NCBI GenBank assembly: GCA_964373955.1
Contig: CAYJXA010000001.1
Coordinates: forward strand, 108,301-172,300
DNA length: 64,000 nt
Direction: 5' to 3'
Origin: an uncultured Methanosarcinales archaeon
GTDB taxonomy: Archaea > Nanobdellota > Nanobdellia > Woesearchaeales > GW2011-AR9
Below are positions 1 to 64,000 of this stretch, piece after piece. The notes under the pieces are model-generated. The model did no database searches, was not told the origin of the DNA, and worked only from the letters and a program-made list of their open reading frames with translations. The position numbers and the translations under genes were made by a program. The first letter of the stretch is position 1; every line of letters begins with the position of its first letter.

Positions 1-1060
1 TTTTTTTCACGATACTATTCTCAAAAGCCCCTGATTCCAGCATTTCCTGAGCTTTCTTGGTTAATTCCCCCGTATATAATAATAGAAGGGGAAGTTTCTT
101 AATTTGAGCCTGCATATAGGCAGCAGAAAGATCTTTCTCATCGCACTTAGTTTTCTGCTTAGCTTTGCAAAAATAGGTCATCATGCCTACTGCGGAAGGA
201 ACTTTAAGCAGAAATTCCATCTCTGCATTCTTGCGGATGGTTTCTTTCTGCTCGATCGTAATTTTGAGCTTTTTACAGTATTCTTCTACGGAAGGTAATA
301 ATTCATCCTCACTCTTCCGCTTGCTTATCCTTTCCCTAACCCGCTGCAAGAGTGGTTTCTTCACCATCGTAGAGACTTTTTCTTCAGGCAAATCTTCTTT
401 TTTAGCTGATTCTGCAACCACAAGATTATCCTTTTGTTCTTCTTTCTCCATCAAGTGCTGTCTGGGAAGGCTCGGAGAAGGAGATATCGGTTCTGAGGGA
501 GTGATTTTATGCTCAAAACTACCCAAAGTAGTTCCTAAGCCGCTTGGCAAGGGTTCCGGAGCAGGAAGGGAAGCAGAAACGGGAAATTCAGGGAGCGTAA
601 TTGGATTCTGGCTGGAAATAAACAATATTTCACTAAGAAGCTGGTTGGTTTCCTCAGCGGAAAGAAGCGCCCACTTCCAAAACAATTCTGCTTTTCCTTC
701 TAAGGTTACTCGCAAAGGAAGGGCAAAATCACGTAAGTTTCGTAGCGCCACCTTATCCAGAAGCTCTAAATGCGATTCTCGCAGTACTTTTTTCTCTTTT
801 AAGAGATTAAGAACATGCAAATCTTTAGGATTAATGTTGCCTGCGGCAAACTGATGTAGCTGGGATTCCTGCCCAGGAAGGTAATAAAGAGGAGAACCAC
901 CGATCTTAAGAAAGGAAACTTTTACTTTTCCCTGCGCCGCTAGGTCGGAAAGCGAAGCAGATGCCAGAAGGATATCAGTACTGAGCATTTTAGCTACCTT
1001 TGCCGGCAAACTGGGCCCTGTAACTCGTAAAAAATGAATAATTTTGTCTTGATCGCTCAT
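1..1060 (-). CDS. Hypothetical protein with N-terminal winged-helix-like region; 3' part runs off the window edge (partial)
   Basis: Reverse-strand ATG at 1060-1058 and an open frame to position 1 with no stop (MSDQDKIIHFLRVTGPSLPAKVAKML...). It is not in the ORF track because it has no in-window stop. The plus-strand ORF 183..854 is its antisense shadow. Confidence 0.4.
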   Translation of the reverse strand, partial: MSDQDKIIHFLRVTGPSLPAKVAKMLSTDILLASASLSDLAAQGKVKVSFLKIGGSPLYYLPGQESQLHQFAAGNINPKDLHVLNLLKEKKVLRESHLELLDKVALRNLRDFALPLRVTLEGKAELFWKWALLSAEETNQLLSEILFISSQNPITLPEFPVSASLPAPEPLPSGLGTTLGSFEHKITPSEPISPSPSLPRQHLMEKEEQKDNLVVAESAKKEDLPEEKVSTMVKKPLLQRVRERISKRKSEDELLPSVEEYCKKLKITIEQKETIRKNAEMEFLLKVPSAVGMMTYFCKAKQKTKCDEKDLSAAYMQAQIKKLPLLLLYTGELTKKAQEMLESGAFENSIVKK

Positions 1061-1358
1061 AACTACTTTAGTAAAAAGGCACTTTAAATAACTTTTGCTA
1101 GAAAAAGAAGATGGTGAAAAAGAAGAAAGATTACAAAAAAAATGAAAAAAGAAAGAAAAGTAAGTATTTTTGGAAAGGGGAGGGAGGAGAGCTGGAAAAA
1201 TTATTCTTTTCTATTTTATCGTCGTTAAAATGAAGAGTTTTATAAAAAATGGCAGTGGAGGAGAGTTTGGCAGGAATTTTTCAGGTTTTAAAAATGGAAA
1301 AAATAAAAAATTGATAAAAATTTTTCACGTCGATAAAATATTGAAAGGTTTCAAAAAA

Positions 1359-1379
1359 CAAAAACTATTTAAATACAAA
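1359..1379 (+). promoter_or_regulatory. Archaeal BRE/TATA-like promoter motif (caaaaactaTTTAAATAcaaa) upstream of the 1430 gene
   Basis: TTTAAATA box about 55 nt upstream of the start codon. An identical 21-mer recurs at 47292..47312 upstream of the 47368 gene. Confidence 0.4.
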
Positions 1380-1429
1380 TGATTTTACATCAAAAAATAA
1401 AAACTTAAATGGCGTGACAGCCAAAACGG

Positions 1430-2137
1430 GTGAAAGTGCATCAAAATTATGTTTCAAGTGGCGAATCTCCACTGCACATTGTTGTTTCCGCGTCTACTCC
1501 CAGTTCTCTTGCATCTGACGTTTCTAGTTTGAGCTATCCTGGAGCAACAAACAGTTTACTAGAACAGAAAATTGGTCTTGCTCCCCCAATGAAAGCAGAG
1601 GGATACAATTCTGTCAGCATCACCCCTTTACCGATTTATAACGGTCTTGCGGAAGAAGATGAAGAGTATCTTACTTTAGGTGAAATGATTGATGAACAGT
1701 GGGTAGACGAAGATGGCGACGCTGCGGGAGATAAAAGTGCAGATTACGATGCCATTATGAAAGGAGAATATGCGGGAAGCTTAGATGCTGATCTTGCTCT
1801 CTACGTTGGACAAGATGGCACTGAGGAGGATGGCAATTGCTCTGCTCTAGAACTTTCTCCTGCTCTAAGCTATTTATTAGATCTGGAAGAGATGGATTCT
1901 GATACACCTACCCCTTACGCATTAAGGACGGAGGATACTTCTTCATATTATGCGTTTGAAACTACCAGTGCCGACTCAACAGGCGATTTTGAAGGAGATG
2001 AACCCGCCACTCCACTTAAAACGGCAACAGCAAAGGCAGAGACTGACGAAGCAGAAGAAGCGAGCGATCAAAAAGAAGGGTATGGACGGCGAGAAGGAGC
2101 ACAAAGTTTAGATCAAATGATCTTAAGAGCAACTTGA
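1430..2137 (+). CDS. Acidic (Asp/Glu-rich) low-complexity hypothetical protein
   Basis: ORF of 235 aa starting at GTG (the first in-frame ATG is about 53 codons in). Very D/E/S/T-rich. No recognisable domain. Confidence 0.3.
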   Translation: MKVHQNYVSSGESPLHIVVSASTPSSLASDVSSLSYPGATNSLLEQKIGLAPPMKAEGYNSVSITPLPIYNGLAEEDEEYLTLGEMIDEQWVDEDGDAAGDKSADYDAIMKGEYAGSLDADLALYVGQDGTEEDGNCSALELSPALSYLLDLEEMDSDTPTPYALRTEDTSSYYAFETTSADSTGDFEGDEPATPLKTATAKAETDEAEEASDQKEGYGRREGAQSLDQMILRAT

Positions 2138-2138
2138 A

Positions 2139-2783
2139 TTAGGGTCGTACCCATGCTACTTGGTAATATGTAACATCATTCTCATCATCGACAATCGCTA
2201 ACAATAATCTCTTTTTCGTGCTATGTGCAACCCGGTTTTTAGCGCTGAATTCATGCCAGGTAAGCGTGCTACCCTCATGAACTGGGAAGACAATCCATTT
2301 TGCATGGTCTTCCCCAGGTTTTACTCCCCGATCATACACCCTGAAGTCAGCTCCAAACTTGAGCGCAGTTTTAATTATATACCCCCTATTTCGCATATCT
2401 TTAAAAACACAATAGCGGATCCAGAAATTAGGCTCAATTTTCTTCGTCTTCTTGAGATACTCTTCAGGAGCAAGCTCTTTCCCAGCATCATTTCTAACCA
2501 GAAGCTTACCCTTTTCCATTAAATAGTATGCTTCCAGCAAGGATAACTCTACTTTCCCGTTCTCAGCTAAAGTACCATAACGAGATTGGTTATAGAGTTC
2601 CCTGGCGTCATCAGAAGATTCGGTGAGGACTTTTTCCCGGCCATGCACTGCTTGAATAACCACTTTTGGTTTAGATTGCTTTTCTGGTTCTGGTTCAGAG
2701 ATGGCCACTTTCTTCTTTGCATTTAATTCCAGATCTTCAAAAGCATTCTCTTCTTCGGACTTACTTTTGGTTATTTTAGGCAT
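2139..2783 (-). CDS. endA: tRNA-splicing endonuclease (tRNA-intron endonuclease catalytic subunit)
   Basis: C-terminal catalytic domain motifs (YLKKT..FWIRY..VFKDMRNRGY..KFGADFRVY...HAKW.VFPV..HSTKKRLL) typical of archaeal EndA. Start chosen at the inner Met (MPKITKSK). Confidence 0.75.
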   Translation of the reverse strand: MPKITKSKSEEENAFEDLELNAKKKVAISEPEPEKQSKPKVVIQAVHGREKVLTESSDDARELYNQSRYGTLAENGKVELSLLEAYYLMEKGKLLVRNDAGKELAPEEYLKKTKKIEPNFWIRYCVFKDMRNRGYIIKTALKFGADFRVYDRGVKPGEDHAKWIVFPVHEGSTLTWHEFSAKNRVAHSTKKRLLLAIVDDENDVTYYQVAWVRP

Positions 2784-2940
2784 AAGAAAATAGTTTAAGG
2801 GGATGTTTTTAAATGTTTGCAAAAATCCTCACTGATTTTTGAAACCCCAAAAAGATCTATTTTTTGTATGGTTTCTAAAAGGTATTTTCTCTACGATGGA
2901 ACTATTGGTCATATTTTGTCTCATTAGAGGTGTTCTTAAT

Positions 2941-4902
2941 CTACGCACAATTCTGCAAGTAATACGATAAAGCTGCTGTGCCTGCAGGAACCATAGTGGT
3001 TATATTTCTCTCTAAGAATGGACCTAATTCTTCTGGCGTACAAAAGAGAAGTTGTTCGTGTTCATAACGAGCCGGAGCATCTCTCCAGCGTTGCTCTAAC
3101 TCTGGTTTGCCAATACGAAGAGGTATTCCCATCACTAATTCCGGAACGCGAGAAGGCTGCTGGCGAATAAGACCATAAAATACGGGAACCCCCACACTAC
3201 TTCGATCTAAGCCCAATTTTTCTGCCAAAGCTTCCATTAAATAATCAAACGGATCAGGAGATCTATCTTCTCTCTTTTCAACATGGCAACCAAAGACGTG
3301 CACCGAGCCGGGATAATGATGGACTCTATCGCTGCGTAATCCCAATGGGATATAAATTTCCGTTCCAGGCGTTCGTCCTTCAGATTCCATACCATAAAGT
3401 ACTGCACAAATGCTTAAAGGACTGCCAAAATAGGAATCGGGATCAGCAGTATCTTCAAGTCCTGCATTGACCAACATATCTCGAAATTCCCGGTCGTGAA
3501 CCGCTAAATCATTCGTTCCTAACACATCACTATACGAAACGCTGTTAATTCCTAGATAAAGCGTAGTGCCTTGTAAAAATGCTCTTGACAATCGATGTTT
3601 CTGTCGCCCATCAATTTGACTAACAAGCTTTAATGCCTTTTGTTGATGCCCCTGGGCGAAGGCTTCCGCTAAATCTTCCTGGCGATGTGCTCTTACTCGA
3701 GCATCCGTTTGTTGCCAATATTCAACTGAACGCCGATAGAGTCCCGGATGTCGCGAGGCCAGCATACAGGGATCACCACCAGCAATTCTTATTTCTAATT
3801 TATCAAGAGAAATGGGTTTTTCTGGTTGAATTAATACTTCCCAGGGCCTTGCTACTCTCGGAGACGGAGAAACGGTTTCTGTAAGTACAATATCTGCAGC
3901 CACTCCTCGCCTCTGCGTAGAGGAAGATAACGGAGGAATTCGGTCCATCCAGTATTCAATCATCTCATCAAGCATACTTTCAAAAGTATACGTTGGTTTC
4001 CAGCCTAAAACCTGGCGCAGTTTAGCAGAATCCCCTTTAAGTACACGCAGTTCTTCACTGCGACACAAATTTGAATCAGTCTTGACAAATGCCTGATAAT
4101 CAAGACCAAGCTTTCCAAAAACATATTCACAGAGCTCTAAGACGGTATGACTTACGCCGGTTGCTACTACAAAATCATCTGGTTTGTCGTTTTGAAGCAT
4201 CAGCCACATAGCTTGTACAAAGTCGTGGGAATGACCCCAATCCCTAGCCGCATGCAAATTACCAAGCAAAAGTTCGGAGGACAAGCCGCGACTAATCTTA
4301 ACAGCTCCTTTTACAACTTTGTTGGTCACAAAATTAACCCCTCTTCGGGGGGACTCATGATTAAACGAAATTCCGTTGGACAAAAATAGGCCATACGATC
4401 TTCGATAATGTTGTATTAATTTGTGGGCATGGAGTTTGGCACAGCCATAAGGACTTACTGGTTCCATAGCAGTGGTTTCTCTTTGGAAGCCATCGGGATC
4501 TTGAGAGTTGCCAAACATTTCTGAGGAACTAGGATGAAAAAAACGGGCAGGCAAATTTAATTCTTTCATGAAATCAAGTAGCAGCATGGTTCCTTGCACG
4601 ATAGAGCTGCTGGTAAGCACAGGCATATCAAAGCTGGCACGCACATCCGTTTGAGCAGCTAAGTGGTAAATCTCATCGGGCTTGTATTTATGTAAAACAT
4701 GCAGCAGAGAAATTGGATCTTGTAGATCTGCGCGCTCAAGGGTGATACGACTAATTATAGCATCTAATCTCTCTGTATCAGTTTGGCTCACTGAGTAGTC
4801 GCGCTGGGCGATACCGATAACTCTGTATCCTTTATCAAGAAGAAAAGGTGCTAAGTAGCTCCCGTCTTGTCCGGTAATGCCGGTAATCAGCGCTTTTTTC
4901 AT
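2941..4902 (-). CDS. gmd: GDP-mannose 4,6-dehydratase (N-terminal ~340 aa) fused to an uncharacterised ~310-aa Arg-rich C-terminal domain
   Basis: N-terminus MKKALITGITGQDGSYLAPFLLDKGY.V.GI.RR, a Rossmann SDR fold matching Gmd. The single 653-aa ORF continues past the usual Gmd end into an unrelated domain. Confidence 0.75.
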   Translation of the reverse strand: MKKALITGITGQDGSYLAPFLLDKGYRVIGIAQRDYSVSQTDTERLDAIISRITLERADLQDPISLLHVLHKYKPDEIYHLAAQTDVRASFDMPVLTSSSIVQGTMLLLDFMKELNLPARFFHPSSSEMFGNSQDPDGFQRETTAMEPVSPYGCAKLHAHKLIQHYRRSYGLFLSNGISFNHESPRRGVNFVTNKVVKGAVKISRGLSSELLLGNLHAARDWGHSHDFVQAMWLMLQNDKPDDFVVATGVSHTVLELCEYVFGKLGLDYQAFVKTDSNLCRSEELRVLKGDSAKLRQVLGWKPTYTFESMLDEMIEYWMDRIPPLSSSTQRRGVAADIVLTETVSPSPRVARPWEVLIQPEKPISLDKLEIRIAGGDPCMLASRHPGLYRRSVEYWQQTDARVRAHRQEDLAEAFAQGHQQKALKLVSQIDGRQKHRLSRAFLQGTTLYLGINSVSYSDVLGTNDLAVHDREFRDMLVNAGLEDTADPDSYFGSPLSICAVLYGMESEGRTPGTEIYIPLGLRSDRVHHYPGSVHVFGCHVEKREDRSPDPFDYLMEALAEKLGLDRSSVGVPVFYGLIRQQPSRVPELVMGIPLRIGKPELEQRWRDAPARYEHEQLLFCTPEELGPFLERNITTMVPAGTAALSYYLQNCA

Positions 4903-5022
4903 ACGAAATAGAAATAAGAAGATTCTTTTTAAATATTTAGTAGATACTCACTAGAGAGTAGTATCCCATTTAGGAGGGCCTGCTACCATAATTAATATAT
5001 AGCTCAGGAAGAGGGAAATGAC

Positions 5023-6255
5023 ATGAAATACGCTCACCTCGCCGATCTCCATCTTGGATCCTGGCGTGAACTACAGATGAAAGAACTTTCCACCAAAGCC
5101 TTCCTCAATGCTATCGATCTTTGCATCCAACAGCAAGTGGATTTCATCCTTTTCGCTGGCGACATCTTTAACACTTCCCTCCCCTCACTTGACACGCTTA
5201 AAATAGTGACCAAGAAAATCAAAGAGTTGAAAGACCACCATATCCCTCTTTACGTGATCGCGGGATCTCACGACTTTTCTCCCAGCGGCAAAACGATGAT
5301 TGATGTGCTTGAAAATGCGGGATTGCTCACCAACGTTTGCAAAGGGGGGGTACATCCGGAAACCAAGCAACTTCAGTTGCATTTCACCCAAGATCAGAAA
5401 ACGGGAGCAAAGGTTACCGGAATCCTAGGCCGGAAAGGCCAATTAGATAAGAGTTACTATGAAAATCTTTCCCTGGAACCGTTAGAACAGGAAACAGGAT
5501 ATAAAATTTTCATGTTTCATACTTCTATTTCCGAATTGAAGCCAAAACATTTAGAAAACATAGAATCACAGCCAGCTTCTTTCCTTCCGAAAGGATTCAA
5601 CTATTACGCTGGAGGACATATCCATCACCGCACTCAAGTTGACCTTCCAGGCTACGGAACGTTGACTTATCCCGGAGCATTATTTCCCAATAATTTCGCT
5701 GAAATAGAAAAGTACAGTCACGGGGGCTTCTATCTTATTACTGTAGAAGAAAGCACTCAACAGATTCAGTGGATCCCTGTAGAGATAGTAAAACATCATG
5801 CTTTTACCTTCCACTGTGCTCACGAATCGCCAGAAGCTATGTACAACCAGATTATGGACTACTTTAAAGACCTGGGAGTAGGAAACAGCTTAATCACTAT
5901 CCGCCTCCAAGGAAAATTGGGTTCAGGGAAAGTCTCTGACATTAACTTTAAGAGAATTTTCCAAGAGTTGTATGCTAGGGGAGCTTATTTTGTCATGAAA
6001 AATACGGCTCAATTAGCCTCTTCGGAATTCGAGGAGGTCAAGATTGCTGAAAGCAGCCCGGAAGAAATTGAGGAAAGAATCATCAAAGAACATCTCCAAC
6101 AAAACCAACTCTTCGAGAAAGATGTGGAGCTGGGGATAATCACCGGCCTTTTGAACATTCTGAATACAACCAGGAGAGAAGGAGAAACAAGTACAACTTT
6201 TCAAGAGAGGATCGTTGAAAACCTAGAAAAGCAATTCTTGCCAGGGAGAGATTAA
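5023..6255 (+). CDS. mre11: DNA double-strand break repair nuclease Mre11 (metallophosphoesterase)
   Basis: MKYAHLADLHLG..GDIF.., GSHD and GGHIHHR phosphoesterase motifs, 410 aa. No rad50 is adjacent. Confidence 0.85.
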   Translation: MKYAHLADLHLGSWRELQMKELSTKAFLNAIDLCIQQQVDFILFAGDIFNTSLPSLDTLKIVTKKIKELKDHHIPLYVIAGSHDFSPSGKTMIDVLENAGLLTNVCKGGVHPETKQLQLHFTQDQKTGAKVTGILGRKGQLDKSYYENLSLEPLEQETGYKIFMFHTSISELKPKHLENIESQPASFLPKGFNYYAGGHIHHRTQVDLPGYGTLTYPGALFPNNFAEIEKYSHGGFYLITVEESTQQIQWIPVEIVKHHAFTFHCAHESPEAMYNQIMDYFKDLGVGNSLITIRLQGKLGSGKVSDINFKRIFQELYARGAYFVMKNTAQLASSEFEEVKIAESSPEEIEERIIKEHLQQNQLFEKDVELGIITGLLNILNTTRREGETSTTFQERIVENLEKQFLPGRD

Positions 6256-6327
6256 TTTCTTGATTACCCTAATTAGAAGAAAAAAGATAGGACTAAAAAA
6301 GAAAAACTCAAAAAGGAAATCGCCCAG

Positions 6328-6416
6328 AGCGAAGCTTTCCGCAAGGAAAGTCACGAACGAAGTGACTCGACGAGCATCCCACCGGTCCAAGACCGGGTGG
6401 AAAATTCCGTGATTTT
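6328..6416 (+). ncRNA. Copy A of a repeated structured RNA-like element (GNRA-capped hairpins, ends in ttccgtgatttt plus a U-tract)
   Basis: About 50-nt 5' block agcgaagctttcCgCaaggaaagtcacgaacgaagtgactcgacgag plus 3' ggaaaattccgtgatttt. A near-identical block occurs at 17324..17480. It lies about 70 nt downstream of the mre11 stop and overlaps the stop of the convergent gene. Confidence 0.35.
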
Positions 6417-6888
6417 ACCTTTTTTGGCTATGAATATACACGGCAACAAGAGCACCAATAGCCACAATTGCTAAAGTAGCCCACAACCAGCCTAATTCTA
6501 GTGCTTCCCGATCCATTTTTTCTGCTACTTCTAGTTCTTCAGTTGGAACCGTTTGATCTTGAACTGCTTCCTCTTGAATTTCTTCTGCAGGTGCAGCTTC
6601 TTCAGGTGCTTGTTCCGCCGTTTCTAGTTCTGGTTCTTCTGCTGCAGGTGCGGGCGCAGATTGCTTAACACAAACACCATTTACCTTCGTGTAACCAGCA
6701 ATACAAGTTCCACCTACTCCTCTCCCTCCGCCGCCCCCGCCGCCACCAGTACTGGAGGAGCTTGAACTACTACTGGAAGAACTACTTCCACTTGGCGCAC
6801 TTCCCGGACCGTACGCCGCAAACGCAAATGAAACTAAAAACAAAGTTATAATCACAAAAACAAAGGCTTTTTTCATTGTGACTTTCAT
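6415..6888 (-). CDS. Small secreted/membrane-anchored Ser/Gly-tract Cys-containing protein
   Basis: N-terminal signal peptide, poly-Ser (13x) and poly-Gly tracts, acidic linker, C-terminal TM helix. Its start overlaps the stop of the upstream giant Cys-rich gene (operon). Confidence 0.55.
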   Translation of the reverse strand: MKVTMKKAFVFVIITLFLVSFAFAAYGPGSAPSGSSSSSSSSSSSSTGGGGGGGGRGVGGTCIAGYTKVNGVCVKQSAPAPAAEEPELETAEQAPEEAAPAEEIQEEAVQDQTVPTEELEVAEKMDREALELGWLWATLAIVAIGALVAVYIHSQKR

Positions 6889-6889
6889 T

Positions 6890-9800
6890 TTAACATCCCC
6901 ACTCCGCTGGAACGCGCCAGGTTGTCAAGTTTGTAGTAGTATTATAACCCAAATTTGTAGCGTTCGCAGTTTTATTCACGCAGTTTCCAAGATTAGCATT
7001 ACACTGCCACAACACAGTTACGTTCCCTGGAATTCCAATTTCCAGTTTCTTCGGTCTGAAAGCGTTAATTAATTCCTGACACTTGGTATTTCCCAAGCCA
7101 ACAAAAGTCCCATTAGTGGTCGAATTAATTCCGATGTCACCTGTTCCAGGAGTAAAGTTTTGAGCACCGGTAGAAACTTTACCAGTAATGCTTGCATTAA
7201 CTAAAACCACTTTCCACTTGCTGCTATTCGAAGCGGTAGGATTTTCTATGACCAGATCGAAGCCTTTAGTCTGGCTGTAATTCAAGTTAACACCTGCGCT
7301 GCTATTCCCCGTAACATTATTTGTCGTCCCACCAGGTAACCTAAAAGTAAAGGTAATATTTCCCAGCGGATCAGTTGCTACCGCTCCCGAAGGGGGCGTG
7401 AAAGGGAACGTAAAAGTACTGGTACAAGTTTTACAGGTAGTTAACGTTCCTTTCGTCGTAAAATTGGAACAAGCGCTCACAGCACAATTACTACTGATAT
7501 CGCACACCGTTGTTTTGTAGTAATATACTGTTGCATTGTTCAATGTAGAGCCAACTTTATCTGGATTAAAATCAAAGTTATCAATAGAAGCATCGTGCCA
7601 GAGCCGATAATCTTGAAGCCCAGTATCAATAAGACCACTATCTCTTATAGTTTTATTTAATACCTTACAGGTGCTGTCGTTATTGTAAAAAGAGAGGGTT
7701 CCATTTGCCGGTTCATTAGTATCATAACTGATGAACGCTGAATCAATGAATGGATCCACCTGTGACCAGGTTATTTTTGGTGCTGTCTTATCATTCGCAT
7801 CAGCTTGTAAGACTCCGCCACAGAAATAGGAATCATAGCTGCAGCCAGCATCATCACAATCTGTTAGTCCGTCAGCATCGTTATCCACACTATCCTTACA
7901 CTGGAACCCAGCTTCATTGGGCACGAATCCAAACTTGAGGAAGCTGAAACAGTCCGGATCATTACTTGCGGTTATTCCATCCCCATCATTGTCTCCTCCA
8001 GTGTTAGAACAATCCTCAAACTTAAAGTCAAAAGAGCCGGGAGTATAGAAGTATGGTCCGGCAACATCCACCACAAAGCTATCGTTAGTGGTAATATTAC
8101 TTACAGTAGCATAGACGCGCATACTCTTGCTCTTATTGTAAAGAGACTTAAACTTGCTGAGCTCTACTTTGTCTATCCCGGCCATTCCTCCCCCAATCAA
8201 AGAACACATTTTTGCCCGATCCGAGGTAACCGGTATGGGAACTGCTCCCCAGCTGCCATTGAAACACTGGAAAGATGTTTTTATTTCTGCTAAGCTAGAG
8301 GTATAATTACCCTGATACTTAAATGAAAACTCAAACCCAGTTAAAGAACTATTATCCCGGGCAGCACAATTATTGGTCGCATTTCCATCGGTATCAAGAT
8401 ACCAAAGAAAGGTGTGATCCAAACTACCTGATCCGACACCGTTAGTTTTCAAAGGAATACTATTGCAAATTCCACTTCCAGTGAAATCCTGAATTACTGA
8501 TCCCAGCACTAAACGATCAAAGTCATCACGCAACCCTAACTGGCCTAAGTCATAATTATCACTTATTCCAGGTTGGTTGCCATCATCACCTAAGAATGTT
8601 GGTTCTATATTTCCCATGAACGTAACAAAGCCACCTTCTCCTTTGGGATCACAGAATCCAGAAACATTTTGGTTTTCTACGTTACTGGTTACATTATTAT
8701 TAAACCGACTATCTGTAAACCAGGTACAACTTGCATTCAAAGATCCCTCACATTTACTTTTATTCCCATCAGCACTAAAGCAATTTCCTCCAAAGGATTT
8801 AGGTTCACATAAGCCCGTAAGCTGTTCACATAACCCATTTGTTCCCGTCAGACAGGTAGCATTCGACCTCGTGAAACAAACAGGTTCACATTGTCCCAAA
8901 GAGTTATAAGTAGTACTCCAAGCACAGACTTGGGTAGATATGCCTCCAATAGTCACATTTGCTTCGCATGCTGCCTGGGAACTTCTTCGAGTAGCGTTGC
9001 CAAAACACTGTGAAAAGATAAGCGGCTCACACCAGCCCCCTCCACCAAAACCGCCGCCGAAACCTCCCCCCGTATTCCATCCGCAGCCCCTCGTTGTTTC
9101 GCACGCAGTTTGATTTTGGTTAGAGAAGCAATTATCTTCGGCAGTTGCATTTACTTCACAAGTACCGCCTGCTATAGAAATATAAGTACAGTCGGCAGTA
9201 TTGGAACAGCCCGTCTGATCAGTATCAAATTGCCAGCATTGTGCTCCCGGAAAGTCACAATGACCACCACTGGCTCCTCCAAAAGTACTTTCAAAATCAT
9301 CTTTCAGCCAGGCGCAGCCGTTAGAAGTACAGGTGGAATTACTGGTATAGCTGGGGCAGTTGCCAAATTTATCGTTTAAATCGTCCCCCCCGCAGAATTT
9401 GTCTGTAGCACAGTCTGCATCCGCACAGTCCGTTTTAGCGTCATTATCATTATCCTGTCCGTCAAAACAAACTTCCCCGGTAAAACCTACCGGTTCGCAA
9501 TAATAATTTACACTATCCCAGCTGCAAGATCCATTTCCCCCTTTTCCAGTGTTAATGCAGTCACTAGAGGAATAACAGCTGAAACAATCATTCCCACAGC
9601 GTTTCTCATTCTTGCCAAAACAATATCCCGCTCCGTTGGCAGCGCTAGTATCCGCTGCCCAAACACAGCCAGCAGTACTGTTCTCACACTTTGCCTGTGG
9701 TGCAGTTAAGAACTCACAAGCACCACATACATCATCACAATCTTTTCCTCCACCAATCACAAAAGCGTCTTTCGGAGTACACCACCCATACCCGTTAAAA

Positions 9801-17925: not shown

Positions 17926-18471
17926 CTACACGCATCTGTCATCAGTTACTGAATCATCACCACCATCGGTGAAGGTACATCCTGCTGACGTACATAGATC
18001 TTTCCTTATAAGATTAGACCTGTACCCACTATAATTATATTCATCAATGCGAGGGCATTCCCTAAGTCTTCCAGTACAAAAATCATCATTTAAATCACTT
18101 GTCAGGCGTTTTCCACCGCGTGTGTCACCACCGCTAAAAGTACACCCCGCTTGAGTACAAATAGTCTCTCTAATGTCTGTTGTTGTTTCAACCATTATTC
18201 TTTCCAGGTCTGAGAACTCGTAAGCTTCAAACCCAGTAGGATCAGCAAGTATAATATGACGAATATTCATACAAAGCTGATCCGTAGCATTCTCTTCGAT
18301 TATTGAAGTTGTTTGGGTTTGAGTAGGAACACAACCTCTTGTCAACAATAGAAAAATAGCTAAAATAAGTATGACCACGAAAGCAATGCCAATAAACTTA
18401 AATTTGTGCTTATCCTCCCCTAGTGTACTTTGTCCAGTTGATAATAATTGTCCACTTTTTTGAACCGCCAT
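17926..18471 (-). CDS. Membrane-anchored secreted protein with two CT(Q/S)AGCTF..GGD repeats
   Basis: N-terminal hydrophobic anchor (FKFIGIAFVVILILAIFLLL). Duplicated Cys motif. Confidence 0.45.
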   Translation of the reverse strand: MAVQKSGQLLSTGQSTLGEDKHKFKFIGIAFVVILILAIFLLLTRGCVPTQTQTTSIIEENATDQLCMNIRHIILADPTGFEAYEFSDLERIMVETTTDIRETICTQAGCTFSGGDTRGGKRLTSDLNDDFCTGRLRECPRIDEYNYSGYRSNLIRKDLCTSAGCTFTDGGDDSVTDDRCV

Positions 18472-18606
18472 TCACTCACCTCTGTCTTGAGGAAAAGAGA
18501 AATTGATATATAAATATGTCGCCGTCTTAAAAACAAGAGGTGCCTGGTTAATTCGTAAATAAAACTGTCGATAGGTTTAAATAGAATAATTAATTCAAAA
18601 AGAACT

Positions 18607-19086
18607 ATGAAAGGGGCCAATTATTTTATCTTCACTATCTTTATTATCATACTTGCTTTAGTCAGTGGTTGTACAAAGCAGGAGATAACACCCACTACAA
18701 CCAGTTCTCCCATTATAATATCAAAAGTTTATACTAATGGATTTACTTTAGAGGAATTGGGATTAACCATAGCTTTAGATGGGGCTGTTGTCTATTATGA
18801 AAAAGCTACTGATGAGTATGGTGTTAATTTTGAACAGAATAGAAAAGAAGGAAAGATAAATAATACCCACTTAATCCAATTGATCCAATTATTTGATAGC
18901 AATTTCTTTGGCTTAGAGGGGTATTATGGTTGCGAAAATGCTCCTACAGACGCTGGTACCAATACTTTTAATTTTAAGGATGAAACAAGAGAAAAATCTG
19001 TGGGGATTTATGGTGGTTGCGAACTTCCACCTGAATTGAAATCAATAGATGAAGAATTGAATAAAATTAAGGACAGGTTAAAATAA
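18607..19086 (+). CDS. Putative lipoprotein (lipobox LVSGC)
   Basis: Signal peptide ending in the L-V-S-G-C lipobox, then a Thr/Ser-rich linker. Confidence 0.5.
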   Translation: MKGANYFIFTIFIIILALVSGCTKQEITPTTTSSPIIISKVYTNGFTLEELGLTIALDGAVVYYEKATDEYGVNFEQNRKEGKINNTHLIQLIQLFDSNFFGLEGYYGCENAPTDAGTNTFNFKDETREKSVGIYGGCELPPELKSIDEELNKIKDRLK

Positions 19087-19127
19087 TTACTTTCTTTCTG
19101 TCTCATAGAATATATAAAATCAAAAAA

Positions 19128-19319
19128 TGGCCCCACCGGGACTATCACCAAAGTACACTATTCTGCTCATGTTGCGGGATTTCCAGAGGAATATCCCGCT
19201 TGAATACGACTCGCATAGTGTAACTTGCTTTGAACCCAGGACATCTGCCTGACTTCTAGTGCTTTGTTAAGAACGCACCCGTATAAGAGCAGCGCTCCAC
19301 CAGGCTGAGCTATGGGGCC
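19128..19319 (-). tRNA. tRNA-Ile(UAU) candidate with two introns (37/38, about 31 nt; 59/60 in the T-loop, about 87 nt)
   Basis: Minus strand reads ggcccca-ta-gctc-agcctggtg-gagc-g-ctgct-cttata|intron|a-ggcag-atgtc-ctggg-ttcaaa|intron|t-cccgg-tggggcc-a. Perfect 7-bp acceptor. Classic archaeal D-arm GCUCAGCCUGG. T-tract downstream. ttttaaag box about 25 nt upstream. Confidence 0.55.
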
Positions 19320-19510
19320 ATTCCCGCAAGATACCCCTTTCTTTAAAAGACTTTCTTCTCCCAGAATAAGAAAGGAAGAACAATTTCTTCCGTTTCCTTT
19401 ATAAATAAACCCTTATTTTGCTTTTCCCCACCAGGGAATTACTACAAACTTATATAAACCCAAAAAAGAAGTCTAGGGCTAGAAATTAAATTGACCTTTC
19501 GTGAGAAAAG

Positions 19511-20371
19511 ATGAACATAAACCAAATTAAGAAGTTAATGGAACGGAAAAAGACTTCCCACAAGGGAGAAAATGGGTATGCTTTAGTGATCGGGGGATCG
19601 GAAGAATATGCGGGAGCGGTTACTTTAGCAGGCTTGGCAGCGCTGCGAGCCGGCTGTGATGCCGTTACCGTTGCTGCGCCAGAAAAAGTGGCCTGGACTA
19701 TTAACCGCTACAGCCCTGACTTAATGACATATAAAATAAAAAGCGGCGCGTTTAGCATTAAAAATGCGAAAGAAATGGTCAAGTATGCTGAGAAATTTGA
19801 TGCCGTCCTTATCGGAAATGGCATTACCCGAAAAGCAGACAAGTTTTGCCAATACTTCATCAAGAAATCGCAAAAGCCCAAAGTCATTGATGCAGATGCC
19901 TTGAAGGGGCTTTCTTTTAAGGAGTTTAATAATGCCATCCTTACCCCCCATGAAACCGAATTGGAAACAATGCTCATCAACAGCAACAAGGAATTCCTGC
20001 TTCCCAAACTAAGAGAATCGAATGCCAAAGAGAAAGCCGAGATCCTTCAGGGGAATTTGCGCTACTTTTTGCAGAATAATAATGTGCTCTTAGTTAAAGG
20101 AGCTACGGATATCATCATTTCCCGTAATAAAATCGCCTACAATAGAACTGGAAACCAAGGTATGACCAAAGCGGGTACGGGGGATGTGCTGGCGGGAATT
20201 ATTGTTGGTTTCCTGGCGAAAACGAAAGATCCTTTCAAGAGTGCAGTGGCAGGATCATACATTAATGGCTATATTGGGGATATGCTTTTGAAGAAAAAGA
20301 AAGGATATACATTTATCGCTTCTGACATCTTGGATGATTTGGGGAAGATAAGTAAAGTTCCTAAGAAATAA
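19511..20371 (+). CDS. nnrD: ADP-dependent NAD(P)H-hydrate dehydratase (YjeF C-terminal domain family)
   Basis: HKGENGYALVIGGSEEYAGA..LA..AALRAGCD.VTVA and TGNQGMTKAGTGDVLAGII motifs. Confidence 0.8.
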   Translation: MNINQIKKLMERKKTSHKGENGYALVIGGSEEYAGAVTLAGLAALRAGCDAVTVAAPEKVAWTINRYSPDLMTYKIKSGAFSIKNAKEMVKYAEKFDAVLIGNGITRKADKFCQYFIKKSQKPKVIDADALKGLSFKEFNNAILTPHETELETMLINSNKEFLLPKLRESNAKEKAEILQGNLRYFLQNNNVLLVKGATDIIISRNKIAYNRTGNQGMTKAGTGDVLAGIIVGFLAKTKDPFKSAVAGSYINGYIGDMLLKKKKGYTFIASDILDDLGKISKVPKK

Positions 20372-20441
20372 AACAGTACATTTTAGTCCTCAATAATAGT
20401 TAAAAAAGCTTAATAACGCCCCTCTTCTCTACTAGAGAATA

Positions 20442-21251
20442 ATGGAATTCCGAGTCCAACGAAAAGAAAACGAGAACATTCACCGCTATCCTACCCAAGA
20501 CTTAAAGATTGCGCAGCGTTTTGCCCAGGAATTAAAGAACGAATTGGGGGATTTCATGATTTCAGCGGTTGCCTTTGGTAGTTCTGTGCGAAGAGAAGCA
20601 ACTCCCGAAAGTGATATTGACGTTTTAATTATTAGCGATGATGCTTCATTTGTTATCAACGAGCCCCTCGTGGAAGGATATCGGATGATTGTGGAAAAGT
20701 TGATTGGGAAAATTTCAACTAAATTACATGTTACGTCCATGACCTTCACTTCTTTTTGGGAATACGCCAAAGCCGGTGATCCTGTGGTGGTTAACATCCT
20801 TCGCGATGGTATTGCTTTAATTGACATTGGTTTTTTTGATCCTTTACAACGCTTGTTAAAAATGGGCCGCATCCGCCCCAGTGAAGAGAGCGTATGGCGA
20901 TACTTTGGCCGATCGCCAAGAACTTTGCTAAACTCCCGATGGCATGTCTTGCAAGCAACACTCGACTTATACTGGGCGGTAATTGATGCTGCTCATGCCG
21001 CTTTGATGCGGAAAAATGAAATCCCTCCCACACCAGAGCATGTTGCAGATTTACTTGAAAAAGCTTACGTTAAACCAAAGCAGTTAGAGCCTAAATACGT
21101 GGAAACGATGCGTCGTTTCTACAAACTGAGCAAGATGATTACCCATCGGGAAATTAAAGAAGTGAAAGGAGAAGAATTTGAGAATTATTATCGGGAAGCG
21201 GAAGAGTTTGTCCTGCGGATGAAACGGTTAGTGGAGAAAGGAAAATTCTGA
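20442..21251 (+). CDS. Nucleotidyltransferase (Pol-beta superfamily; KNTase-like NTase plus helical C-terminal domain)
   Basis: AFGSSVRREATPESDIDVLII matches G[SG]x9-13D[DE] of minimal NTases. 269 aa with an alpha-helical C-terminal half. Confidence 0.6.
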   Translation: MEFRVQRKENENIHRYPTQDLKIAQRFAQELKNELGDFMISAVAFGSSVRREATPESDIDVLIISDDASFVINEPLVEGYRMIVEKLIGKISTKLHVTSMTFTSFWEYAKAGDPVVVNILRDGIALIDIGFFDPLQRLLKMGRIRPSEESVWRYFGRSPRTLLNSRWHVLQATLDLYWAVIDAAHAALMRKNEIPPTPEHVADLLEKAYVKPKQLEPKYVETMRRFYKLSKMITHREIKEVKGEEFENYYREAEEFVLRMKRLVEKGKF

Positions 21252-21302
21252 CGTGTTTCAAAGAAAGATTTTAATATCAAGCCATGTCTTTCTAGAGAGA
21301 AG

Positions 21303-22877
21303 ATGACACCAGTAAAATACCGGCGCCTGCACACGAAGTTGAAAAATTTTCCTTTGGCACCAGTAAAATCCATCGCCACGTCGTACAATAAAGCTTTCCA
21401 TGCTAAAATATTCACGCTGTTTGCATCGTCCGAGAGTGAGATTTACTCCTTTGCTCAGCTTTATCCAGCACATTATGACTTCTGCCTTTGTTTTATCAAC
21501 AACGACCAGGGACAATGGTATCTCGGCAACGACCAAATTGAGCGAGTTCGGAACTGGGTTTTAGAAGAAGCTCGAAAAGATTCTCCAAAAGTTTCCGAAT
21601 TATATCAGCAATGGAAGAAAAATTGGGAGAAATATCTCCAACTCTCGGCAAAATTGCAACGGATTAAACTAGAAAAACTTTCCAAGAAAAAACTCTATGC
21701 CCTCTTTGAAGAGTTCCATTGCCGTTACGTAGTAGCGGGATCAGTAGCATACATTGCCGATGCTTTTATGTCTACGGGAACAGAAGATTGGCTGGAAACG
21801 CTAATCATGCAAGAATTAACCAAGGTAGGCGTTCCAAATACGGAAAGGGCCAAAAAAGTGAGGATACTCACCTCCCCGGTTCATCTCTCGTTTACGCTGG
21901 AAGCAGAATACCAATTGCTCAAAACAGCTCATGGGATTACCGCTCGATTCGCGGGAAAAGCTCCCTCCTTAAAAACGGTACGAAAAGAAGCCCCCTATTT
22001 GGGAAAAGAATTGCAAAAATTAGAGCAGAAATTTCACTGGATCCAGAACAATTATTACAATGTGCACTACCTCACTGCTGAAGAATTTTATGATGAAATC
22101 TGCCATCTGATTCAAGAAGCGGCAAAGAACAAGACGACCATCCACCAACTTTTGAGCAGGAGGGAACAAGAATTGCAACGGGTACGGAAAGAAAAAGAAG
22201 AACTGCTGAACTCCCTGGCCTTATCTCCATTCATGAAAAATCTAGTAGAGACCGCAACTTTATTTTCCAAATGGAAAGACGTGAGAAAGAGCGGAGTGTA
22301 TATTGGAATGTATCACTATGATCGTTTTCTTGCGGAAGTAGCGCGAAGAACTGGCTATAACAAAAAGCAACTTAATTTTTTGGTCTTTGATGAAATAAAA
22401 GAGGTGCTGCTAGACAATCGAAAACGCGATGCAGACATCGCCAAGCGAGAAAAACAATGCTTCTTTGCCGTAACGACGAAGGACTATTTTATCGCTGGAG
22501 GAGAAGAGGCAAAACCCTACTTTACACTTAATGCCCCCAGTGAAAACAGGAGTGTCACAGAATTGAAAGGAGTGGTTGCGTGTATGGGTTATGCCCGTGG
22601 CCGAGTAAGGATCATTAGAAAAACCGAGGAGATGAAGCAATTTCAAACCGGAGAAATCCTGGTTACAAACCAAACCACTCCAGAGTTTGTGCCAGTGATG
22701 AAGAAAGCTGCCGCCATTATCACAGAACAGGGAGGAATTACCTCTCATGCAGCAGTAGTGGCAAGAGAATTGGGAAAACCCTGTATTATAGGCACGAAAA
22801 TTGCAACTACTGCTTTATTAAATGGGGAAGTGGTGGAGGTAGACGCCAACAATGGAGTGGTAAGACGAGAGAGATGA
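21303..22877 (+). CDS. Protein with C-terminal PEP-utilizing enzyme mobile (phosphohistidine swivel) domain; N-terminal 400 aa uncharacterised
   Basis: C-terminus ILVTNQTTPEFVPVMKKAAAIITEQGGITSHAAVVARELGKPCIIG is the PF00391-type swivel domain with catalytic His. Confidence 0.6.
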   Translation: MTPVKYRRLHTKLKNFPLAPVKSIATSYNKAFHAKIFTLFASSESEIYSFAQLYPAHYDFCLCFINNDQGQWYLGNDQIERVRNWVLEEARKDSPKVSELYQQWKKNWEKYLQLSAKLQRIKLEKLSKKKLYALFEEFHCRYVVAGSVAYIADAFMSTGTEDWLETLIMQELTKVGVPNTERAKKVRILTSPVHLSFTLEAEYQLLKTAHGITARFAGKAPSLKTVRKEAPYLGKELQKLEQKFHWIQNNYYNVHYLTAEEFYDEICHLIQEAAKNKTTIHQLLSRREQELQRVRKEKEELLNSLALSPFMKNLVETATLFSKWKDVRKSGVYIGMYHYDRFLAEVARRTGYNKKQLNFLVFDEIKEVLLDNRKRDADIAKREKQCFFAVTTKDYFIAGGEEAKPYFTLNAPSENRSVTELKGVVACMGYARGRVRIIRKTEEMKQFQTGEILVTNQTTPEFVPVMKKAAAIITEQGGITSHAAVVARELGKPCIIGTKIATTALLNGEVVEVDANNGVVRRER

Positions 22878-22923
22878 TCAAAAATCAAAAAGTTTAAGTA
22901 CAAATATCTCTTTCTAATCCTTG

Positions 22924-23724
22924 ATGAAAGAAACCATTCTCAAATATGCTCTTAAAAATGCACTAGAGTTCCAGGGCAAAGTAAATCAAAATGTGGTGCT
23001 GGGATTAGTTTTAAGAGATCATCCAGAGCTTAAAAAAGATGTTCCCAAGGTTCGGCAAGAAATTGAAAAAGTCATTCTGGAGATTGGAAAACTAACCCTT
23101 GAAGAAAAAAAAGAGAAATTAGAACACCTTGCCCCGAATTTGCTTCAATCACCACCCGAAGAAACCGCCGAAGGACCATTAAAGCCGCTTCCCAAGGCAG
23201 AGAAAGGAGCGGTAAAAGTAAGAATCGCTCCTTCACCGAGCGGAGCGCTTCATATAGGGCATGCGTATGGAGCTTCTTTAAATTACGAATATAGTAAGAT
23301 GTATCAGGGAAAACTCATCCTGCGGATTGAAGATACCAATCCCGAAAATATCTATGAGCCCGCATATAAATTAATCGAGGAAGATCTGCGATGGTTAACG
23401 GAGAATAACGTGGCGGAAGTGCAGGTGCAATCTTCTCGCTTAGGGATTTATTACGATTATGCAGAAAAATTAATTCGCGACGGAAAAGCATATGTGTGCA
23501 CCTGCAATGCGGAAGTTTGGCGGGAGATGAAAAACCATGGTAAAGCCTGCTCTTGTCGAGAACTCCCCACTAAAGAACAGCACGTACGCTATGCGAAAAT
23601 GTTTAGCGGCTATGCAGAAGGGGAGGCGGTACTACGATTAAAAACAAATATCCAAGACAAGACTCCGGCGAGGCGGGATATAGGCATTATGCGTATTGTT
23701 GATCATGTTAATCCAAAGACATGA
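22924..23724 (+). CDS. gltX: Glutamyl-tRNA synthetase, N-terminal part (HIGH region), terminated by an in-frame TGA
   Basis: VRIAPSPSGALHIGHAYGASLNYEYS...LRIEDTNPEN class I Glu/Gln-RS signature. Ends ..RIVDHVNPKT then TGA. Confidence 0.7.
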   Translation: MKETILKYALKNALEFQGKVNQNVVLGLVLRDHPELKKDVPKVRQEIEKVILEIGKLTLEEKKEKLEHLAPNLLQSPPEETAEGPLKPLPKAEKGAVKVRIAPSPSGALHIGHAYGASLNYEYSKMYQGKLILRIEDTNPENIYEPAYKLIEEDLRWLTENNVAEVQVQSSRLGIYYDYAEKLIRDGKAYVCTCNAEVWREMKNHGKACSCRELPTKEQHVRYAKMFSGYAEGEAVLRLKTNIQDKTPARRDIGIMRIVDHVNPKT

Positions 23725-23748
23725 AAGCAACAGAAACTTTGGCCTTTT

Positions 23749-24624
23749 ATGGTTTTTTCAGTTGCAGTAGATGACCATGAACTGGGGGTTACTCACGTCT
23801 TAAATGGGAAAGATCAAGCAGATAATGCCGTGAAGGAGCGCTTGATTATGGAATTTTTGGGGTGGAAAGCACCGGAGTATAAACATTGGGGCATGATTAA
23901 TTTTGAAGGGTTTATCTTAAGCACTACTCAAACCAGGAAAGCCATCGAGCAAGGAGAATACAAAGGATGGGATGATATTCGCCTACCCTTTCTTCCTGCA
24001 TTGCGTAAAAGGGGTTACCAGCCGGGAGCTTTCCGCCGTTACGCTGTAGAAATCGGACTCAGCCTAAATGACAAGACCGTAAGTAAAGAAGAATTTTGGA
24101 AAAATATTAATGCCTTCAACAAAGAGATTGTAGATCCCCTTGCAAATAGATATTTCTTTATTGACGATCCCGTAGGAATAGTCATCGAAGGTTGCCAGAA
24201 AAAAAGTGTTGAGCTGGAATTGCATCCTGATTTTCCTTCGCGGGGAAAAAGAACTTTTCTTACTGATGAGAAATTTTACATTAGCATGCACGATTTTAAA
24301 AGACTGGGAGAAGGGTATATTCACCGTTTGATGGATTGTTGCAATTTTGAATTGCGGAAAAATAAATTATATTACCTTTCACAGAGTTATGAAGAATACA
24401 AAAATGCAACGAGGAAAGGACATATCATTCATTGGTTGCCTCACGCCGCTAAGAATGTTCAGATGGAAGTGCTTCAAGAGAATGGGTTAACTACCGCCGG
24501 ATTGGGTGAGGAGCGGTTAGCACAGTTGAAGGAAGGAGAAATAGTCCAGTTGGAACGGCGTTATTTTGCGCGGGTAGTGAGGAAAGAGAAAGAGAAGGTT
24601 ATCTTTTGGTATCTGCACAAGTAA
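23749..24624 (+). CDS. gltX: Glutamyl-tRNA synthetase, C-terminal part (same reading frame as 22924..23724)
   Basis: Begins MVFSVAVDDHELGVTHVLNGKDQ. This is the conserved AVDDH..GITHV block that follows the HPRTG-DKY.VWP segment, so the TGA sits exactly where the conserved Gly is expected. Confidence 0.7.
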   Translation: MVFSVAVDDHELGVTHVLNGKDQADNAVKERLIMEFLGWKAPEYKHWGMINFEGFILSTTQTRKAIEQGEYKGWDDIRLPFLPALRKRGYQPGAFRRYAVEIGLSLNDKTVSKEEFWKNINAFNKEIVDPLANRYFFIDDPVGIVIEGCQKKSVELELHPDFPSRGKRTFLTDEKFYISMHDFKRLGEGYIHRLMDCCNFELRKNKLYYLSQSYEEYKNATRKGHIIHWLPHAAKNVQMEVLQENGLTTAGLGEERLAQLKEGEIVQLERRYFARVVRKEKEKVIFWYLHK

Positions 24625-24688
24625 AAACCATTAAATAAAATAAATAATAAATCAAATAAAGCATCAATAAAAAGGGGAGGCCATCATC

Positions 24689-25228
24689 ATGGGAAAAATT
24701 AGCCGGGACACGCCATTAGCGGAGATTACACTACGACGATATGAAAAGCCAACTGCATCAGAAAGGGAGTTAGTGCGGAAGTTCTGTCTATCCGTAGGGT
24801 TATTGCAGCCGGGAGATTCCCGGGACGTGGTTGTGGATGTCTTGCATGTCCTATTGAAAGCAAAGCAGTACCGCAACGAGTTGCATTCAGAAGAGATCAA
24901 GGATCAAGTGATTGAGGAACGGAAGAGACAGAAACTTCCCCTGCTGGGAATAGCATCTTCTAATGTGCGCAGGCAGTTGAAACGAATCAAAGACCTGCAT
25001 TTAATTGAATCCAATGCTAATTTGTATCGTGTGGCAGAATTTAACGATATCAGTGAACTTTTTGAAGAGAAGATAGAACAGTTCATTCTGAAATCAGTGG
25101 TGAGCAGAGTTAAAGAGTATGTGAAAAAAATGGATGAAGAATTTCCTCCCAAGAGGAGGTTGGAAAGACTTCAACCACAGCCATTTTCAGACGAATTGCT
25201 ACAGTTAGCGAGGGCGCATAAGCAATAA
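24689..25228 (+). CDS. Hypothetical protein (possible HTH regulator)
   Basis: RBS ggggagg upstream. 179 aa, no confident motif. Immediately followed by the PHP gene. Confidence 0.4.
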   Translation: MGKISRDTPLAEITLRRYEKPTASERELVRKFCLSVGLLQPGDSRDVVVDVLHVLLKAKQYRNELHSEEIKDQVIEERKRQKLPLLGIASSNVRRQLKRIKDLHLIESNANLYRVAEFNDISELFEEKIEQFILKSVVSRVKEYVKKMDEEFPPKRRLERLQPQPFSDELLQLARAHKQ

Positions 25229-25230
25229 TA

Positions 25231-26097
25231 ATGAAGAATTTCGTCGATTTTCATGTACACACCCATTATTCTGATGGGGAAGACTCCCCCGCAAAAGTAA
25301 TAGATCTAGCGATGGCAGCAGAATTAAAATCCATTGCTATCACCGATCATGGAACAGTGAAAGGGATTACGGAAGCAAGCGAGCATAGTCGTGGAAGAAT
25401 AGAAGTAATTCCGGGGATAGAACTGAGTTGTGATGAGCCGCTGCTCGATGTTGTAGATATCCATATCCTCGGACTTTTTATTGATCCTAGAAATAAATTT
25501 TTAGAGCGATGGATCCAGGAAGCAAAAGAAAAAAGCAAAGCTCACAAAGAAGCCATCATTAAGAAATTGAATTCTCTCGGATTTGCCATTACTTTTGCCG
25601 AAGCAGCGATGTTTACCAAAGGGGAAGTAGGACGGCCCCATATTGCCAAAGCGCTGTTAACAAAATATCCTCGTCATTTCTCAAGCGTACGGCACATTTT
25701 CGATGAATATCTCATTGAGGGAAAAAAAGCGTATGTTCCAGCAAATCATAGAACAACCATGGAACCCGTGATTCAATTAATTCATCGGGCAGGGGGCATA
25801 GCAATTCTTGCCCACCCAGGATATTTTGATAAAGCAAAGTTCAAAAAAGTAATCGCTTTATTCGTAAAACAAGGCGGTGACGGGATAGAAGCATATTATG
25901 TGTATGATAAACTTCGCTTTCCATCCAGTTCTAGCCAAATTAATCAATTTTTCCGTTCCCTTGCACAAAAGCGAGGATTAACAGTATCGGGAGGAAGCGA
26001 TTATCATGGGAGCTTTAAGCCGGTTAAGATTGGAGACGCAAAGGTTCCCTATGCTGTTCTTCCCTTTCTTCAGGAGAAAGCAGAGAGGTATAAATGA
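25231..26097 (+). CDS. PHP-domain metal-dependent phosphoesterase
   Basis: DFHVHTHYSDG...ITDHG...HPG PHP motifs. Confidence 0.75.
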   Translation: MKNFVDFHVHTHYSDGEDSPAKVIDLAMAAELKSIAITDHGTVKGITEASEHSRGRIEVIPGIELSCDEPLLDVVDIHILGLFIDPRNKFLERWIQEAKEKSKAHKEAIIKKLNSLGFAITFAEAAMFTKGEVGRPHIAKALLTKYPRHFSSVRHIFDEYLIEGKKAYVPANHRTTMEPVIQLIHRAGGIAILAHPGYFDKAKFKKVIALFVKQGGDGIEAYYVYDKLRFPSSSSQINQFFRSLAQKRGLTVSGGSDYHGSFKPVKIGDAKVPYAVLPFLQEKAERYK

Positions 26098-26167
26098 AAA
26101 TACTTTTCTTTAAGTACACACTCCAGTGCATAAAAAATTATAAATCAAGCTGTAAGAAAGAGCGCTG

Positions 26168-27595
26168 ATGGACCTAACAAAATACTTGGCACCGGATATC
26201 AAAGTCATTGCCGTTGTTGATAGTCAGTGGGGTGACACCGGCAAAGGGAAAATTGTTGATCTTCTCGCAACTGAAGTGGATGTCATTGCCAGAGGAACCG
26301 GAGGGCCAAATGCGGGGCATACGTTAGTCGTGGATGGAGAAGAGCTCGTGCTTCATGCTATCCCTATCGGGAGTAGGTACGACAGAGAAGGAAAAGTAAG
26401 CATCATTGGAAATGGTTGCGTTATTTCGCCAACCATTGTAGAAGAGATTGATTTTCTTTTACGGAAGGGTTTCACCCTTGATCATCTGATGATCAGTCAG
26501 GATACTCATGTTATTATGCCCTACCATGTTGCTCGTGATAAAGATAAAAATGCCTCACTCACGAACGGAATAGGATCAACCGGGAGAGGAGTTGGTCCCT
26601 GCTATGCTGATAAAATTGCTCGTCATGGGATTTCTGTTCGCGATTTATATGATCGAGATGCTCTTGCCAGAAAGATTACAGCAGCATTGACTCACTACCC
26701 AGAACAAAAATTGTCCGTAGATGATATCGTTGCGCAATTAACCCCGTTGGCAGAGAAAATTGCCCCTTTTGTTCGAGACACTATCCATGAATTACACCAA
26801 CTCAGAAGGCAGGGAAAAAGGATATTATTGGAAGGAGCGCAGGGATTATTGTTAAGCGTAGAATATGGAACGTATCCCTATGTAACATCTTCCGATCCGT
26901 CAGTAAATGGAACCGCAAGTGGCGTAGGTATTTCTGCAAGAGAAGTGGATTTAGTGTTGGAATTAATCAAGTTTCCATTCATGACCCGAGTCGGAGCAGG
27001 TCCTTTCCCCACGGAATTGGGAGGAAGAGCAGGAGAGGAATACTGCCAAAACCAGGAAAGAAGGAAAAAGTTCGAATTGGGGGTATATCACATTCCTTTC
27101 ACCGAAGAGGAAGGGAGAGTTAGATATAACTATGCCGATCCAAGAATTATAGAACTAATGAATTCTCCCGATCCTTTGTTAAAAGCAGCCGGTATGCGCT
27201 TAGCAGCGGGAGAATTTGGCGCCACGACTGGAAGGCCCCGACGAATTGGCTGGACGGATGCGGAAGCGGCCCGATATGCGCACTCCATCAACGAGGGGAA
27301 AGTAATCCTCACCAAAGCTGATTGTATAGTAGGAATGCGGGAATTTGCGATTGGCTACGGATACATGAGTGCCCAAGAAGGAGATGTTCCATTTACAAGA
27401 GATAGTAGTGCGCTCGCGGCATGTCAACCAAGATTAAAGGCTTATAGCGGGTATGCAGATATTCGAGACTTGACTACATATGGAGAACTTCCTCCTTCTC
27501 TAGGAACAGCTATCGCTGATTTTGAACGGTACACCGGAGCAGAAGTAATTGCTGTCTCCACCGGGCCATCAAAAGAACAAATAATCGTTAAATAA
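26168..27595 (+). CDS. purA: Adenylosuccinate synthetase
   Basis: VVDSQWGDTGKGKIVDLL...GGPNAGHTLVVDG...LHAIPIG motifs. Confidence 0.85.
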   Translation: MDLTKYLAPDIKVIAVVDSQWGDTGKGKIVDLLATEVDVIARGTGGPNAGHTLVVDGEELVLHAIPIGSRYDREGKVSIIGNGCVISPTIVEEIDFLLRKGFTLDHLMISQDTHVIMPYHVARDKDKNASLTNGIGSTGRGVGPCYADKIARHGISVRDLYDRDALARKITAALTHYPEQKLSVDDIVAQLTPLAEKIAPFVRDTIHELHQLRRQGKRILLEGAQGLLLSVEYGTYPYVTSSDPSVNGTASGVGISAREVDLVLELIKFPFMTRVGAGPFPTELGGRAGEEYCQNQERRKKFELGVYHIPFTEEEGRVRYNYADPRIIELMNSPDPLLKAAGMRLAAGEFGATTGRPRRIGWTDAEAARYAHSINEGKVILTKADCIVGMREFAIGYGYMSAQEGDVPFTRDSSALAACQPRLKAYSGYADIRDLTTYGELPPSLGTAIADFERYTGAEVIAVSTGPSKEQIIVK

Positions 27596-27649
27596 GGGTA
27601 AATAAACCCAGCGAGTAATAAAAGAGTAATAAAAACAAAGAAAGAGGTC

Positions 27650-27913
27650 TTAAATAATGTCTTCTTCCGCAACCACAATAAAGTCACCTTTAGCGATAAC
27701 AGCAGAAAAGGGAATCAATATCTGGCCTTCCTTGGTTTTCTCCAATTCCATGCGATCAGTATAAGGAGTAGGATTCTTCAATAAGAGGTGAATTAACTCG
27801 CCGGAACCAACTTCAAAGATGAGATCTCCCACTTCTCCGAATTTCTTACCTGATTTAGAAACAATAGTTTTCCCTATCAACTCCTTAGAATAATTTTTGT
27901 CTTTCTCTTCCAT
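27650..27913 (-). CDS. PRC-barrel domain protein
   Basis: 87 aa. ..LIGKTIVSKSGKKFGEVGDLIFEV..G.L is the PRC barrel pattern. Downstream of the giant gene on the same strand. Confidence 0.55.
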   Translation of the reverse strand: MEEKDKNYSKELIGKTIVSKSGKKFGEVGDLIFEVGSGELIHLLLKNPTPYTDRMELEKTKEGQILIPFSAVIAKGDFIVVAEEDII

Positions 27914-28053
27914 AATGATTCACCTTCTTTGAGTATAATAGCCTGTGGATGGATGGTGACTATATAAAGTTTACGGTGATGGATTGGGATGATTCCCTCT
28001 AACCTATAGTTCAGACTACCGGGAGGGACGTTGATCCAAAAATAACCTCTTTT

Positions 28054-31000
28054 CTATTGCTTTTCTTTTCCAAGCTCTTTATTCAATTTCTCTAATTCTC
28101 CCTCAACCTGCAACAATCTTTTTTTCAGAGAAACTGACTCGCTGAGGGAAGACTTTGGACGAGAAATTCTTTCTGCTTCTTTCGCTTTCCGAGCACTATC
28201 AGCAGGCCCCAATCCGGCGATAGTTTCTTCGATTTGTCCTAGTTTTCGATTTAAGAATCTCTTTCGCTCTAGCGAGTCAACTCGGGAGGAAATATTCTCA
28301 TGGGAAGCAGGAGGTAAAAACTCTGGGGGTAGCTGTCCCGCTCTGAGCATACCGAAAGGGGGTTTTGGCGGTACCACTGTACCCGCTTCTGGCTGGTACT
28401 CCAATGATTTAAGATTTTTGTTAATCTGGTCATACTCTTCCTGTAGTTCTACCTGCTGCTTCTTTCCCCAAGCTGAAGGAAGAGTGACGCTAATGCTTGG
28501 TGCGGTCTTCTCAACTTCTTTCTTCCGTTCTCTGGTTTGGATAAAAGCTTTATATTTTCGATATTCTTCCCGCATCAAAATGGAAGTCAGGAAGAGCAAA
28601 GGTAAAAAGATAAGGAGAGCAATTAATCCTACCCAATACGAACTATACTGCAACGCCCTCCCTTTAAACTGTTGGAAGAATGCGCCCCCAACTAGAGCTC
28701 TTGCTTTAGGAGGCACAACTTCAGGGGCAACTACTACCGGAAGAGGTGCTGCCGCCATCACTTCGATCTGACGATGACTGGTAATGTGATAATCTCCATA
28801 CGTTAATTCAATAGTAAGAGTATACTGCCCTGGCTCAAGATCAGAAGGCACAAAGAGAGTTGCATTTTCTATTTCCTCCCTGCCGCTTTGAATAAAAATA
28901 ACATCTTTCCCCTCGGTTTTTATTACCCCCTCTTTCTCCAGGGTGAAATCCAAAACGACGTCTCCGGAAATATTGCTTACCGCTTTCATTAAATATCTCA
29001 CCATGATATTTTCCCCAGCCGGTACCGGAGAGGTAACATCAAGTATCCTTAGGTCAAAGAGTTTTACACAGGAGTGTTGAATGCACACTTCATCAGTACT
29101 ACATTGATCATCAGTGATACATTCATACTCTATGCATTGGTTATTGAAACAATATTGATCTGCTTCACAATCAGCATCGGTGGTGCATTCTACTTTTGGT
29201 TTACTTGCTCCACCTCCGCCGCCTCCACCCCCCGTTACCGCTTCGCTTTCCGTTGTAATCGTTTCACTGGCAGTAAAACTGCTGAAACTGGAAGTATTAA
29301 AAGTGAGTGTTCCGCTGCTGTAACTGATAAGAGTACAACCTGAGCCAAGACAATCAGATCCGCTTATCTCGCTAGCGCTTGATCTAAAGAGTGGATCCTT
29401 AGTCACCCCCGTAACTGAACTAAAAGTAAGCCCTTGAAGAATGATTGTTCCTGTCCGATTTAGGCCTACGAACGCAGAAGTATTAAAAGCGAAAAAATTA
29501 TCTGCAATGATGAGGTTCTTTCCATGCCCCAGCTCAAAGGGAAGACTGATATTAGAGATATTTGTCCATTGCACTGAACCAAAACTATTGTTATATTTCA
29601 TAGTTTGGGCGCAGGCAGATCCGGTAAAGAGAAGAGTAGTATTCTCAAACTGGTTATCCACAAAAGTGTTATTGCAAGAGTTCTCAACTGCTACTCCGGA
29701 AGTTATATTTCTCGTTTCCCGCACTTGTAAAGAGAGAGGATAGGTATATCCGCTACTAACATTAAAACTGGAGTTAAACAGGGCAGTAAGATTATCAATA
29801 TAATTAGAGGAATTGCCATTAGCTATTAAAGCATTAGTGATGTAAAAATCACAAATAGATCCGGGGAGATTAGTGACAACATTACTACAATTAGTTAATC
29901 CGTTAGTATCAGCAGAATCTTTCCGAAGAAAGATGGTCTGGTTAGAAGGAGTTGATCCTGAACTAGAATTAAGAAAACCAAGAATAAGATTAAAATTGTT
30001 ACTGCCATCCGCCATAATGATGGTGGTGTTATCTGCAGAAACATTAACGGAGCCGCCGCCGCCGGTGTACCTTAGGCTGCCATTATAAATCACCCCATTA
30101 TACGTCAAAGGCGAATAGGAGCTTCTAAAAGATATGATAGAAGATATTCGACTGCTATCATTGATAATATTACTCTCTAGATAGGAATGGTTAGAAAGAT
30201 TAAGAAGTACCGCCTGAACCCCCTCTTCATAAATAAGATTCCCCGTGAGATTTGCTTGGCTGCTGTTGAAAATTTGTATAGCCCAAGCAACATTAGAGTG
30301 TAAAACAGTATCAGTAATAATGCTCTTGCTGGTGTTATCAACAGAAATTCCCTGGGTATTCGTTGTAAAGGTGCTATTGCTTACTGTTACATTATTAGTA
30401 TTAGATTCAAAAACCCCCAGAGAAAAATTACTGATGAATATATTTTTAACAGTGACATTATTTACATCACTTATATTTACTCCTAACCCTACGCCATTGC
30501 CGATAATCGCATACCCTGCACCATCAATGATAATATTACTTCTCAGAACGGTAAAACAGGTTCCAGAGGAGGTAATATTTCTCGTTAAAGTAACGCTGGA
30601 GTTAACAGAGCCACACAATGTGTCAAGAGCCGCAAAACTGCTAAAAGAGGTAGTATTAAAGAGAAGTACTTGGCTAACATTATCAAAACTAAAAATAGTG
30701 CAGGAAGTGCCATTACAATTGGTTCCGCTGGTTCTTATTTCATTGGCATTAGTATTAAAAGTCTCCAATCTTCGGATATTGACCACTTCACTAAAACCAA
30801 GCCCCCTAAGAGTAATATTTGCGCTGGAGTTAATTCTTCCAGAGGTGAAAGCGGAAGTATTTACCGCAAGGGTATTATTTCCAATAAAGATATTCCTACC
30901 TACACCGATACCATTAGAATTATTAACATCTAAAGTTAAATCCCGAAGGAAACTACCCGTACCATTATCAATCCATTCGATCCCTCCAAAAGAGTTATTG

Positions 31001-34000
31001 TAAATAAGATAGTTACTGACATTAGCAGCACTATCGTCAGAAATTTCCACAGACCCATTAGAACTGATATTAATGTTGACGAAATAATTATTTCTTATAC
31101 AGTCTCCACTAGTGCAATCTCCCAGCGAAAAAGAGTTAAGGAAGAGAGCGCTAGACGTGCCAAAGTGAGTAATATTTTCATCTGTAAAAGTGTTGTTCTC
31201 AACTACTCCCTGCCCCTGAAGATCATAGGATATGCCCAGGCTGCCCCCCCCGGAATAGAAACGATTAGAAGAAAAATTCATAGTATCCACTCCAGCTATG
31301 AGCACGGTGCTCCCAAAAGCAGCAAAATCTATCAGGGTATTAGAGAAGAAAATTCCCCCGGACACATTACGTAAAATTATTCCCCCCTGGTTACTGTTAT
31401 TAGTTCTATTCACGTAATTTCCAGTGATATTAAAGCTTTTTGATTGAAATGAAATATTAGTATTAATTGCCGTCCCCGAAGAATTTAATTCAAAGAAGTT
31501 GTTAGCGATGGTCGTATGATTAGAGTTTTGTACAAAAAGAAGATCGAGACCTGATCTGGTTCGTGTTACTAAGGTCATATTGGTAATATTAGTACCGTTC
31601 GAATTCTGAACACGAATGTTAGTAGTGAAATTATTCAGCGTGAAATTAAAAAGAGTAATATTGTTAAAACCATTAATAGTTACTCCCGTCCCCGAGCCAT
31701 TACTGTAAACGGAATGGCCAGAACCATTGATGAAGAGGTTAGAATTATTAATAATAAAACAGTCCCCGGTACTACTTAAATCATGATTTAAGGTAAAACT
31801 AGCGGTTACCCTCCCACAGAAATTACTGATGGTAAGATTTCTTGTTTCAGAAACTGCAGAAGTTCCCCCGTCACTACAGTTAATAGACCAGTGGTATTCC
31901 CCATTGAGAAGAGAAGCATTAGCAGTTATACTAGTAGCGGTTGCATTTCGGGTAGAACTATTTCGGCCATAAGGGGCTGTAACCCCCTCGCTATTGTTCA
32001 AATAAAGAGTACAGTCTAAAGTTCCCTGTTGCGCTAGATCATCCGTGACATTAAAAGCAAAACGAGGAGTACTATTAGTATTGTTCAAAGTGTTATTGGG
32101 AGGAGATAAAAGGGAGATAGTAGGAGAACTGTTATCAGCGGTGACGGCAGTGAAACTGCCAAAAGAAGTCATGTTAAAGAGAAGAACTTGAGAGGCATTA
32201 TCAAAACTCAAAATAAGACAGGATGTTCCATTACAATATTCCCCTCCAGTTTTAATTTCATCGATATTCGTGCTAAACGTTTCTAACCGCTGGATGTTAG
32301 CTACGGAATTAAATCCTAAACCGACTAGGGTAAGATTGGCGCTAGAATTAATTCTTCCTGACGTAAAAGCAGACGTGTTAATGGTAACGCTATTATTACG
32401 AATAAAGAAACTCCTCTCTAATCCTATCCCCAAAGCATTACCAACCTGAAGATCTAAATCATCCAGGAAACTATTGTTAGTCCATTGAATTTTACCAAAG
32501 GAGTTGTTATATACAAAAGAATTGAGGTTAGAGTTTCCTGATTGATCATCTATTTCAGAAGTACTAGCGCTGGAGATATTATTATTTCGAAGAGTATTGT
32601 TGGCGGCACTAGCTTGGATAATAATACTTCTAACGGTATCAGTAGTGAAGTTATTCTCCACAAGCGTGTTTCGAGAGGCGTTCTGTCCAAGATTAACCAA
32701 CCCTCTTATAATATTAGACGAGATGTTGTTATCGCTGGAAGATTCACCGGTAGTAGTAATAAAGTTGAAATCAAGAGCAATACCGTCTCCCAAGCTGGTG
32801 ATATTATTAAAGTCTACAATACTAAAACTAGAGTTGACAAAATAAAGACTGCTGCTGTTAGTGGTAACAATTCTATTAAAACTAATGTTGTGGGACAGCG
32901 CATGTTGGGCTAGGATTCCCTCGGCTGCATTTCCAGTCGTATTAACATTATTAAAAATGATGGTGTTGTTTCTTTCACCCGGATTGATTAATATCCCTAC
33001 CGCTCCTAATCCCGAAGTGATAACCGTATTAGATTGCAGACGATTGGAAGAAACAGCAATGTCCAACCCATAAGAATTATTTCCTGAAGTCACCACTTTA
33101 TTTGAATCGATAACCAGGAGGGTTGAGGTGAGTGATCTTATTCCAGGTGACGAGTTAGTAAAAGTAGTGACATTATTTCTGCTGATGTTAGACCGGTTCG
33201 CGCTGGAGAAACTAATTCCTATACTGCCTGTGCTTGCATTGCCAGAAATAATGGTGTTATTCCAGATGGTGTGATTGACGGAGTCTCTTACATCTATTAC
33301 GGTGGAAAAGTTAACCGCGATTAGGTTTCGAACGGTGAGATTATTGAATCCAATTGCTAAAACTGCCGAGCCAGATCCATCTCCCGTTATGGTAAATCCC
33401 GCACCCTCAATCAGGATGTTAGAAGCGTTGACGATAAAGCACGTGCCATCAGTACTGATATTATTGTTAATAGTGACATCATTATTAATAGTGCCGCATT
33501 GAGTTACATTGCTTCCCGAAGTAGCGGAATAATTACTAAATGAAGCAACTGTCGCAGTTAAGATTCCCGTAGTAGAATCATAGGAAGCGATAGTGCAGAG
33601 AGTATTATCGTTATCACACCTCACCCCATCTTTCAATAAGAATGGCTGGGTAGAGTAAGTTAAATTTTTTATGTCTATACGGGCGGATCTATTAAGGTTA
33701 AGCGACTGAGCTGTGTCGAGAATACCCGTGAGATTTTGCTGTAAAAAGATAGTTTGTCCAAGCACTAAACTCATATTGGTAGTGAGATTTTCCCTGGTCC
33801 AGTTTATCATCCCAAAAGAATTATTGTAAATGAGCGTGTTGTTAGTCTCTAAGCCACTCAGATCATAAATACTAAAATTTACTACGGCATTGATGGTATT
33901 ATTCCGGAAAGTATTGTTATAGGTGCTAACATCACTTATCTCTATAGTGGCCAAGGTGGAATTGCCAGTAATATTGTTAGCGATAAAAGAGTTATTACTA

Positions 34001-37000
34001 TTATTGATGAGCAGAAGACCATAACTATTCCAGCCAATGATAGTATTAGATGCGATTATCCCCCCGCGGGTGTTCAACATATACAATCCTGGTGCTATTG
34101 TCCCGGACGTGTTCATATAATTCTGGGAGATGTTAGTCCTATTTGCAAAATTTCTAAGTTCTATTGACGCGCTAGCATTGGCAATAGTACTGAGAGTATT
34201 ATTAAAGAGTACACCGTCAAGAGCGCTGTCCCACCAGATTGCGTCTTTGTTAGAGGAAGTATCCGCCTGTTCAACCATCAGGCAGTTTTTAATGGTGACG
34301 TTATGAAAGCCGGTGTTATTAACTCCCTTTCCCTCTGCACTGGAAGAACCATACCTAATAACATTTCCAGTACAATTAATGAAAATGTTGGATGCGTTTA
34401 TAATGAAACAAGTGTTCTCCGCGCTTACATTCTGGTTGAGAGTAAAATTTCTATTGACATACCCACAACTAGCAATGTCCGCAGCAAAACTGCTAAACGA
34501 AGTAGTATTGAAACGCAAGATGCCGGTGTTTACATTATAATTAAAGACAAGGCAAGAATTGCTGCTGATACAATCAGTTCCTGCTCTGATCACGGTAGTA
34601 CTATTCTCATCATACTCTTCCAAACGACGGATACTTTCAACCCTGCTGACATTAAGGGCATAGAGGGTAAGATTCGCGCTGGAGTTTATTCTCCCCGATA
34701 CAAATGCGGAAGTATTAACGGTGATAATATTCTGCCCAATGAAAATATTTCTACCTAATCCAATCCCCAGACTATTATTAGCATTCAAGGTTAAATCCTG
34801 CTGAAAGCTCGTATTCGTCCATCGGATCTCCCCAAAGGTGTTGTTATAAATGAGATAATTTACCAAACCTGCTGATGACGAATCAGAAATCTCAGTGTTA
34901 TTTGACGTAAAGTTATTGTTTAAGAAGGTATTATTTTCAGAAGTGCTTAAAATTGACAACACCGTCGATTTACTCGAATTAAGGGAATTGTAATCGAAGA
35001 GGTTATAGCTGCCATTAACTAGGTTAATAGCAAGGTTAGGGCCAGAGCCAGTCGTATTGATGATGTTAGAACTAACATTATTATAGTTAGAAGTCCTTAA
35101 ACCAAGACCAGTAGAACCATTCCCGATAGAAAACAGAGTATTAGAAAGTAGGATATTGCCCTCTGAAAAGTTGAGCAGGATTCCATGAGAATTGGTAGCA
35201 TTAATAGTGAGGGTGCTGGTGTTAATCACAGAACTATTTGTGTCTTGAAAAACGATACCTGGTCTTTCTCCATCCCCCGCTGCGGTTTCGATAGTGACAT
35301 TAGAGATGGTAATATTAAACCCAGCAGTGATATGAATCCCTTCTGAAAAATTGTTGAGAGCAATATTCCTAATAGTAATATTCCTAAAGCCTGAACTGTT
35401 GATTCCAAACCCGCTTCCGGTTCCCGTGAGTACATACCCGGCACCATTAATCAGGATATTGGAAGCATTAATAGTTAAACAAGTTCCCGTAAAGGTTGTA
35501 TTTTGAGTTAAAGTGAGATTCCCATTGACCGTTCCACAAATGGAAGACCCGTTTCCCAAGGCAGCAAAACTGCTAAAAGAAGTAGTATTAAACCGCAAAG
35601 TACTATCTGCTCCCATACTAAACACGGTACAACTACTCCCCAGGCAATCCACCCCATTGTTAGAAATATTGGTAGAATTCGTATCATAAGCAGGAACTTT
35701 CAGAATAGAATTTATCGCCGTAAAGTTCAAACCAAAGACGGTTATGTTAGCTGTTCCGTTAATCCAGCTGCTCCCGAACGTAGAAGTATTTAACGCAATA
35801 ACATTGCTCCCTATAAAAAGATTCCTTGCTAAACCAATACCCTCACTGCTTGCAACAGAAAGTGTTAGGTTCCGAGTGAAGCTCCTTGTTCCATTATCAA
35901 TCCATTTTATCTCACCAAAAGAGTTATTATAGATGAGATAATTACTGACATTGGTAGCACTATTATCCTGTATCTCCTGGGACCCATTTGTGCTTATATT
36001 CACATTAATGAAATAATTATTTCTCACGCAATCCCCACCGGAACATTCTCCTTGCGAGAAAGAATTAAGAAAAACGGCGCTTTGAGTTCCAAAACTAGTA
36101 ATGTTGTCATTGGTGAAAGTGTTATTTTCCACAACGCCCATCCCTTGAAATCCAAAGGCGGTTGACAAGCTCCCTCCCCCAACGTATACTTTGTTAGAAG
36201 AAAAATTACTGTTAGTAACTCCCATTAAAAGAATCGCCGTTCCACCACTTCCAAAATCGAAGAGGGTATTGGAATTGAAATTCAAGCCAGTGATGTTTCC
36301 CAGATTGAATCCCCCCTGATTAGAATTATTTGTTCTATTAACGTAATTATTAGTAATGTTTAAATCGGTATTTAGAAAAAGAATGTTAGTATTAAGGGTC
36401 ATGGAAGAGGTATTCTGCTCAAAATAATTATTAACAATAGTGGTATGGTTTACATTTTGTAAGCTTATCAAAGCTTGCGTATTAGTTATGCGAGATAGAA
36501 AAGTAACGTTAGTGATATTAGTACCATTAGAATCCTGGACATAAATTTGTTGCGAGAAATTGTAAATAGTGAGATTAAAGATGGTAATATTATTGAAACC
36601 AGTGATATTAATTCCCACGCCAGAACCATTGCTAATAAGGGAATAACCAGAACCATTGAGAAATATGTCTGAACCATTAATGATAAAGCAGTGCGTATCC
36701 GCAACAATATTCTGAGTAAGAGTATAAACTCCGCGAGCAGTAAGATTAGCACAAGTTGATTGCAGGACCGTAGGGATGATGTATCCTGTGGGTGAAATGA
36801 TATTTGAAGGGTTATTCTCTGTTACTATTTCAACTGAAGCCCCAGTAATACTGTTTCCTGTTCCAAGGAAGGAATCCAGTGTAGTCACAATTATTTCTTT
36901 TTCGGAAAAAAAATGTCCCGGAATAGTATCAAAAACCAGAGTGGTAGTTGGCTCACTGACCAATAAGACAAAAATAAAAGAAATCATTCCTGCAAGCAAG

Positions 37001-37062
37001 AAATATTCTTTAGTCTCGTTCAGTGAATTCCTTTTCCAGTTTTTTCTCTCTCCTGATTTCAT
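28054..37062 (-). CDS. Giant (3002 aa) surface protein: N-terminal signal/anchor, multiple N-glycosylation-rich parallel beta-helix repeat modules, Cys-rich knot, C-terminal TM helix and cytoplasmic coiled-coil tail
   Basis: Uninterrupted 9 kb ORF. Asn/Thr/Ser-rich with hundreds of N-x-S/T sequons. The recurring TSFSSFAA motif marks about 6 modules. GGGGGGGG linker, CTTDADCEADQYCFNNQCIEYEC knot, then a TM (WVGLIALLIFLPLLFLTSILM) and a K/E-rich tail. Confidence 0.8.
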   Translation of the reverse strand: MKSGERKNWKRNSLNETKEYFLLAGMISFIFVLLVSEPTTTLVFDTIPGHFFSEKEIIVTTLDSFLGTGNSITGASVEIVTENNPSNIISPTGYIIPTVLQSTCANLTARGVYTLTQNIVADTHCFIINGSDIFLNGSGYSLISNGSGVGINITGFNNITIFNLTIYNFSQQIYVQDSNGTNITNVTFLSRITNTQALISLQNVNHTTIVNNYFEQNTSSMTLNTNILFLNTDLNITNNYVNRTNNSNQGGFNLGNITGLNFNSNTLFDFGSGGTAILLMGVTNSNFSSNKVYVGGGSLSTAFGFQGMGVVENNTFTNDNITSFGTQSAVFLNSFSQGECSGGDCVRNNYFINVNISTNGSQEIQDNSATNVSNYLIYNNSFGEIKWIDNGTRSFTRNLTLSVASSEGIGLARNLFIGSNVIALNTSTFGSSWINGTANITVFGLNFTAINSILKVPAYDTNSTNISNNGVDCLGSSCTVFSMGADSTLRFNTTSFSSFAALGNGSSICGTVNGNLTLTQNTTFTGTCLTINASNILINGAGYVLTGTGSGFGINSSGFRNITIRNIALNNFSEGIHITAGFNITISNVTIETAAGDGERPGIVFQDTNSSVINTSTLTINATNSHGILLNFSEGNILLSNTLFSIGNGSTGLGLRTSNYNNVSSNIINTTGSGPNLAINLVNGSYNLFDYNSLNSSKSTVLSILSTSENNTFLNNNFTSNNTEISDSSSAGLVNYLIYNNTFGEIRWTNTSFQQDLTLNANNSLGIGLGRNIFIGQNIITVNTSAFVSGRINSSANLTLYALNVSRVESIRRLEEYDENSTTVIRAGTDCISSNSCLVFNYNVNTGILRFNTTSFSSFAADIASCGYVNRNFTLNQNVSAENTCFIINASNIFINCTGNVIRYGSSSAEGKGVNNTGFHNVTIKNCLMVEQADTSSNKDAIWWDSALDGVLFNNTLSTIANASASIELRNFANRTNISQNYMNTSGTIAPGLYMLNTRGGIIASNTIIGWNSYGLLLINNSNNSFIANNITGNSTLATIEISDVSTYNNTFRNNTINAVVNFSIYDLSGLETNNTLIYNNSFGMINWTRENLTTNMSLVLGQTIFLQQNLTGILDTAQSLNLNRSARIDIKNLTYSTQPFLLKDGVRCDNDNTLCTIASYDSTTGILTATVASFSNYSATSGSNVTQCGTINNDVTINNNISTDGTCFIVNASNILIEGAGFTITGDGSGSAVLAIGFNNLTVRNLIAVNFSTVIDVRDSVNHTIWNNTIISGNASTGSIGISFSSANRSNISRNNVTTFTNSSPGIRSLTSTLLVIDSNKVVTSGNNSYGLDIAVSSNRLQSNTVITSGLGAVGILINPGERNNTIIFNNVNTTGNAAEGILAQHALSHNISFNRIVTTNSSSLYFVNSSFSIVDFNNITSLGDGIALDFNFITTTGESSSDNNISSNIIRGLVNLGQNASRNTLVENNFTTDTVRSIIIQASAANNTLRNNNISSASTSEIDDQSGNSNLNSFVYNNSFGKIQWTNNSFLDDLDLQVGNALGIGLERSFFIRNNSVTINTSAFTSGRINSSANLTLVGLGFNSVANIQRLETFSTNIDEIKTGGEYCNGTSCLILSFDNASQVLLFNMTSFGSFTAVTADNSSPTISLLSPPNNTLNNTNSTPRFAFNVTDDLAQQGTLDCTLYLNNSEGVTAPYGRNSSTRNATATSITANASLLNGEYHWSINCSDGGTSAVSETRNLTISNFCGRVTASFTLNHDLSSTGDCFIINNSNLFINGSGHSVYSNGSGTGVTINGFNNITLFNFTLNNFTTNIRVQNSNGTNITNMTLVTRTRSGLDLLFVQNSNHTTIANNFFELNSSGTAINTNISFQSKSFNITGNYVNRTNNSNQGGIILRNVSGGIFFSNTLIDFAAFGSTVLIAGVDTMNFSSNRFYSGGGSLGISYDLQGQGVVENNTFTDENITHFGTSSALFLNSFSLGDCTSGDCIRNNYFVNINISSNGSVEISDDSAANVSNYLIYNNSFGGIEWIDNGTGSFLRDLTLDVNNSNGIGVGRNIFIGNNTLAVNTSAFTSGRINSSANITLRGLGFSEVVNIRRLETFNTNANEIRTSGTNCNGTSCTIFSFDNVSQVLLFNTTSFSSFAALDTLCGSVNSSVTLTRNITSSGTCFTVLRSNIIIDGAGYAIIGNGVGLGVNISDVNNVTVKNIFISNFSLGVFESNTNNVTVSNSTFTTNTQGISVDNTSKSIITDTVLHSNVAWAIQIFNSSQANLTGNLIYEEGVQAVLLNLSNHSYLESNIINDSSRISSIISFRSSYSPLTYNGVIYNGSLRYTGGGGSVNVSADNTTIIMADGSNNFNLILGFLNSSSGSTPSNQTIFLRKDSADTNGLTNCSNVVTNLPGSICDFYITNALIANGNSSNYIDNLTALFNSSFNVSSGYTYPLSLQVRETRNITSGVAVENSCNNTFVDNQFENTTLLFTGSACAQTMKYNNSFGSVQWTNISNISLPFELGHGKNLIIADNFFAFNTSAFVGLNRTGTIILQGLTFSSVTGVTKDPLFRSSASEISGSDCLGSGCTLISYSSGTLTFNTSSFSSFTASETITTESEAVTGGGGGGGGASKPKVECTTDADCEADQYCFNNQCIEYECITDDQCSTDEVCIQHSCVKLFDLRILDVTSPVPAGENIMVRYLMKAVSNISGDVVLDFTLEKEGVIKTEGKDVIFIQSGREEIENATLFVPSDLEPGQYTLTIELTYGDYHITSHRQIEVMAAAPLPVVVAPEVVPPKARALVGGAFFQQFKGRALQYSSYWVGLIALLIFLPLLFLTSILMREEYRKYKAFIQTRERKKEVEKTAPSISVTLPSAWGKKQQVELQEEYDQINKNLKSLEYQPEAGTVVPPKPPFGMLRAGQLPPEFLPPASHENISSRVDSLERKRFLNRKLGQIEETIAGLGPADSARKAKEAERISRPKSSLSESVSLKKRLLQVEGELEKLNKELGKEKQ
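30250..36780 (-). repeat. Internal large segmental repeats within the giant gene (for example about 0.9 kb at 35.9-36.8 kb, about 70% identical at protein level to 30.25-31.2 kb)
   Basis: Protein segments FIINGSDIFLNGSGYSLISNGSGVGINITGFNNITIFNLT... and FIINNSNLFINGSGHSVYSNGSGTGVTINGFNNITLFNFT... align over about 300 aa. Confidence 0.5.
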
Positions 37063-37325
37063 ATCTGTTTTCCTTTCCTCATAAATTCTACTCTCACCAT
37101 GGCTCCTAATTGAAACTCAGGCCAAAATTTCTGCGGCACGGGAATACGACGCTGAATTTTTCCCTGCGCTTGCACTTTATCAACATAAAACAATGAAGCA
37201 TCTTCCAATTGTTCCACTTTTACAAAAGAACCGAGAGGAAACTCTCTCCAAAACTTCTTGGGAAGCGGAATTTTCCGTTGCCTGCGTCCCTGTCCTTGAA
37301 TCTTATCCACAAAGTAGATAGACAT
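37059..37325 (-). CDS. Tandem-duplicated AbrB/MazE/SpoVT-fold (swapped-hairpin) DNA-binding protein
   Basis: Two homologous halves (YFVDKIQGQGRRQRKIPLPKKFWREFPLGSFVKVE and FYVDKVQAQGKIQRRIPVPQKFWPEFQLGAMVRVE). Its stop overlaps the ATG of the giant gene (ATGA). Confidence 0.55.
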   Translation of the reverse strand: MSIYFVDKIQGQGRRQRKIPLPKKFWREFPLGSFVKVEQLEDASLFYVDKVQAQGKIQRRIPVPQKFWPEFQLGAMVRVEFMRKGKQI

Positions 37326-37496
37326 GTTATAGGTTTATTTCTTTATTAAATAGGTTTATTTTAAATATTTTATTGCCTTTATTAGACATATCACAAGTTT
37401 ATTTATAAAGTTTTTGGCGGATTGTTGGTCACAAATGGCAGCGGCGAGAACGGAGATACTGCTCTTTAGCTTAAAAATGAGGAACAACAAACAAGC

Positions 37497-37877
37497 CTAC
37501 TTAGAAAGATATTTTTCATAAAAAACACTGCCCACGTCTTTCTTCAAATCGCGGACCAGATTTTGGAAGGAGCGCTCATCAGCAGGACTGTTTTTATGTA
37601 AAAGATACGTCGTAACTTTCGCCTCTACAACACGATGGATGCTGTTAAACATTTGGCTGGCATTGCGATGACCCCCCTGTTCAATTTCTGCTTCGAGAAG
37701 CGCTCTTCGTTCGGCAAAAGCATTCATGAAATTATTCACAAAGTTCCCTCTCGTTTGGGTAGACGTTAAAAAATTATGGTCATTAATTCCTTTATTGCTG
37801 CCAGCATTTCGAGTAGTTTTAGTATAGGCTTTTAGCAAACTTAATTCAAATTCAAGAAGGAAGGCTTGAGTAATCAT
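37497..37877 (-). CDS. Hypothetical protein
   Basis: 126-aa ORF. No confident motif. Confidence 0.35.
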   Translation of the reverse strand: MITQAFLLEFELSLLKAYTKTTRNAGSNKGINDHNFLTSTQTRGNFVNNFMNAFAERRALLEAEIEQGGHRNASQMFNSIHRVVEAKVTTYLLHKNSPADERSFQNLVRDLKKDVGSVFYEKYLSK

Positions 37878-37931
37878 AATGGTGTTAAAATTAAGATAAA
37901 TATATAAATTGTTCGAAACTAAAGACTATAA

Positions 37932-38717
37932 ATGTGGATATATGATTTAAACCCCGTATTGGTACAGCTCGGCCCATTGCAAATACGATGGTACGGGTTG
38001 GTGTACGTTTTAGGATTTTTTGCAGCAATATGGTGGCTTCATCAAGCACAAAAAAGGGGGAAACTTTCTCTTGCCCCAGATGAAATATGGGATTTGATAT
38101 TTTACCTTATGGTGGGAGTAATTATTGGCTCCCGCCTTTTTATGATATTTTGGAATCCAGAAATATATCTCTACCATCCAATAAACCTCTTTAAAATCTG
38201 GGAAGGAGGAATGAGTTTCCATGGCGGTTTTGTAGGAATAATTACCGCTTGCTGGATTTATTGTAAAAGAAAGCGATTAGATTTTTGGCGGATAGCTGAT
38301 ATCATTTCTATTCCGGCGATGCTGGCCCTGGCGTTAGGAAGAATCGCCAATTTTATTAATGGGGAATTAGTCGGCAGGGTTTGGAATGGACGTTGGTGCG
38401 TAGTATTCCCAGAGTATGGCCAGGAATGCAGACACCCCAACATGATTTATTCTGCTCTACAGCGGTTAACGGTATTTAGTTGGCTCTGGTTCCTCAGCAT
38501 AAGAGATCGGTTTGCTCCGGGATTTATTTTCTGGAACTTCGTCTTTTGGGAAGGAGTAGGCCGATTTTTGATGGATTTTTTCCGGGAAGATAGCCTTTAC
38601 GTTGGGCTTAGCTTGGGGCAATGGTTTAGCCTCGCGATGATTATAGTAGCATTGGGGGTATTCTGGAAGAGATACAGAGAAGACTGGAAAGGGATGTTTT
38701 CTCCACAAAGTTCTTAA
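37932..38717 (+). CDS. lgt: Prolipoprotein diacylglyceryl transferase (bacterial-type Lgt)
   Basis: LGPLQIRWYGLVY, IWEGGMSFHGGFVG and GRIANFINGELVGR match Lgt signatures (HWYGLMY, VWDGGMSFHGG, GRLGNFINGELWGR). Confidence 0.8.
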   Translation: MWIYDLNPVLVQLGPLQIRWYGLVYVLGFFAAIWWLHQAQKRGKLSLAPDEIWDLIFYLMVGVIIGSRLFMIFWNPEIYLYHPINLFKIWEGGMSFHGGFVGIITACWIYCKRKRLDFWRIADIISIPAMLALALGRIANFINGELVGRVWNGRWCVVFPEYGQECRHPNMIYSALQRLTVFSWLWFLSIRDRFAPGFIFWNFVFWEGVGRFLMDFFREDSLYVGLSLGQWFSLAMIIVALGVFWKRYREDWKGMFSPQSS

Positions 38718-38754
38718 AGGGCCCCCTGAAATAAGCTTACTGGAGGGATATTAT

Positions 38755-39168
38755 ATGAAAACACCACTAATTATAGCAGTGGTGATAGGTGTTCTTGTGT
38801 TAATTGTAGGTTGTACGCAACAAGCTACGATTACAGAAGTAAAGTCAACCGCACCGCCAGCATTAGAAGATGATTCTACAGCAGTGCCAGTTCTATCGAG
38901 ACAAAGTTACCAGGTAGTAATCGAAGACGGCAAACTCATGCCTGTAGATGTGGAAATTAATGCTGGTGATACCGTAGAATGGGTCAACAAAGATGAAGTT
39001 CGTTATACTTTATTGTTCAGCGGATCTGAAGAGAGATTATCTGTTGGGGGAACCTTTGAGCAACAGTTTACAGAACCGGGCATAGCACGATACATTGTAG
39101 CAGTCGTAGAAGAAGACCGGGACGATAATCAAGAACGAGAACTGCAGGGTACAGTAATAGTAAATTAA
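38755..39168 (+). CDS. Putative lipoprotein (lipobox LIVGC), beta-sandwich-like
   Basis: MKTPLIIAVVIGVLVLIVGCTQQ signal plus lipobox. 38 nt downstream of lgt. Confidence 0.55.
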   Translation: MKTPLIIAVVIGVLVLIVGCTQQATITEVKSTAPPALEDDSTAVPVLSRQSYQVVIEDGKLMPVDVEINAGDTVEWVNKDEVRYTLLFSGSEERLSVGGTFEQQFTEPGIARYIVAVVEEDRDDNQERELQGTVIVN

Positions 39169-39206
39169 GATAACCTTTTTATTTTCTTCTTTCTTTCTCT
39201 TTCGCT

Positions 39207-39779
39207 ATGTTCAAAAAACAGATCCGTTTGCTGGGGATAGACGATGCTCCCTTTGAGAAAGGCGATGAGCAAGTTTTAGTGGTAGCAACATTCTTTCGGG
39301 GAGGAGAGTGTATGGATGGTGTACTAAGCACTAAAGTTCGCGTAGATGGGGATGATGCCACCTACAATCTCATTCAGATGATTAATAACAGTAAATTTAG
39401 GTCCCAAGTACGGGCTATTTTGCTCGATGGCATTGCCGTGGGAGGATTTAATGTAGTCAATATTGAAAGCGTATGGAAGCATACCGGAATCCCAGTGATA
39501 GTTATCGTTAGAAAGATGCCTGACTTTAAAGATTTGGAAGAAACGTTGCAAAAATTGGGAATGGAAAAGAGGTTTAAGTTGATGGAAAAAGCGGGAACGC
39601 CCCGAAAAATAAAAGTGAGAGGGGGGAGTATCCATATTCAAACCGCGGGAATTTCCATTGAAGATGCAGGAAAAATAATTACCCATTCATCAACCCAAAG
39701 TAATATTCCCGAGCCTATTCGGGCGGCTCATTTAATTGGCGCAGGAATTGTAAAAGGGGAAAGTAAAGGAAGGGCGTAA
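39207..39779 (+). CDS. DUF99/UPF0215 family protein (archaeal)
   Basis: LLGIDDAPF....VLVVATFFRGG...DG.....V.VDGDDAT is the DUF99 pattern. Confidence 0.65.
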   Translation: MFKKQIRLLGIDDAPFEKGDEQVLVVATFFRGGECMDGVLSTKVRVDGDDATYNLIQMINNSKFRSQVRAILLDGIAVGGFNVVNIESVWKHTGIPVIVIVRKMPDFKDLEETLQKLGMEKRFKLMEKAGTPRKIKVRGGSIHIQTAGISIEDAGKIITHSSTQSNIPEPIRAAHLIGAGIVKGESKGRA

Positions 39780-39839
39780 CTACTAATTCATCTTATTGAA
39801 CAGAAAGTATTAAATAGAATAAACTGTTCATAATGATGA

Positions 39840-40208
39840 ATGGAAGAGAAGATACACTTGTTTGCAGCTCAACTCTATTTCGAGGTGGCGCAGCAAAAAG
39901 ATAAGGAGTATGAAAAAGAAATAGAGCCGAATAGAAGAATTGCTTTAAGGATAGTAGCTGCTCAAAATTATTTCTATGCCATAATAAATGCCATTGAAGC
40001 TATCCTCGCTACTAAAGAAGAGCATTCATTTAACCATGAAAATAGAATGAGTAAAATCCACGAGCATCGAACTCTCTTTTCTGAAGAAGTGATAGGTTTG
40101 TACACGCAAATTGAACGAGACCAGCGAAATAAAGTGACTTATCGCGGCCAAAATGGGGTTATGTATGAAAATATTAAGAAATTAGCCCGGGTATTAAATC
40201 ATGAATAA
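39840..40208 (+). CDS. HEPN-domain protein (partner of the downstream NTase)
   Basis: All-alpha 122 aa with an R-x4-H motif (NRMSKIH). Its 3' end overlaps the next gene by 8 nt. Confidence 0.5.
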   Translation: MEEKIHLFAAQLYFEVAQQKDKEYEKEIEPNRRIALRIVAAQNYFYAIINAIEAILATKEEHSFNHENRMSKIHEHRTLFSEEVIGLYTQIERDQRNKVTYRGQNGVMYENIKKLARVLNHE

Positions 40209-40818
40209 ATTTGAAATAACTCTCCGAAAACTGCAAGAACTCTTTCCGGAAATACGCCAGGTATTAATGGTGTTTTTATTTGGTTCCGTTGCAAGAGGTG
40301 ATTTTTCCCTCCGTCATTCTGATTTGGATTTGTTTGTTATTCTTAAGAAAAAAGTGATTACTGAAGAGATTAAAGAGAAGCTAGATAAGATCATTTTACC
40401 GGTGGGAGACAGGGAAGGAGTTAAGATACAGACCGAATATCAAGGGCTCACTATTCTCCATGAAGATCGGACTTTAATCCGAAAGATGATCGAGGAGGGG
40501 AAAATAATTTATTCCACGGGGGTATTTACGTTCGATTACCAACAGGTAGGTTTGCAACAATATGCAATTTATAGTTTCTCTCTTAAAAATGCCCTTAACC
40601 CCACCATGTTCTCAAAAGTATTGCATGGACGAAAGAGCTGGTATCGAAAAGGAAAAGAGAGAGTAATCAGAGAGTATATTGGGATTATAGATGGGAAAGA
40701 GGTTATAGAATTAGGGAGGGGAGCAATTATGGTCCTTAAATCTAGAGAGAAAGACCTGAAACATATCTTTGAGCAATTTAAGACAGAATACAAACTAATA
40801 AAGATAGTGTATGCTTAA
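40201..40818 (+). CDS. Minimal nucleotidyltransferase (MNT) domain protein
   Basis: LFGSVARGDFSLRHSDLDLFVIL NTase motif. Confidence 0.7.
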   Translation: MNKFEITLRKLQELFPEIRQVLMVFLFGSVARGDFSLRHSDLDLFVILKKKVITEEIKEKLDKIILPVGDREGVKIQTEYQGLTILHEDRTLIRKMIEEGKIIYSTGVFTFDYQQVGLQQYAIYSFSLKNALNPTMFSKVLHGRKSWYRKGKERVIREYIGIIDGKEVIELGRGAIMVLKSREKDLKHIFEQFKTEYKLIKIVYA

Positions 40819-42581
40819 CTATAATACCACTTATTCTGTTCCCGCTGCTCACGGTCTTTGACACTGCCAACCTTGTTAATCCGGGGGCGATGAGAGTTAA
40901 CATCCCGACGAAGAGTAATATCCAATTCTTTCAAAAATAAATTCATGCCTTCTTCCATGGAGAAAGGCCCTTGCAGTAATCCAGACTGAGCTGGCTGGCC
41001 GGTAAACACGATTAACCTATCAGAGATATTATCCAAGAACATTAAGTCGTGGTCAACTACTAAGATAGTGATGTCCCTTTCTAAAGTAAGGTTTTGAATA
41101 ATCTTAGAAACAAGCAGCCGCTGTTCCACGTCTAGGTAGGCAGAAGGCTCGTCAAGCAAAAATAAATCCGCCTCTTGCGATAAGCAATGGGTAATTGCTA
41201 CCCGTTGCAGTTCTCCCCCGGAGAGATGCTGAAGTTTTCTGGTGAGTAAGGAATCTAAGCCTAGAGGAGTAATCAGTTGGTTGCTATATCGCTGCACCGC
41301 CACCTGTAGAAATTCCGCTACCAATTGCTCTGAACCGGTTTCTAAATATTGCGGTTTATATGCCACTCGCACTCCTGTTCCAAGCTCTCCGCTATCCGGA
41401 TCTAAAAGTCCTGCTAATAATTTGATGAAGGAGGTTTTGCCAATGCCATTTTCTCCTAAGATACCAACAATTTCATTTTTATACAATACTCCCCGTCCCG
41501 TGCGCAGTTGGAAATGACCTAATTTCTTCTCCACCTCATTCCAGGAAATAAGCGGCCGGGTGTGAGCTTCCCGACGATCCTGTACCCGCTGGAATTTAAT
41601 GGGATGATCCCGGAAGCGGATATTCTCTTCCCGAAGGTAGCCTTCTAAAAAAGAATTAATACCCTCGCGAGAGGATTTTACGCCGGAAACGACGCCAAAG
41701 ACTCCTTCGTGGCCGTACATGATATTTAAAAAATCCGTCATGTAATCTAAAATGATTAAGTCGTGCTCGATAGCCATCACTGAAGTTTCAGCTGATATTA
41801 AAGAACGAATAAAAGCAGATGCATGCAGTCGCTGCCTGATATCAAGATAGGAAGTAGGTTCGTCAAAAAGATAGACATTAGCACTCTTCAGGGAAGCAGC
41901 GGCAATCGCTACCCGTTGCAATTCTCCCCCAGAGATGGCGGAGATAGGATTATCAAGAAAAGGAGTAAGATTTAATTCCTGTGCCCGGGCAGCGAGAAGG
42001 TTTTGTTGATCTAATTTTTGCAGTAATTCTCTCACGGTTCCAGTAAATTGTTTGGGGATCAAATCTACTTGCTGGGGTTTGTAGGAAAGCGTAACCGCAT
42101 TTTCGTGGAGCTTTTCAATGAACTTCTGCATTTCCGTTCCCTTGAAATACTGAAGGACTTCTTTAAATTCTGCTGGATCTTTCCAACGCCCCAAGTTAGG
42201 CTTAATCTGATTGGCCAAAATCCTAAAGGCAGTAGATTTTCCAATACCATTCCTTCCTAAGATGCCAACGATATTGCCAAATAAAGGGGTGGGAAGAGAA
42301 TACAACTCAAACATATTCTCCCCATAACGATGGACGGGATCTTTATTAAGCGTTTCAGGCAGGTTAATAATGGTAATAGCCCCAAAAGGACAACGCTTGG
42401 GACAAATGGAGCAGCCAGTGCAGAGCATTTCATCAATTCTGGCTTTTTTACCGGCATCTTCTCCTGGATAAATGCAATCGGCCCCCGCTCTATTAACGGG
42501 GCACAGTTTAGCACAAAGGTAGTTCCCACATTCGTTAGGGTGGCATTTTTCCCGGTCAATGACTGCTATTCTTTTTCGCAT
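40815..42581 (-). CDS. abcE1: ABCE1/RNase L inhibitor-type ribosome recycling ATPase
   Basis: N-terminal Cys-rich 4Fe-4S region (C..C..C...CP.....C..C..C...CP) then two ABC cassettes (GILGRNGIGKST, LSGGELQR, and second copies GILGENGIGKTS, LSGGELQR). 588 aa. Confidence 0.9.
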   Translation of the reverse strand: MRKRIAVIDREKCHPNECGNYLCAKLCPVNRAGADCIYPGEDAGKKARIDEMLCTGCSICPKRCPFGAITIINLPETLNKDPVHRYGENMFELYSLPTPLFGNIVGILGRNGIGKSTAFRILANQIKPNLGRWKDPAEFKEVLQYFKGTEMQKFIEKLHENAVTLSYKPQQVDLIPKQFTGTVRELLQKLDQQNLLAARAQELNLTPFLDNPISAISGGELQRVAIAAASLKSANVYLFDEPTSYLDIRQRLHASAFIRSLISAETSVMAIEHDLIILDYMTDFLNIMYGHEGVFGVVSGVKSSREGINSFLEGYLREENIRFRDHPIKFQRVQDRREAHTRPLISWNEVEKKLGHFQLRTGRGVLYKNEIVGILGENGIGKTSFIKLLAGLLDPDSGELGTGVRVAYKPQYLETGSEQLVAEFLQVAVQRYSNQLITPLGLDSLLTRKLQHLSGGELQRVAITHCLSQEADLFLLDEPSAYLDVEQRLLVSKIIQNLTLERDITILVVDHDLMFLDNISDRLIVFTGQPAQSGLLQGPFSMEEGMNLFLKELDITLRRDVNSHRPRINKVGSVKDREQREQNKWYYS

Positions 42582-42639
42582 AGTGTTGATTCTCAGAAGG
42601 AGGGTTTATATTATTTTTGGTCAAGAATGCGCGAACAGA

Positions 42640-43083
42640 TTAATGTTCTTTAAGAACAATGATTGTTTCCGTGGACTGAACTCCGGGAATTTCTCTGATT
42701 TTATTGATTAATAGAGAGTTTAGATCACTTATCGATTTAACGCGTACTTTAACTAGGAGGTCATATTGTCCGGTAATAGAATGTACTTCTTCTACGCCTT
42801 CTTTTTTCTTAACCATCTCTATAATATCAAGAGGCGCTGTTTTCTTTGCCCGCAGGTACCCCAAATCCCCTTTAATTAAAAGGTACGCTACGATGCCATA
42901 CCCTAATTTGTGATGGTCAAGCACTGTAGTGTATCCTACAATAATCCCTGCTCGCTCTAATTTTTTAATTCGATTATGAACAGTAGTAATGGGGATTAAT
43001 GTTTTTTTAGCAATTTTATAAGTAGATGATTTAGAATTACTTTTGAGTATCTCCAAGATCTTTAAATCTTTATTGTCAAGCAT
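42640..43083 (-). CDS. Lrp/AsnC family transcriptional regulator
   Basis: LD.KDLKILEIL..NS..S...IAKKT.I...TVHNRIKKLE..GII.GY HTH plus a RAM domain. 147 aa. Confidence 0.85.
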   Translation of the reverse strand: MLDNKDLKILEILKSNSKSSTYKIAKKTLIPITTVHNRIKKLERAGIIVGYTTVLDHHKLGYGIVAYLLIKGDLGYLRAKKTAPLDIIEMVKKKEGVEEVHSITGQYDLLVKVRVKSISDLNSLLINKIREIPGVQSTETIIVLKEH

Positions 43084-43190
43084 TTTTGGAATAAATGTTC
43101 CATTATTTATAAATTTTTAGTGTATAATTGAATTAAATAACTATAAAAAGGAGGGATAGACCTATTAACAACCAAATTATAGAAAATAAC

Positions 43191-43739
43191 ATGGTAGACA
43201 GTTTCCCTCCCGGAGCTGAAGGAGAAGCAGAAAGATTAGAGCGAGAAGCATGCTGTGGTGATATTTCCAAACTTTTAGAACCTTACAAACTTCCCTGCTG
43301 CATACTTTTTTTAGGCATGAGTCTGGCGGGTGAAGTACTACGATCCTGCGAAGAGAGGAAAAGATCTCAAACAACATTTTCTTTACAGCAAGTGCTGGTT
43401 GACCAGATTGAATGGTACCAGCAAGAAATATCCCCTGAACTTCATCAAAGACTGGGCGTAGAGCGTATCTGCCGATATGAACCCAGCTGTTCAGCCTACG
43501 CAAAAGAAGCTATCATCAAAAATGGTGCTCTTCTGGGATCTTTACAGGCGGGAAGAAGATTACTTCGCTGTAACCCTTTAAGTCTAGGGGGGTATGACCC
43601 AATAACTTTAAACGAAACCAGGGAACACTTTAAAATGATGATAAAAGTTTACCAAAATGAAGGATGGTACGCAGCCCTACATTACGATTATGAACGAACT
43701 AAAACCTCTTGGTCAGAAAAATTATCGTTGAGATCATGA
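43191..43739 (+). CDS. YidD-like (membrane protein insertion efficiency factor / PF01809) domain protein with N-terminal extension
   Basis: CRYEPSCSAYAKEAIIKNGALLGSLQAGRRLLRCNPLSLGGYDP matches the YidD signature C.F.PSCS.YA..A....G...G......R..RC.P...GG.DP. Confidence 0.6.
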   Translation: MVDSFPPGAEGEAERLEREACCGDISKLLEPYKLPCCILFLGMSLAGEVLRSCEERKRSQTTFSLQQVLVDQIEWYQQEISPELHQRLGVERICRYEPSCSAYAKEAIIKNGALLGSLQAGRRLLRCNPLSLGGYDPITLNETREHFKMMIKVYQNEGWYAALHYDYERTKTSWSEKLSLRS

Positions 43740-43777
43740 CTTTCTCTGATAAAATTTATAAAAAAACGCTTTGATTC

Positions 43778-43951
43778 ATGAATAAGATGGAAAAGTGCAG
43801 TATTTGTGGCAATAAGATAGCAGAGTTATTCCTGGAGAAACCAAAAGGAACGATCATTAAAAAATTAGGCTCTAGCAAGCAATACCCTATCTGTTTCGAA
43901 TGCCAGAAGAAGTTTAGGAGTAAAGAAGAGTTGTTACAACAAATAAAATAG
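43778..43951 (+). CDS. Small zinc-ribbon protein (CxxC...CxxC), about 57 aa
   Basis: MNKMEKCSICGNK...YPICFECQKK. Below the ORF-track length cutoff. The overlapping minus ORF 43756..44157 is rejected. Confidence 0.4.
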   Translation: MNKMEKCSICGNKIAELFLEKPKGTIIKKLGSSKQYPICFECQKKFRSKEELLQQIK

Positions 43952-43953
43952 TA

Positions 43954-43983
43954 TCCCTGTGGCTTAGTAGCTCTTCGCGGCCA
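43954..43983 (+). repeat. Partial duplicate of the 5' end (acceptor 5' strand plus D-arm) of the downstream tRNA-Thr
   Basis: The 18-mer ccctgtggcttagtagct is identical at 43955-43972 and 44063-44080. Similarity extends with an indel (agctcttcgcgg versus agctatagcgg). No matching 3' half for this copy was found. Confidence 0.45.
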
Positions 43984-44060
43984 ATTTCGATTTGGCGTTC
44001 GAGGTGCCATCTTCGCAACGGGGCTGCTCGATAGCACAAGAGCATAAATTCGTGCCAAAT

Positions 44061-44172
44061 GCCCCTGTGGCTTAGTAGCTATAGCGGCTGCCTCGTAGAA
44101 TCGAATGGTGATAAGCGTTACTCTTCGATTTTTGACAGCAGCAGATCGCGAGTGCAATTCTCGCCAGGGGCT
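44061..44172 (+). tRNA. tRNA-Thr(CGU) with one canonical 39-nt intron at 37/38
   Basis: gcccctg-tg-gctt-agtagcta-tagc-g-gctgc-ctcgta|intron|a-gcagc-agatc-gcgag-tgcaatt-ctcgc-caggggc-t. Perfect 7-bp acceptor. The intron carries an aatcgaa/ttcgatt stem. T-tract follows. Atypical G at T-loop position 55 and no GG in the D-loop. Confidence 0.5.
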
Positions 44173-44252
44173 TTTTATTCTTCACTCATACAGATTATAA
44201 TCAAACCAACCATCATAATTTATATACTAGAGCTTCTTCTGCTCAAAGCATA

Positions 44253-44537
44253 ATGAGCATCGTCTTCAAAACGTACAATCGAAAACATCAACTTCATTTG
44301 TACCAAGAAACCTGGGTGTTTACAACCAAAGTCCAGTTGGATGAAGTTCTGGGGCTCTTTCCAAAAAAGGAAATTAGCAAAGCAGAGATTAAACCAGTCA
44401 ATGAAACTATTGAAGTGACGTTTAACGGCCTGATCATGGACTGCCGGGATTTAGCTGATTTAAAGAAAAAGTTTGGTTTGTTGGCAGACTTGAAAGAGCG
44501 ATACCAAAAACAAATGGTGCAAAAACCAAAGAAATAA
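44253..44537 (+). CDS. Hypothetical protein
   Basis: 94-aa ORF. No motif. Confidence 0.4.
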   Translation: MSIVFKTYNRKHQLHLYQETWVFTTKVQLDEVLGLFPKKEISKAEIKPVNETIEVTFNGLIMDCRDLADLKKKFGLLADLKERYQKQMVQKPKK

Positions 44538-44568
44538 ACCCCTTTTTAACATTACTTTCTCTCTAAAA

Positions 44569-45642
44569 GTGAGCGTAAACCTTTATAAAATAGACTTCAT
44601 CCTAGATAAAAGTATGGACGTAGAAACAGCCCACTTAATCCAACAAGCGCAGGAGACCTATGTGCAACATTTTCCTTTAGAGACCTGCTTTGAACGAGCT
44701 GTTTTCTTTAGCTGGGGATGTACTATTGGAGATTGCACCTTCTGCTATATGAGCACTCAGCCTGCAGATAAAAAACCCACGGAAACGAAGCGAAGCGTTG
44801 AGTCCATTCTCGCAGAATTTATTCTTGCTAAGCATCTGGGCTGGGACATCGGTTTTTTTACCGGAGGCATAGGAGTGTTCTCGCCAACAGAATTAGAATT
44901 CTTACTTCAAGCCATCACTACCATCACCAATGATAAGATCTGGCTTTCCGTCGGACCGCTCTCCAAACCACTTTTAGAACGATATCTTCCTTATATCAAA
45001 GGAGTAGTAGGATCTACAGAAACAATTAATCCTCATTTACATGAAGTGGTCTGCCCTTCTAAACCGCTGGCTCCGTACGAGCGCATGTTTGAAGCAGCAG
45101 AGGAACTTAACTTGCAAAAAGCAATGACGTTTATTGTGGGAATGGGTGAAACTAAAGCGGACTTACAATTATTGAAAGAATTCATTCGCAAATATAAAAT
45201 TGACAAGATCCATCTCTATGGATTGGTGCCACAAAAAGGCACCATATTTGAACATACGCCCCCGCCCACTGCGGAAGAGCAGGCCTGGTGGATCGCTCAA
45301 CTCAGAATTGCTTTTCCTACTTTAGATATCCAATGCGGAGTATGGGAAGATCGTATCGAACGAGTTTCCTTGCTCTTACATGCAGGAGCAAACTCCATCT
45401 CAAAATTTCGGGCAATAGCATTGTTTGGAACTTCCTCCGCCAAAGAACTAGAACTCCAAGCCCGGCAGGCAGGAAGAATATTTAAAGGGACAGTCACAAA
45501 AATACCGGAGCCAGATTGGGAAGGGGAAGTGCATACACTCCCATTTGAACCGGAACTGAAAAAGAGAATACTGATCAAACTTCAAGAATATCTGGACACC
45601 ATGAAGAAGAACAGCAAGATTATGGTAACACAAAGCATATAA
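44569..45642 (+). CDS. Radical-SAM-like protein (BioB/ThiH-like region) with non-canonical C-x4-C-x2-C cluster motif
   Basis: VFFSWGCTIGDCTFCYMS resembles the BioB-type GGC..DC.YC site but has one extra residue. A possible alternative start is the ATG at 44617. Confidence 0.5.
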   Translation: MSVNLYKIDFILDKSMDVETAHLIQQAQETYVQHFPLETCFERAVFFSWGCTIGDCTFCYMSTQPADKKPTETKRSVESILAEFILAKHLGWDIGFFTGGIGVFSPTELEFLLQAITTITNDKIWLSVGPLSKPLLERYLPYIKGVVGSTETINPHLHEVVCPSKPLAPYERMFEAAEELNLQKAMTFIVGMGETKADLQLLKEFIRKYKIDKIHLYGLVPQKGTIFEHTPPPTAEEQAWWIAQLRIAFPTLDIQCGVWEDRIERVSLLLHAGANSISKFRAIALFGTSSAKELELQARQAGRIFKGTVTKIPEPDWEGEVHTLPFEPELKKRILIKLQEYLDTMKKNSKIMVTQSI

Positions 45643-45665
45643 ATCAATAACAGCAGGGAAAAAAT

Positions 45666-46403
45666 ATGAATGATGCAGCAAAGATAAACATAGGAGAGCG
45701 CAATAACCCTCTGCCCCTCGAAGAAGCAACAGGAGATTCCCCTGCAGATAGAACGCCAAGCACTGAAGGAAAAACCGTTCTCATTATGGCTGCGGTAGTG
45801 GTTGGCTTGTTGATTCTGATCATAGGGGGAACGAAAGTATATAGTAATCTCACGACAGCTAATGTTATAAATATTGATGAACAACATCAGAAAAATTTGC
45901 AAGGAGAGCTTGACTCAGAGGAAGGATACATCTATAACGGATATAGTTTCATTTACGCAGATGGATTATGGTGGACGGAATTAAATAAATTTGGAAGCTT
46001 ACTTAAAGTTCCCTTGCACTTCGGCCCTCAAGAATTGGAAGGTATTCCCATTACCGGGAGATTGGATTCGGTATTTAACGATCAGGACGAGGTGTTCATC
46101 GCAATTGATCCCAATATCAGAGACAAATATTACACGCTAGCGATCTCGGAATTAAGTTTTAATGTCGTAAAAGGGTTGGATAGAACTCCAGTAGGCTCTT
46201 GCACGGAAGAAAATTGGGCTTGCGAAAATAGAACCATTGTGAGCTGCAATAACACTCAAGGCAAAGCAGTGGTAGAATTAGCGTTGCAGAATGAAACCGG
46301 GATTGAATTCTCAGGTACGTGCATTAAATTGCAAGGCCGGGAATATGGATTGGTGAAGGCGACGGATAGATTGTTATACCAATGGTATGGAGTTATGAAG
46401 TAA
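45666..46403 (+). CDS. N-terminally anchored extracytoplasmic hypothetical protein
   Basis: TM at residues about 35-55 (VLIMAAVVVGLLILIIGG). 245 aa. Confidence 0.45.
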   Translation: MNDAAKINIGERNNPLPLEEATGDSPADRTPSTEGKTVLIMAAVVVGLLILIIGGTKVYSNLTTANVINIDEQHQKNLQGELDSEEGYIYNGYSFIYADGLWWTELNKFGSLLKVPLHFGPQELEGIPITGRLDSVFNDQDEVFIAIDPNIRDKYYTLAISELSFNVVKGLDRTPVGSCTEENWACENRTIVSCNNTQGKAVVELALQNETGIEFSGTCIKLQGREYGLVKATDRLLYQWYGVMK

Positions 46404-46411
46404 GATCTACA

Positions 46412-46801
46412 ATGGATTCATCTCCTTTTTGGAAATTGGTATATCAAGTATATCCCCCACTCCTGCGTTTTCTTGAAAGAATGAAAGTCCATTCCAAAAG
46501 ACAACCTTTCATTTTGGGAAAAGTAAGAGGCAATGCTTCCATTGAAGAGATTCAAAGTTTTCTGGTAGGAAATGGCTTTGAGCATGCTATTCTTGCATGG
46601 AAAGACCCGGAAGAAGTGCTTAGTGTGCGAAAGAGAGACAAATCAAATTTTCAGTATCATCTTAGGATTTATAATGATATGGAAATACGAGGACATTACG
46701 AGTTCAGGCCAGAAACTAACCCTTGGAAGCACATTAGAGAAACTTTATTTGAATCGAAAGAACAAGACTTCAAACTATTACTCCAGCCATACTTACGATA
46801 A
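46412..46801 (+). CDS. Hypothetical protein
   Basis: ORF beginning MDSSPFWKLVYQ immediately after the previous stop. Confidence 0.35.
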   Translation: MDSSPFWKLVYQVYPPLLRFLERMKVHSKRQPFILGKVRGNASIEEIQSFLVGNGFEHAILAWKDPEEVLSVRKRDKSNFQYHLRIYNDMEIRGHYEFRPETNPWKHIRETLFESKEQDFKLLLQPYLR

Positions 46802-46803
46802 TG

Positions 46804-47172
46804 TTACCTTTTCAGCCCTAACGTTTCAACCTGGCCGTTATTCAACGTAATCAATCGAAAATTTAAGCCCAATTCTAATACTGCTTCTACTACGGCCATG
46901 TGTTCTTTGCCAGAGCCGGAAACCAAATTTATACCTACCTCAAAATCAGAGACTTTTCCTTGAAGCTGTTTCTTAATTTGTTCTACCAGTATCGGAGTTT
47001 CGGCCATAAAATTAAATAAAAGTAATTCGGTGTTGGCAGTGGGTTTAAAATTTTCTTTTCCGAATTCATTCGTAATCAGGAATACCTTGCTCCAAGGCTG
47101 ACTATTCATAATTCGAGTAACTTCACTCCAAGTTCCCTTTCCCGTAGAAAGGCAGGCAATCAAGGTTGGCAT
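46804..47172 (-). CDS. Hypothetical protein
   Basis: 122-aa ORF with an ATG start. Confidence 0.4.
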   Translation of the reverse strand: MPTLIACLSTGKGTWSEVTRIMNSQPWSKVFLITNEFGKENFKPTANTELLLFNFMAETPILVEQIKKQLQGKVSDFEVGINLVSGSGKEHMAVVEAVLELGLNFRLITLNNGQVETLGLKR

Positions 47173-47291
47173 GCGAAGGGGAAAAAGCGAGTACTATAAA
47201 AAATTATGCAAACACTACGTGCCACACCAGCAGTAGTAGGGTGGCCGAAAACACGCTACCCCGTTTTGCTCTCATCATTTATAAACCCCAT

Positions 47292-47312
47292 CAAAAACTA
47301 TTTAAATACAAA
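47292..47312 (+). promoter_or_regulatory. BRE/TATA promoter motif identical to the one at 1359..1379
   Basis: caaaaactaTTTAAATAcaaa about 60 nt upstream of the 47368 ATG. An SD-like gggggtg sits 6 nt before the ATG. Confidence 0.45.
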
Positions 47313-47367
47313 ACTATTCTTACCTCTAAGAAGCATACTTATCAACAAAACAAAAGGGGGTGTGAAC

Positions 47368-47742
47368 ATGGTGGAACAATACGGTAAGAAAATAGTCAAT
47401 AAGCTTATCGCTTATGCCTTTACGATAGGGGTAGTCGTTGCTTTAGTATTGGGATTGATTGCTAATCTAGTCCCAGCCGGCGCAGTGCCTTATCTAACCA
47501 GCTTACTGATCTTAGCAGGGATAGTAGTGGGATTCTTTAACATTACTCCAGCGGAAACGCGGGATTATGTGTTATATGTAACCGCTCTGGTGCTAGTGAC
47601 CAGCTTAAGCAGAGGCGTTTTGGGCCAAATCCAAGGGATCGGGCCATACTTAGAAAGCGTTCTAGCGAGTATTCTTGCCTTCATCCTACCTTCAGTCGTG
47701 ATTGTGGGATTAAAAGCAGTGATGAACTTAGCGAAGAACTAG
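47368..47742 (+). CDS. Small polytopic membrane protein (paralog of 16904..17278)
   Basis: MVEQYGKK... with a C-terminal ..GLKAVMNLAKN block conserved with the paralog. Confidence 0.6.
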   Translation: MVEQYGKKIVNKLIAYAFTIGVVVALVLGLIANLVPAGAVPYLTSLLILAGIVVGFFNITPAETRDYVLYVTALVLVTSLSRGVLGQIQGIGPYLESVLASILAFILPSVVIVGLKAVMNLAKN

Positions 47743-47837
47743 ATTTTTTTTATTTTATTTCTCTTTTTTAATATGGTTTTAGTTAAGAATCTTCTCTCAA
47801 AAGAAAGATTAAAAAAGACTTGAAAAATTCTTCATAC

Positions 47838-48599
47838 ATGATTATCAGCTTCTTTGAAGAATTCCCCACCAGGAAAAATCTCCAAAGGCTAAGACTGGTG
47901 AAATGGCCAGCGAAACTCTATCTGGGCTGCTCTTCCCTCCAAGAATTTAAGAGGATATGCTCAGGAATAAGGAACAGACATTGTAAGGAACTAATTTACT
48001 GGCCCATTCTCAAAAAGAATGAGGGGTATTGGATTTCTCCATTTTCAAAAAGAAAATCTTTGCGGAGGGTTTTTCAGGAATTACATGGTCAGAAAATTCC
48101 CGTGATGCTGGACTTGGAATTGCCGACGACTCAAAACCCCCTATTGTACATAACACAAGCGGTATATTTTTGGGTGAACAAGAGAACTATACAGAACTTC
48201 ATCAGACGCTATGATGGAGAGATTTATCTTGCGGAATACTATCCGGAAGGAAGGAGATCTGAACAGATAATGCTACGGTTAGGATTACATTATTCTAATC
48301 ATAAAGTTAAGTTTATCAAAATGCTGTACCATTCGTTACATCATTTCAGCGATAATTTTCTGCGCCAGGAACTAGAACGAGGCAGGCAGGAGTATAAAGA
48401 GAGGTTTATTCCAGCATACGGAGTAATTGCTCCGGGGATCCAGGGAACAGAAGTGGTGTTATCCCAAGTGCAATTGGAGAAGGACTTACAGCTGGCAAAG
48501 AACGCTGGAGTAAAGGAAGTAATTATTTTTAGGTTAGGCGGGTTGAATAAAGGATACCTCAGAATTGTACAAGAATTTTCTTATAGCAAATCTCCTTAA
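47838..48599 (+). CDS. Hypothetical protein
   Basis: The ORF-track start at 47820 is TTG. The first ATG is at about 47838 (MIISFFEEF). Confidence 0.4.
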   Translation: MIISFFEEFPTRKNLQRLRLVKWPAKLYLGCSSLQEFKRICSGIRNRHCKELIYWPILKKNEGYWISPFSKRKSLRRVFQELHGQKIPVMLDLELPTTQNPLLYITQAVYFWVNKRTIQNFIRRYDGEIYLAEYYPEGRRSEQIMLRLGLHYSNHKVKFIKMLYHSLHHFSDNFLRQELERGRQEYKERFIPAYGVIAPGIQGTEVVLSQVQLEKDLQLAKNAGVKEVIIFRLGGLNKGYLRIVQEFSYSKSP

Positions 48600-48673
48600 T
48601 TATTGAAAATTTGGAAGATTTGCTAGAATAGTAAATCGTAATTAAAAAGTTCTTGGATGATTTCGATTTACTA

Positions 48674-49759
48674 TTAGAACAAATACTTCCCAAACCTCAA
48701 AAACCGCGGTTCCTTGAATAACGACTTCAAAACAAGGGGAATGGGATTATCTCTAGTATGCTGCTCAAACACTTTCTGAATGCGAGGTTGATTAATATAC
48801 GCTACTAAGCGATCCCAATCTTCGTCAGTAAACTTGTCAAAGATCTTGTGCACTTGCAAATGCAGCCACATTTTCTTCCGAACAGGTGCAATCTCCTTTT
48901 CGTAATTCTTACTGTTAATAATGCAATCTGCGAGTATCTTCGCCTGCTGTAATCCGGGCACTAAACCACCCAAAGTAGTTGCTTTTACGTACGTAGACGC
49001 ATCTCCCACCAAATAGCAATTCTCATGCTGCAGCTTCTGGCGAGGATGATACACAGGAATAGCTCCAGCTTGAATTTCTTTTGCCACAAAATTATGCTCG
49101 TTCATAAATTTGTCAAAATAATGCTTAGAGTTTTTAACTGTCGCTAAACCGACCCGAGCAATGGTTGCTGATTCCGGAACTACCCAGGCAAATAATCCGG
49201 GGCAAATTTCATTGCCAAAATATGTTTTGATGGCATGTGGTTCAAATTTTCCTTCTACTGTCGCTTGGACACCATAAAAATTAATCCTCTCTGGGTTATG
49301 GAAGCCGTATGCTTTTGCTGTCGGTGATAAAGGCCCATCTGCAGCAATGACAATGTCGGGAGTGATTACTCTCTCTACCTTATTCACCGAATCTTTAATG
49401 ATGATATTCTTCCCTTCTTTACGCGTGAAAGAATGATTCAAATGAAGCGTAGCACCTGCTTTGATAGCCATTTCCACAAAAAAAGTATCAAATTTGGTCC
49501 GATGGACAATATAATCTTTCTGTTTCACCGCTAATTGCTGACGGGGGGTTATCACTTCAATTTTATCAATAGTATTAACCAAATAAGAATCCATGGGAAA
49601 GCCAAATTCATCAAAATCGGAGGTTAGAATGCCCGTGCATTGAATGGGGCAGCCCACTTGGGAATGATTTTCATAGATACTAACGAAATTACCTGCTTTT
49701 GCTAACAAATAACCTGCATAACCGCCGATAGGGCCTGCTCCGATGATGGCGATGTTCAT
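48674..49759 (-). CDS. Geranylgeranyl reductase family flavoprotein (archaeal lipid saturation type)
   Basis: MNIAIIGAGPIGGYAGYLLAKAG FAD-binding Rossmann motif plus the GGR family body. Start set at the inner Met. Confidence 0.8.
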   Translation of the reverse strand: MNIAIIGAGPIGGYAGYLLAKAGNFVSIYENHSQVGCPIQCTGILTSDFDEFGFPMDSYLVNTIDKIEVITPRQQLAVKQKDYIVHRTKFDTFFVEMAIKAGATLHLNHSFTRKEGKNIIIKDSVNKVERVITPDIVIAADGPLSPTAKAYGFHNPERINFYGVQATVEGKFEPHAIKTYFGNEICPGLFAWVVPESATIARVGLATVKNSKHYFDKFMNEHNFVAKEIQAGAIPVYHPRQKLQHENCYLVGDASTYVKATTLGGLVPGLQQAKILADCIINSKNYEKEIAPVRKKMWLHLQVHKIFDKFTDEDWDRLVAYINQPRIQKVFEQHTRDNPIPLVLKSLFKEPRFLRFGKYLF

Positions 49760-49805
49760 GAAAAGATTCTTACTTATAGACGGTATAAAAATGTTGTTAA
49801 ACAAC

Positions 49806-50450
49806 TTACCGCGAAAGAACACAATACCTCACAAAGAAGCTGCCGCCCTCGGGATTATTTTCTTGGAATTCCAATGCATACATTAAATGAGGATCTTTTC
49901 TGGCTTGAGTGTACAATTTACTTCGCTCATCTAATTGAATGCGTATACCACTATCGATAATGGCAGTAGAACCCTCTGGAAGGGTAACTGTTCCGATATC
50001 AATTCTGTCTTTGTTGCAAGGAATGGAGCAATAGAAAGTTAAATTGGTGATGTAACCGCTAGCAGTTTGCGCAATGGAACCTTCAGAACCAATACGTCTG
50101 TGTACGGTATTATCAACTAATCTATGGGTTAGCTTCCTGCCTTCAAATTGCTCAAAATTGCACCGGCTGATTTCTACATAGCCGGAATGATTAACTCCAT
50201 AATGACCAAAGGGAAACCAAAACGGCCAAGGGTCAAATTCAGAAAGACATTCATCACTTGCCTTATCTAAAGGTAGAACTGCATATACCGAAGCTTGCTG
50301 GCATTGACTCTCTAAAGACTGTGGCAAGCATTGTAGCGTTTCTTGACACCTAGGTCCAATTGCTGCGTCGGGAGAAGGGGGAGAAGCATCTCCACAATAG
50401 GCTAGAGCCGACAGCAGCATTGCTCTCCATAATGATAATTTTCTTGCCAT
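49806..50450 (-). CDS. Secreted Cys-containing hypothetical protein
   Basis: Signal peptide MARKLSLWRAMLLSALAYCG. Its 3' end overlaps the GGR ORF-track frame. Confidence 0.45.
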   Translation of the reverse strand: MARKLSLWRAMLLSALAYCGDASPPSPDAAIGPRCQETLQCLPQSLESQCQQASVYAVLPLDKASDECLSEFDPWPFWFPFGHYGVNHSGYVEISRCNFEQFEGRKLTHRLVDNTVHRRIGSEGSIAQTASGYITNLTFYCSIPCNKDRIDIGTVTLPEGSTAIIDSGIRIQLDERSKLYTQARKDPHLMYALEFQENNPEGGSFFVRYCVLSR

Positions 50451-50557
50451 AGGAGCTTAAAATACCATCTAATCTTTAAAAGATTCGTAAGAAGAATTAA
50501 AGTTAAATTAAAAAAATAAAAAAAGATTTGGAGGAAAGATCAACGAGCGTACTACGC

Positions 50558-51835
50558 TTAGTAGTACGTCTTTTCTTCTTCCTCGCCGTCTTTTCGCAGT
50601 CTGCTAAACCCGATTATCAAGCCGATTATAACCAGTAAAACTACCAGCACAATTAAGGCTATTTCTAATCCGTTTCGCAGGCTTAGGCTTTGTTGGCCTG
50701 ACTGAGGCTGAGCTCCAACGACGTTTGCATTCAGGGTCACTGTTTGCAATACTTCATTGTTAGCGCTTACAGTCATGGACACTGGATATTGTCCAGCAGG
50801 AGCATTTCCTGCAGCAGCAACTTGAACATAGACGACTTTGGTCTTGCCAGCTTCCAGAACCACTAAGCTATCACTTAATGAGGTAGTAGCCCAGCTTCCC
50901 GTAGTTGCAGCTAAAACATACGCTTTAGAGCGAGTTCCAGGGTTGTTTAAGGCAACTGCGTACGTAGCAGTACTGCCCGCGGCAACATTTTGGGTTTCCG
51001 GACCAACCGCTAATACTAAAGTGTCTTCGCTATCTTGAGCATCTTGGAACAACTCATTCGCTAACACATTCACGGAGTATGTTTTGGTAACGGTATCATA
51101 TTGATTAAACTCAGCAGTTACTTCCACATTGTATTCTCCAGCGGCTGCATTAGCAGGGATGGACAAGAACATTTCAGGAACGTCTTCGTATTCAACATCA
51201 TCGGTGTCAGCTTCCACGTCAACATATTCAACTGCGCTTACGCCCAATTGAGGGATGCTCACGGTAACTTTGACATCATTTTCGTCCCTATCTCCATAGT
51301 TCTCTAAGAGAACGGTGGTAAGCAAGGATCGTCCTGCTTTAACAGTGTTTCCCGGTGAAAAGGAAACGTCAGCAATGTCTAAGCCATGTCGGGGCGATTC
51401 AACCGCTAAAATGACATCTTGGTAAAGAGCTTCGGTATTTCTATCTAATACTCTCAAGCGAAGCAGATATTGATCGCTGTCGAGCTGCCGAGGCATTTCA
51501 ACGTCTAAGGTAACATATTTGGTCGTGCCAGGCGCAATGTCGAAAACAGGGGTGGAATCTTCCAAAGTTTGTCGATCGGAATATTCGTATCCACTAATTC
51601 TGGCTTCAACTTCAATATTTTGTGCACCAGCTACAGCTTCTAAACCTACTCTCACATGCAAGGTTTCTCCTTCTTCAACCGCAAGAACGGTTGGACTTGC
51701 CGGATCCGTATTTATTTCGTCGCCATTAATCTTAACTGTTCCCCAATCAAGATTAGTGCTGTCTAAAGCGCTAACCATGGAGATAGTTAACAAACTAATG
51801 ACGAACAACGCCATTATACTTAACAACTTTCTCAT
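50558..51835 (-). CDS. Cell-surface protein with signal peptide, Ig/CARDB-like beta domains and C-terminal TM anchor
   Basis: MRKLLSIMALFVISLLTISMVSA signal. C-terminal hydrophobic helix then KDGEEEEKTYY. Confidence 0.55.
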   Translation of the reverse strand: MRKLLSIMALFVISLLTISMVSALDSTNLDWGTVKINGDEINTDPASPTVLAVEEGETLHVRVGLEAVAGAQNIEVEARISGYEYSDRQTLEDSTPVFDIAPGTTKYVTLDVEMPRQLDSDQYLLRLRVLDRNTEALYQDVILAVESPRHGLDIADVSFSPGNTVKAGRSLLTTVLLENYGDRDENDVKVTVSIPQLGVSAVEYVDVEADTDDVEYEDVPEMFLSIPANAAAGEYNVEVTAEFNQYDTVTKTYSVNVLANELFQDAQDSEDTLVLAVGPETQNVAAGSTATYAVALNNPGTRSKAYVLAATTGSWATTSLSDSLVVLEAGKTKVVYVQVAAAGNAPAGQYPVSMTVSANNEVLQTVTLNANVVGAQPQSGQQSLSLRNGLEIALIVLVVLLVIIGLIIGFSRLRKDGEEEEKTYY

Positions 51836-51968
51836 TTTTCTTCCTCCAAATCTTTTAAGATTGTTTGATTATTACTTTAAGGCTTGAAAGAGCCCTTATT
51901 TATAAATGTTTCGGATTTTAGTATCCTAAAGTGATTACATGATGTACCCATCAAAAAATGAATACCCT

Positions 51969-54632
51969 CTACACTACCGTAACCAGGCGATACGTAGAGG
52001 ACCTGCTTTCGCCGTTGCCGACGGACACTTTGATCAGATACTCACCGGGAACAGCATCGTACGGGATCTCTACCGTCAGCAATTTATTGACACTCCTTCC
52101 ATCGCGAAGGTCAAACTCAGCACTGGCTCGATACACGTTCAAATCGTACATCATCACGCTGATTTGCAAATCTTCTAAATCTTCCTCGCCTTCATTTCTG
52201 ACGCCGACTCGCAGCAAAAGCATATCGCCGGCAACTACTTCTTCCGTTGCCAAATGTACGCTGGTAAAGCGGATATCATTGGTAGGAGCAGCATAGCGGC
52301 AATTGCCCACGTCTAAGGTGGCGCGGGAATTGTAATTCAAAGCGGTCGGATCAGTGCAGCCTAAGACATCGACGGGAAGCTCGTCCTCATCGCAAACGCC
52401 ATTACTGTTTTCATCAGGACAGGGAGGTACTTCCTCATCATCGCAAATACCATTCCCATTAGCATCAATGCATTCATCAACGGTATCACAAATGCCGTCT
52501 TCGTCGACATCTGCAGGACAGGGAGGGACATCCTCTTCGCAAGCATCTCCTATACCATCCCCGTCGCTATCTGCTTGAGTGGGGTTAAAGACTGCTGGAC
52601 AATTATCTTCATCATCGTTAATTCCATCCCCGTCGCTATCTTCTTCAGAGTCATAAACACAACTTGCTGGATCAGAGATCCCAGCGAAAGGATTGTAATT
52701 GAGAGCCGCTGGATCAAGGCAACCTGATTCTTCTTCATCACAGGTTCCATTACTATTTCCATCAGCGCATACTTCTTCCTCATCGCAAACGCCATTACTA
52801 TTTTCATCAGGACAAATTTCATCTTCATCGCAGATGCCGTTGCCGTTGGTATCGGGGCAGGGAGGCGCTTCTTCGTCATCGCAGATCCCATTGCCATTTA
52901 CATCCGGACAAGGAGGGACTTCTTCATCATCGCAAATGCCATTTCCATTTATGTCGGGACATGGTTCTTCGTATTCACAGCTACCATCGTCAGTAGTTGC
53001 TTCGGGATTATAATTAGTAGCGGTAGCATCCGTACACCCAGGAACTTCTACGACGGGAAGATCTTCAATAGTTATGGAAATGCTTTCAAAGTCTTCTAAT
53101 TCACCATCAGAAACAATAAAAGTAACTTCATATACTCCGGATTGTGCTAAGCCGGGAGTCCAGGTGAAAGTAGCAGTACCGTCTCCATTATCAATAAAAG
53201 TTGCTCCGACATCCACGAGATCAAGATCTTCAGCCTCGAAAGTTAACGCATCTCCATCAGGGTCGATAGCAGTAAGTAGTAATTCAAGTGTTTCACCTTC
53301 CGTAACCGTTTGATCGCCAATAGGCGCTAAAACGGGTGGCCTATTTACATTGCCTACACTAATAGTAATTGTTTCCGTATCAATTAAAGAGCCATCGGTA
53401 ATAGTGAACGTAACTTCATAATTTCCCGTTTGTTCAAAGGTGGGCGTCCAGCTGAAAGTTTGGGTTACTGCATCAAACGTAGCTCCTTCCGGAAGTCCGC
53501 TTGCAGAGAACGCAACCGCATCTCCATCCGGATCACTGCCGCTTACCGTGAACGTTAACAATTCCATCTCCGCTACACTTTGATCGCCAATGAGATCAAG
53601 CACCGGAGCGCGATTGGTATTGGCAACAGTAATAGTAAATTCTTGTTCTACACTATCAAAGCCATCGGAAACTCGAATGGTAACATCATGATCACCAGCA
53701 TCATTATAGTCTGGAGTCCAACGGAGACGCTGCAATTTGTCAATCGTCATCCCTGTAGGATATGTGGTCAAAGTATATGTTAAATCGTCTTCCGGGTCAG
53801 CATCGCTGGCGGTAACAGTATAACTATAAAGAGAACCTTCGGCTGCTTCCGTAACCGGCGTGGAGGTAATCGCAGGAATTCTGTTGACATCATGAACTCT
53901 AATAGTAATATATTCATCGGGAGAATAATTCTCGCCATCGAATGCGCGTAGTACTAAAGTAAGGGTTCTTTCTTCACTCGGATGTTGAACTTCATCATAC
54001 TCAGGAGTGTAGGTGATGCTGGTGATTACGCCGCTCTCTCGAACTGCACTCACATCAGCATCAACCAAAGGCAGATTCCAGCATGAAGAGCCAAAACCTA
54101 CGTTGATACAATATCGTTGAAGTAAAGCTACCTCTAAATCATCCCCATCTTGATCAACAGTAACAATTCGGGGAATCCATAACGTTTCTTCCTCATTAAC
54201 ATCATAATTGTCGGGCCACACTGAAACTGCAGGAACGGTATCGACGTTTAAGTTAAGATATTGAAAATCTTCTCCTTCTGTATTCATCACATGAACCCTA
54301 ACAATATAATCTCCCGCAAGTCCCTCGGTGTTAACTGTAAATTCTTGAATATAGGGATCATCAATATCCGCAGCAACAGTAGAATCAGCAAAAACAGTTC
54401 TTACAATAGTGCTTCCACGCAAAACATCAATCCATAGGCCGATATTTTCGGTACTGGTGACGTACACTAACAATTCAGCATTTTCACCTTGATCGACAGA
54501 TAAAGAATCATCGCCATTAGCGGTCCATTCACTGGTCAAATCAATAGTGTGATCTGCATATGCCAATGAGATTATTGTACTAGCTATTAAAATGAATGCA
54601 ATTATTCCCCCTAGGATTTTACTTGTTTTCAT
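51969..54632 (-). CDS. Surface protein with tandem thrombospondin type-3-like Ca-binding repeats and Ig-like/cadherin-like domains
   Basis: Signal peptide. At least 10 repeats of CPDxNGNGICDDEExPP and DSDGDGINDDEDNCPAVFNPTQADSDGDGIGDACE (TSP3 consensus DxDxDGxxDxxDNCP..N..Q.D.D.DG.GD.CD). Confidence 0.7.
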   Translation of the reverse strand: MKTSKILGGIIAFILIASTIISLAYADHTIDLTSEWTANGDDSLSVDQGENAELLVYVTSTENIGLWIDVLRGSTIVRTVFADSTVAADIDDPYIQEFTVNTEGLAGDYIVRVHVMNTEGEDFQYLNLNVDTVPAVSVWPDNYDVNEEETLWIPRIVTVDQDGDDLEVALLQRYCINVGFGSSCWNLPLVDADVSAVRESGVITSITYTPEYDEVQHPSEERTLTLVLRAFDGENYSPDEYITIRVHDVNRIPAITSTPVTEAAEGSLYSYTVTASDADPEDDLTYTLTTYPTGMTIDKLQRLRWTPDYNDAGDHDVTIRVSDGFDSVEQEFTITVANTNRAPVLDLIGDQSVAEMELLTFTVSGSDPDGDAVAFSASGLPEGATFDAVTQTFSWTPTFEQTGNYEVTFTITDGSLIDTETITISVGNVNRPPVLAPIGDQTVTEGETLELLLTAIDPDGDALTFEAEDLDLVDVGATFIDNGDGTATFTWTPGLAQSGVYEVTFIVSDGELEDFESISITIEDLPVVEVPGCTDATATNYNPEATTDDGSCEYEEPCPDINGNGICDDEEVPPCPDVNGNGICDDEEAPPCPDTNGNGICDEDEICPDENSNGVCDEEEVCADGNSNGTCDEEESGCLDPAALNYNPFAGISDPASCVYDSEEDSDGDGINDDEDNCPAVFNPTQADSDGDGIGDACEEDVPPCPADVDEDGICDTVDECIDANGNGICDDEEVPPCPDENSNGVCDEDELPVDVLGCTDPTALNYNSRATLDVGNCRYAAPTNDIRFTSVHLATEEVVAGDMLLLRVGVRNEGEEDLEDLQISVMMYDLNVYRASAEFDLRDGRSVNKLLTVEIPYDAVPGEYLIKVSVGNGESRSSTYRLVTVV
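52380..52960 (-). repeat. Tandem DNA repeats encoding the TSP3-like motif array
   Basis: Recurrent units ttcctcatcgcaaa(c/t)gccatt(a/c)c...tcaggacagggagg within the gene. Confidence 0.5.
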
Positions 54633-54695
54633 GGTTTACCTCACGAACTAATTAAAACACACCAGAAACCACTTTACATTAAAAAATAAAAATAA

Positions 54696-56252
54696 TTAAA
54701 ATGTGCCCAAGAGGCTGAATGCAAATTCTGCACGATTGTTTTGGACATCGATTTGCGCCGTTCCTCGTACTCCAACTGCATAACCATCTCTATTTCCATC
54801 ACGGAAGAGATCAACTGCAACCCCTGGAGCAACACCGTAACTTCTGGTGCTACCTGATTCTGCGCAAGCATCATTTGAGTCAGTGCCACAGCTAACTGCA
54901 TGTGGTTCACCAACAGCTCTACCATCCGCATCAAACAATTGCGACGTTCTCGTTCGAGCAACGGCAACTTCTCTATCGCTTGCGGTAAGGTCAACAATGC
55001 CACTAACTCCTGGAACCCATTTTTGACTAGGTTTCCAAGGTGTTCCTACTCGTAACTGAGCATGACCACGATAATGGTCAGTTGTTCCTCTCGTTCCAAT
55101 CATAGAAGAATCTTCTCGGTAATCTCCTTGAGGTTGGGATTGTGCTACGGGATCCAGATCGGAGGTGTCTGTAACTGCTCCGCCATGTCCAACTCCGCCG
55201 CCTAAGCCAACGGTGACGGAATCCCCTCGGTAGGTAACTGCAGCAACGACTGCGCCAGCAGCTGCTCCTCGATATCCTGCTTGCACTCCTGCTTCCAGCC
55301 AGATGCGTCGAGTATTATCATGATGTCCGAAGACGTTACGAGTAATCCGTTGTTCGAGTTCATGATAAGCTGCATCGTAAGCACCAGTTGCTTGGGTGCA
55401 TTGTCTTGCGACTGCATCCGCATGTTCTCTTCGCGCAGGTAATCCTCGTTGCCGTCTTTCAAGTTCTCGACGAAGTTCAATAGCTCTTAAAGCTCTACCC
55501 TCATCAGTTAAACCTTGTTCACTGGCAAGAGCATCAATTCTCGCAGAGAGAGAAGCTGCTTCCTGTGCAACGGCACTTTCTTCTCGCGCAACATCACGCT
55601 GAGCTTGATATGCTCCAGCACAAGTATCTTTCATTTTTTGTGCAATTCCAGCTAATCGTGCAAATTCAGGGGTTAATGCTTCCCTAAAAATTCTATGCAT
55701 ATATTGTGTGGTTGGATCTTTTTCCATTCTGTCCACTCTTACTACCAGATCTTCATAGCCTTCTAATCTCTCCACAAGCCCAGTAAGACTTGCTAAAAGG
55801 CCTTCTTGAGCAGCAGAAACACTTTGTTGATTTCGTTCAAGTGCATCTTGTCGTCCTGCTAAATCATCCTGGCGTTCACTTAATCCTACAACACCTTGAC
55901 CTAAAGCATCAACCGCACTTTGAAGACCGCTATAATCCTCGCCAGTTCTTTCTTGCAAAGCATCAATTCTTTCCTGTAAGCGTTGTAATTCGGCTTCATA
56001 ATCCGCATGCGTATGAGGATGTTCATGCGCTCGCACTGCTGGAGCAACTGCTCTTTTTCGTGCAGGTCTCTTTGCAGGTGCTGCTGGAGCTGCAGGACTT
56101 GGGGCTGCAGCAGCTGGTGAACCGCCAGGAACGAAAGTCCCGCCTTGCGTACCATCATCTGCAAACGCAGTTGCGGAAAGTAATGAAATTCCAACTGCTG
56201 CTGCAGGAGCTAAAACATATTCTCCAATCATTCTGGTTAATGAATTTGACAT
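54696..56252 (-). CDS. Secreted Ala/Arg-rich protein: signal peptide, long coiled coil, Gly/beta-rich C-terminal domain ending in Phe (bacterial OMP-like terminus)
   Basis: LAPAAAVGISLLSATAFADD signal. Heptad-rich middle. C-terminus ..NNRAEFAFSLLGTF. Confidence 0.5.
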   Translation of the reverse strand: MSNSLTRMIGEYVLAPAAAVGISLLSATAFADDGTQGGTFVPGGSPAAAAPSPAAPAAPAKRPARKRAVAPAVRAHEHPHTHADYEAELQRLQERIDALQERTGEDYSGLQSAVDALGQGVVGLSERQDDLAGRQDALERNQQSVSAAQEGLLASLTGLVERLEGYEDLVVRVDRMEKDPTTQYMHRIFREALTPEFARLAGIAQKMKDTCAGAYQAQRDVAREESAVAQEAASLSARIDALASEQGLTDEGRALRAIELRRELERRQRGLPARREHADAVARQCTQATGAYDAAYHELEQRITRNVFGHHDNTRRIWLEAGVQAGYRGAAAGAVVAAVTYRGDSVTVGLGGGVGHGGAVTDTSDLDPVAQSQPQGDYREDSSMIGTRGTTDHYRGHAQLRVGTPWKPSQKWVPGVSGIVDLTASDREVAVARTRTSQLFDADGRAVGEPHAVSCGTDSNDACAESGSTRSYGVAPGVAVDLFRDGNRDGYAVGVRGTAQIDVQNNRAEFAFSLLGTF

Positions 56253-56269
56253 TTTATTTTTTCCTCCAC

Positions 56270-57835
56270 TTATAGCTTATCTAATCCCAAACCAAATCTT
56301 ATGTCTTTGTCTCTGCCAACTTGAACATGAGCAGCACAGGCGTCCACTCCTTTTGCAATAATATCTGCCCTGAGAGGACCGTACAATGAATGCGTTTGAG
56401 CTCCAGGAACTGAACCAAGAGTAAGATCAACTAACTGGCCAATACCTAATTCACATGCCCCTCGTGCATCATTTCCTTTGTAACTACGAATAGAAACGGC
56501 AACAGGAACTCTTGCATACGCACCAACAATCTCTTGCCAAGAGTGATTAGCAACATACTGTCGAGCATCCCCTAACATAGTTGCTAAAAAATCAGTAGGT
56601 GCAGGACATACTGGAGCAGGTGGACAAACTACAGCAGGAGCTGGAACCACGGGTGGAACCGCCGGAGCTGTTGGAGCCACCGGTGCAGCTGGTACAACGG
56701 GTGCTGCAGGAGCAGCAACATATGGTGCAGCGGGACTAGCTGCAGCTGGTACTCCACCATCCATTCTTGGAGAGGGAGTTTGTGCAATATAAGGAGTTCC
56801 CGGAGTTGCTGGTGCAATAGGAGCAACGGGCGGAACTGGTGCAGCAGGTGCAGGAACTACTGGAGCAACTGGTGCTACAGGAGCCGCTGGTTGAGCTGGA
56901 GCTCCACCATCTAAACGAGGAGGAGGTGAAGATAATGCGCCAGCAGACGCTGCTGAAGGTGCTCCGCCGTCAGCTCTTGTAGCTGCTACGGGAGGAGCAG
57001 GACTTGCACTCGCGTCACGTCGTTGAGATTGAGCAGATGCAGAGCCATCGAGAGGAGCAGAATACCCTGCTCCGTCGCTTCCTGCATCTAAATTAGGATG
57101 AACGCCAGCGTCTGCATGAGAAACTGGTGCTGGACTAGGTCCACAGCCCCAGCCTTGATATGAACTGAAACCAATTGCTGCTGCTAACACTAACGTGCCT
57201 AAGCCAGCATACGTTGCAATTCTTTCCCCGCGAGTTCGAGGTCGAGGAACTAATGCTCGCAATTGTGCTCCCCATCCTAAAGTCTGAAGATTTTGTTGAC
57301 CTTGCCCTTGTTGTTGAACAGTCATTTGTCCTAAAGCAGCGAAGACAGCTACTCCATCACTTTGTGGAGCTAAACCAAAATAACTTGCGGTATCAGAACC
57401 ATGAAGGGTAGGTTGAAGAGCTTGATGCTGCGCAAAAACGTCCGCGATTGTTTTAGTGCCAACCCCAATCTGCGCCCATTCTTCCGCTCTAGCAGCAGGC
57501 AATTGTGCCACCACTCTGGGCAAGCCAACCAGTGCATGATCTGCTGCGTCAAAACTTTCATACGCAACAAAAGTTCGCAAAATTCGAATAAGATCGTCCC
57601 CTACTCTGGTTCTGTCCGCCGCCGGAACTACTTGCGCTCCCGGGGCGGCGCCTTCGCCAGTGATGTAAGTAACTGCAGATAATAAACGAGCATCGTCAAA
57701 ATTGTATGCAAGAGGCTGGGCAGGTGGTTGTGCTTGGTAATGATTACGAACTTCATCTTCAAAATCTGAAAGTCGTTGTAATAAATCCCGCGCTTCTTGT
57801 GTTTGAAAAGTATGCTGTACTTGTCGTGCTGCCAT
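56270..57835 (-). CDS. Membrane protein with cytoplasmic N-domain, one TM, long Pro/Ala-rich linker and C-terminal extracytoplasmic domain
   Basis: Start chosen at the ATG with a gaggt RBS (MAARQVQ...); the ORF track begins at an upstream GTG. PAxPV repeats over about 150 aa. Confidence 0.5.
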   Translation of the reverse strand: MAARQVQHTFQTQEARDLLQRLSDFEDEVRNHYQAQPPAQPLAYNFDDARLLSAVTYITGEGAAPGAQVVPAADRTRVGDDLIRILRTFVAYESFDAADHALVGLPRVVAQLPAARAEEWAQIGVGTKTIADVFAQHQALQPTLHGSDTASYFGLAPQSDGVAVFAALGQMTVQQQGQGQQNLQTLGWGAQLRALVPRPRTRGERIATYAGLGTLVLAAAIGFSSYQGWGCGPSPAPVSHADAGVHPNLDAGSDGAGYSAPLDGSASAQSQRRDASASPAPPVAATRADGGAPSAASAGALSSPPPRLDGGAPAQPAAPVAPVAPVVPAPAAPVPPVAPIAPATPGTPYIAQTPSPRMDGGVPAAASPAAPYVAAPAAPVVPAAPVAPTAPAVPPVVPAPAVVCPPAPVCPAPTDFLATMLGDARQYVANHSWQEIVGAYARVPVAVSIRSYKGNDARGACELGIGQLVDLTLGSVPGAQTHSLYGPLRADIIAKGVDACAAHVQVGRDKDIRFGLGLDKL

Positions 57836-57928
57836 GATGGTATACCTCGTACGAATTGTTAATACCACTGCAAAGTAGACACTTCTATATAAATCTTTTG
57901 CACTAAATTGCTAGCTGGGAGTGATAAC

Positions 57929-59122
57929 TTATACGAAACTTCCCCGGAGCTGGTACAGAATACCGAGGATAAAAAGAAGCATCAAGGCCGCTCCCAAAAT
58001 GAAATGTTTACCCAACGCATATTCTGGCGTTCGGTCTCCATACTTCTTCGCTTCCCAATACAAAAGAATAATTAAAACTCCATTCAAGCCTCCCGCAACG
58101 GCACCGGTAATATCTAATACTCGTAAGAACGTGGCTAAATTAAAAACAGCAATCACCAACGGCAAGGAAAATGTTAATAATAAAGAGACCGCCCTGCTTA
58201 TCTTATAATCATATTCGTAGACTTCTGTAAGTGCAATGCTTAAGGTCAGAAAAGAAGTAAACATCGACAGTATGGCCAAAAGGTTAGCGAATACTCCCAT
58301 CAAAGGGTTGGCGTACATGCTTAAAGCAATGGTCGCAATTCTCTCATTGGGCTGCAATAATTCAAATTGTTCTATGCCTACTAATCCCATGATAACTGCC
58401 GTGAAGACAATATATAACAAGATAGGGATGAGCGAGCCGATAATTATAGCTCGTTTGAGGAGCTTTTTATCTTCACCCAGAACTTCCTGCATCTCTGGAA
58501 TGGCGGGTGAGCCTAATAAGGAAAACAGGATTACACCATAAGGCAAAAAAACATAACCCCAGTTAAAAGTGGAGAGACGAGAAAAATCTAATTGCCGATA
58601 AGAAAATATACTAATAGACGCAACAACCACAAACAGAAGAAGAATTAAAAAAAGTTCTACTTTGCCTGTTGCTTTGACTCCTCTCCAGACAATGAAAAAA
58701 CCGATAATAAAAAAGAGAAGAGTGTAGAATAGCGGCGACCCTAGTTTGAAAATTGCCCGTAAGGATTCCCCTTCTCCAATAAGATAAGCCGTTAAAGCAC
58801 CATAAATAGAAAAAAGCATAATGAAAGTCATAACCCGTTTTCCCCATCGACCGAGATACTTTTCCGCATACCCAGTTAATTGGTGCTGTTCTTTGGTTCT
58901 TAGAACGATTTCACCGGTGAAAAGATTAAGGTACAAGAAGGCTAAGCCAAGTAGAACTATAAACAGGAATCCAATGATAAATCCGGCTTTCGCAACGACG
59001 TAAGGAATCCCTAAAATGCCTGCGCCAACGATCGTTCCTACGAGAGTAGTACTAGCCATCCATATTTTGTGGCGGGAAAAAAAACTGCTTCTTTCAGTCA
59101 TTTCACCTCTTTTTTGGAACAT
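57929..59122 (-). CDS. Amino acid permease (aromatic amino acid / Trp-Tyr permease family)
   Basis: About 11 TM helices. N-terminus ..WMASTTLVGTIVGAGILGIPYVVAKAGF. Confidence 0.7.
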   Translation of the reverse strand: MFQKRGEMTERSSFFSRHKIWMASTTLVGTIVGAGILGIPYVVAKAGFIIGFLFIVLLGLAFLYLNLFTGEIVLRTKEQHQLTGYAEKYLGRWGKRVMTFIMLFSIYGALTAYLIGEGESLRAIFKLGSPLFYTLLFFIIGFFIVWRGVKATGKVELFLILLLFVVVASISIFSYRQLDFSRLSTFNWGYVFLPYGVILFSLLGSPAIPEMQEVLGEDKKLLKRAIIIGSLIPILLYIVFTAVIMGLVGIEQFELLQPNERIATIALSMYANPLMGVFANLLAILSMFTSFLTLSIALTEVYEYDYKISRAVSLLLTFSLPLVIAVFNLATFLRVLDITGAVAGGLNGVLIILLYWEAKKYGDRTPEYALGKHFILGAALMLLFILGILYQLRGSFV

Positions 59123-59188
59123 AGAGAAAAGAGAATTTTTGCTATTATATATAGGTTGTGGGAAGAACCGTAAAAGAAAAGAAAGATA

Positions 59189-60013
59189 TTACAACGGATT
59201 TCCAATATCCGTGAAAATAATTTTTCCTGTATCTAAATTCGTACGATAGGGTTTATCATTTGGAACAGCCATAATTAAGCCCACTAAATCATGCCGGGCA
59301 TTAAAGACACCACAGCCACTATTTCCTGGACCCCCTTGCATATCGGTAATGTAAAATGAAACATTGGGATTTTTGTCATCGTGAACAACAAATCCTGCAT
59401 GCCCACGCAAGGTTACCACTTCTCTATTCCGGTAGCAAACCGCATACACATTTTTATCCCCGTTCTTAAAATCGTATTTTGGATCAATTCCAATCCTGCC
59501 CGCGCGAAAGAAAGGTTTTTCTAAAGTAATCCGCGCCAGATCCGTATCCTTATTATGACGAACATTTCCTGCATGTAAGTCCACCCGCACACTCTCTCCC
59601 TGCGCGAGATAACTTTGGCTTTGTATATAGAGGGGAGCTCGGCGAGCTACGCTTTCTTCAATAACGTGGTTAGCAGTATACAACGTGTAAGGATCAACCA
59701 AGATTCCCGTTCCTACCCCTCCCGACGCAGTAATTCTAACTACATTATCTATATTTCGGGCCATGGGCCCGTCAACATTGAGTGTTTCAGAGAGAGATTG
59801 AGCAGCGAGAGGTTTGTCCCGAGCTATTTTTTCCACCAACTGAGGAACGGCCCCTTCCAGAAAGAAAGAACTTAATACTTGAATTCCAACTGCCGCCGCA
59901 AGGTATAACATTCCTCTCCCGTAATTAGAAGAAGCTAGCCCTTGGCGTTTTTGTTCTATTCTAAAGTCGCCTGCGCGTTCATCTTCAATGATAGTTCGTT
60001 GATCTTCTGCCAT
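59189..60013 (-). CDS. Membrane-anchored trypsin-like serine protease (S1B/V8-like, GNSG motif)
   Basis: TANHV (His), D, GGPGNSGCGVF (Ser) triad order. N-terminal TM. Confidence 0.6.
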   Translation of the reverse strand: MAEDQRTIIEDERAGDFRIEQKRQGLASSNYGRGMLYLAAAVGIQVLSSFFLEGAVPQLVEKIARDKPLAAQSLSETLNVDGPMARNIDNVVRITASGGVGTGILVDPYTLYTANHVIEESVARRAPLYIQSQSYLAQGESVRVDLHAGNVRHNKDTDLARITLEKPFFRAGRIGIDPKYDFKNGDKNVYAVCYRNREVVTLRGHAGFVVHDDKNPNVSFYITDMQGGPGNSGCGVFNARHDLVGLIMAVPNDKPYRTNLDTGKIIFTDIGNPL

Positions 60014-60023
60014 AATGTAATAC

Positions 60024-61547
60024 CTACAGTTTGTTCAATTCCTCATGAAGCCGTGAGGCCATAGTTGATGCTTGATCAAAATAACCCCCATCATCGCAAA
60101 AGGGAGCCGGCTTGACTAATTGAGGAGTTTCCTGCGCCAAATATTCATTCATGATTCTCGCTGCCAAGGTATCGGAGTCAGCTTGCAATCGGGCAACGCT
60201 CCGGGGCAACGTCCATAACAATCCGGGTGCGAAGCGTGCACTATATTCGGACTGCGCTAAAGCAAGTGCATAAAATTCGATGGGAGACAATTCAACTGCC
60301 AGCTGCAAATGGAATCCATCCCGAGCTTTTTCAAAAGTCGTTTTGGATGAAAGAACCGTTGCCCTCACATCCTGATGAGAGTATCCTCTAGCTGACTCGT
60401 GAGCTTTAATTTTGTCCAACTCTTCCTGATATTTCCGTCCAAGATCCTGCTCCAGTTTCCGTAGCACATCCATTTCTTGCTGAGCAAAGGAAGTAAAGCC
60501 AGCAAAATTATCCAAGTAGGTTCGACGGGCTATTTCTGCGGATCCAGTCCTGGCTAACCGCTGTTCTAAGTCTTTTAGGCAGGGCTGTAATTCCGTAAGG
60601 CGTTCCAGAGGAGGAACCCCTTTTTGATCTTTGTACATTTTCTTGTAGCAGACGTAAAAATTAGCGGTGGTGGAAAGATTCAGCCAGTACTTCTGTTTGA
60701 ATTCTTTAGCTCGATCCAAGAGAGCGTTAAATTTCTGCGCATACTGTGTTCCCAATTGTCCAATCTCATCCAGCTGCAAGGTCTCTTGAAATGCCGTTAG
60801 ATCCTGCCGACGTTGAGCCGCTACATGAGTTCGATGCCCAAGATAAATTGGAGTAATAATTGATGCCGCCAACGCTAAAGCCGCGACAACTGACCAAGTT
60901 CTGGTTTTTGAGCGTAGAGCCCGTTCCGGTTCAGCAGTCATAACCTCTACCAAATCAGCGAATCCTCGTTGGGCAAATACTTTTCGTGCCTGAATTTCAC
61001 CGGCAAAAGCATCAACCAGATGGTTCATGAGATAATAACGGACATATTCATTCTTGATCAGGGGCTTGGTTTCTGCCGGCGGTTCCGCTTGAGTTGCAGC
61101 GGTTCCCTCCTCTTTTTTGACTGTTTTCTTTTTCTGTTCTTCTTCCAGCGGCAATTGATCAAATAAAAAGCGAAGGGAATTGGCCATTGGCCTAACTAAA
61201 GCAAGAGCATCTACCAACGCTTCCAATTTTCGGGCAACAGTCTTTTTCCGGCGGGTATGTTGTACTCGCTGGCCCAACGTGGGAGTATACTCTAAGGCAT
61301 TAACTTGAGTTATGAAGTCTCCTAAACTTATGCCATACGTGCTTACAAAATTATAAAATCCCCGCTGCTGTAATTCCCGAACACTGCGTATTCCATCGCA
61401 AGTTTTCACAACATCAGAACACATCTCTGTAATAAAAGTACAAGCATCTTCCAAGGAATTAACGGTAACTGGCACGGGCAGTCCACCAACGGCAGCATAA
61501 CCCTCCAAAGGATCAGCGATCTCAAAGCGAGGAGTGATTCTTCTCAT
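60024..61547 (-). CDS. Arg-rich coiled-coil protein with central TM helix
   Basis: 507 aa. TM at TRTWSVVAALALAASIITPIYLG. Its start overlaps the stop of the VWA gene (TAATG). Confidence 0.45.
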   Translation of the reverse strand: MRRITPRFEIADPLEGYAAVGGLPVPVTVNSLEDACTFITEMCSDVVKTCDGIRSVRELQQRGFYNFVSTYGISLGDFITQVNALEYTPTLGQRVQHTRRKKTVARKLEALVDALALVRPMANSLRFLFDQLPLEEEQKKKTVKKEEGTAATQAEPPAETKPLIKNEYVRYYLMNHLVDAFAGEIQARKVFAQRGFADLVEVMTAEPERALRSKTRTWSVVAALALAASIITPIYLGHRTHVAAQRRQDLTAFQETLQLDEIGQLGTQYAQKFNALLDRAKEFKQKYWLNLSTTANFYVCYKKMYKDQKGVPPLERLTELQPCLKDLEQRLARTGSAEIARRTYLDNFAGFTSFAQQEMDVLRKLEQDLGRKYQEELDKIKAHESARGYSHQDVRATVLSSKTTFEKARDGFHLQLAVELSPIEFYALALAQSEYSARFAPGLLWTLPRSVARLQADSDTLAARIMNEYLAQETPQLVKPAPFCDDGGYFDQASTMASRLHEELNKL

Positions 61548-62764
61548 TAGAGCGCCCCCTTCTTCATTTTATCGTTCAGCGTTCGGCTAAATGCCTGCAT
61601 ATCTTCTAAGCGTGAAATGTGAGAGTACCAGGTTTGAGGAATTCCTGTTTCTCTAATTATTTGATCTTTACGAGGATTATATCCTCCGTCAGTTCTCCAT
61701 TCAACGAAGAATACTCGATTTAAAGACGCAGTGCCCATGACTCGTTGCAACTCTGCAATATTCTGGCGCATCGATTGCTCGCTAAAGACATCATTATCAG
61801 CAATAATATAAATATCTACGGCAGAACTTGAACCTTTCAGGATTCTTTCCAAGAGAGCATAATCAATATACGTTCCGTCACATTCTACTTTGGAAAATTG
61901 ATTTGCTAAGGTAGGCATATTTCGAGTAAAAGGAGTAGCGTAACTTTTCGTCGAGAAGACAAAGGCGCTTACGTCTGCATTTAATTCATGCACATAAAAA
62001 TCAGCGATTGATAGGGCAAAGGCAGAAGGCAAATAGACCGTATACCCTTGGCTATTAAACGATCTCTGTTGATAGTTACGGGGATTAGCACACATGCTTC
62101 CGGACGTATCAACCAGAATAACTGCTTTATTGTCACGAACTACTTCTAATGCTTTTTCTGGTTTTTTCTCTTTCGCTTTCGAACCGTAATCTAGCTGTCC
62201 GCGAGGAACAATAAAGCTGGTGTCCCGATTAAAAGTAAGAGTTTTGTCTCCATCCAATTTACGCAATTCAAATTGATGTCCCCGCTCCACATCAGCTTTG
62301 GGATTAAGATATTTTTGCGGCCCTTGCTCCTGCACATCCGTCGTGCCCGGATCAGCTTTCGGTTGATCAAGCTTGAAACGAAATTCTTTTGCCGTGAGCA
62401 TTAAAGCGGTAGCGTCCATTTCCTGCGGTGTGCGACCACTTTCCCCTCCCCTGAAATGCCCTAGGTCTTCTGCTTTTGCTCCTTCCTTGAGAAAATCCGC
62501 TAAGCTTTGAGAAGAATCTAATTCCACCTCTCCCGGAGCACGGAGTTTTTCTTCCAATGCTGATTGGCCTTCCAGAGATTTTTCCATCATCTCCTGCTGC
62601 TGACCTTGATTAGAAAGGGAACTAACGTAATCTGCGTGCTCTTTGCCACTGCACGTGAGTCTTCCCAAAGTGTAGATTAGAGAAAGATAAAAAATGCCGC
62701 GCCCGAGCTGCTTAAACCAACTTCCCGGTTCTTTTTTCTTTTCTTTTCCGTTTTTTGTCGTCAT
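61547..62764 (-). CDS. von Willebrand factor type A (VWA) domain protein with N-terminal TM
   Basis: MIDAS motif VILVDTSGSM..., then T and D positions. Start overlaps the upstream gene stop (TATGA). Confidence 0.65.
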   Translation of the reverse strand: MTTKNGKEKKKEPGSWFKQLGRGIFYLSLIYTLGRLTCSGKEHADYVSSLSNQGQQQEMMEKSLEGQSALEEKLRAPGEVELDSSQSLADFLKEGAKAEDLGHFRGGESGRTPQEMDATALMLTAKEFRFKLDQPKADPGTTDVQEQGPQKYLNPKADVERGHQFELRKLDGDKTLTFNRDTSFIVPRGQLDYGSKAKEKKPEKALEVVRDNKAVILVDTSGSMCANPRNYQQRSFNSQGYTVYLPSAFALSIADFYVHELNADVSAFVFSTKSYATPFTRNMPTLANQFSKVECDGTYIDYALLERILKGSSSAVDIYIIADNDVFSEQSMRQNIAELQRVMGTASLNRVFFVEWRTDGGYNPRKDQIIRETGIPQTWYSHISRLEDMQAFSRTLNDKMKKGAL

Positions 62765-63441
62765 AGTCCAACCAACTGAATGAGATATCGTTCAGCATCC
62801 TCTAAATGTCCCGGTGCTTTTCCCGGTACGTTTTCTTTGGTTACGTTGGCCGAGTCAGGAGATTTATAATATATCAATGCTTCCAGTCCTTCTGACGTTA
62901 CCGTTCCTTTACCAGTAGCAGAAAGATTGGGAGCAGGAATGGCTTTCGCGAGAGGGACAGTTAACTTATATCCTCCCGCAGTTTTGCGAACATGCGTGCT
63001 ATAATCTTTTCCGGCAATTAAAACTTGCTGGGGCAGCTGCGGAAAAAAAAGAGATAAGGTTGTTTCTGCAATAGACTGGGGAGCATACACTTCCGTGGTT
63101 TGCCGGGATCGCTCACTATATTTTGCCCCGTCCCATTTCTTCACTGCAGTACCGGGATGGAAAGTAACTGGTTTCCTGCCCTGCGCTACTAATTCAAGCC
63201 GGCTGAAATGAAGAGGATCATATCCCATCGCTTCAACAATGGGCACCTGCACTTTCTGTTCTTTGTAGACTATTCGACTATGCCTTGGCGGGCTTCTTCC
63301 TAAAACATAGGCTAGTCCTGCTACTGCCAACACTCCCGCGACTGCTACGGCATTCCTCCGGAGAGCAGAATAACTAGGCAATCGTTCTTTTCCTTCCCCG
63401 CGGATGTAGCCGAGGAATGTTCTACTTTCTCTTTGGTTCAT
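62761..63441 (-). CDS. Single-pass membrane protein, hypothetical
   Basis: TM AVAVAGVLAVAGLAYVLG. Operonic overlaps on both sides. Confidence 0.4.
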   Translation of the reverse strand: MNQRESRTFLGYIRGEGKERLPSYSALRRNAVAVAGVLAVAGLAYVLGRSPPRHSRIVYKEQKVQVPIVEAMGYDPLHFSRLELVAQGRKPVTFHPGTAVKKWDGAKYSERSRQTTEVYAPQSIAETTLSLFFPQLPQQVLIAGKDYSTHVRKTAGGYKLTVPLAKAIPAPNLSATGKGTVTSEGLEALIYYKSPDSANVTKENVPGKAPGHLEDAERYLIQLVGL

Positions 63442-63976
63442 GGAGTGGTTGGTGTGGTTGGTTTGGCTGGTGTGGAAACTTTACAGAATATTGCCGACCA
63501 TCAGTATATTCTATTTTAATATCCTGAAGATCCATTCCGGCAAAGGTCATTTCTTTTGTTTCTGATCCAATAGCGGTGCGATAATCCAATTCTTGCGTGT
63601 ACGTTCCTTTTCCTTGTCGGAAAGTAAACAAGACGCGCTCCACCGGATGTGCGGAATTTTTGGTGAATTGAACGTTATATGCATTGGTAGCACTATTCAC
63701 AAAATCATCCAAGCTCAATCTTAATTCACCACTCGTCGCATTACCTAGTGGAACGTATCTCCCGTTAATCATGAGTCCACCTTTATTATCGGATTTCCCC
63801 GAAACTTCGATTCGGGTATGCGCGCGTTCATCAATGCTGACTCGATCAGACGTGGTGAGATAAATAATAGAGAAACATAACGCTGCTAATCCGGTTGCTT
63901 TCAATCCGGTTCTCGCGCGGCGTTCGCTCCACAGCCGACGGTACAAAGGCATTTCGAGTTTTGGATCCATAGTCAT
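63422..63976 (-). CDS. Single-pass membrane protein, hypothetical
   Basis: TM GLAALCFSIIYL. Overlaps the next gene by 20 nt. Confidence 0.4.
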   Translation of the reverse strand: MTMDPKLEMPLYRRLWSERRARTGLKATGLAALCFSIIYLTTSDRVSIDERAHTRIEVSGKSDNKGGLMINGRYVPLGNATSGELRLSLDDFVNSATNAYNVQFTKNSAHPVERVLFTFRQGKGTYTQELDYRTAIGSETKEMTFAGMDLQDIKIEYTDGRQYSVKFPHQPNQPHQPLHEPKRK

Positions 63977-64000
63977 TTACCTGTATTGTTGCGCTCTCTG

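Follow-up and report, generated by a model that had tools for sequence, protein, structure and literature searches.

The 64-kb stretch of DNA analysed here (the window) carries a tRNA-Thr(CGU) gene whose 5' end is present twice, and we find that the sequence between the two copies is probably, though by no means certainly, a short module that arrived by insertion or recombination and is enclosed by duplicated target sequence, the right copy restoring the tRNA and the left copy being dead. The anatomy of the locus, the empty sites in relatives, the homology between modules of different lineages, the second kind of target and the fragment's lack of tRNA character are all demonstrated directly by the comparisons below; the way in which the module arrived is a matter of interpretation. 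An earlier note on this DNA had suggested a relic of recombination or integration at the tRNA, and this suggestion is essentially supported by the ancestral position of the upstream copy, by the recurrence of the module elsewhere and by the duplicated target.

The tRNA gene itself is genuine, as that note had proposed. It occupies 44061-44172 on the forward strand, with exon 1 at 44061-44097, an intron at 44098-44136, exon 2 at 44137-44171 and a discriminator T at 44172, and a run of T (44172-44176) lies directly at its 3' side. With the speed filters relaxed it scores 50.4 bits against the Rfam tRNA family RF00005, above the gathering threshold of 29, and it has both a cloverleaf and an anticodon. 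ARAGORN agrees when introns are allowed (-i), calling Thr(cgt) and placing a 39-nt intron behind position 37 (37/38); it is because of this intron that default ARAGORN and the filtered Rfam search missed the gene. The stem described within the intron, AATCGAA/TTCGATT, can be read directly. The fold of the gene has z=-4.5, its exons recur in identical or near-identical form at more than 20 loci, and it is not a pseudogene.

The repeated 18-mer, CCCTGTGGCTTAGTAGCT, was confirmed as an exact match at 43955-43972 and 44063-44080, an offset of 108 nt. It has no third site at up to 3 mismatches in the 64 kb, none of 100 shuffles contained two matches, and the pair is the sole close non-coding direct repeat of at least 14 nt in the window. 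The concern that such an 18-mer might be a common genome-wide motif proved unfounded: it is instead a clade-specific tRNA-Thr 5' end, common to all three tRNA-Thr isoacceptors of one Woesearchaeota clade, with one unrelated viral match besides. The left copy of the duplicated target, apparently a dead 5' fragment, spans 43953-43972 on the forward strand and corresponds to tRNA-Thr positions 1-20, of which positions 3-20 (43955-43972) are identical to the gene and positions 1-2 are AT, not GC. The right copy, at 44057-44080 on the same strand, consists of AAATGC followed by CCCTGTGGCTTAGTAGCT and forms the working 5' end of the tRNA. It includes about 4 nt of native-looking sequence 5' of the tRNA start: AAATGC resembles the native AAATGTGC that precedes the tRNA in the relative L001, so that the duplicated stretch probably runs from about -4 to +20.

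Beyond these 20 nucleotides the upstream copy has little of a tRNA about it. The further degenerate similarity claimed past the 18-mer did not hold up, since the shared GCGGC is not significant against shuffles (p=0.16-0.78). The statement that an anticodon arm and a T-arm are missing upstream is true in one sense and not in another. Hairpins that resemble both do exist, one like an anticodon arm at 43980-43996 (GCCAA-TTTCGAT-TTGGC) and one like a T-arm from 43993 (TGGCG-TTCGAGG-TGCCA), the second overlapping the first; on the other hand, no tRNA covariance match supports them. A search of 43700-44400 with RF00005 found only the downstream gene and nothing else at E<=10, ARAGORN returned nothing for 43953-44024 with its threshold lowered, and the upstream region has no unusual fold (z=-1.4). 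Comparison with relatives that also carry two copies gives the same picture. By hand count, the left and the working copy differ by about 0 to 37% (0/18 in the window, 1/18 in L036, 2/19 in L024 and 7/19 in L033), and in the relatives perfect pairing with the 3' acceptor strand of the same gene is a constant feature of the downstream copy (GCCCTTA/TAAGGGC in L033 and L036, for example), whereas the upstream copy lacks it and fails to follow the changes of the acceptor strand in L033 and L034.

Where the upstream copy lies is best understood from the neighbouring genes. An ORF of 54 aa encoding a small Zn-ribbon protein (CxxC...CxxC) runs from an ATG at 43787 to a TAG stop at 43949-43951 on the forward strand (43787-43951), with an A/T-rich TATA-like box at 43751-43763, and the tRNA fragment begins about 2-3 nt past its stop codon. 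The Zn-ribbon ORF has 75 homologues of 53-54 aa, and its place as left-hand neighbour of tRNA-Thr(CGU) is conserved in Woesearchaeota, a synteny seen in L001, L002, L015, L016, L018, L032-L036, L041 and L045. A radical-SAM protein gene follows downstream at 44569-45642, with its best matches in Woesearchaeota and Nanoarchaeota MAGs, and an ABCE1 gene lies 1.5 kb upstream; the window comes from a Woesearchaeota-type (DPANN) archaeon. The closest relative that we found, L001, has 86% identity in the radical-SAM protein and identical tRNA exons, and its intact tRNA starts 4 nt past the Zn-ribbon stop. The same arrangement is present in L002, L015, L018 and L032, where the intact tRNA starts 1-7 nt past the stop, which indicates that the upstream copy of the window occupies the ancestral position of the tRNA. 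The alignment of flanks to relatives, proposed as a check on whether the region between the repeats is an insertion, supports its being one, with empty sites in L001, L002, L015, L018 and L032. From this comparison, an insertion closing with a second copy of the tRNA 5' end would have moved the working gene 108 nt downstream.

The inserted sequence is a non-coding module of about 85 nt at 43973-44056 on the forward strand, part of the approximately 90 nt which separate the two 18-mers and hold no gene. Its best-supported element is the hairpin H1 (43980-43996, forward strand), with stem strands GCCAA and TTGGC around the loop TTTCGAT. MAFFT gave no in-register alignment of the subfamilies, and formal counting of H1 pairs was replaced by a hairpin test on each sequence, in which a perfect hairpin of 5-8 bp was found at the same relative place in 7/7 modules, with five different stem sequences; the loop across the family is T(Y)ACGC or TTTCGAT. 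A second hairpin, H2 (44000-44015, forward strand; CGAGG, loop TGCCAT, CTTCG), contains the family motif GGTGC, and its support is weaker than that for H1, being only weakly conserved in an alignment made by eye. Further along is a conserved tail, CTCGATAGCAC, at 44027-44037 on the forward strand, which is identical in L010 and takes the forms CTCGACAGCAC in L024, ...CGTTCAGCAC in L033, L034 and L036, and CTCAACAGCAC in L019, so that all module copies have the tail end AGCAC in common. Part of the tail is complementary to the D-arm sequence in the left fragment. An A/T-rich box, CATAAATT, stands at the module's right end (44043-44050, forward strand) and is weak in the window. Such a box is found in most module copies and is absent in L010; in L033, L034 and L036, where it is placed some 30 nt 5' of the tRNA, it reads ATT(T)AAAAATAA and resembles an archaeal TATA box, which makes a promoter role a putative one.

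We searched for signs of a known element in and around the module. No Rfam family matched it (window, L033 and L034), no transposase or integrase was seen in the 64-kb window, an nhmmer profile found no second module copy in the same 64 kb, and inspection of the module ends in the window and in L019 revealed no terminal inverted repeats, the inverted repeats that are present lying away from the ends. One module motif had no match among viral contigs. A viral or plasmid origin was also considered through a second motif and was rejected, all 17 of its matches being chance matches within GC-rich phage genes. Translation of the module, as a micro-ORF or by read-through, was likewise rejected: in the window the reading frame stays open for 31 codons past the TAG, an in-frame ORF of the form MPL.LS.KCHA...VQ(Q)H is present in L033 and L034, and in L036 the frame is open and has no start codon, so that there is no consistent start, no protein conservation across groups and a frame shift between groups. 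We judge the open frame past the TAG to be a by-product of DNA conservation.

At least six other Woesearchaeota lineages carry homologous modules, which makes a family spread over at least seven. Of the six, five have theirs at tRNA-Thr(CGU) and one within the 3' end of a protein gene, in each case with a duplication of the local target on its flanks. To the left of the five tRNA-linked modules (L010, L024, L033, L034/L035 and L036-L039) is a 5' fragment of tRNA-Thr and to their right a complete tRNA-Thr(CGU), and all are at the same point, about D-loop position 15-20. Their carriers belong to both types of tRNA-Thr described further below, L010 and L024 being atypical and L033, L034/L035 and L036-L039 canonical. 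Shuffle tests were run on the module-only sequence, with the tRNA-like part removed. They gave p=0.005 for the window against L010 and p=0.009 against L024, p=0.001 for L024 against L034 and p=0.002 against L036, and p<0.001 for L033, L034 and L036 among themselves, the window being linked to the latter three through L024; an nhmmer profile of the module matched the window at 43977-44039 with E=4e-9. Altogether, the module is present at six of about 23 distinct tRNA-Thr(CGU) loci inspected.

The copy at a protein gene, in L019, is particularly informative. It was found by a module-only profile (E=2.8e-5), has no adjoining tRNA fragment and is flanked by a direct repeat of about 30 nt (~25/30 identical) that covers the 3' end of a 203-aa ORF on the other strand together with its stop codon. 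It is the only non-tRNA target known, and itself lies about 100 nt from a tRNA gene, being 70-165 nt upstream of tRNA-Thr(UGU) and inverted relative to it. The two settings are alike in that the duplication extends past the end of the gene and one intact copy of the gene survives, and this is our main reason for reading the module as an insertion bracketed by a target duplication, and not as part of a transcript with a fixed role.

On this reading, the module would have arrived in the 5' part of tRNA-Thr(CGU) with duplication of about 20-26 nt of target; since the duplication reaches back beyond tRNA position 1, the right copy together with the rest of the gene makes a complete working tRNA. 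The left copy would have been stranded beside the Zn-ribbon stop, where decay may have begun with the change from GC to AT at positions 1-2. Arrival could have been transposition-like with a long duplication, or it could have occurred by a single crossover of a small circle carrying the target. The latter would give the same picture and would also explain the fragments of L033 and L034, which look imported in that they resemble the tRNA of other lineages more than the adjacent tRNA; a simple duplication explains them only if the working copy changed later. The module itself may be selfish or neutral. From the Zn-ribbon stop to the tRNA there is no stretch of four or more T, so that the fragment and the module are probably transcribed, perhaps as a 3' UTR or as a long 5' leader which RNase P would remove.

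The main rival to an insertion, which we regard as possible yet rather improbable, is that the fragment and the module form a conserved, functional tRNA-derived RNA, inherited vertically and lost repeatedly by recombination between the direct repeats, and acting as a 3' UTR of the Zn-ribbon mRNA, as a 5' leader or as a promoter-carrying element for tRNA-Thr(CGU). Among L033, L034 and L036 the modules are 76-81% identical, while third-codon positions of an adjacent gene have an identity of 28-31% (near saturation) in two pairs and 61% in L033/L036; this identity and the retained pairing of H1 fit selection on a functional RNA as well as they fit recent spread. The perfect H1 in every copy, with five stems and a conserved loop T(Y)ACGC, the AGCAC tail kept throughout and the well-placed TATA-like box after the module in L033, L034 and L036 all speak in the same direction. 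So does the presence of the element with both canonical and atypical tRNA-Thr; a module in two deeply separated tRNA types could also be an old vertical inheritance with many losses. In L036, moreover, the tail and the D-arm region of the fragment form a perfect 10-bp helix (-21 kcal/mol); across copies, however, own-versus-cross duplex energies of fragment and tail are mixed and own pairing is not consistently best. Also against a conserved RNA are the absence of the module from most surveyed loci, including the closest relative L001, the inverted L019 copy flanked by a duplicated protein-gene end, the ordinary fold of the window's upstream region, the lack of an Rfam family, and an A/T box that is weak in the window and missing from L010. 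The recent horizontal spread of a selfish element explains the facts that favour such an RNA too, and is a better fit to the patchy distribution and to the L019 copy.

A more specific version of the insertion hypothesis is that the module represents a so far undescribed class of DPANN mobile elements, tiny (~65-90 bp) and selective in their sites, that home to the D-arm part of tRNA-Thr, with duplications of 20-30 bp and an outward promoter. We offer this only tentatively and consider it doubtful. The target core would be TGGCT..., the conserved tail, which is antisense to tRNA positions ~7-17, may be used for homing, and the module may provide raw material for the non-canonical D-loop introns of sister lineages. 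As far as kinship with such introns is concerned, the module was compared with true D-loop introns (L018, L033 and L041) and the comparison was dropped at p>=0.06.

Several features recall known mobile elements of archaea, and none of these elements matches in full. Integrases of the SSV type and the pNOB8 type duplicate att sites at archaeal tRNA genes, and as in their integrations a direct repeat of part of the tRNA flanks the insert here and the tRNA is reconstituted. Unlike them, no integrase, recombinase or element body lies between the repeats in the window or in the six other lineages, the repeat is 18-26 nt at the 5' end, not at the more usual 3' end, and one member of the module family has a target that is not a tRNA. 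Short non-coding inserts with hairpins, target duplications and empty sites in relatives (the window against L001, and L019 with its ~30-nt duplication) are also typical of transposons and MITEs, and a strong site preference near a hairpin-coding region of a tRNA adds to the likeness to MITEs and casposons. To our knowledge, a target duplication of 18-30 bp is unusually long for a transposon and exceeds any that we can cite. Casposons, for their part, have a 15-bp target duplication beside the 3' end of tRNA-Pro (PMC5137440). A Cas1-type casposase, terminal inverted repeats and a 14-15-bp target site duplication, by which casposons are recognised, are not what we see: the insert is gene-less and is not known to have an autonomous partner, no terminal inverted repeats were found in the module, and its duplications of 18-30 nt are longer than those of known transposons.

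The closest parallel is tRNA-Thr(GGU) of Caldiarchaeum subterraneum, in which positions 1-27 recur as a 5' fragment, 1.8 kb ahead of the reconstituted gene, with a recombinase-bearing element between the copies and an intron at 24/25 (Sugahara et al. 2012, PMC3293823). Both cases have a tRNA-Thr 5' fragment (~1-20 here) as a direct repeat upstream of a complete gene with foreign DNA in between, presence or absence that differs among close relatives, and a link to the gain or loss of non-canonical introns in the D-arm region. In contrast to the 1.8-kb recombinase element, the insert of the window is about 85 nt long and gene-less, and the family to which it belongs shares a conserved hairpin, with members at one and the same tRNA position in several lineages and a single member at a protein-gene end. 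The parallel invites the idea of an att-site scar, in which an integrase-bearing virus or plasmid recombined with the 5' part of the tRNA and later lost its interior, leaving the fragment as attL, the two element ends as the module and the working 5' end as attR, the element having supplied a new tRNA 5' end and promoter. The architecture is that of the pNOB8-type case in Caldiarchaeum, the L033 and L034 fragments differ from the adjacent tRNA as though one copy had been imported, and the right end of the module has a promoter-like box such as an element replacing the 5' end must carry. We nevertheless think a scar of this kind quite unlikely: among about 25 loci surveyed no integrase or other gene lies between fragment and tRNA, the same remnant of ~65-90 nt in seven lineages needs one ancient deletion or identical independent ones, the target in L019 is a protein gene, and viral contigs offer no module match beyond the chance matches in GC-rich phage genes.

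Less probable still, and in our view very unlikely, is that either the whole tRNA or the Zn-ribbon 3' end together with the tRNA 5' end was duplicated in tandem and then decayed, with gene conversion keeping the 18-mer identical. The period of 108 nt is close to the length of the gene, and by eye 43953-44024 can be laid over the spliced tRNA, with hairpins at the positions of the anticodon arm and the T-arm, CAACGGGGCT set against CCAGGGGCT, and the GCGGC shared after the 18-mer. Attractive as this alignment is, a full decayed tRNA copy was rejected on the shuffles, which gave p=0.16 and 0.78 for the module against its own tRNA past the 18-mer. A duplication that includes the Zn-ribbon 3' end was rejected in the same way: MAFFT and the eye both align the tail with the end of the coding sequence, and no comparison of the module with the Zn-ribbon CDS survived shuffling. 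Besides, the modules of other lineages have no acceptor-like 3' strand, and the L019 copy has no tRNA part at all.

It is barely credible, lastly, that the fragment serves as the 5' part of a split or tri-split tRNA, or that the splicing endonuclease joins it as an alternative first exon to the downstream gene. Split and tri-split tRNA genes are known from Nanoarchaeum equitans and Caldivirga maquilingensis; Woesearchaeota are related to Nanoarchaeum, and the fragment, like the pieces in these archaea, is free-standing and ends in the D-arm or anticodon region, at a point that coincides with genuine D-loop introns (20/21) of L018, L033 and L041. Unlike those pieces, it has neither a partner nor a complementary GC-rich leader, its mutated acceptor bases, A1 and U2, would leave C72 and G71 unpaired, its sequence in relatives shows no co-variation with the acceptor 3' strand, and an intact gene for the same isoacceptor is 90 nt downstream. 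The search for a 3' half that the earlier note had advised was run on the 64-kb window and found no T-arm followed by CAGGGAT, a motif at chance level there (8 sites, 7 expected); a combined search for T-arm and acceptor returned the real gene, one chance hairpin within the module and two unrelated sites. The window, L010 and L024 allow a 3-nt bulge (CGA, 44029-44031 in the window) to be drawn beside a helix like a D-stem, but manual inspection gave no consistent bulge-helix-bulge across copies. If 43973-44080 is treated as a D-loop intron, none of the sequences inspected (window, L010, L024, L033, L034 and L036) has this motif at both junctions, the CGA bulge being one-sided in its three copies and the helix continuous in L036, whereas the true 17-nt D-loop intron of L018 at 20/21 forms a near-canonical one. 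What follows the fragment is instead the hairpin module and then an A/T-rich stretch, and D-loop introns are not significantly similar to the module.

A tRNA 5' fragment upstream of a reconstituted gene is known already from Caldiarchaeum; what is new is an insert that is gene-less, tiny, structured and recurrent in position. It bears on how the non-canonical introns, fragments and splits of archaeal tRNA genes originate, a question for which Caldiarchaeum is the sole population-level model; there, too, a tRNA-Thr and its 5' fragment are involved, but the element is a 1.8-kb one with a recombinase. A mobile module would offer a testable mechanism of tRNA gene disruption in DPANN archaea, and if it does belong to a class of tiny mobile elements, it would let the interruption of archaeal tRNA genes be watched as it happens. 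Should it be a conserved leader RNA instead, it would be a new tRNA-derived non-coding element. In either case, annotators should be aware that tRNA-like 5' fragments beside intron-containing tRNAs in Woesearchaeota genomes are not split halves.

The tRNA-Thr(CGU) of the window is also atypical in its loops. Its T-loop, TGCAATT, confirms the G reported at position 55. The accompanying claim that G18-G19 are missing needs rewording, because the D-loop AGTAGCTA lacks the pair but is not wholly G-less, and 'one G kept' describes it better. In genome and metagenome scans, this D-loop and the T-loop TGCAAYT (G55) recur at more than 20 loci, and the atypical loops are found in all three Thr isoacceptors, that is CGU, UGU (L007, L019) and GGU (L022, L027). 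The canonical T-loop TTCAAAT, on the other hand, always goes with a GG-containing D-loop (L002, L032-L036, L041, L045). The type of one loop is thus always matched by that of the other, which suggests that the two change together, the simplest reading of the sequences being a change of G18 to A along with U55 to G, with G19-C56 kept. Introns in tRNA-Thr(CGU) of Woesearchaeota are found at positions 20/21, 30/31, 35/36, 37/38 and 60/61. Small inserts flanked by duplicated 3' ends also occur in Woesearchaeota tRNA-Thr(CGU).

The atypical elbow of the tRNA-Thr(CGU) gene (44061-44172, plus strand) is, on the sequences compared, a co-varying and clade-wide trait. In the window and in homologous tRNA-Thr loci from other Woesearchaeota-type genomes (L001, L006-L028), the D-loop AGTAGCTA is invariably paired with the T-loop TGCAAYT, which carries G55, while in a comparison group of such loci (L002, L032-L045) the T-loop TTCAAAT invariably accompanies D-loops containing GG. 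The atypical elbow is common to CGU, UGU and GGU, i.e., all three Thr isoacceptors, and the first 26 or so nucleotides are also the same across the three.

Contigs with the same Zn-ribbon protein and the same upstream module (the non-coding insert before the tRNA gene) have different introns in tRNA-Thr(CGU) (L036 versus L038/L039, and L041 versus L043): either a 69-nt T-loop intron at 60/61 is found in one contig and missing from another, or the anticodon-loop introns are unlike. Because these contigs differ in their introns despite identical Zn-ribbon proteins and modules, the comparison indicates very fast intron turnover; across loci, introns were found at 20/21, 30/31, 35/36, 37/38 and 60/61. 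In the window, an 8-mer in the first hairpin of the module (TTCGATTT, 43986-43993) exactly matches the 3' side of the stem in the intron (44124-44131). It could pair with AATCGAA of the intron, and the identity is probably due to chance.

The position directly upstream of tRNA-Thr(CGU) is almost always taken by the Zn-ribbon gene, which in the window (43787-43951) and in homologous loci encodes a protein of 53-54 aa with a CxxC...CxxC pattern and without a Pfam family. The gap between its stop codon and the tRNA is often only 1-7 nt, with no terminator in between, an arrangement which suggests that the Zn-ribbon mRNA and the tRNA would form a co-transcript. In the window, the reading frame that continues past the stop of the Zn-ribbon gene is open across the module for 31 codons (43949-44046). 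An in-frame ORF of 26-27 codons, 'MPL.LS.KCHA...VQ(Q)H*', is found in L033 (1662-1745) and L034 (1665-1750), and the equivalent frame in L036 is open but lacks a start codon. We judged the open frame to be a probable by-product of DNA conservation.

[quoted passage not shown] Beyond each insert the 3' strands of the T-stem and acceptor recur as a direct repeat of 10-15 nt, and the T-run terminator comes only after this repeat. These inserts fall into two families, TTRAGCAAAGCGAAAG... and GTGAAACA..., and in L016 both flanks of the tRNA carry small inserts.

The Woesearchaeota-type Zn-ribbon/tRNA-Thr locus is also present in several MAGs labelled 'uncultured Methanosarcinales archaeon' (L011, L015, L018, L019), labels which look doubtful for that reason. 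Elsewhere in the window, tandem 45/51-nt repeats (52380-52970; at least 7 units, 60-76% identical) resemble a minus-strand coding repeat with many codons for Asp, Glu and Cys. By their sequence, two small overlapping ORFs (39840-40818) look like a putative HEPN/MNT-type toxin-antitoxin pair, since the second, of 205 aa, has the nucleotidyltransferase-like motif GSxxRGDxxxxSDxD.

Follow-up and report, generated by a model that had tools for sequence, protein, structure and literature searches.

The Bat/BatI-like 'aerotolerance' operons of Bacteroides, spirochaetes and Rhizobium, among them BB0170–BB0176 of Borrelia, encode MoxR, DUF58, the TM-VWA proteins BatA/BatB and TPR/BatD/SH3 proteins, and in midasin/Rea1 an AAA_5 ring and a MIDAS domain are found in one polypeptide. 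A general argument has been made for partnership between MoxR-class ATPases and VWA proteins (PMC7159879), and work on NorQD indicates that the VWA partners of such ATPases grip substrates while the ring remodels them (PMC13036017). In particular, in the NorQ/NorD and CbbQ/CbbO systems the VWA protein is an adaptor that grips the target, and the target is remodelled by the ring (PMC13036017). In the Bat-like operon of Borrelia the MoxR-adjacent VWA domain has been shown experimentally to face the periplasm (PMC5700661). Here we describe an archaeal operon that combines an AAA_5 ATPase and a VWA protein with several membrane proteins and a serine protease. Five of its genes lie near the end of the 64,000-nucleotide stretch of DNA that we analysed (the window), as co-oriented, tightly packed ORFs read from the window sequence on the minus strand between positions 59189 and 63976.

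63977..64000, minus strand: last seven codons and TAA stop of G2; the window ends before the remainder of G2 and the AAA_5 gene
63422..63976, minus strand: G3, small bitopic protein, 184 aa (ORF)
62761..63441, minus strand: G4, bitopic protein, 226 aa (ORF)
61547..62764, minus strand: VWA protein, 405 aa (ORF)
60024..61547, minus strand: G6, all-helical bitopic protein, 507 aa (ORF)
59189..60013, minus strand: Trypsin_2 serine protease, membrane-anchored, 274 aa (ORF, Pfam)
59172..59186, minus strand: T-rich tract TCTTTCTTTTCTTTT directly past the protease stop codon (read from the sequence)

G3 and G4 overlap by 20 nt, G4 and the VWA gene by 4 nt (ATGA), and the VWA gene and G6 by 1 nt (TAATG); a 10-nt spacer separates G6 from the protease gene. 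The operon plausibly ends, on its 3' side, at the T-rich tract, which would be an oligo-T terminator of the archaeal kind. At the other end, the probable real start of G3 is a second ATG at position 63970, which gives a protein of 182 aa and is preferred by gene callers and by the orthologs. The first-pass annotation had reported a five-gene operon with close junctions on one strand that continues past the end of the window; the coordinates and junctions were confirmed, the order recurs in independent contigs, and the upstream gene, G2, stops with a TAA at 63979–63977, so that the operon runs on beyond the window. Outside the operon, a TATA-like box lies at about 59151–59160, beyond the T-rich tract and ahead of the next gene, which encodes an amino-acid permease.

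It had also been suggested that extending the contig might uncover a MoxR-like AAA+ ATPase gene, and an AAA_5 ATPase gene was indeed found upstream in related contigs. The full order there is AAA_5 ATPase, G2, G3, G4, MIDAS-VWA protein, G6 and Trypsin_2 protease, with family sizes of approximately 365, 290, 170, 222, 405, 510 and 280 aa, respectively. One contig (L001), whose sequence is identical to that of the window, includes 270 aa of G2, and in four others (L002, L003, L005 and L095) the AAA_5 gene and then G2 stand immediately upstream of G3. An AAA_5 protein of 372 aa (P0014) is encoded on a 298,406-bp contig, as are two of the proteins of the window (P0001 and P0007), presumably on one and the same contig. 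Matching gene order and tight junctions were found in independent contigs (L002, L003/L004, L005–L007, L008, L094 and L095); the seven-gene order is preserved in at least five lineages, with unrelated flanking genes, and order and overlaps persist in lineages down to 21–40% identity. The homologs, whose possible scattering among other genomes had been raised as an objection, are strictly co-localised. Comparison of the window with its 86%-identical ortholog (L002) revealed strong purifying selection on all five genes, with dN/dS ratios of 0.05–0.11 (0.11 for G3, 0.10 for G4 and 0.047 for the VWA protein). The five ORFs of the window are genes 3–7 of a conserved seven-gene operon. At one locus of a sister clade (L093) the AAA_5, G2, G3, G4 and VWA genes are followed by a gene on the opposite strand, and G6 and the protease gene are missing. 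Because this clade retains the first five genes only, these five appear to form the core of the system, and G6 and the protease an accessory module.

The operon is known so far only from a few tiny Woesearchaeota-type (DPANN) archaea. Each component is a near-orphan with four to six matches among 5.8 billion proteins, and 15 among 1.84 billion cluster representatives; searches of viral contigs gave no matches. Recognisable domains are lacking in four of the seven products, and the assembly is not recognised by the curated libraries Pfam, NCBIfam, PADLOC and PHROGs, in agreement with the earlier statement that its architecture is not a described system. What did not hold up is the proposal that the proteins are unusually Arg-rich and differ in composition from native ones, with its hint of a foreign origin: Arg makes up 7.0% of the operon's residues against 5.0 ± 2.3% in the other genes of the window, GC3 equals the background (0.384 against 0.379), and the GC content is 0.45 against 0.414 ± 0.031, all of these values being within the spread of those genes.

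The ATPase, whose gene lies outside the window, matches Pfam AAA_5 in the orthologs on related contigs with E-values of 2e-13 to 3e-11. Its best single-domain matches in the PDB are CbbQ (6e-13) and NorQ (7e-13), each at about 51 bits; the lower E-values obtained with midasin are sums over six AAA domains, each of which matches weakly (about 6–20 bits). Among PHROGs it matches the CobS-like phrog_249 (1e-10). Invariant in the family are the Walker A motif G-x-T-G-x-G-K, the Walker B glutamate, the sensor-1 motif G-N-F (with its Asn), a Q-R arginine finger and R287. On these grounds we class the ATPase as a single-module member of the MoxR class, nearest to CbbQ and NorQ. An AAA_5 ATPase with intact motifs is encoded, at all loci in the same operon, with a MIDAS-VWA protein, and the system is best viewed within the frame of the MoxR-class AAA+/VWA systems in the sense of Snider and Houry (2006). 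The product of the second gene, G2, is about 290 aa in length and begins with a hydrophobic helix; its fold has no match in the PDB or Pfam, and comparison with the VWA profile by hhalign was negative.

The VWA protein begins with an N-terminus rich in Lys and Arg and a weak hydrophobic anchor. A linker of approximately 170 residues, predicted to be disordered yet containing conserved motifs, then leads to the C-terminal VWA domain.

62648..62698, minus strand: hydrophobic segment, residues 23–39, a marginal TM helix
62201..62227, minus strand: motif R-x-T-S-x-I-x-P-R, residues 180–188, about 25 residues before the first VWA strand
61550..62137, minus strand: VWA domain, residues ~210–405 (AF2 and Foldseek)
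62096..62110, minus strand: MIDAS motif D219-T-S221-G-S223 (GAT ACG TCC GGA AGC; read from the sequence)

Pfam sequence search detects the VWA domain with an E-value of 0.19, below threshold. The AlphaFold2 model of residues 210–405 has a pLDDT of about 85 and in Foldseek searches of the PDB matches, with a probability of 1.00, the VWA domain of INTS14, PitA, the MIDAS domain of MDN1, vWF A1, the PilB minor pilin and Rpn10. With T298 and D323 the metal site is complete; both residues, like D219, S221 and S223, are invariant across 11 family members. The model and its matches thus bear out the annotation of a VWA-domain protein with a DxSGS MIDAS motif, and indicate that the VWA fold of the 405-aa protein is genuine and its MIDAS complete. 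Upstream of the domain, R180, T182, S183, P187 and R188 are invariant in 11 VWA-family sequences, including that of the sister clade; the motif reads VPRG in the close family, and the AF2 model is not confident there. A structural N-terminal extension and a processing site are both conceivable.

The 274-aa protein scores 41.4 bits against Pfam Trypsin_2 (E = 3.1e-10; cut-off, 27.6 bits).

59858-59908, minus strand: TM helix of the protease, residues 36–52 (hydrophobic helix)
59666-59668, minus strand: catalytic His116 (triad aligned with PDB 9ect)
59540-59542, minus strand: catalytic Asp158 (triad aligned with PDB 9ect)
59318-59320, minus strand: catalytic Ser232 (triad aligned with PDB 9ect)

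His116, Asp158 and Ser232 align in order with the triad of PDB 9ect, a solved chymotrypsin-fold protease, and are kept in the proteases of the window and of L003, L005 and L095. In L008 the His and Asp are kept and the contig stops before a reliably aligned Ser motif; a divergent ortholog (L094) seemingly has Glu at the position of the catalytic His. The serine protease of the first-pass annotation is substantiated by a match above the Pfam cut-off and an aligned triad, and we assign the protein to the trypsin-like serine proteases of the PA clan (Trypsin_2). Weak matches to defence protease domains were obtained with PADLOC profiles (RT-Protease, 6e-8; LmuA, 1e-5).

The remaining products, G3, G4 and G6, like G2, have no detectable relatives. 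In G3 the N-terminal tail is R-rich and precedes a short TM helix (residues ~27–43); the C-terminal domain, about 130 aa long, is conserved, and the protein is without a match in Pfam, NCBIfam, PADLOC, PHROGs or the PDB. G4, which has no family or PDB match, contains the best hydrophobic helix of the set (residues ~31–47); next come a G-R-x-P-P-R motif and a C-terminal domain, both conserved, the latter with the motifs TAVKxWD, ERSRQ and HLEDAERY. In G6 one central TM helix (residues 220–236, positions 60840–60890) separates domains of approximately 215 and 270 aa; its structure model is unreliable (pLDDT, 49). The claim that every product contains a TM segment holds less firmly: each of the 226-, 507- and 274-aa proteins has a good single helix, whereas the helix of the 184-aa protein is short and that of the 405-aa protein is marginal. 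Indeed, the best stretch of a soluble protein is at least as good as the VWA anchor of the window ortholog, although in relatives the anchor is more distinct.

Topology was predicted from counts of Lys and Arg flanking the hydrophobic helix, summed over family members. For G2 these are 0 on the N-terminal side and 27 on the C-terminal side, and its domain is therefore predicted to be cytoplasmic. The VWA protein has 81 upstream and 30 downstream of the segment (summed over 15 family members), which predicts an N-in, C-out arrangement with the VWA domain outside, and the protease has 37 upstream and 21 downstream of the helix, so that the protease domain is likewise predicted to be outside. The charge bias of G3, G4 and G6 is ambiguous. 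Taken together, charge bias would make the ATPase and G2 cytoplasmic and give the VWA domain and the protease an extracellular position.

The explanation that we favour, and to which we give roughly an even chance, is that the operon encodes a membrane-spanning MoxR/VWA remodelling system with a core of five genes and an optional protease/G6 output. A cytoplasmic AAA+ hexamer with intact catalytic motifs would act on the membrane-tethered cytoplasmic G2, and also on those tails or domains that the bitopic proteins G3, G4 and G6 expose to the cytoplasm, and this action would assemble, activate or reset an extracytoplasmic complex in which the VWA domain may hold an acidic ligand through its MIDAS metal site. 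The anchored protease and G6 would be an optional output module that processes a component or a bound target. If it is indeed outside the cell, the VWA domain could not dock on the cytoplasmic ring as NorD, CbbO and the midasin MIDAS domain do, and the model then needs G2 or the bitopic proteins as transducers. Maturation of an envelope or surface complex, host contact and defence are candidate roles. The operon may also belong with the surface-assembly, adhesion or secretion-associated systems raised in the first-pass annotation: the predicted outward position of the VWA domain and the protease speaks for this, and the lack of a secretion or pilus ATPase, a pilin signal and an adhesin repeat speaks against it.

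Defence is central to a different proposal, that the operon serves in antiviral defence or biological conflict as one of the MoxR-vWA 'ternary' systems, in which the AAA+/VWA pair sets a threshold for sensing an invader at the membrane and the protease is an effector or a signal-releasing peptidase. Such systems often carry trypsin-like or caspase-like peptidases, and some of them contain TM segments and work close to the membrane (Kaur et al. 2020, PMC7159879). The patchy distribution of the operon, its varying flanks, the manner in which G6 and the protease act like a swappable module, and the weak PADLOC matches of the protease are in keeping with this proposal, as are homing endonucleases and genes of toxin-antitoxin type in the vicinity of certain loci (L002 has PBECR/DUF2283, and in L003 AbiEi/AbiEii lie approximately 6 kb from the operon). 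However, VMAP, iSTAND, FtsH, beta-propeller and effector-associated domains are absent (Pfam and NCBIfam are empty at E ≤ 1), PADLOC gives no system-level match, viral contigs yielded nothing, and the flanking genes are mostly housekeeping or unknown, with a recognised defence pair within 10 kb at one locus only. Moreover, the predicted outward orientation of the protease would be unusual for an abortive-infection effector, and the hosts are unicellular DPANN archaea rather than the multicellular bacteria in which such systems are enriched. We consider this proposal unlikely. Somewhat less probable still, in our estimation, is a cell-surface adhesion or fibre apparatus, with G3 and G4 as small pilin-like subunits, the VWA protein as a MIDAS tip adhesin (compare Gram-positive pili and type IV/Tad minor pilins), and the protease maturing the subunits. 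DPANN archaea are generally regarded as host-attached, large surface proteins abound in the genomic neighbourhood, G3, G4 and the VWA protein each consist of one N-terminal hydrophobic helix and a globular domain predicted to be outside, and Foldseek matches include the pilus-associated VWA adhesins PitA, the S. sanguinis PilB minor pilin, Mfa5 and the LapA vWFA domain; the VWA fold, however, equally matches the non-pilus proteins INTS14, MDN1, Rpn10 and Ku. The alignments reveal no class III (prepilin) signal, the leaders being 20–30 residues long with no conserved K/R-G/A cleavage site, and neither an adhesin repeat nor a pilin signal is present in the operon. No pilus or secretion ATPase (T2SSE, TadA-type), platform protein, prepilin peptidase or sortase is encoded at the loci, where the sole ATPase is the MoxR-class AAA_5 protein.

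The presence in one operon of an AAA+ ATPase and a peptidase, both membrane-associated, might instead indicate a split AAA+ protease for membrane-protein quality control, whose ring unfolds substrates recruited by the VWA protein and hands them to the trypsin-like peptidase. This we hold to be highly improbable. The two enzymes are predicted to lie on opposite sides of the membrane, and the sister clade keeps the other five genes without the protease. Trypsin_2/HtrA-type peptidases are ATP-independent, with no known example that docks on an AAA+ ring. Furthermore, the MoxR-class rings studied are remodellers rather than processive unfoldases (PMC13036017). That the ORFs are chance neighbours or gene-calling artefacts with no functional unit might be entertained given that most of the products have no recognisable domain, but it is refuted by the conservation of order and overlaps over large sequence distances, by the low dN/dS of every gene, and by the invariant motifs in each protein, and we attach next to no weight to it.

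How, then, does the membrane-spanning remodelling system that we favour compare with those already described? Like the MoxR-vWA ternary conflict systems (Kaur, Burroughs, Iyer & Aravind 2020, PMC7159879), it has a MoxR and vWA core with additional conserved components, and it shares with them a frequent trypsin-like peptidase, TM segments (in some of their subtypes) and a replaceable, modular output. In contrast to those systems, the third component here is not VMAP (VMAP-C), an inactive STAND (iSTAND), a tandem FtsH or a vWA-fused beta-propeller; the peptidase, instead of being part of a fusion, is a membrane protein in its own right, effector-associated domains are lacking, and the operon is found in DPANN archaea, with no clear defence-island context, rather than in multicellular bacteria. 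With midasin/Rea1 it has in common AAA_5 modules that match and a VWA model that matches the MIDAS domain of MDN1 (PDB 8ql1, E = 1.5e-5), whereas midasin itself, a very large soluble protein of eukaryotes with six AAA domains, functions in ribosome assembly. The NorQ/NorD and CbbQ/CbbO pairs (the 'CGN' subfamily of MoxR) resemble it in that a one-module AAA_5 ATPase is encoded with a MIDAS-VWA protein. Those, however, are two-gene cytoplasmic systems with a known enzyme (NOR or Rubisco) and a VWA domain that docks on the ring; the present operon has seven genes, five hydrophobic anchors and a VWA domain predicted to be extracellular, with no gene for a client enzyme nearby and no match to the CbbQ_C domain in the ATPase.

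In both the present operon and the Bat/BatI operons, the gene for a MoxR-class ATPase is followed by that of a non-MIDAS partner and then by genes for several single- or few-pass membrane proteins, including a VWA protein, TM-anchored or (here) predicted to be so, with an intact MIDAS. The VWA domain of Borrelia BB0173 faces the periplasm (PMC5700661), and the present one is predicted to face outward, from an anchor that is marginal in the window protein. The differences are that the ATPase is AAA_5 (CbbQ/NorQ-like) rather than AAA_3, G2 does not belong to DUF58, a single VWA protein is encoded instead of two, and the operon, which is archaeal (DPANN), contains in addition a trypsin-like protease and the helical G6. 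AAA_3, DUF58, BatA_N, BatD, TPR and SH3 domains were not detected at E ≤ 1 in the seven proteins or their orthologs with Pfam and NCBIfam. Because the accessory proteins share no detectable sequence similarity, we regard the likeness to Bat as an architectural analogy and not as family membership. MoxR–VWA systems are a known general kind, of which the operon described here is a previously undescribed, seven-gene version.

Reading the ORF listing together with the sequence itself bore out the claim of the first-pass annotation that this region holds five consecutive genes on one strand with overlapping ends. In operon order, and under the working names used here, these are:

63976..63422, minus strand, G3, 184 aa
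63441..62761, minus strand, G4, 226 aa
62764..61547, minus strand, VWA protein, 405 aa
61547..60024, minus strand, G6, 507 aa
60013..59189, minus strand, protease, 274 aa

From G3 through to the protease gene the first three junctions, read directly, are overlaps (20 nt, ATGA and TAATG) and the fourth is a 10-nt spacer; gene callers place the start of G3 on the identical public contig at the second ATG (window 63970). Because dN/dS is 0.05-0.11 in all five genes relative to their orthologs at locus L002 (about 86% identical), the five are, judged by these substitution ratios, real genes. A T-rich tract lies 3' of the protease stop codon and a TATA-like box precedes the next gene, which encodes an aromatic-amino-acid-type permease; the 3' end of the operon is therefore located at about 59189. 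At its other end the operon runs past the window, as had been proposed: the TAA of the upstream gene, G2, occupies 63979-63977, immediately before the G3 start, and related loci contain two further genes. We documented the genes upstream of the window through Logan contig L001, which is identical to the window and carries 270 codons of G2, and through orthologous loci. Such an extension of the contig had been suggested as a way of finding a MoxR-like AAA+ protein, and it led to an AAA_5 ATPase gene two genes upstream of G3; database protein P0014 is presumably the AAA_5 ATPase of the window's own genome, since the length listed for its contig, 298,406 bp, is also that of the contig carrying the window's VWA protein and G6.

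Among the contigs of the few homologs, all complete loci have the gene order AAA_5 ATPase, G2, G3, G4, VWA protein, G6 and Trypsin_2 protease, with an ATPase of about 360-372 aa, a G2 of about 281-293 aa and junctions of -20 to +21 nt. The flanks change with lineage, and include an RNA cyclase together with a LAGLIDADG endonuclease, a SAM synthetase, an ABC transporter and, in the window, the permease. Since the flanking genes differ in every lineage, the seven genes move as a unit. A MoxR-class ATPase, a MIDAS-containing VWA protein, a serine protease and four uncharacterized proteins are co-inherited and translationally coupled; the conservation data refute the idea that the gene set is an artefact or forms no functional unit.

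The ATPase belongs to Pfam family AAA_5, and in the PDB it is CbbQ and NorQ that match it best over a single domain (6e-13, about 51 bits); midasin E-values are numerically better, but represent the sum of six weak domain matches. Seven divergent sequences all keep Walker A, the glutamate of Walker B, the asparagine of sensor-1, the arginine finger and a sensor-2-like arginine. The protein is very probably active as an ATPase of the MoxR class. The serine protease assignment made earlier also stood, with a Trypsin_2 score above the Pfam cut-off and with His116, Asp158 and Ser232 aligning with a solved chymotrypsin-fold enzyme. In one divergent ortholog (L094:3857-4630) Glu appears to occupy the catalytic His position (YTTYEVL vs YTANHVI) and the Ser motif is retained; this protease may be inactive or altered, or the Glu-for-His exchange may be an alignment artefact.

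The VWA domain with a MIDAS metal site, likewise claimed at the outset, was recovered by structure comparison. In particular, the Pfam VWA match falls under threshold (E=0.19), AlphaFold2 models residues 210-405 at a pLDDT of about 85, and Foldseek matches the model at a probability of 1.00 to the VWA/MIDAS domains of INTS14, PitA, MDN1 MIDAS, vWF A1, PilB and Rpn10. In 11 members, those of the sister clade among them, D219, S221, S223, T298 and D323 do not vary, and the metal site is therefore, as far as its residues tell, complete. For residues 1-209 the model gives an N-terminal helix and then a low-confidence linker with conserved motifs, among them R-x-T-S-x-I-x-P-R directly before the domain, which is invariant across the superfamily. 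We rejected the invariant 'VPRG' as a thrombin-like site for the operon's protease, given that the wider family keeps P-R only and that the S1 pocket of the protease is unreadable from sequence; cleavage there would be speculation. A lipobox after the VWA anchor was also rejected (positions -3/-2 are off consensus, and the Cys, which recurs in most members, is absent from P0016).

The four remaining proteins, G2, G3, G4 and G6, have no match in Pfam, NCBIfam, PADLOC, PHROGs or PDB sequence profiles, and a sequence-profile search of the PDB returned nothing meaningful for these four or for the VWA protein. Four of the seven proteins are new protein families. For the operon as a whole, PADLOC and PHROGs recognised no system and gave only generic AAA and protease matches. 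A guess that G2 is a degenerate, MIDAS-less VWA domain, prompted by a beta-alpha pattern in the protein and by an 'NGSS/DSSS' motif, gained no support, as two hhalign comparisons with VWA profiles were negative. Locus L093, of the sister clade, has AAA_5, G2, G3, G4 and VWA in that order and lacks G6 and the protease; an opposite-strand gene follows the VWA gene directly. Because this locus stops at the VWA gene, the first five genes constitute a core, and G6 and the protease a separable accessory pair. The ATPase of L093 (L093:1001-3259, 752 aa) is extended N-terminally, ahead of its AAA_5 module, by about 400 residues that include a long coiled coil; hhalign found no similarity between this extension and G6, so it was rejected as a G6 replacement.

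We assessed membrane association with two hydrophobicity scales, with the permease and PGK from the window serving as controls. The first-pass annotation had given every product a transmembrane segment, which holds for G4, G6 and the protease (convincing single helices) and, with a short helix, for G3; for the VWA protein and G2, the N-terminal segment ranges from marginal to clearer, depending on the ortholog. Hydrophobic anchors are present on five of the seven products. For topology we applied the positive-inside rule, summing Lys+Arg over 20 residues on each side of the helix in all orthologs. The N-side and C-side sums were 0 and 27 for G2, 81 and 30 for the VWA protein and 37 and 21 for the protease; G3 (41 and 34), G4 (38 and 35) and G6 (28 and 22) had no clear bias. 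From these charges we infer that the G2 domain is cytoplasmic and that the VWA and protease domains lie outside.

The operon's host is a DPANN archaeon of Woesearchaeota type. Housekeeping genes in the window (ABCE1/RLI, geranylgeranyl reductase and others) are archaeal, with ABCE1 70-76% identical to that of Woesearchaeota/Nanoarchaeota MAGs, including the genome with locus L003 (CAYOKQ01), and related operon loci (L005/L089 is contig Ga0105164_10001177) adjoin ribosomal proteins S17e and L44e. A word-indexed search of 5.8 billion proteins returned six matches for the VWA protein, four for G6 and five for the ATPase profile, all belonging to this operon. An exhaustive HMMER search of 1.84 billion cluster representatives with the VWA-domain profile found 15 proteins at E<=1e-3, among them six clear family members, a sister clade (P0020-P0025) and P0027, which resembles a metallopeptidase (HExxH) and has a VWA domain. 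An unrelated archaeal pair (L091:17-3372, also L090) encodes a MoxR-like ATPase of 620 aa and a protein of 516 aa, of the same type as P0027, in which an HExxH motif lies N-terminally and a VWA domain C-terminally. This VWA domain is 26% identical to that of the operon, and the type may be the nearest outside VWA lineage. IMG/VR contains no viral contigs with the operon, and a viral or mobile origin is not supported.

Nor did composition give good evidence of a recent foreign origin. It had been claimed that the amino-acid composition differs from that of native proteins, which we did not find: operon GC3 (0.384) equals that of the other genes (0.379), GC (0.45) is about one SD above that of the 41 other window genes (0.414±0.031), and Arg, Ala and Gln each deviate from those genes by no more than about one SD, making 'Arg-rich' an overstatement. 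Extreme in composition for this genome are two adjacent putative genes downstream of the permease, 54696-56252 (-) and 56270-57868 (-), of 518 and 532 aa (Ala 16-19%, Lys about 1%; GC 0.67-0.70 at first and only 0.23 at third codon positions); neither has a Pfam or PHROGs match above threshold, and one has a long Pro/Ala-rich linker. An 887-aa protein (51969-54632, -) and a protein with an NPCBM_assoc domain (50558-51835) make the neighbourhood rich in surface proteins. The former has an N-terminus like a signal anchor, Ig domains of He_PIG/Big_9/cadherin-like type and a series of Cys/Asp-rich 'CPDxNGNGICDDEE' repeats similar to thrombospondin type 3 repeats. A 3002-aa ORF at 28054-37062 (-) contains NosD and right-handed beta-helix repeats, has 22% Ile+Asn and resembles the giant surface proteins that are common in DPANN genomes.

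These features suggest a model in which the ATPase and G2 would sit at the cytoplasmic face of the membrane, G3, G4 and G6 would span it, and the VWA domain and protease would face outward; ATP-driven remodelling inside would control the assembly or activity of an outer complex, with the protease and G6 adding an optional processing step. We give this model, taken whole, an even chance of being right; we are far surer that this is a MoxR/VWA operon, but not of the trans-membrane coupling and outward topology. A bolder version, which we consider improbable, has a new trans-membrane machine of episymbiotic DPANN in which the MoxR-class motor drives an outward MIDAS adhesin via bitopic proteins, with the protease at the host contact. 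Were it true, the adhesin would be exposed, reset or released by a cytoplasmic MoxR-class AAA+ motor, an ATP-controlled device for attachment or host-surface processing.

Somewhat less improbable than that version is a conflict or defence system of the type described by Kaur et al., given the peptidase module, the patchy distribution and the toxin-antitoxin or homing-endonuclease genes near some loci. However, the defining third components are all absent, the operon fits none of the four subtypes of ternary conflict systems, PADLOC returned no system match, the defence context is weak and the protease is predicted to face outward. No prepilin signals or pilus machinery were found, and we regard a pilus-like adhesion fibre as improbable too; a split AAA+ protease is hardly credible, being contradicted by the predicted topology and by the sister clade, which does without the protease.

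The architecture is, as had been stated, not a described system: a full-text literature search turned up no paper that connects Woesearchaeota with VWA or MoxR systems, and a search on DPANN, MoxR and VWA no description of such an operon. The system is clean, conserved and very rare, and its hosts are poorly understood; as yet, no specific surprising function is indicated. Woesearchaeota genomes are very small, and a conserved seven-gene, ATP-consuming membrane system is therefore a sizeable investment, which makes the operon, in organisms almost unknown experimentally, a candidate for a role in envelope biogenesis, defence or interaction with the host.

MoxR-VWA pairs are widespread, and orphan operons of this kind, with no known role, are common. 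To our knowledge, mechanism and client are known only for a handful (NorQD, CbbQO, RavA-ViaA), and for 25 years attempts to assign a function to the membrane-embedded versions, the Bat-like operons, have failed. CbbQO, like NorQD, pairs a MoxR-class ring with a client-holding VWA partner. In NorQD the client is held via the MIDAS site or a pore finger and ATP hydrolysis remodels it (PMC13036017), and such remodelling is argued for more generally in PMC7159879; in the Bat-like operon of Borrelia, the MoxR-adjacent VWA domain is periplasmic (PMC5700661). The operon described here is a member of the broad MoxR-class AAA+/VWA kind only. The nearest kin of its ATPase are the CbbQ/NorQ group, and the operon lacks AAA_3, DUF58, BatA_N, TPR, BatD and SH3, and so is not a member of the Bat family. 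Nevertheless, by analogy, its membrane-embedded MoxR-VWA architecture resembles that of Bat-like operons, and it may represent a minimal solution reached independently in archaea and built on the same logic, an ATPase and a non-MIDAS partner inside and a MIDAS-VWA domain outside, to which a dedicated protease has been added.
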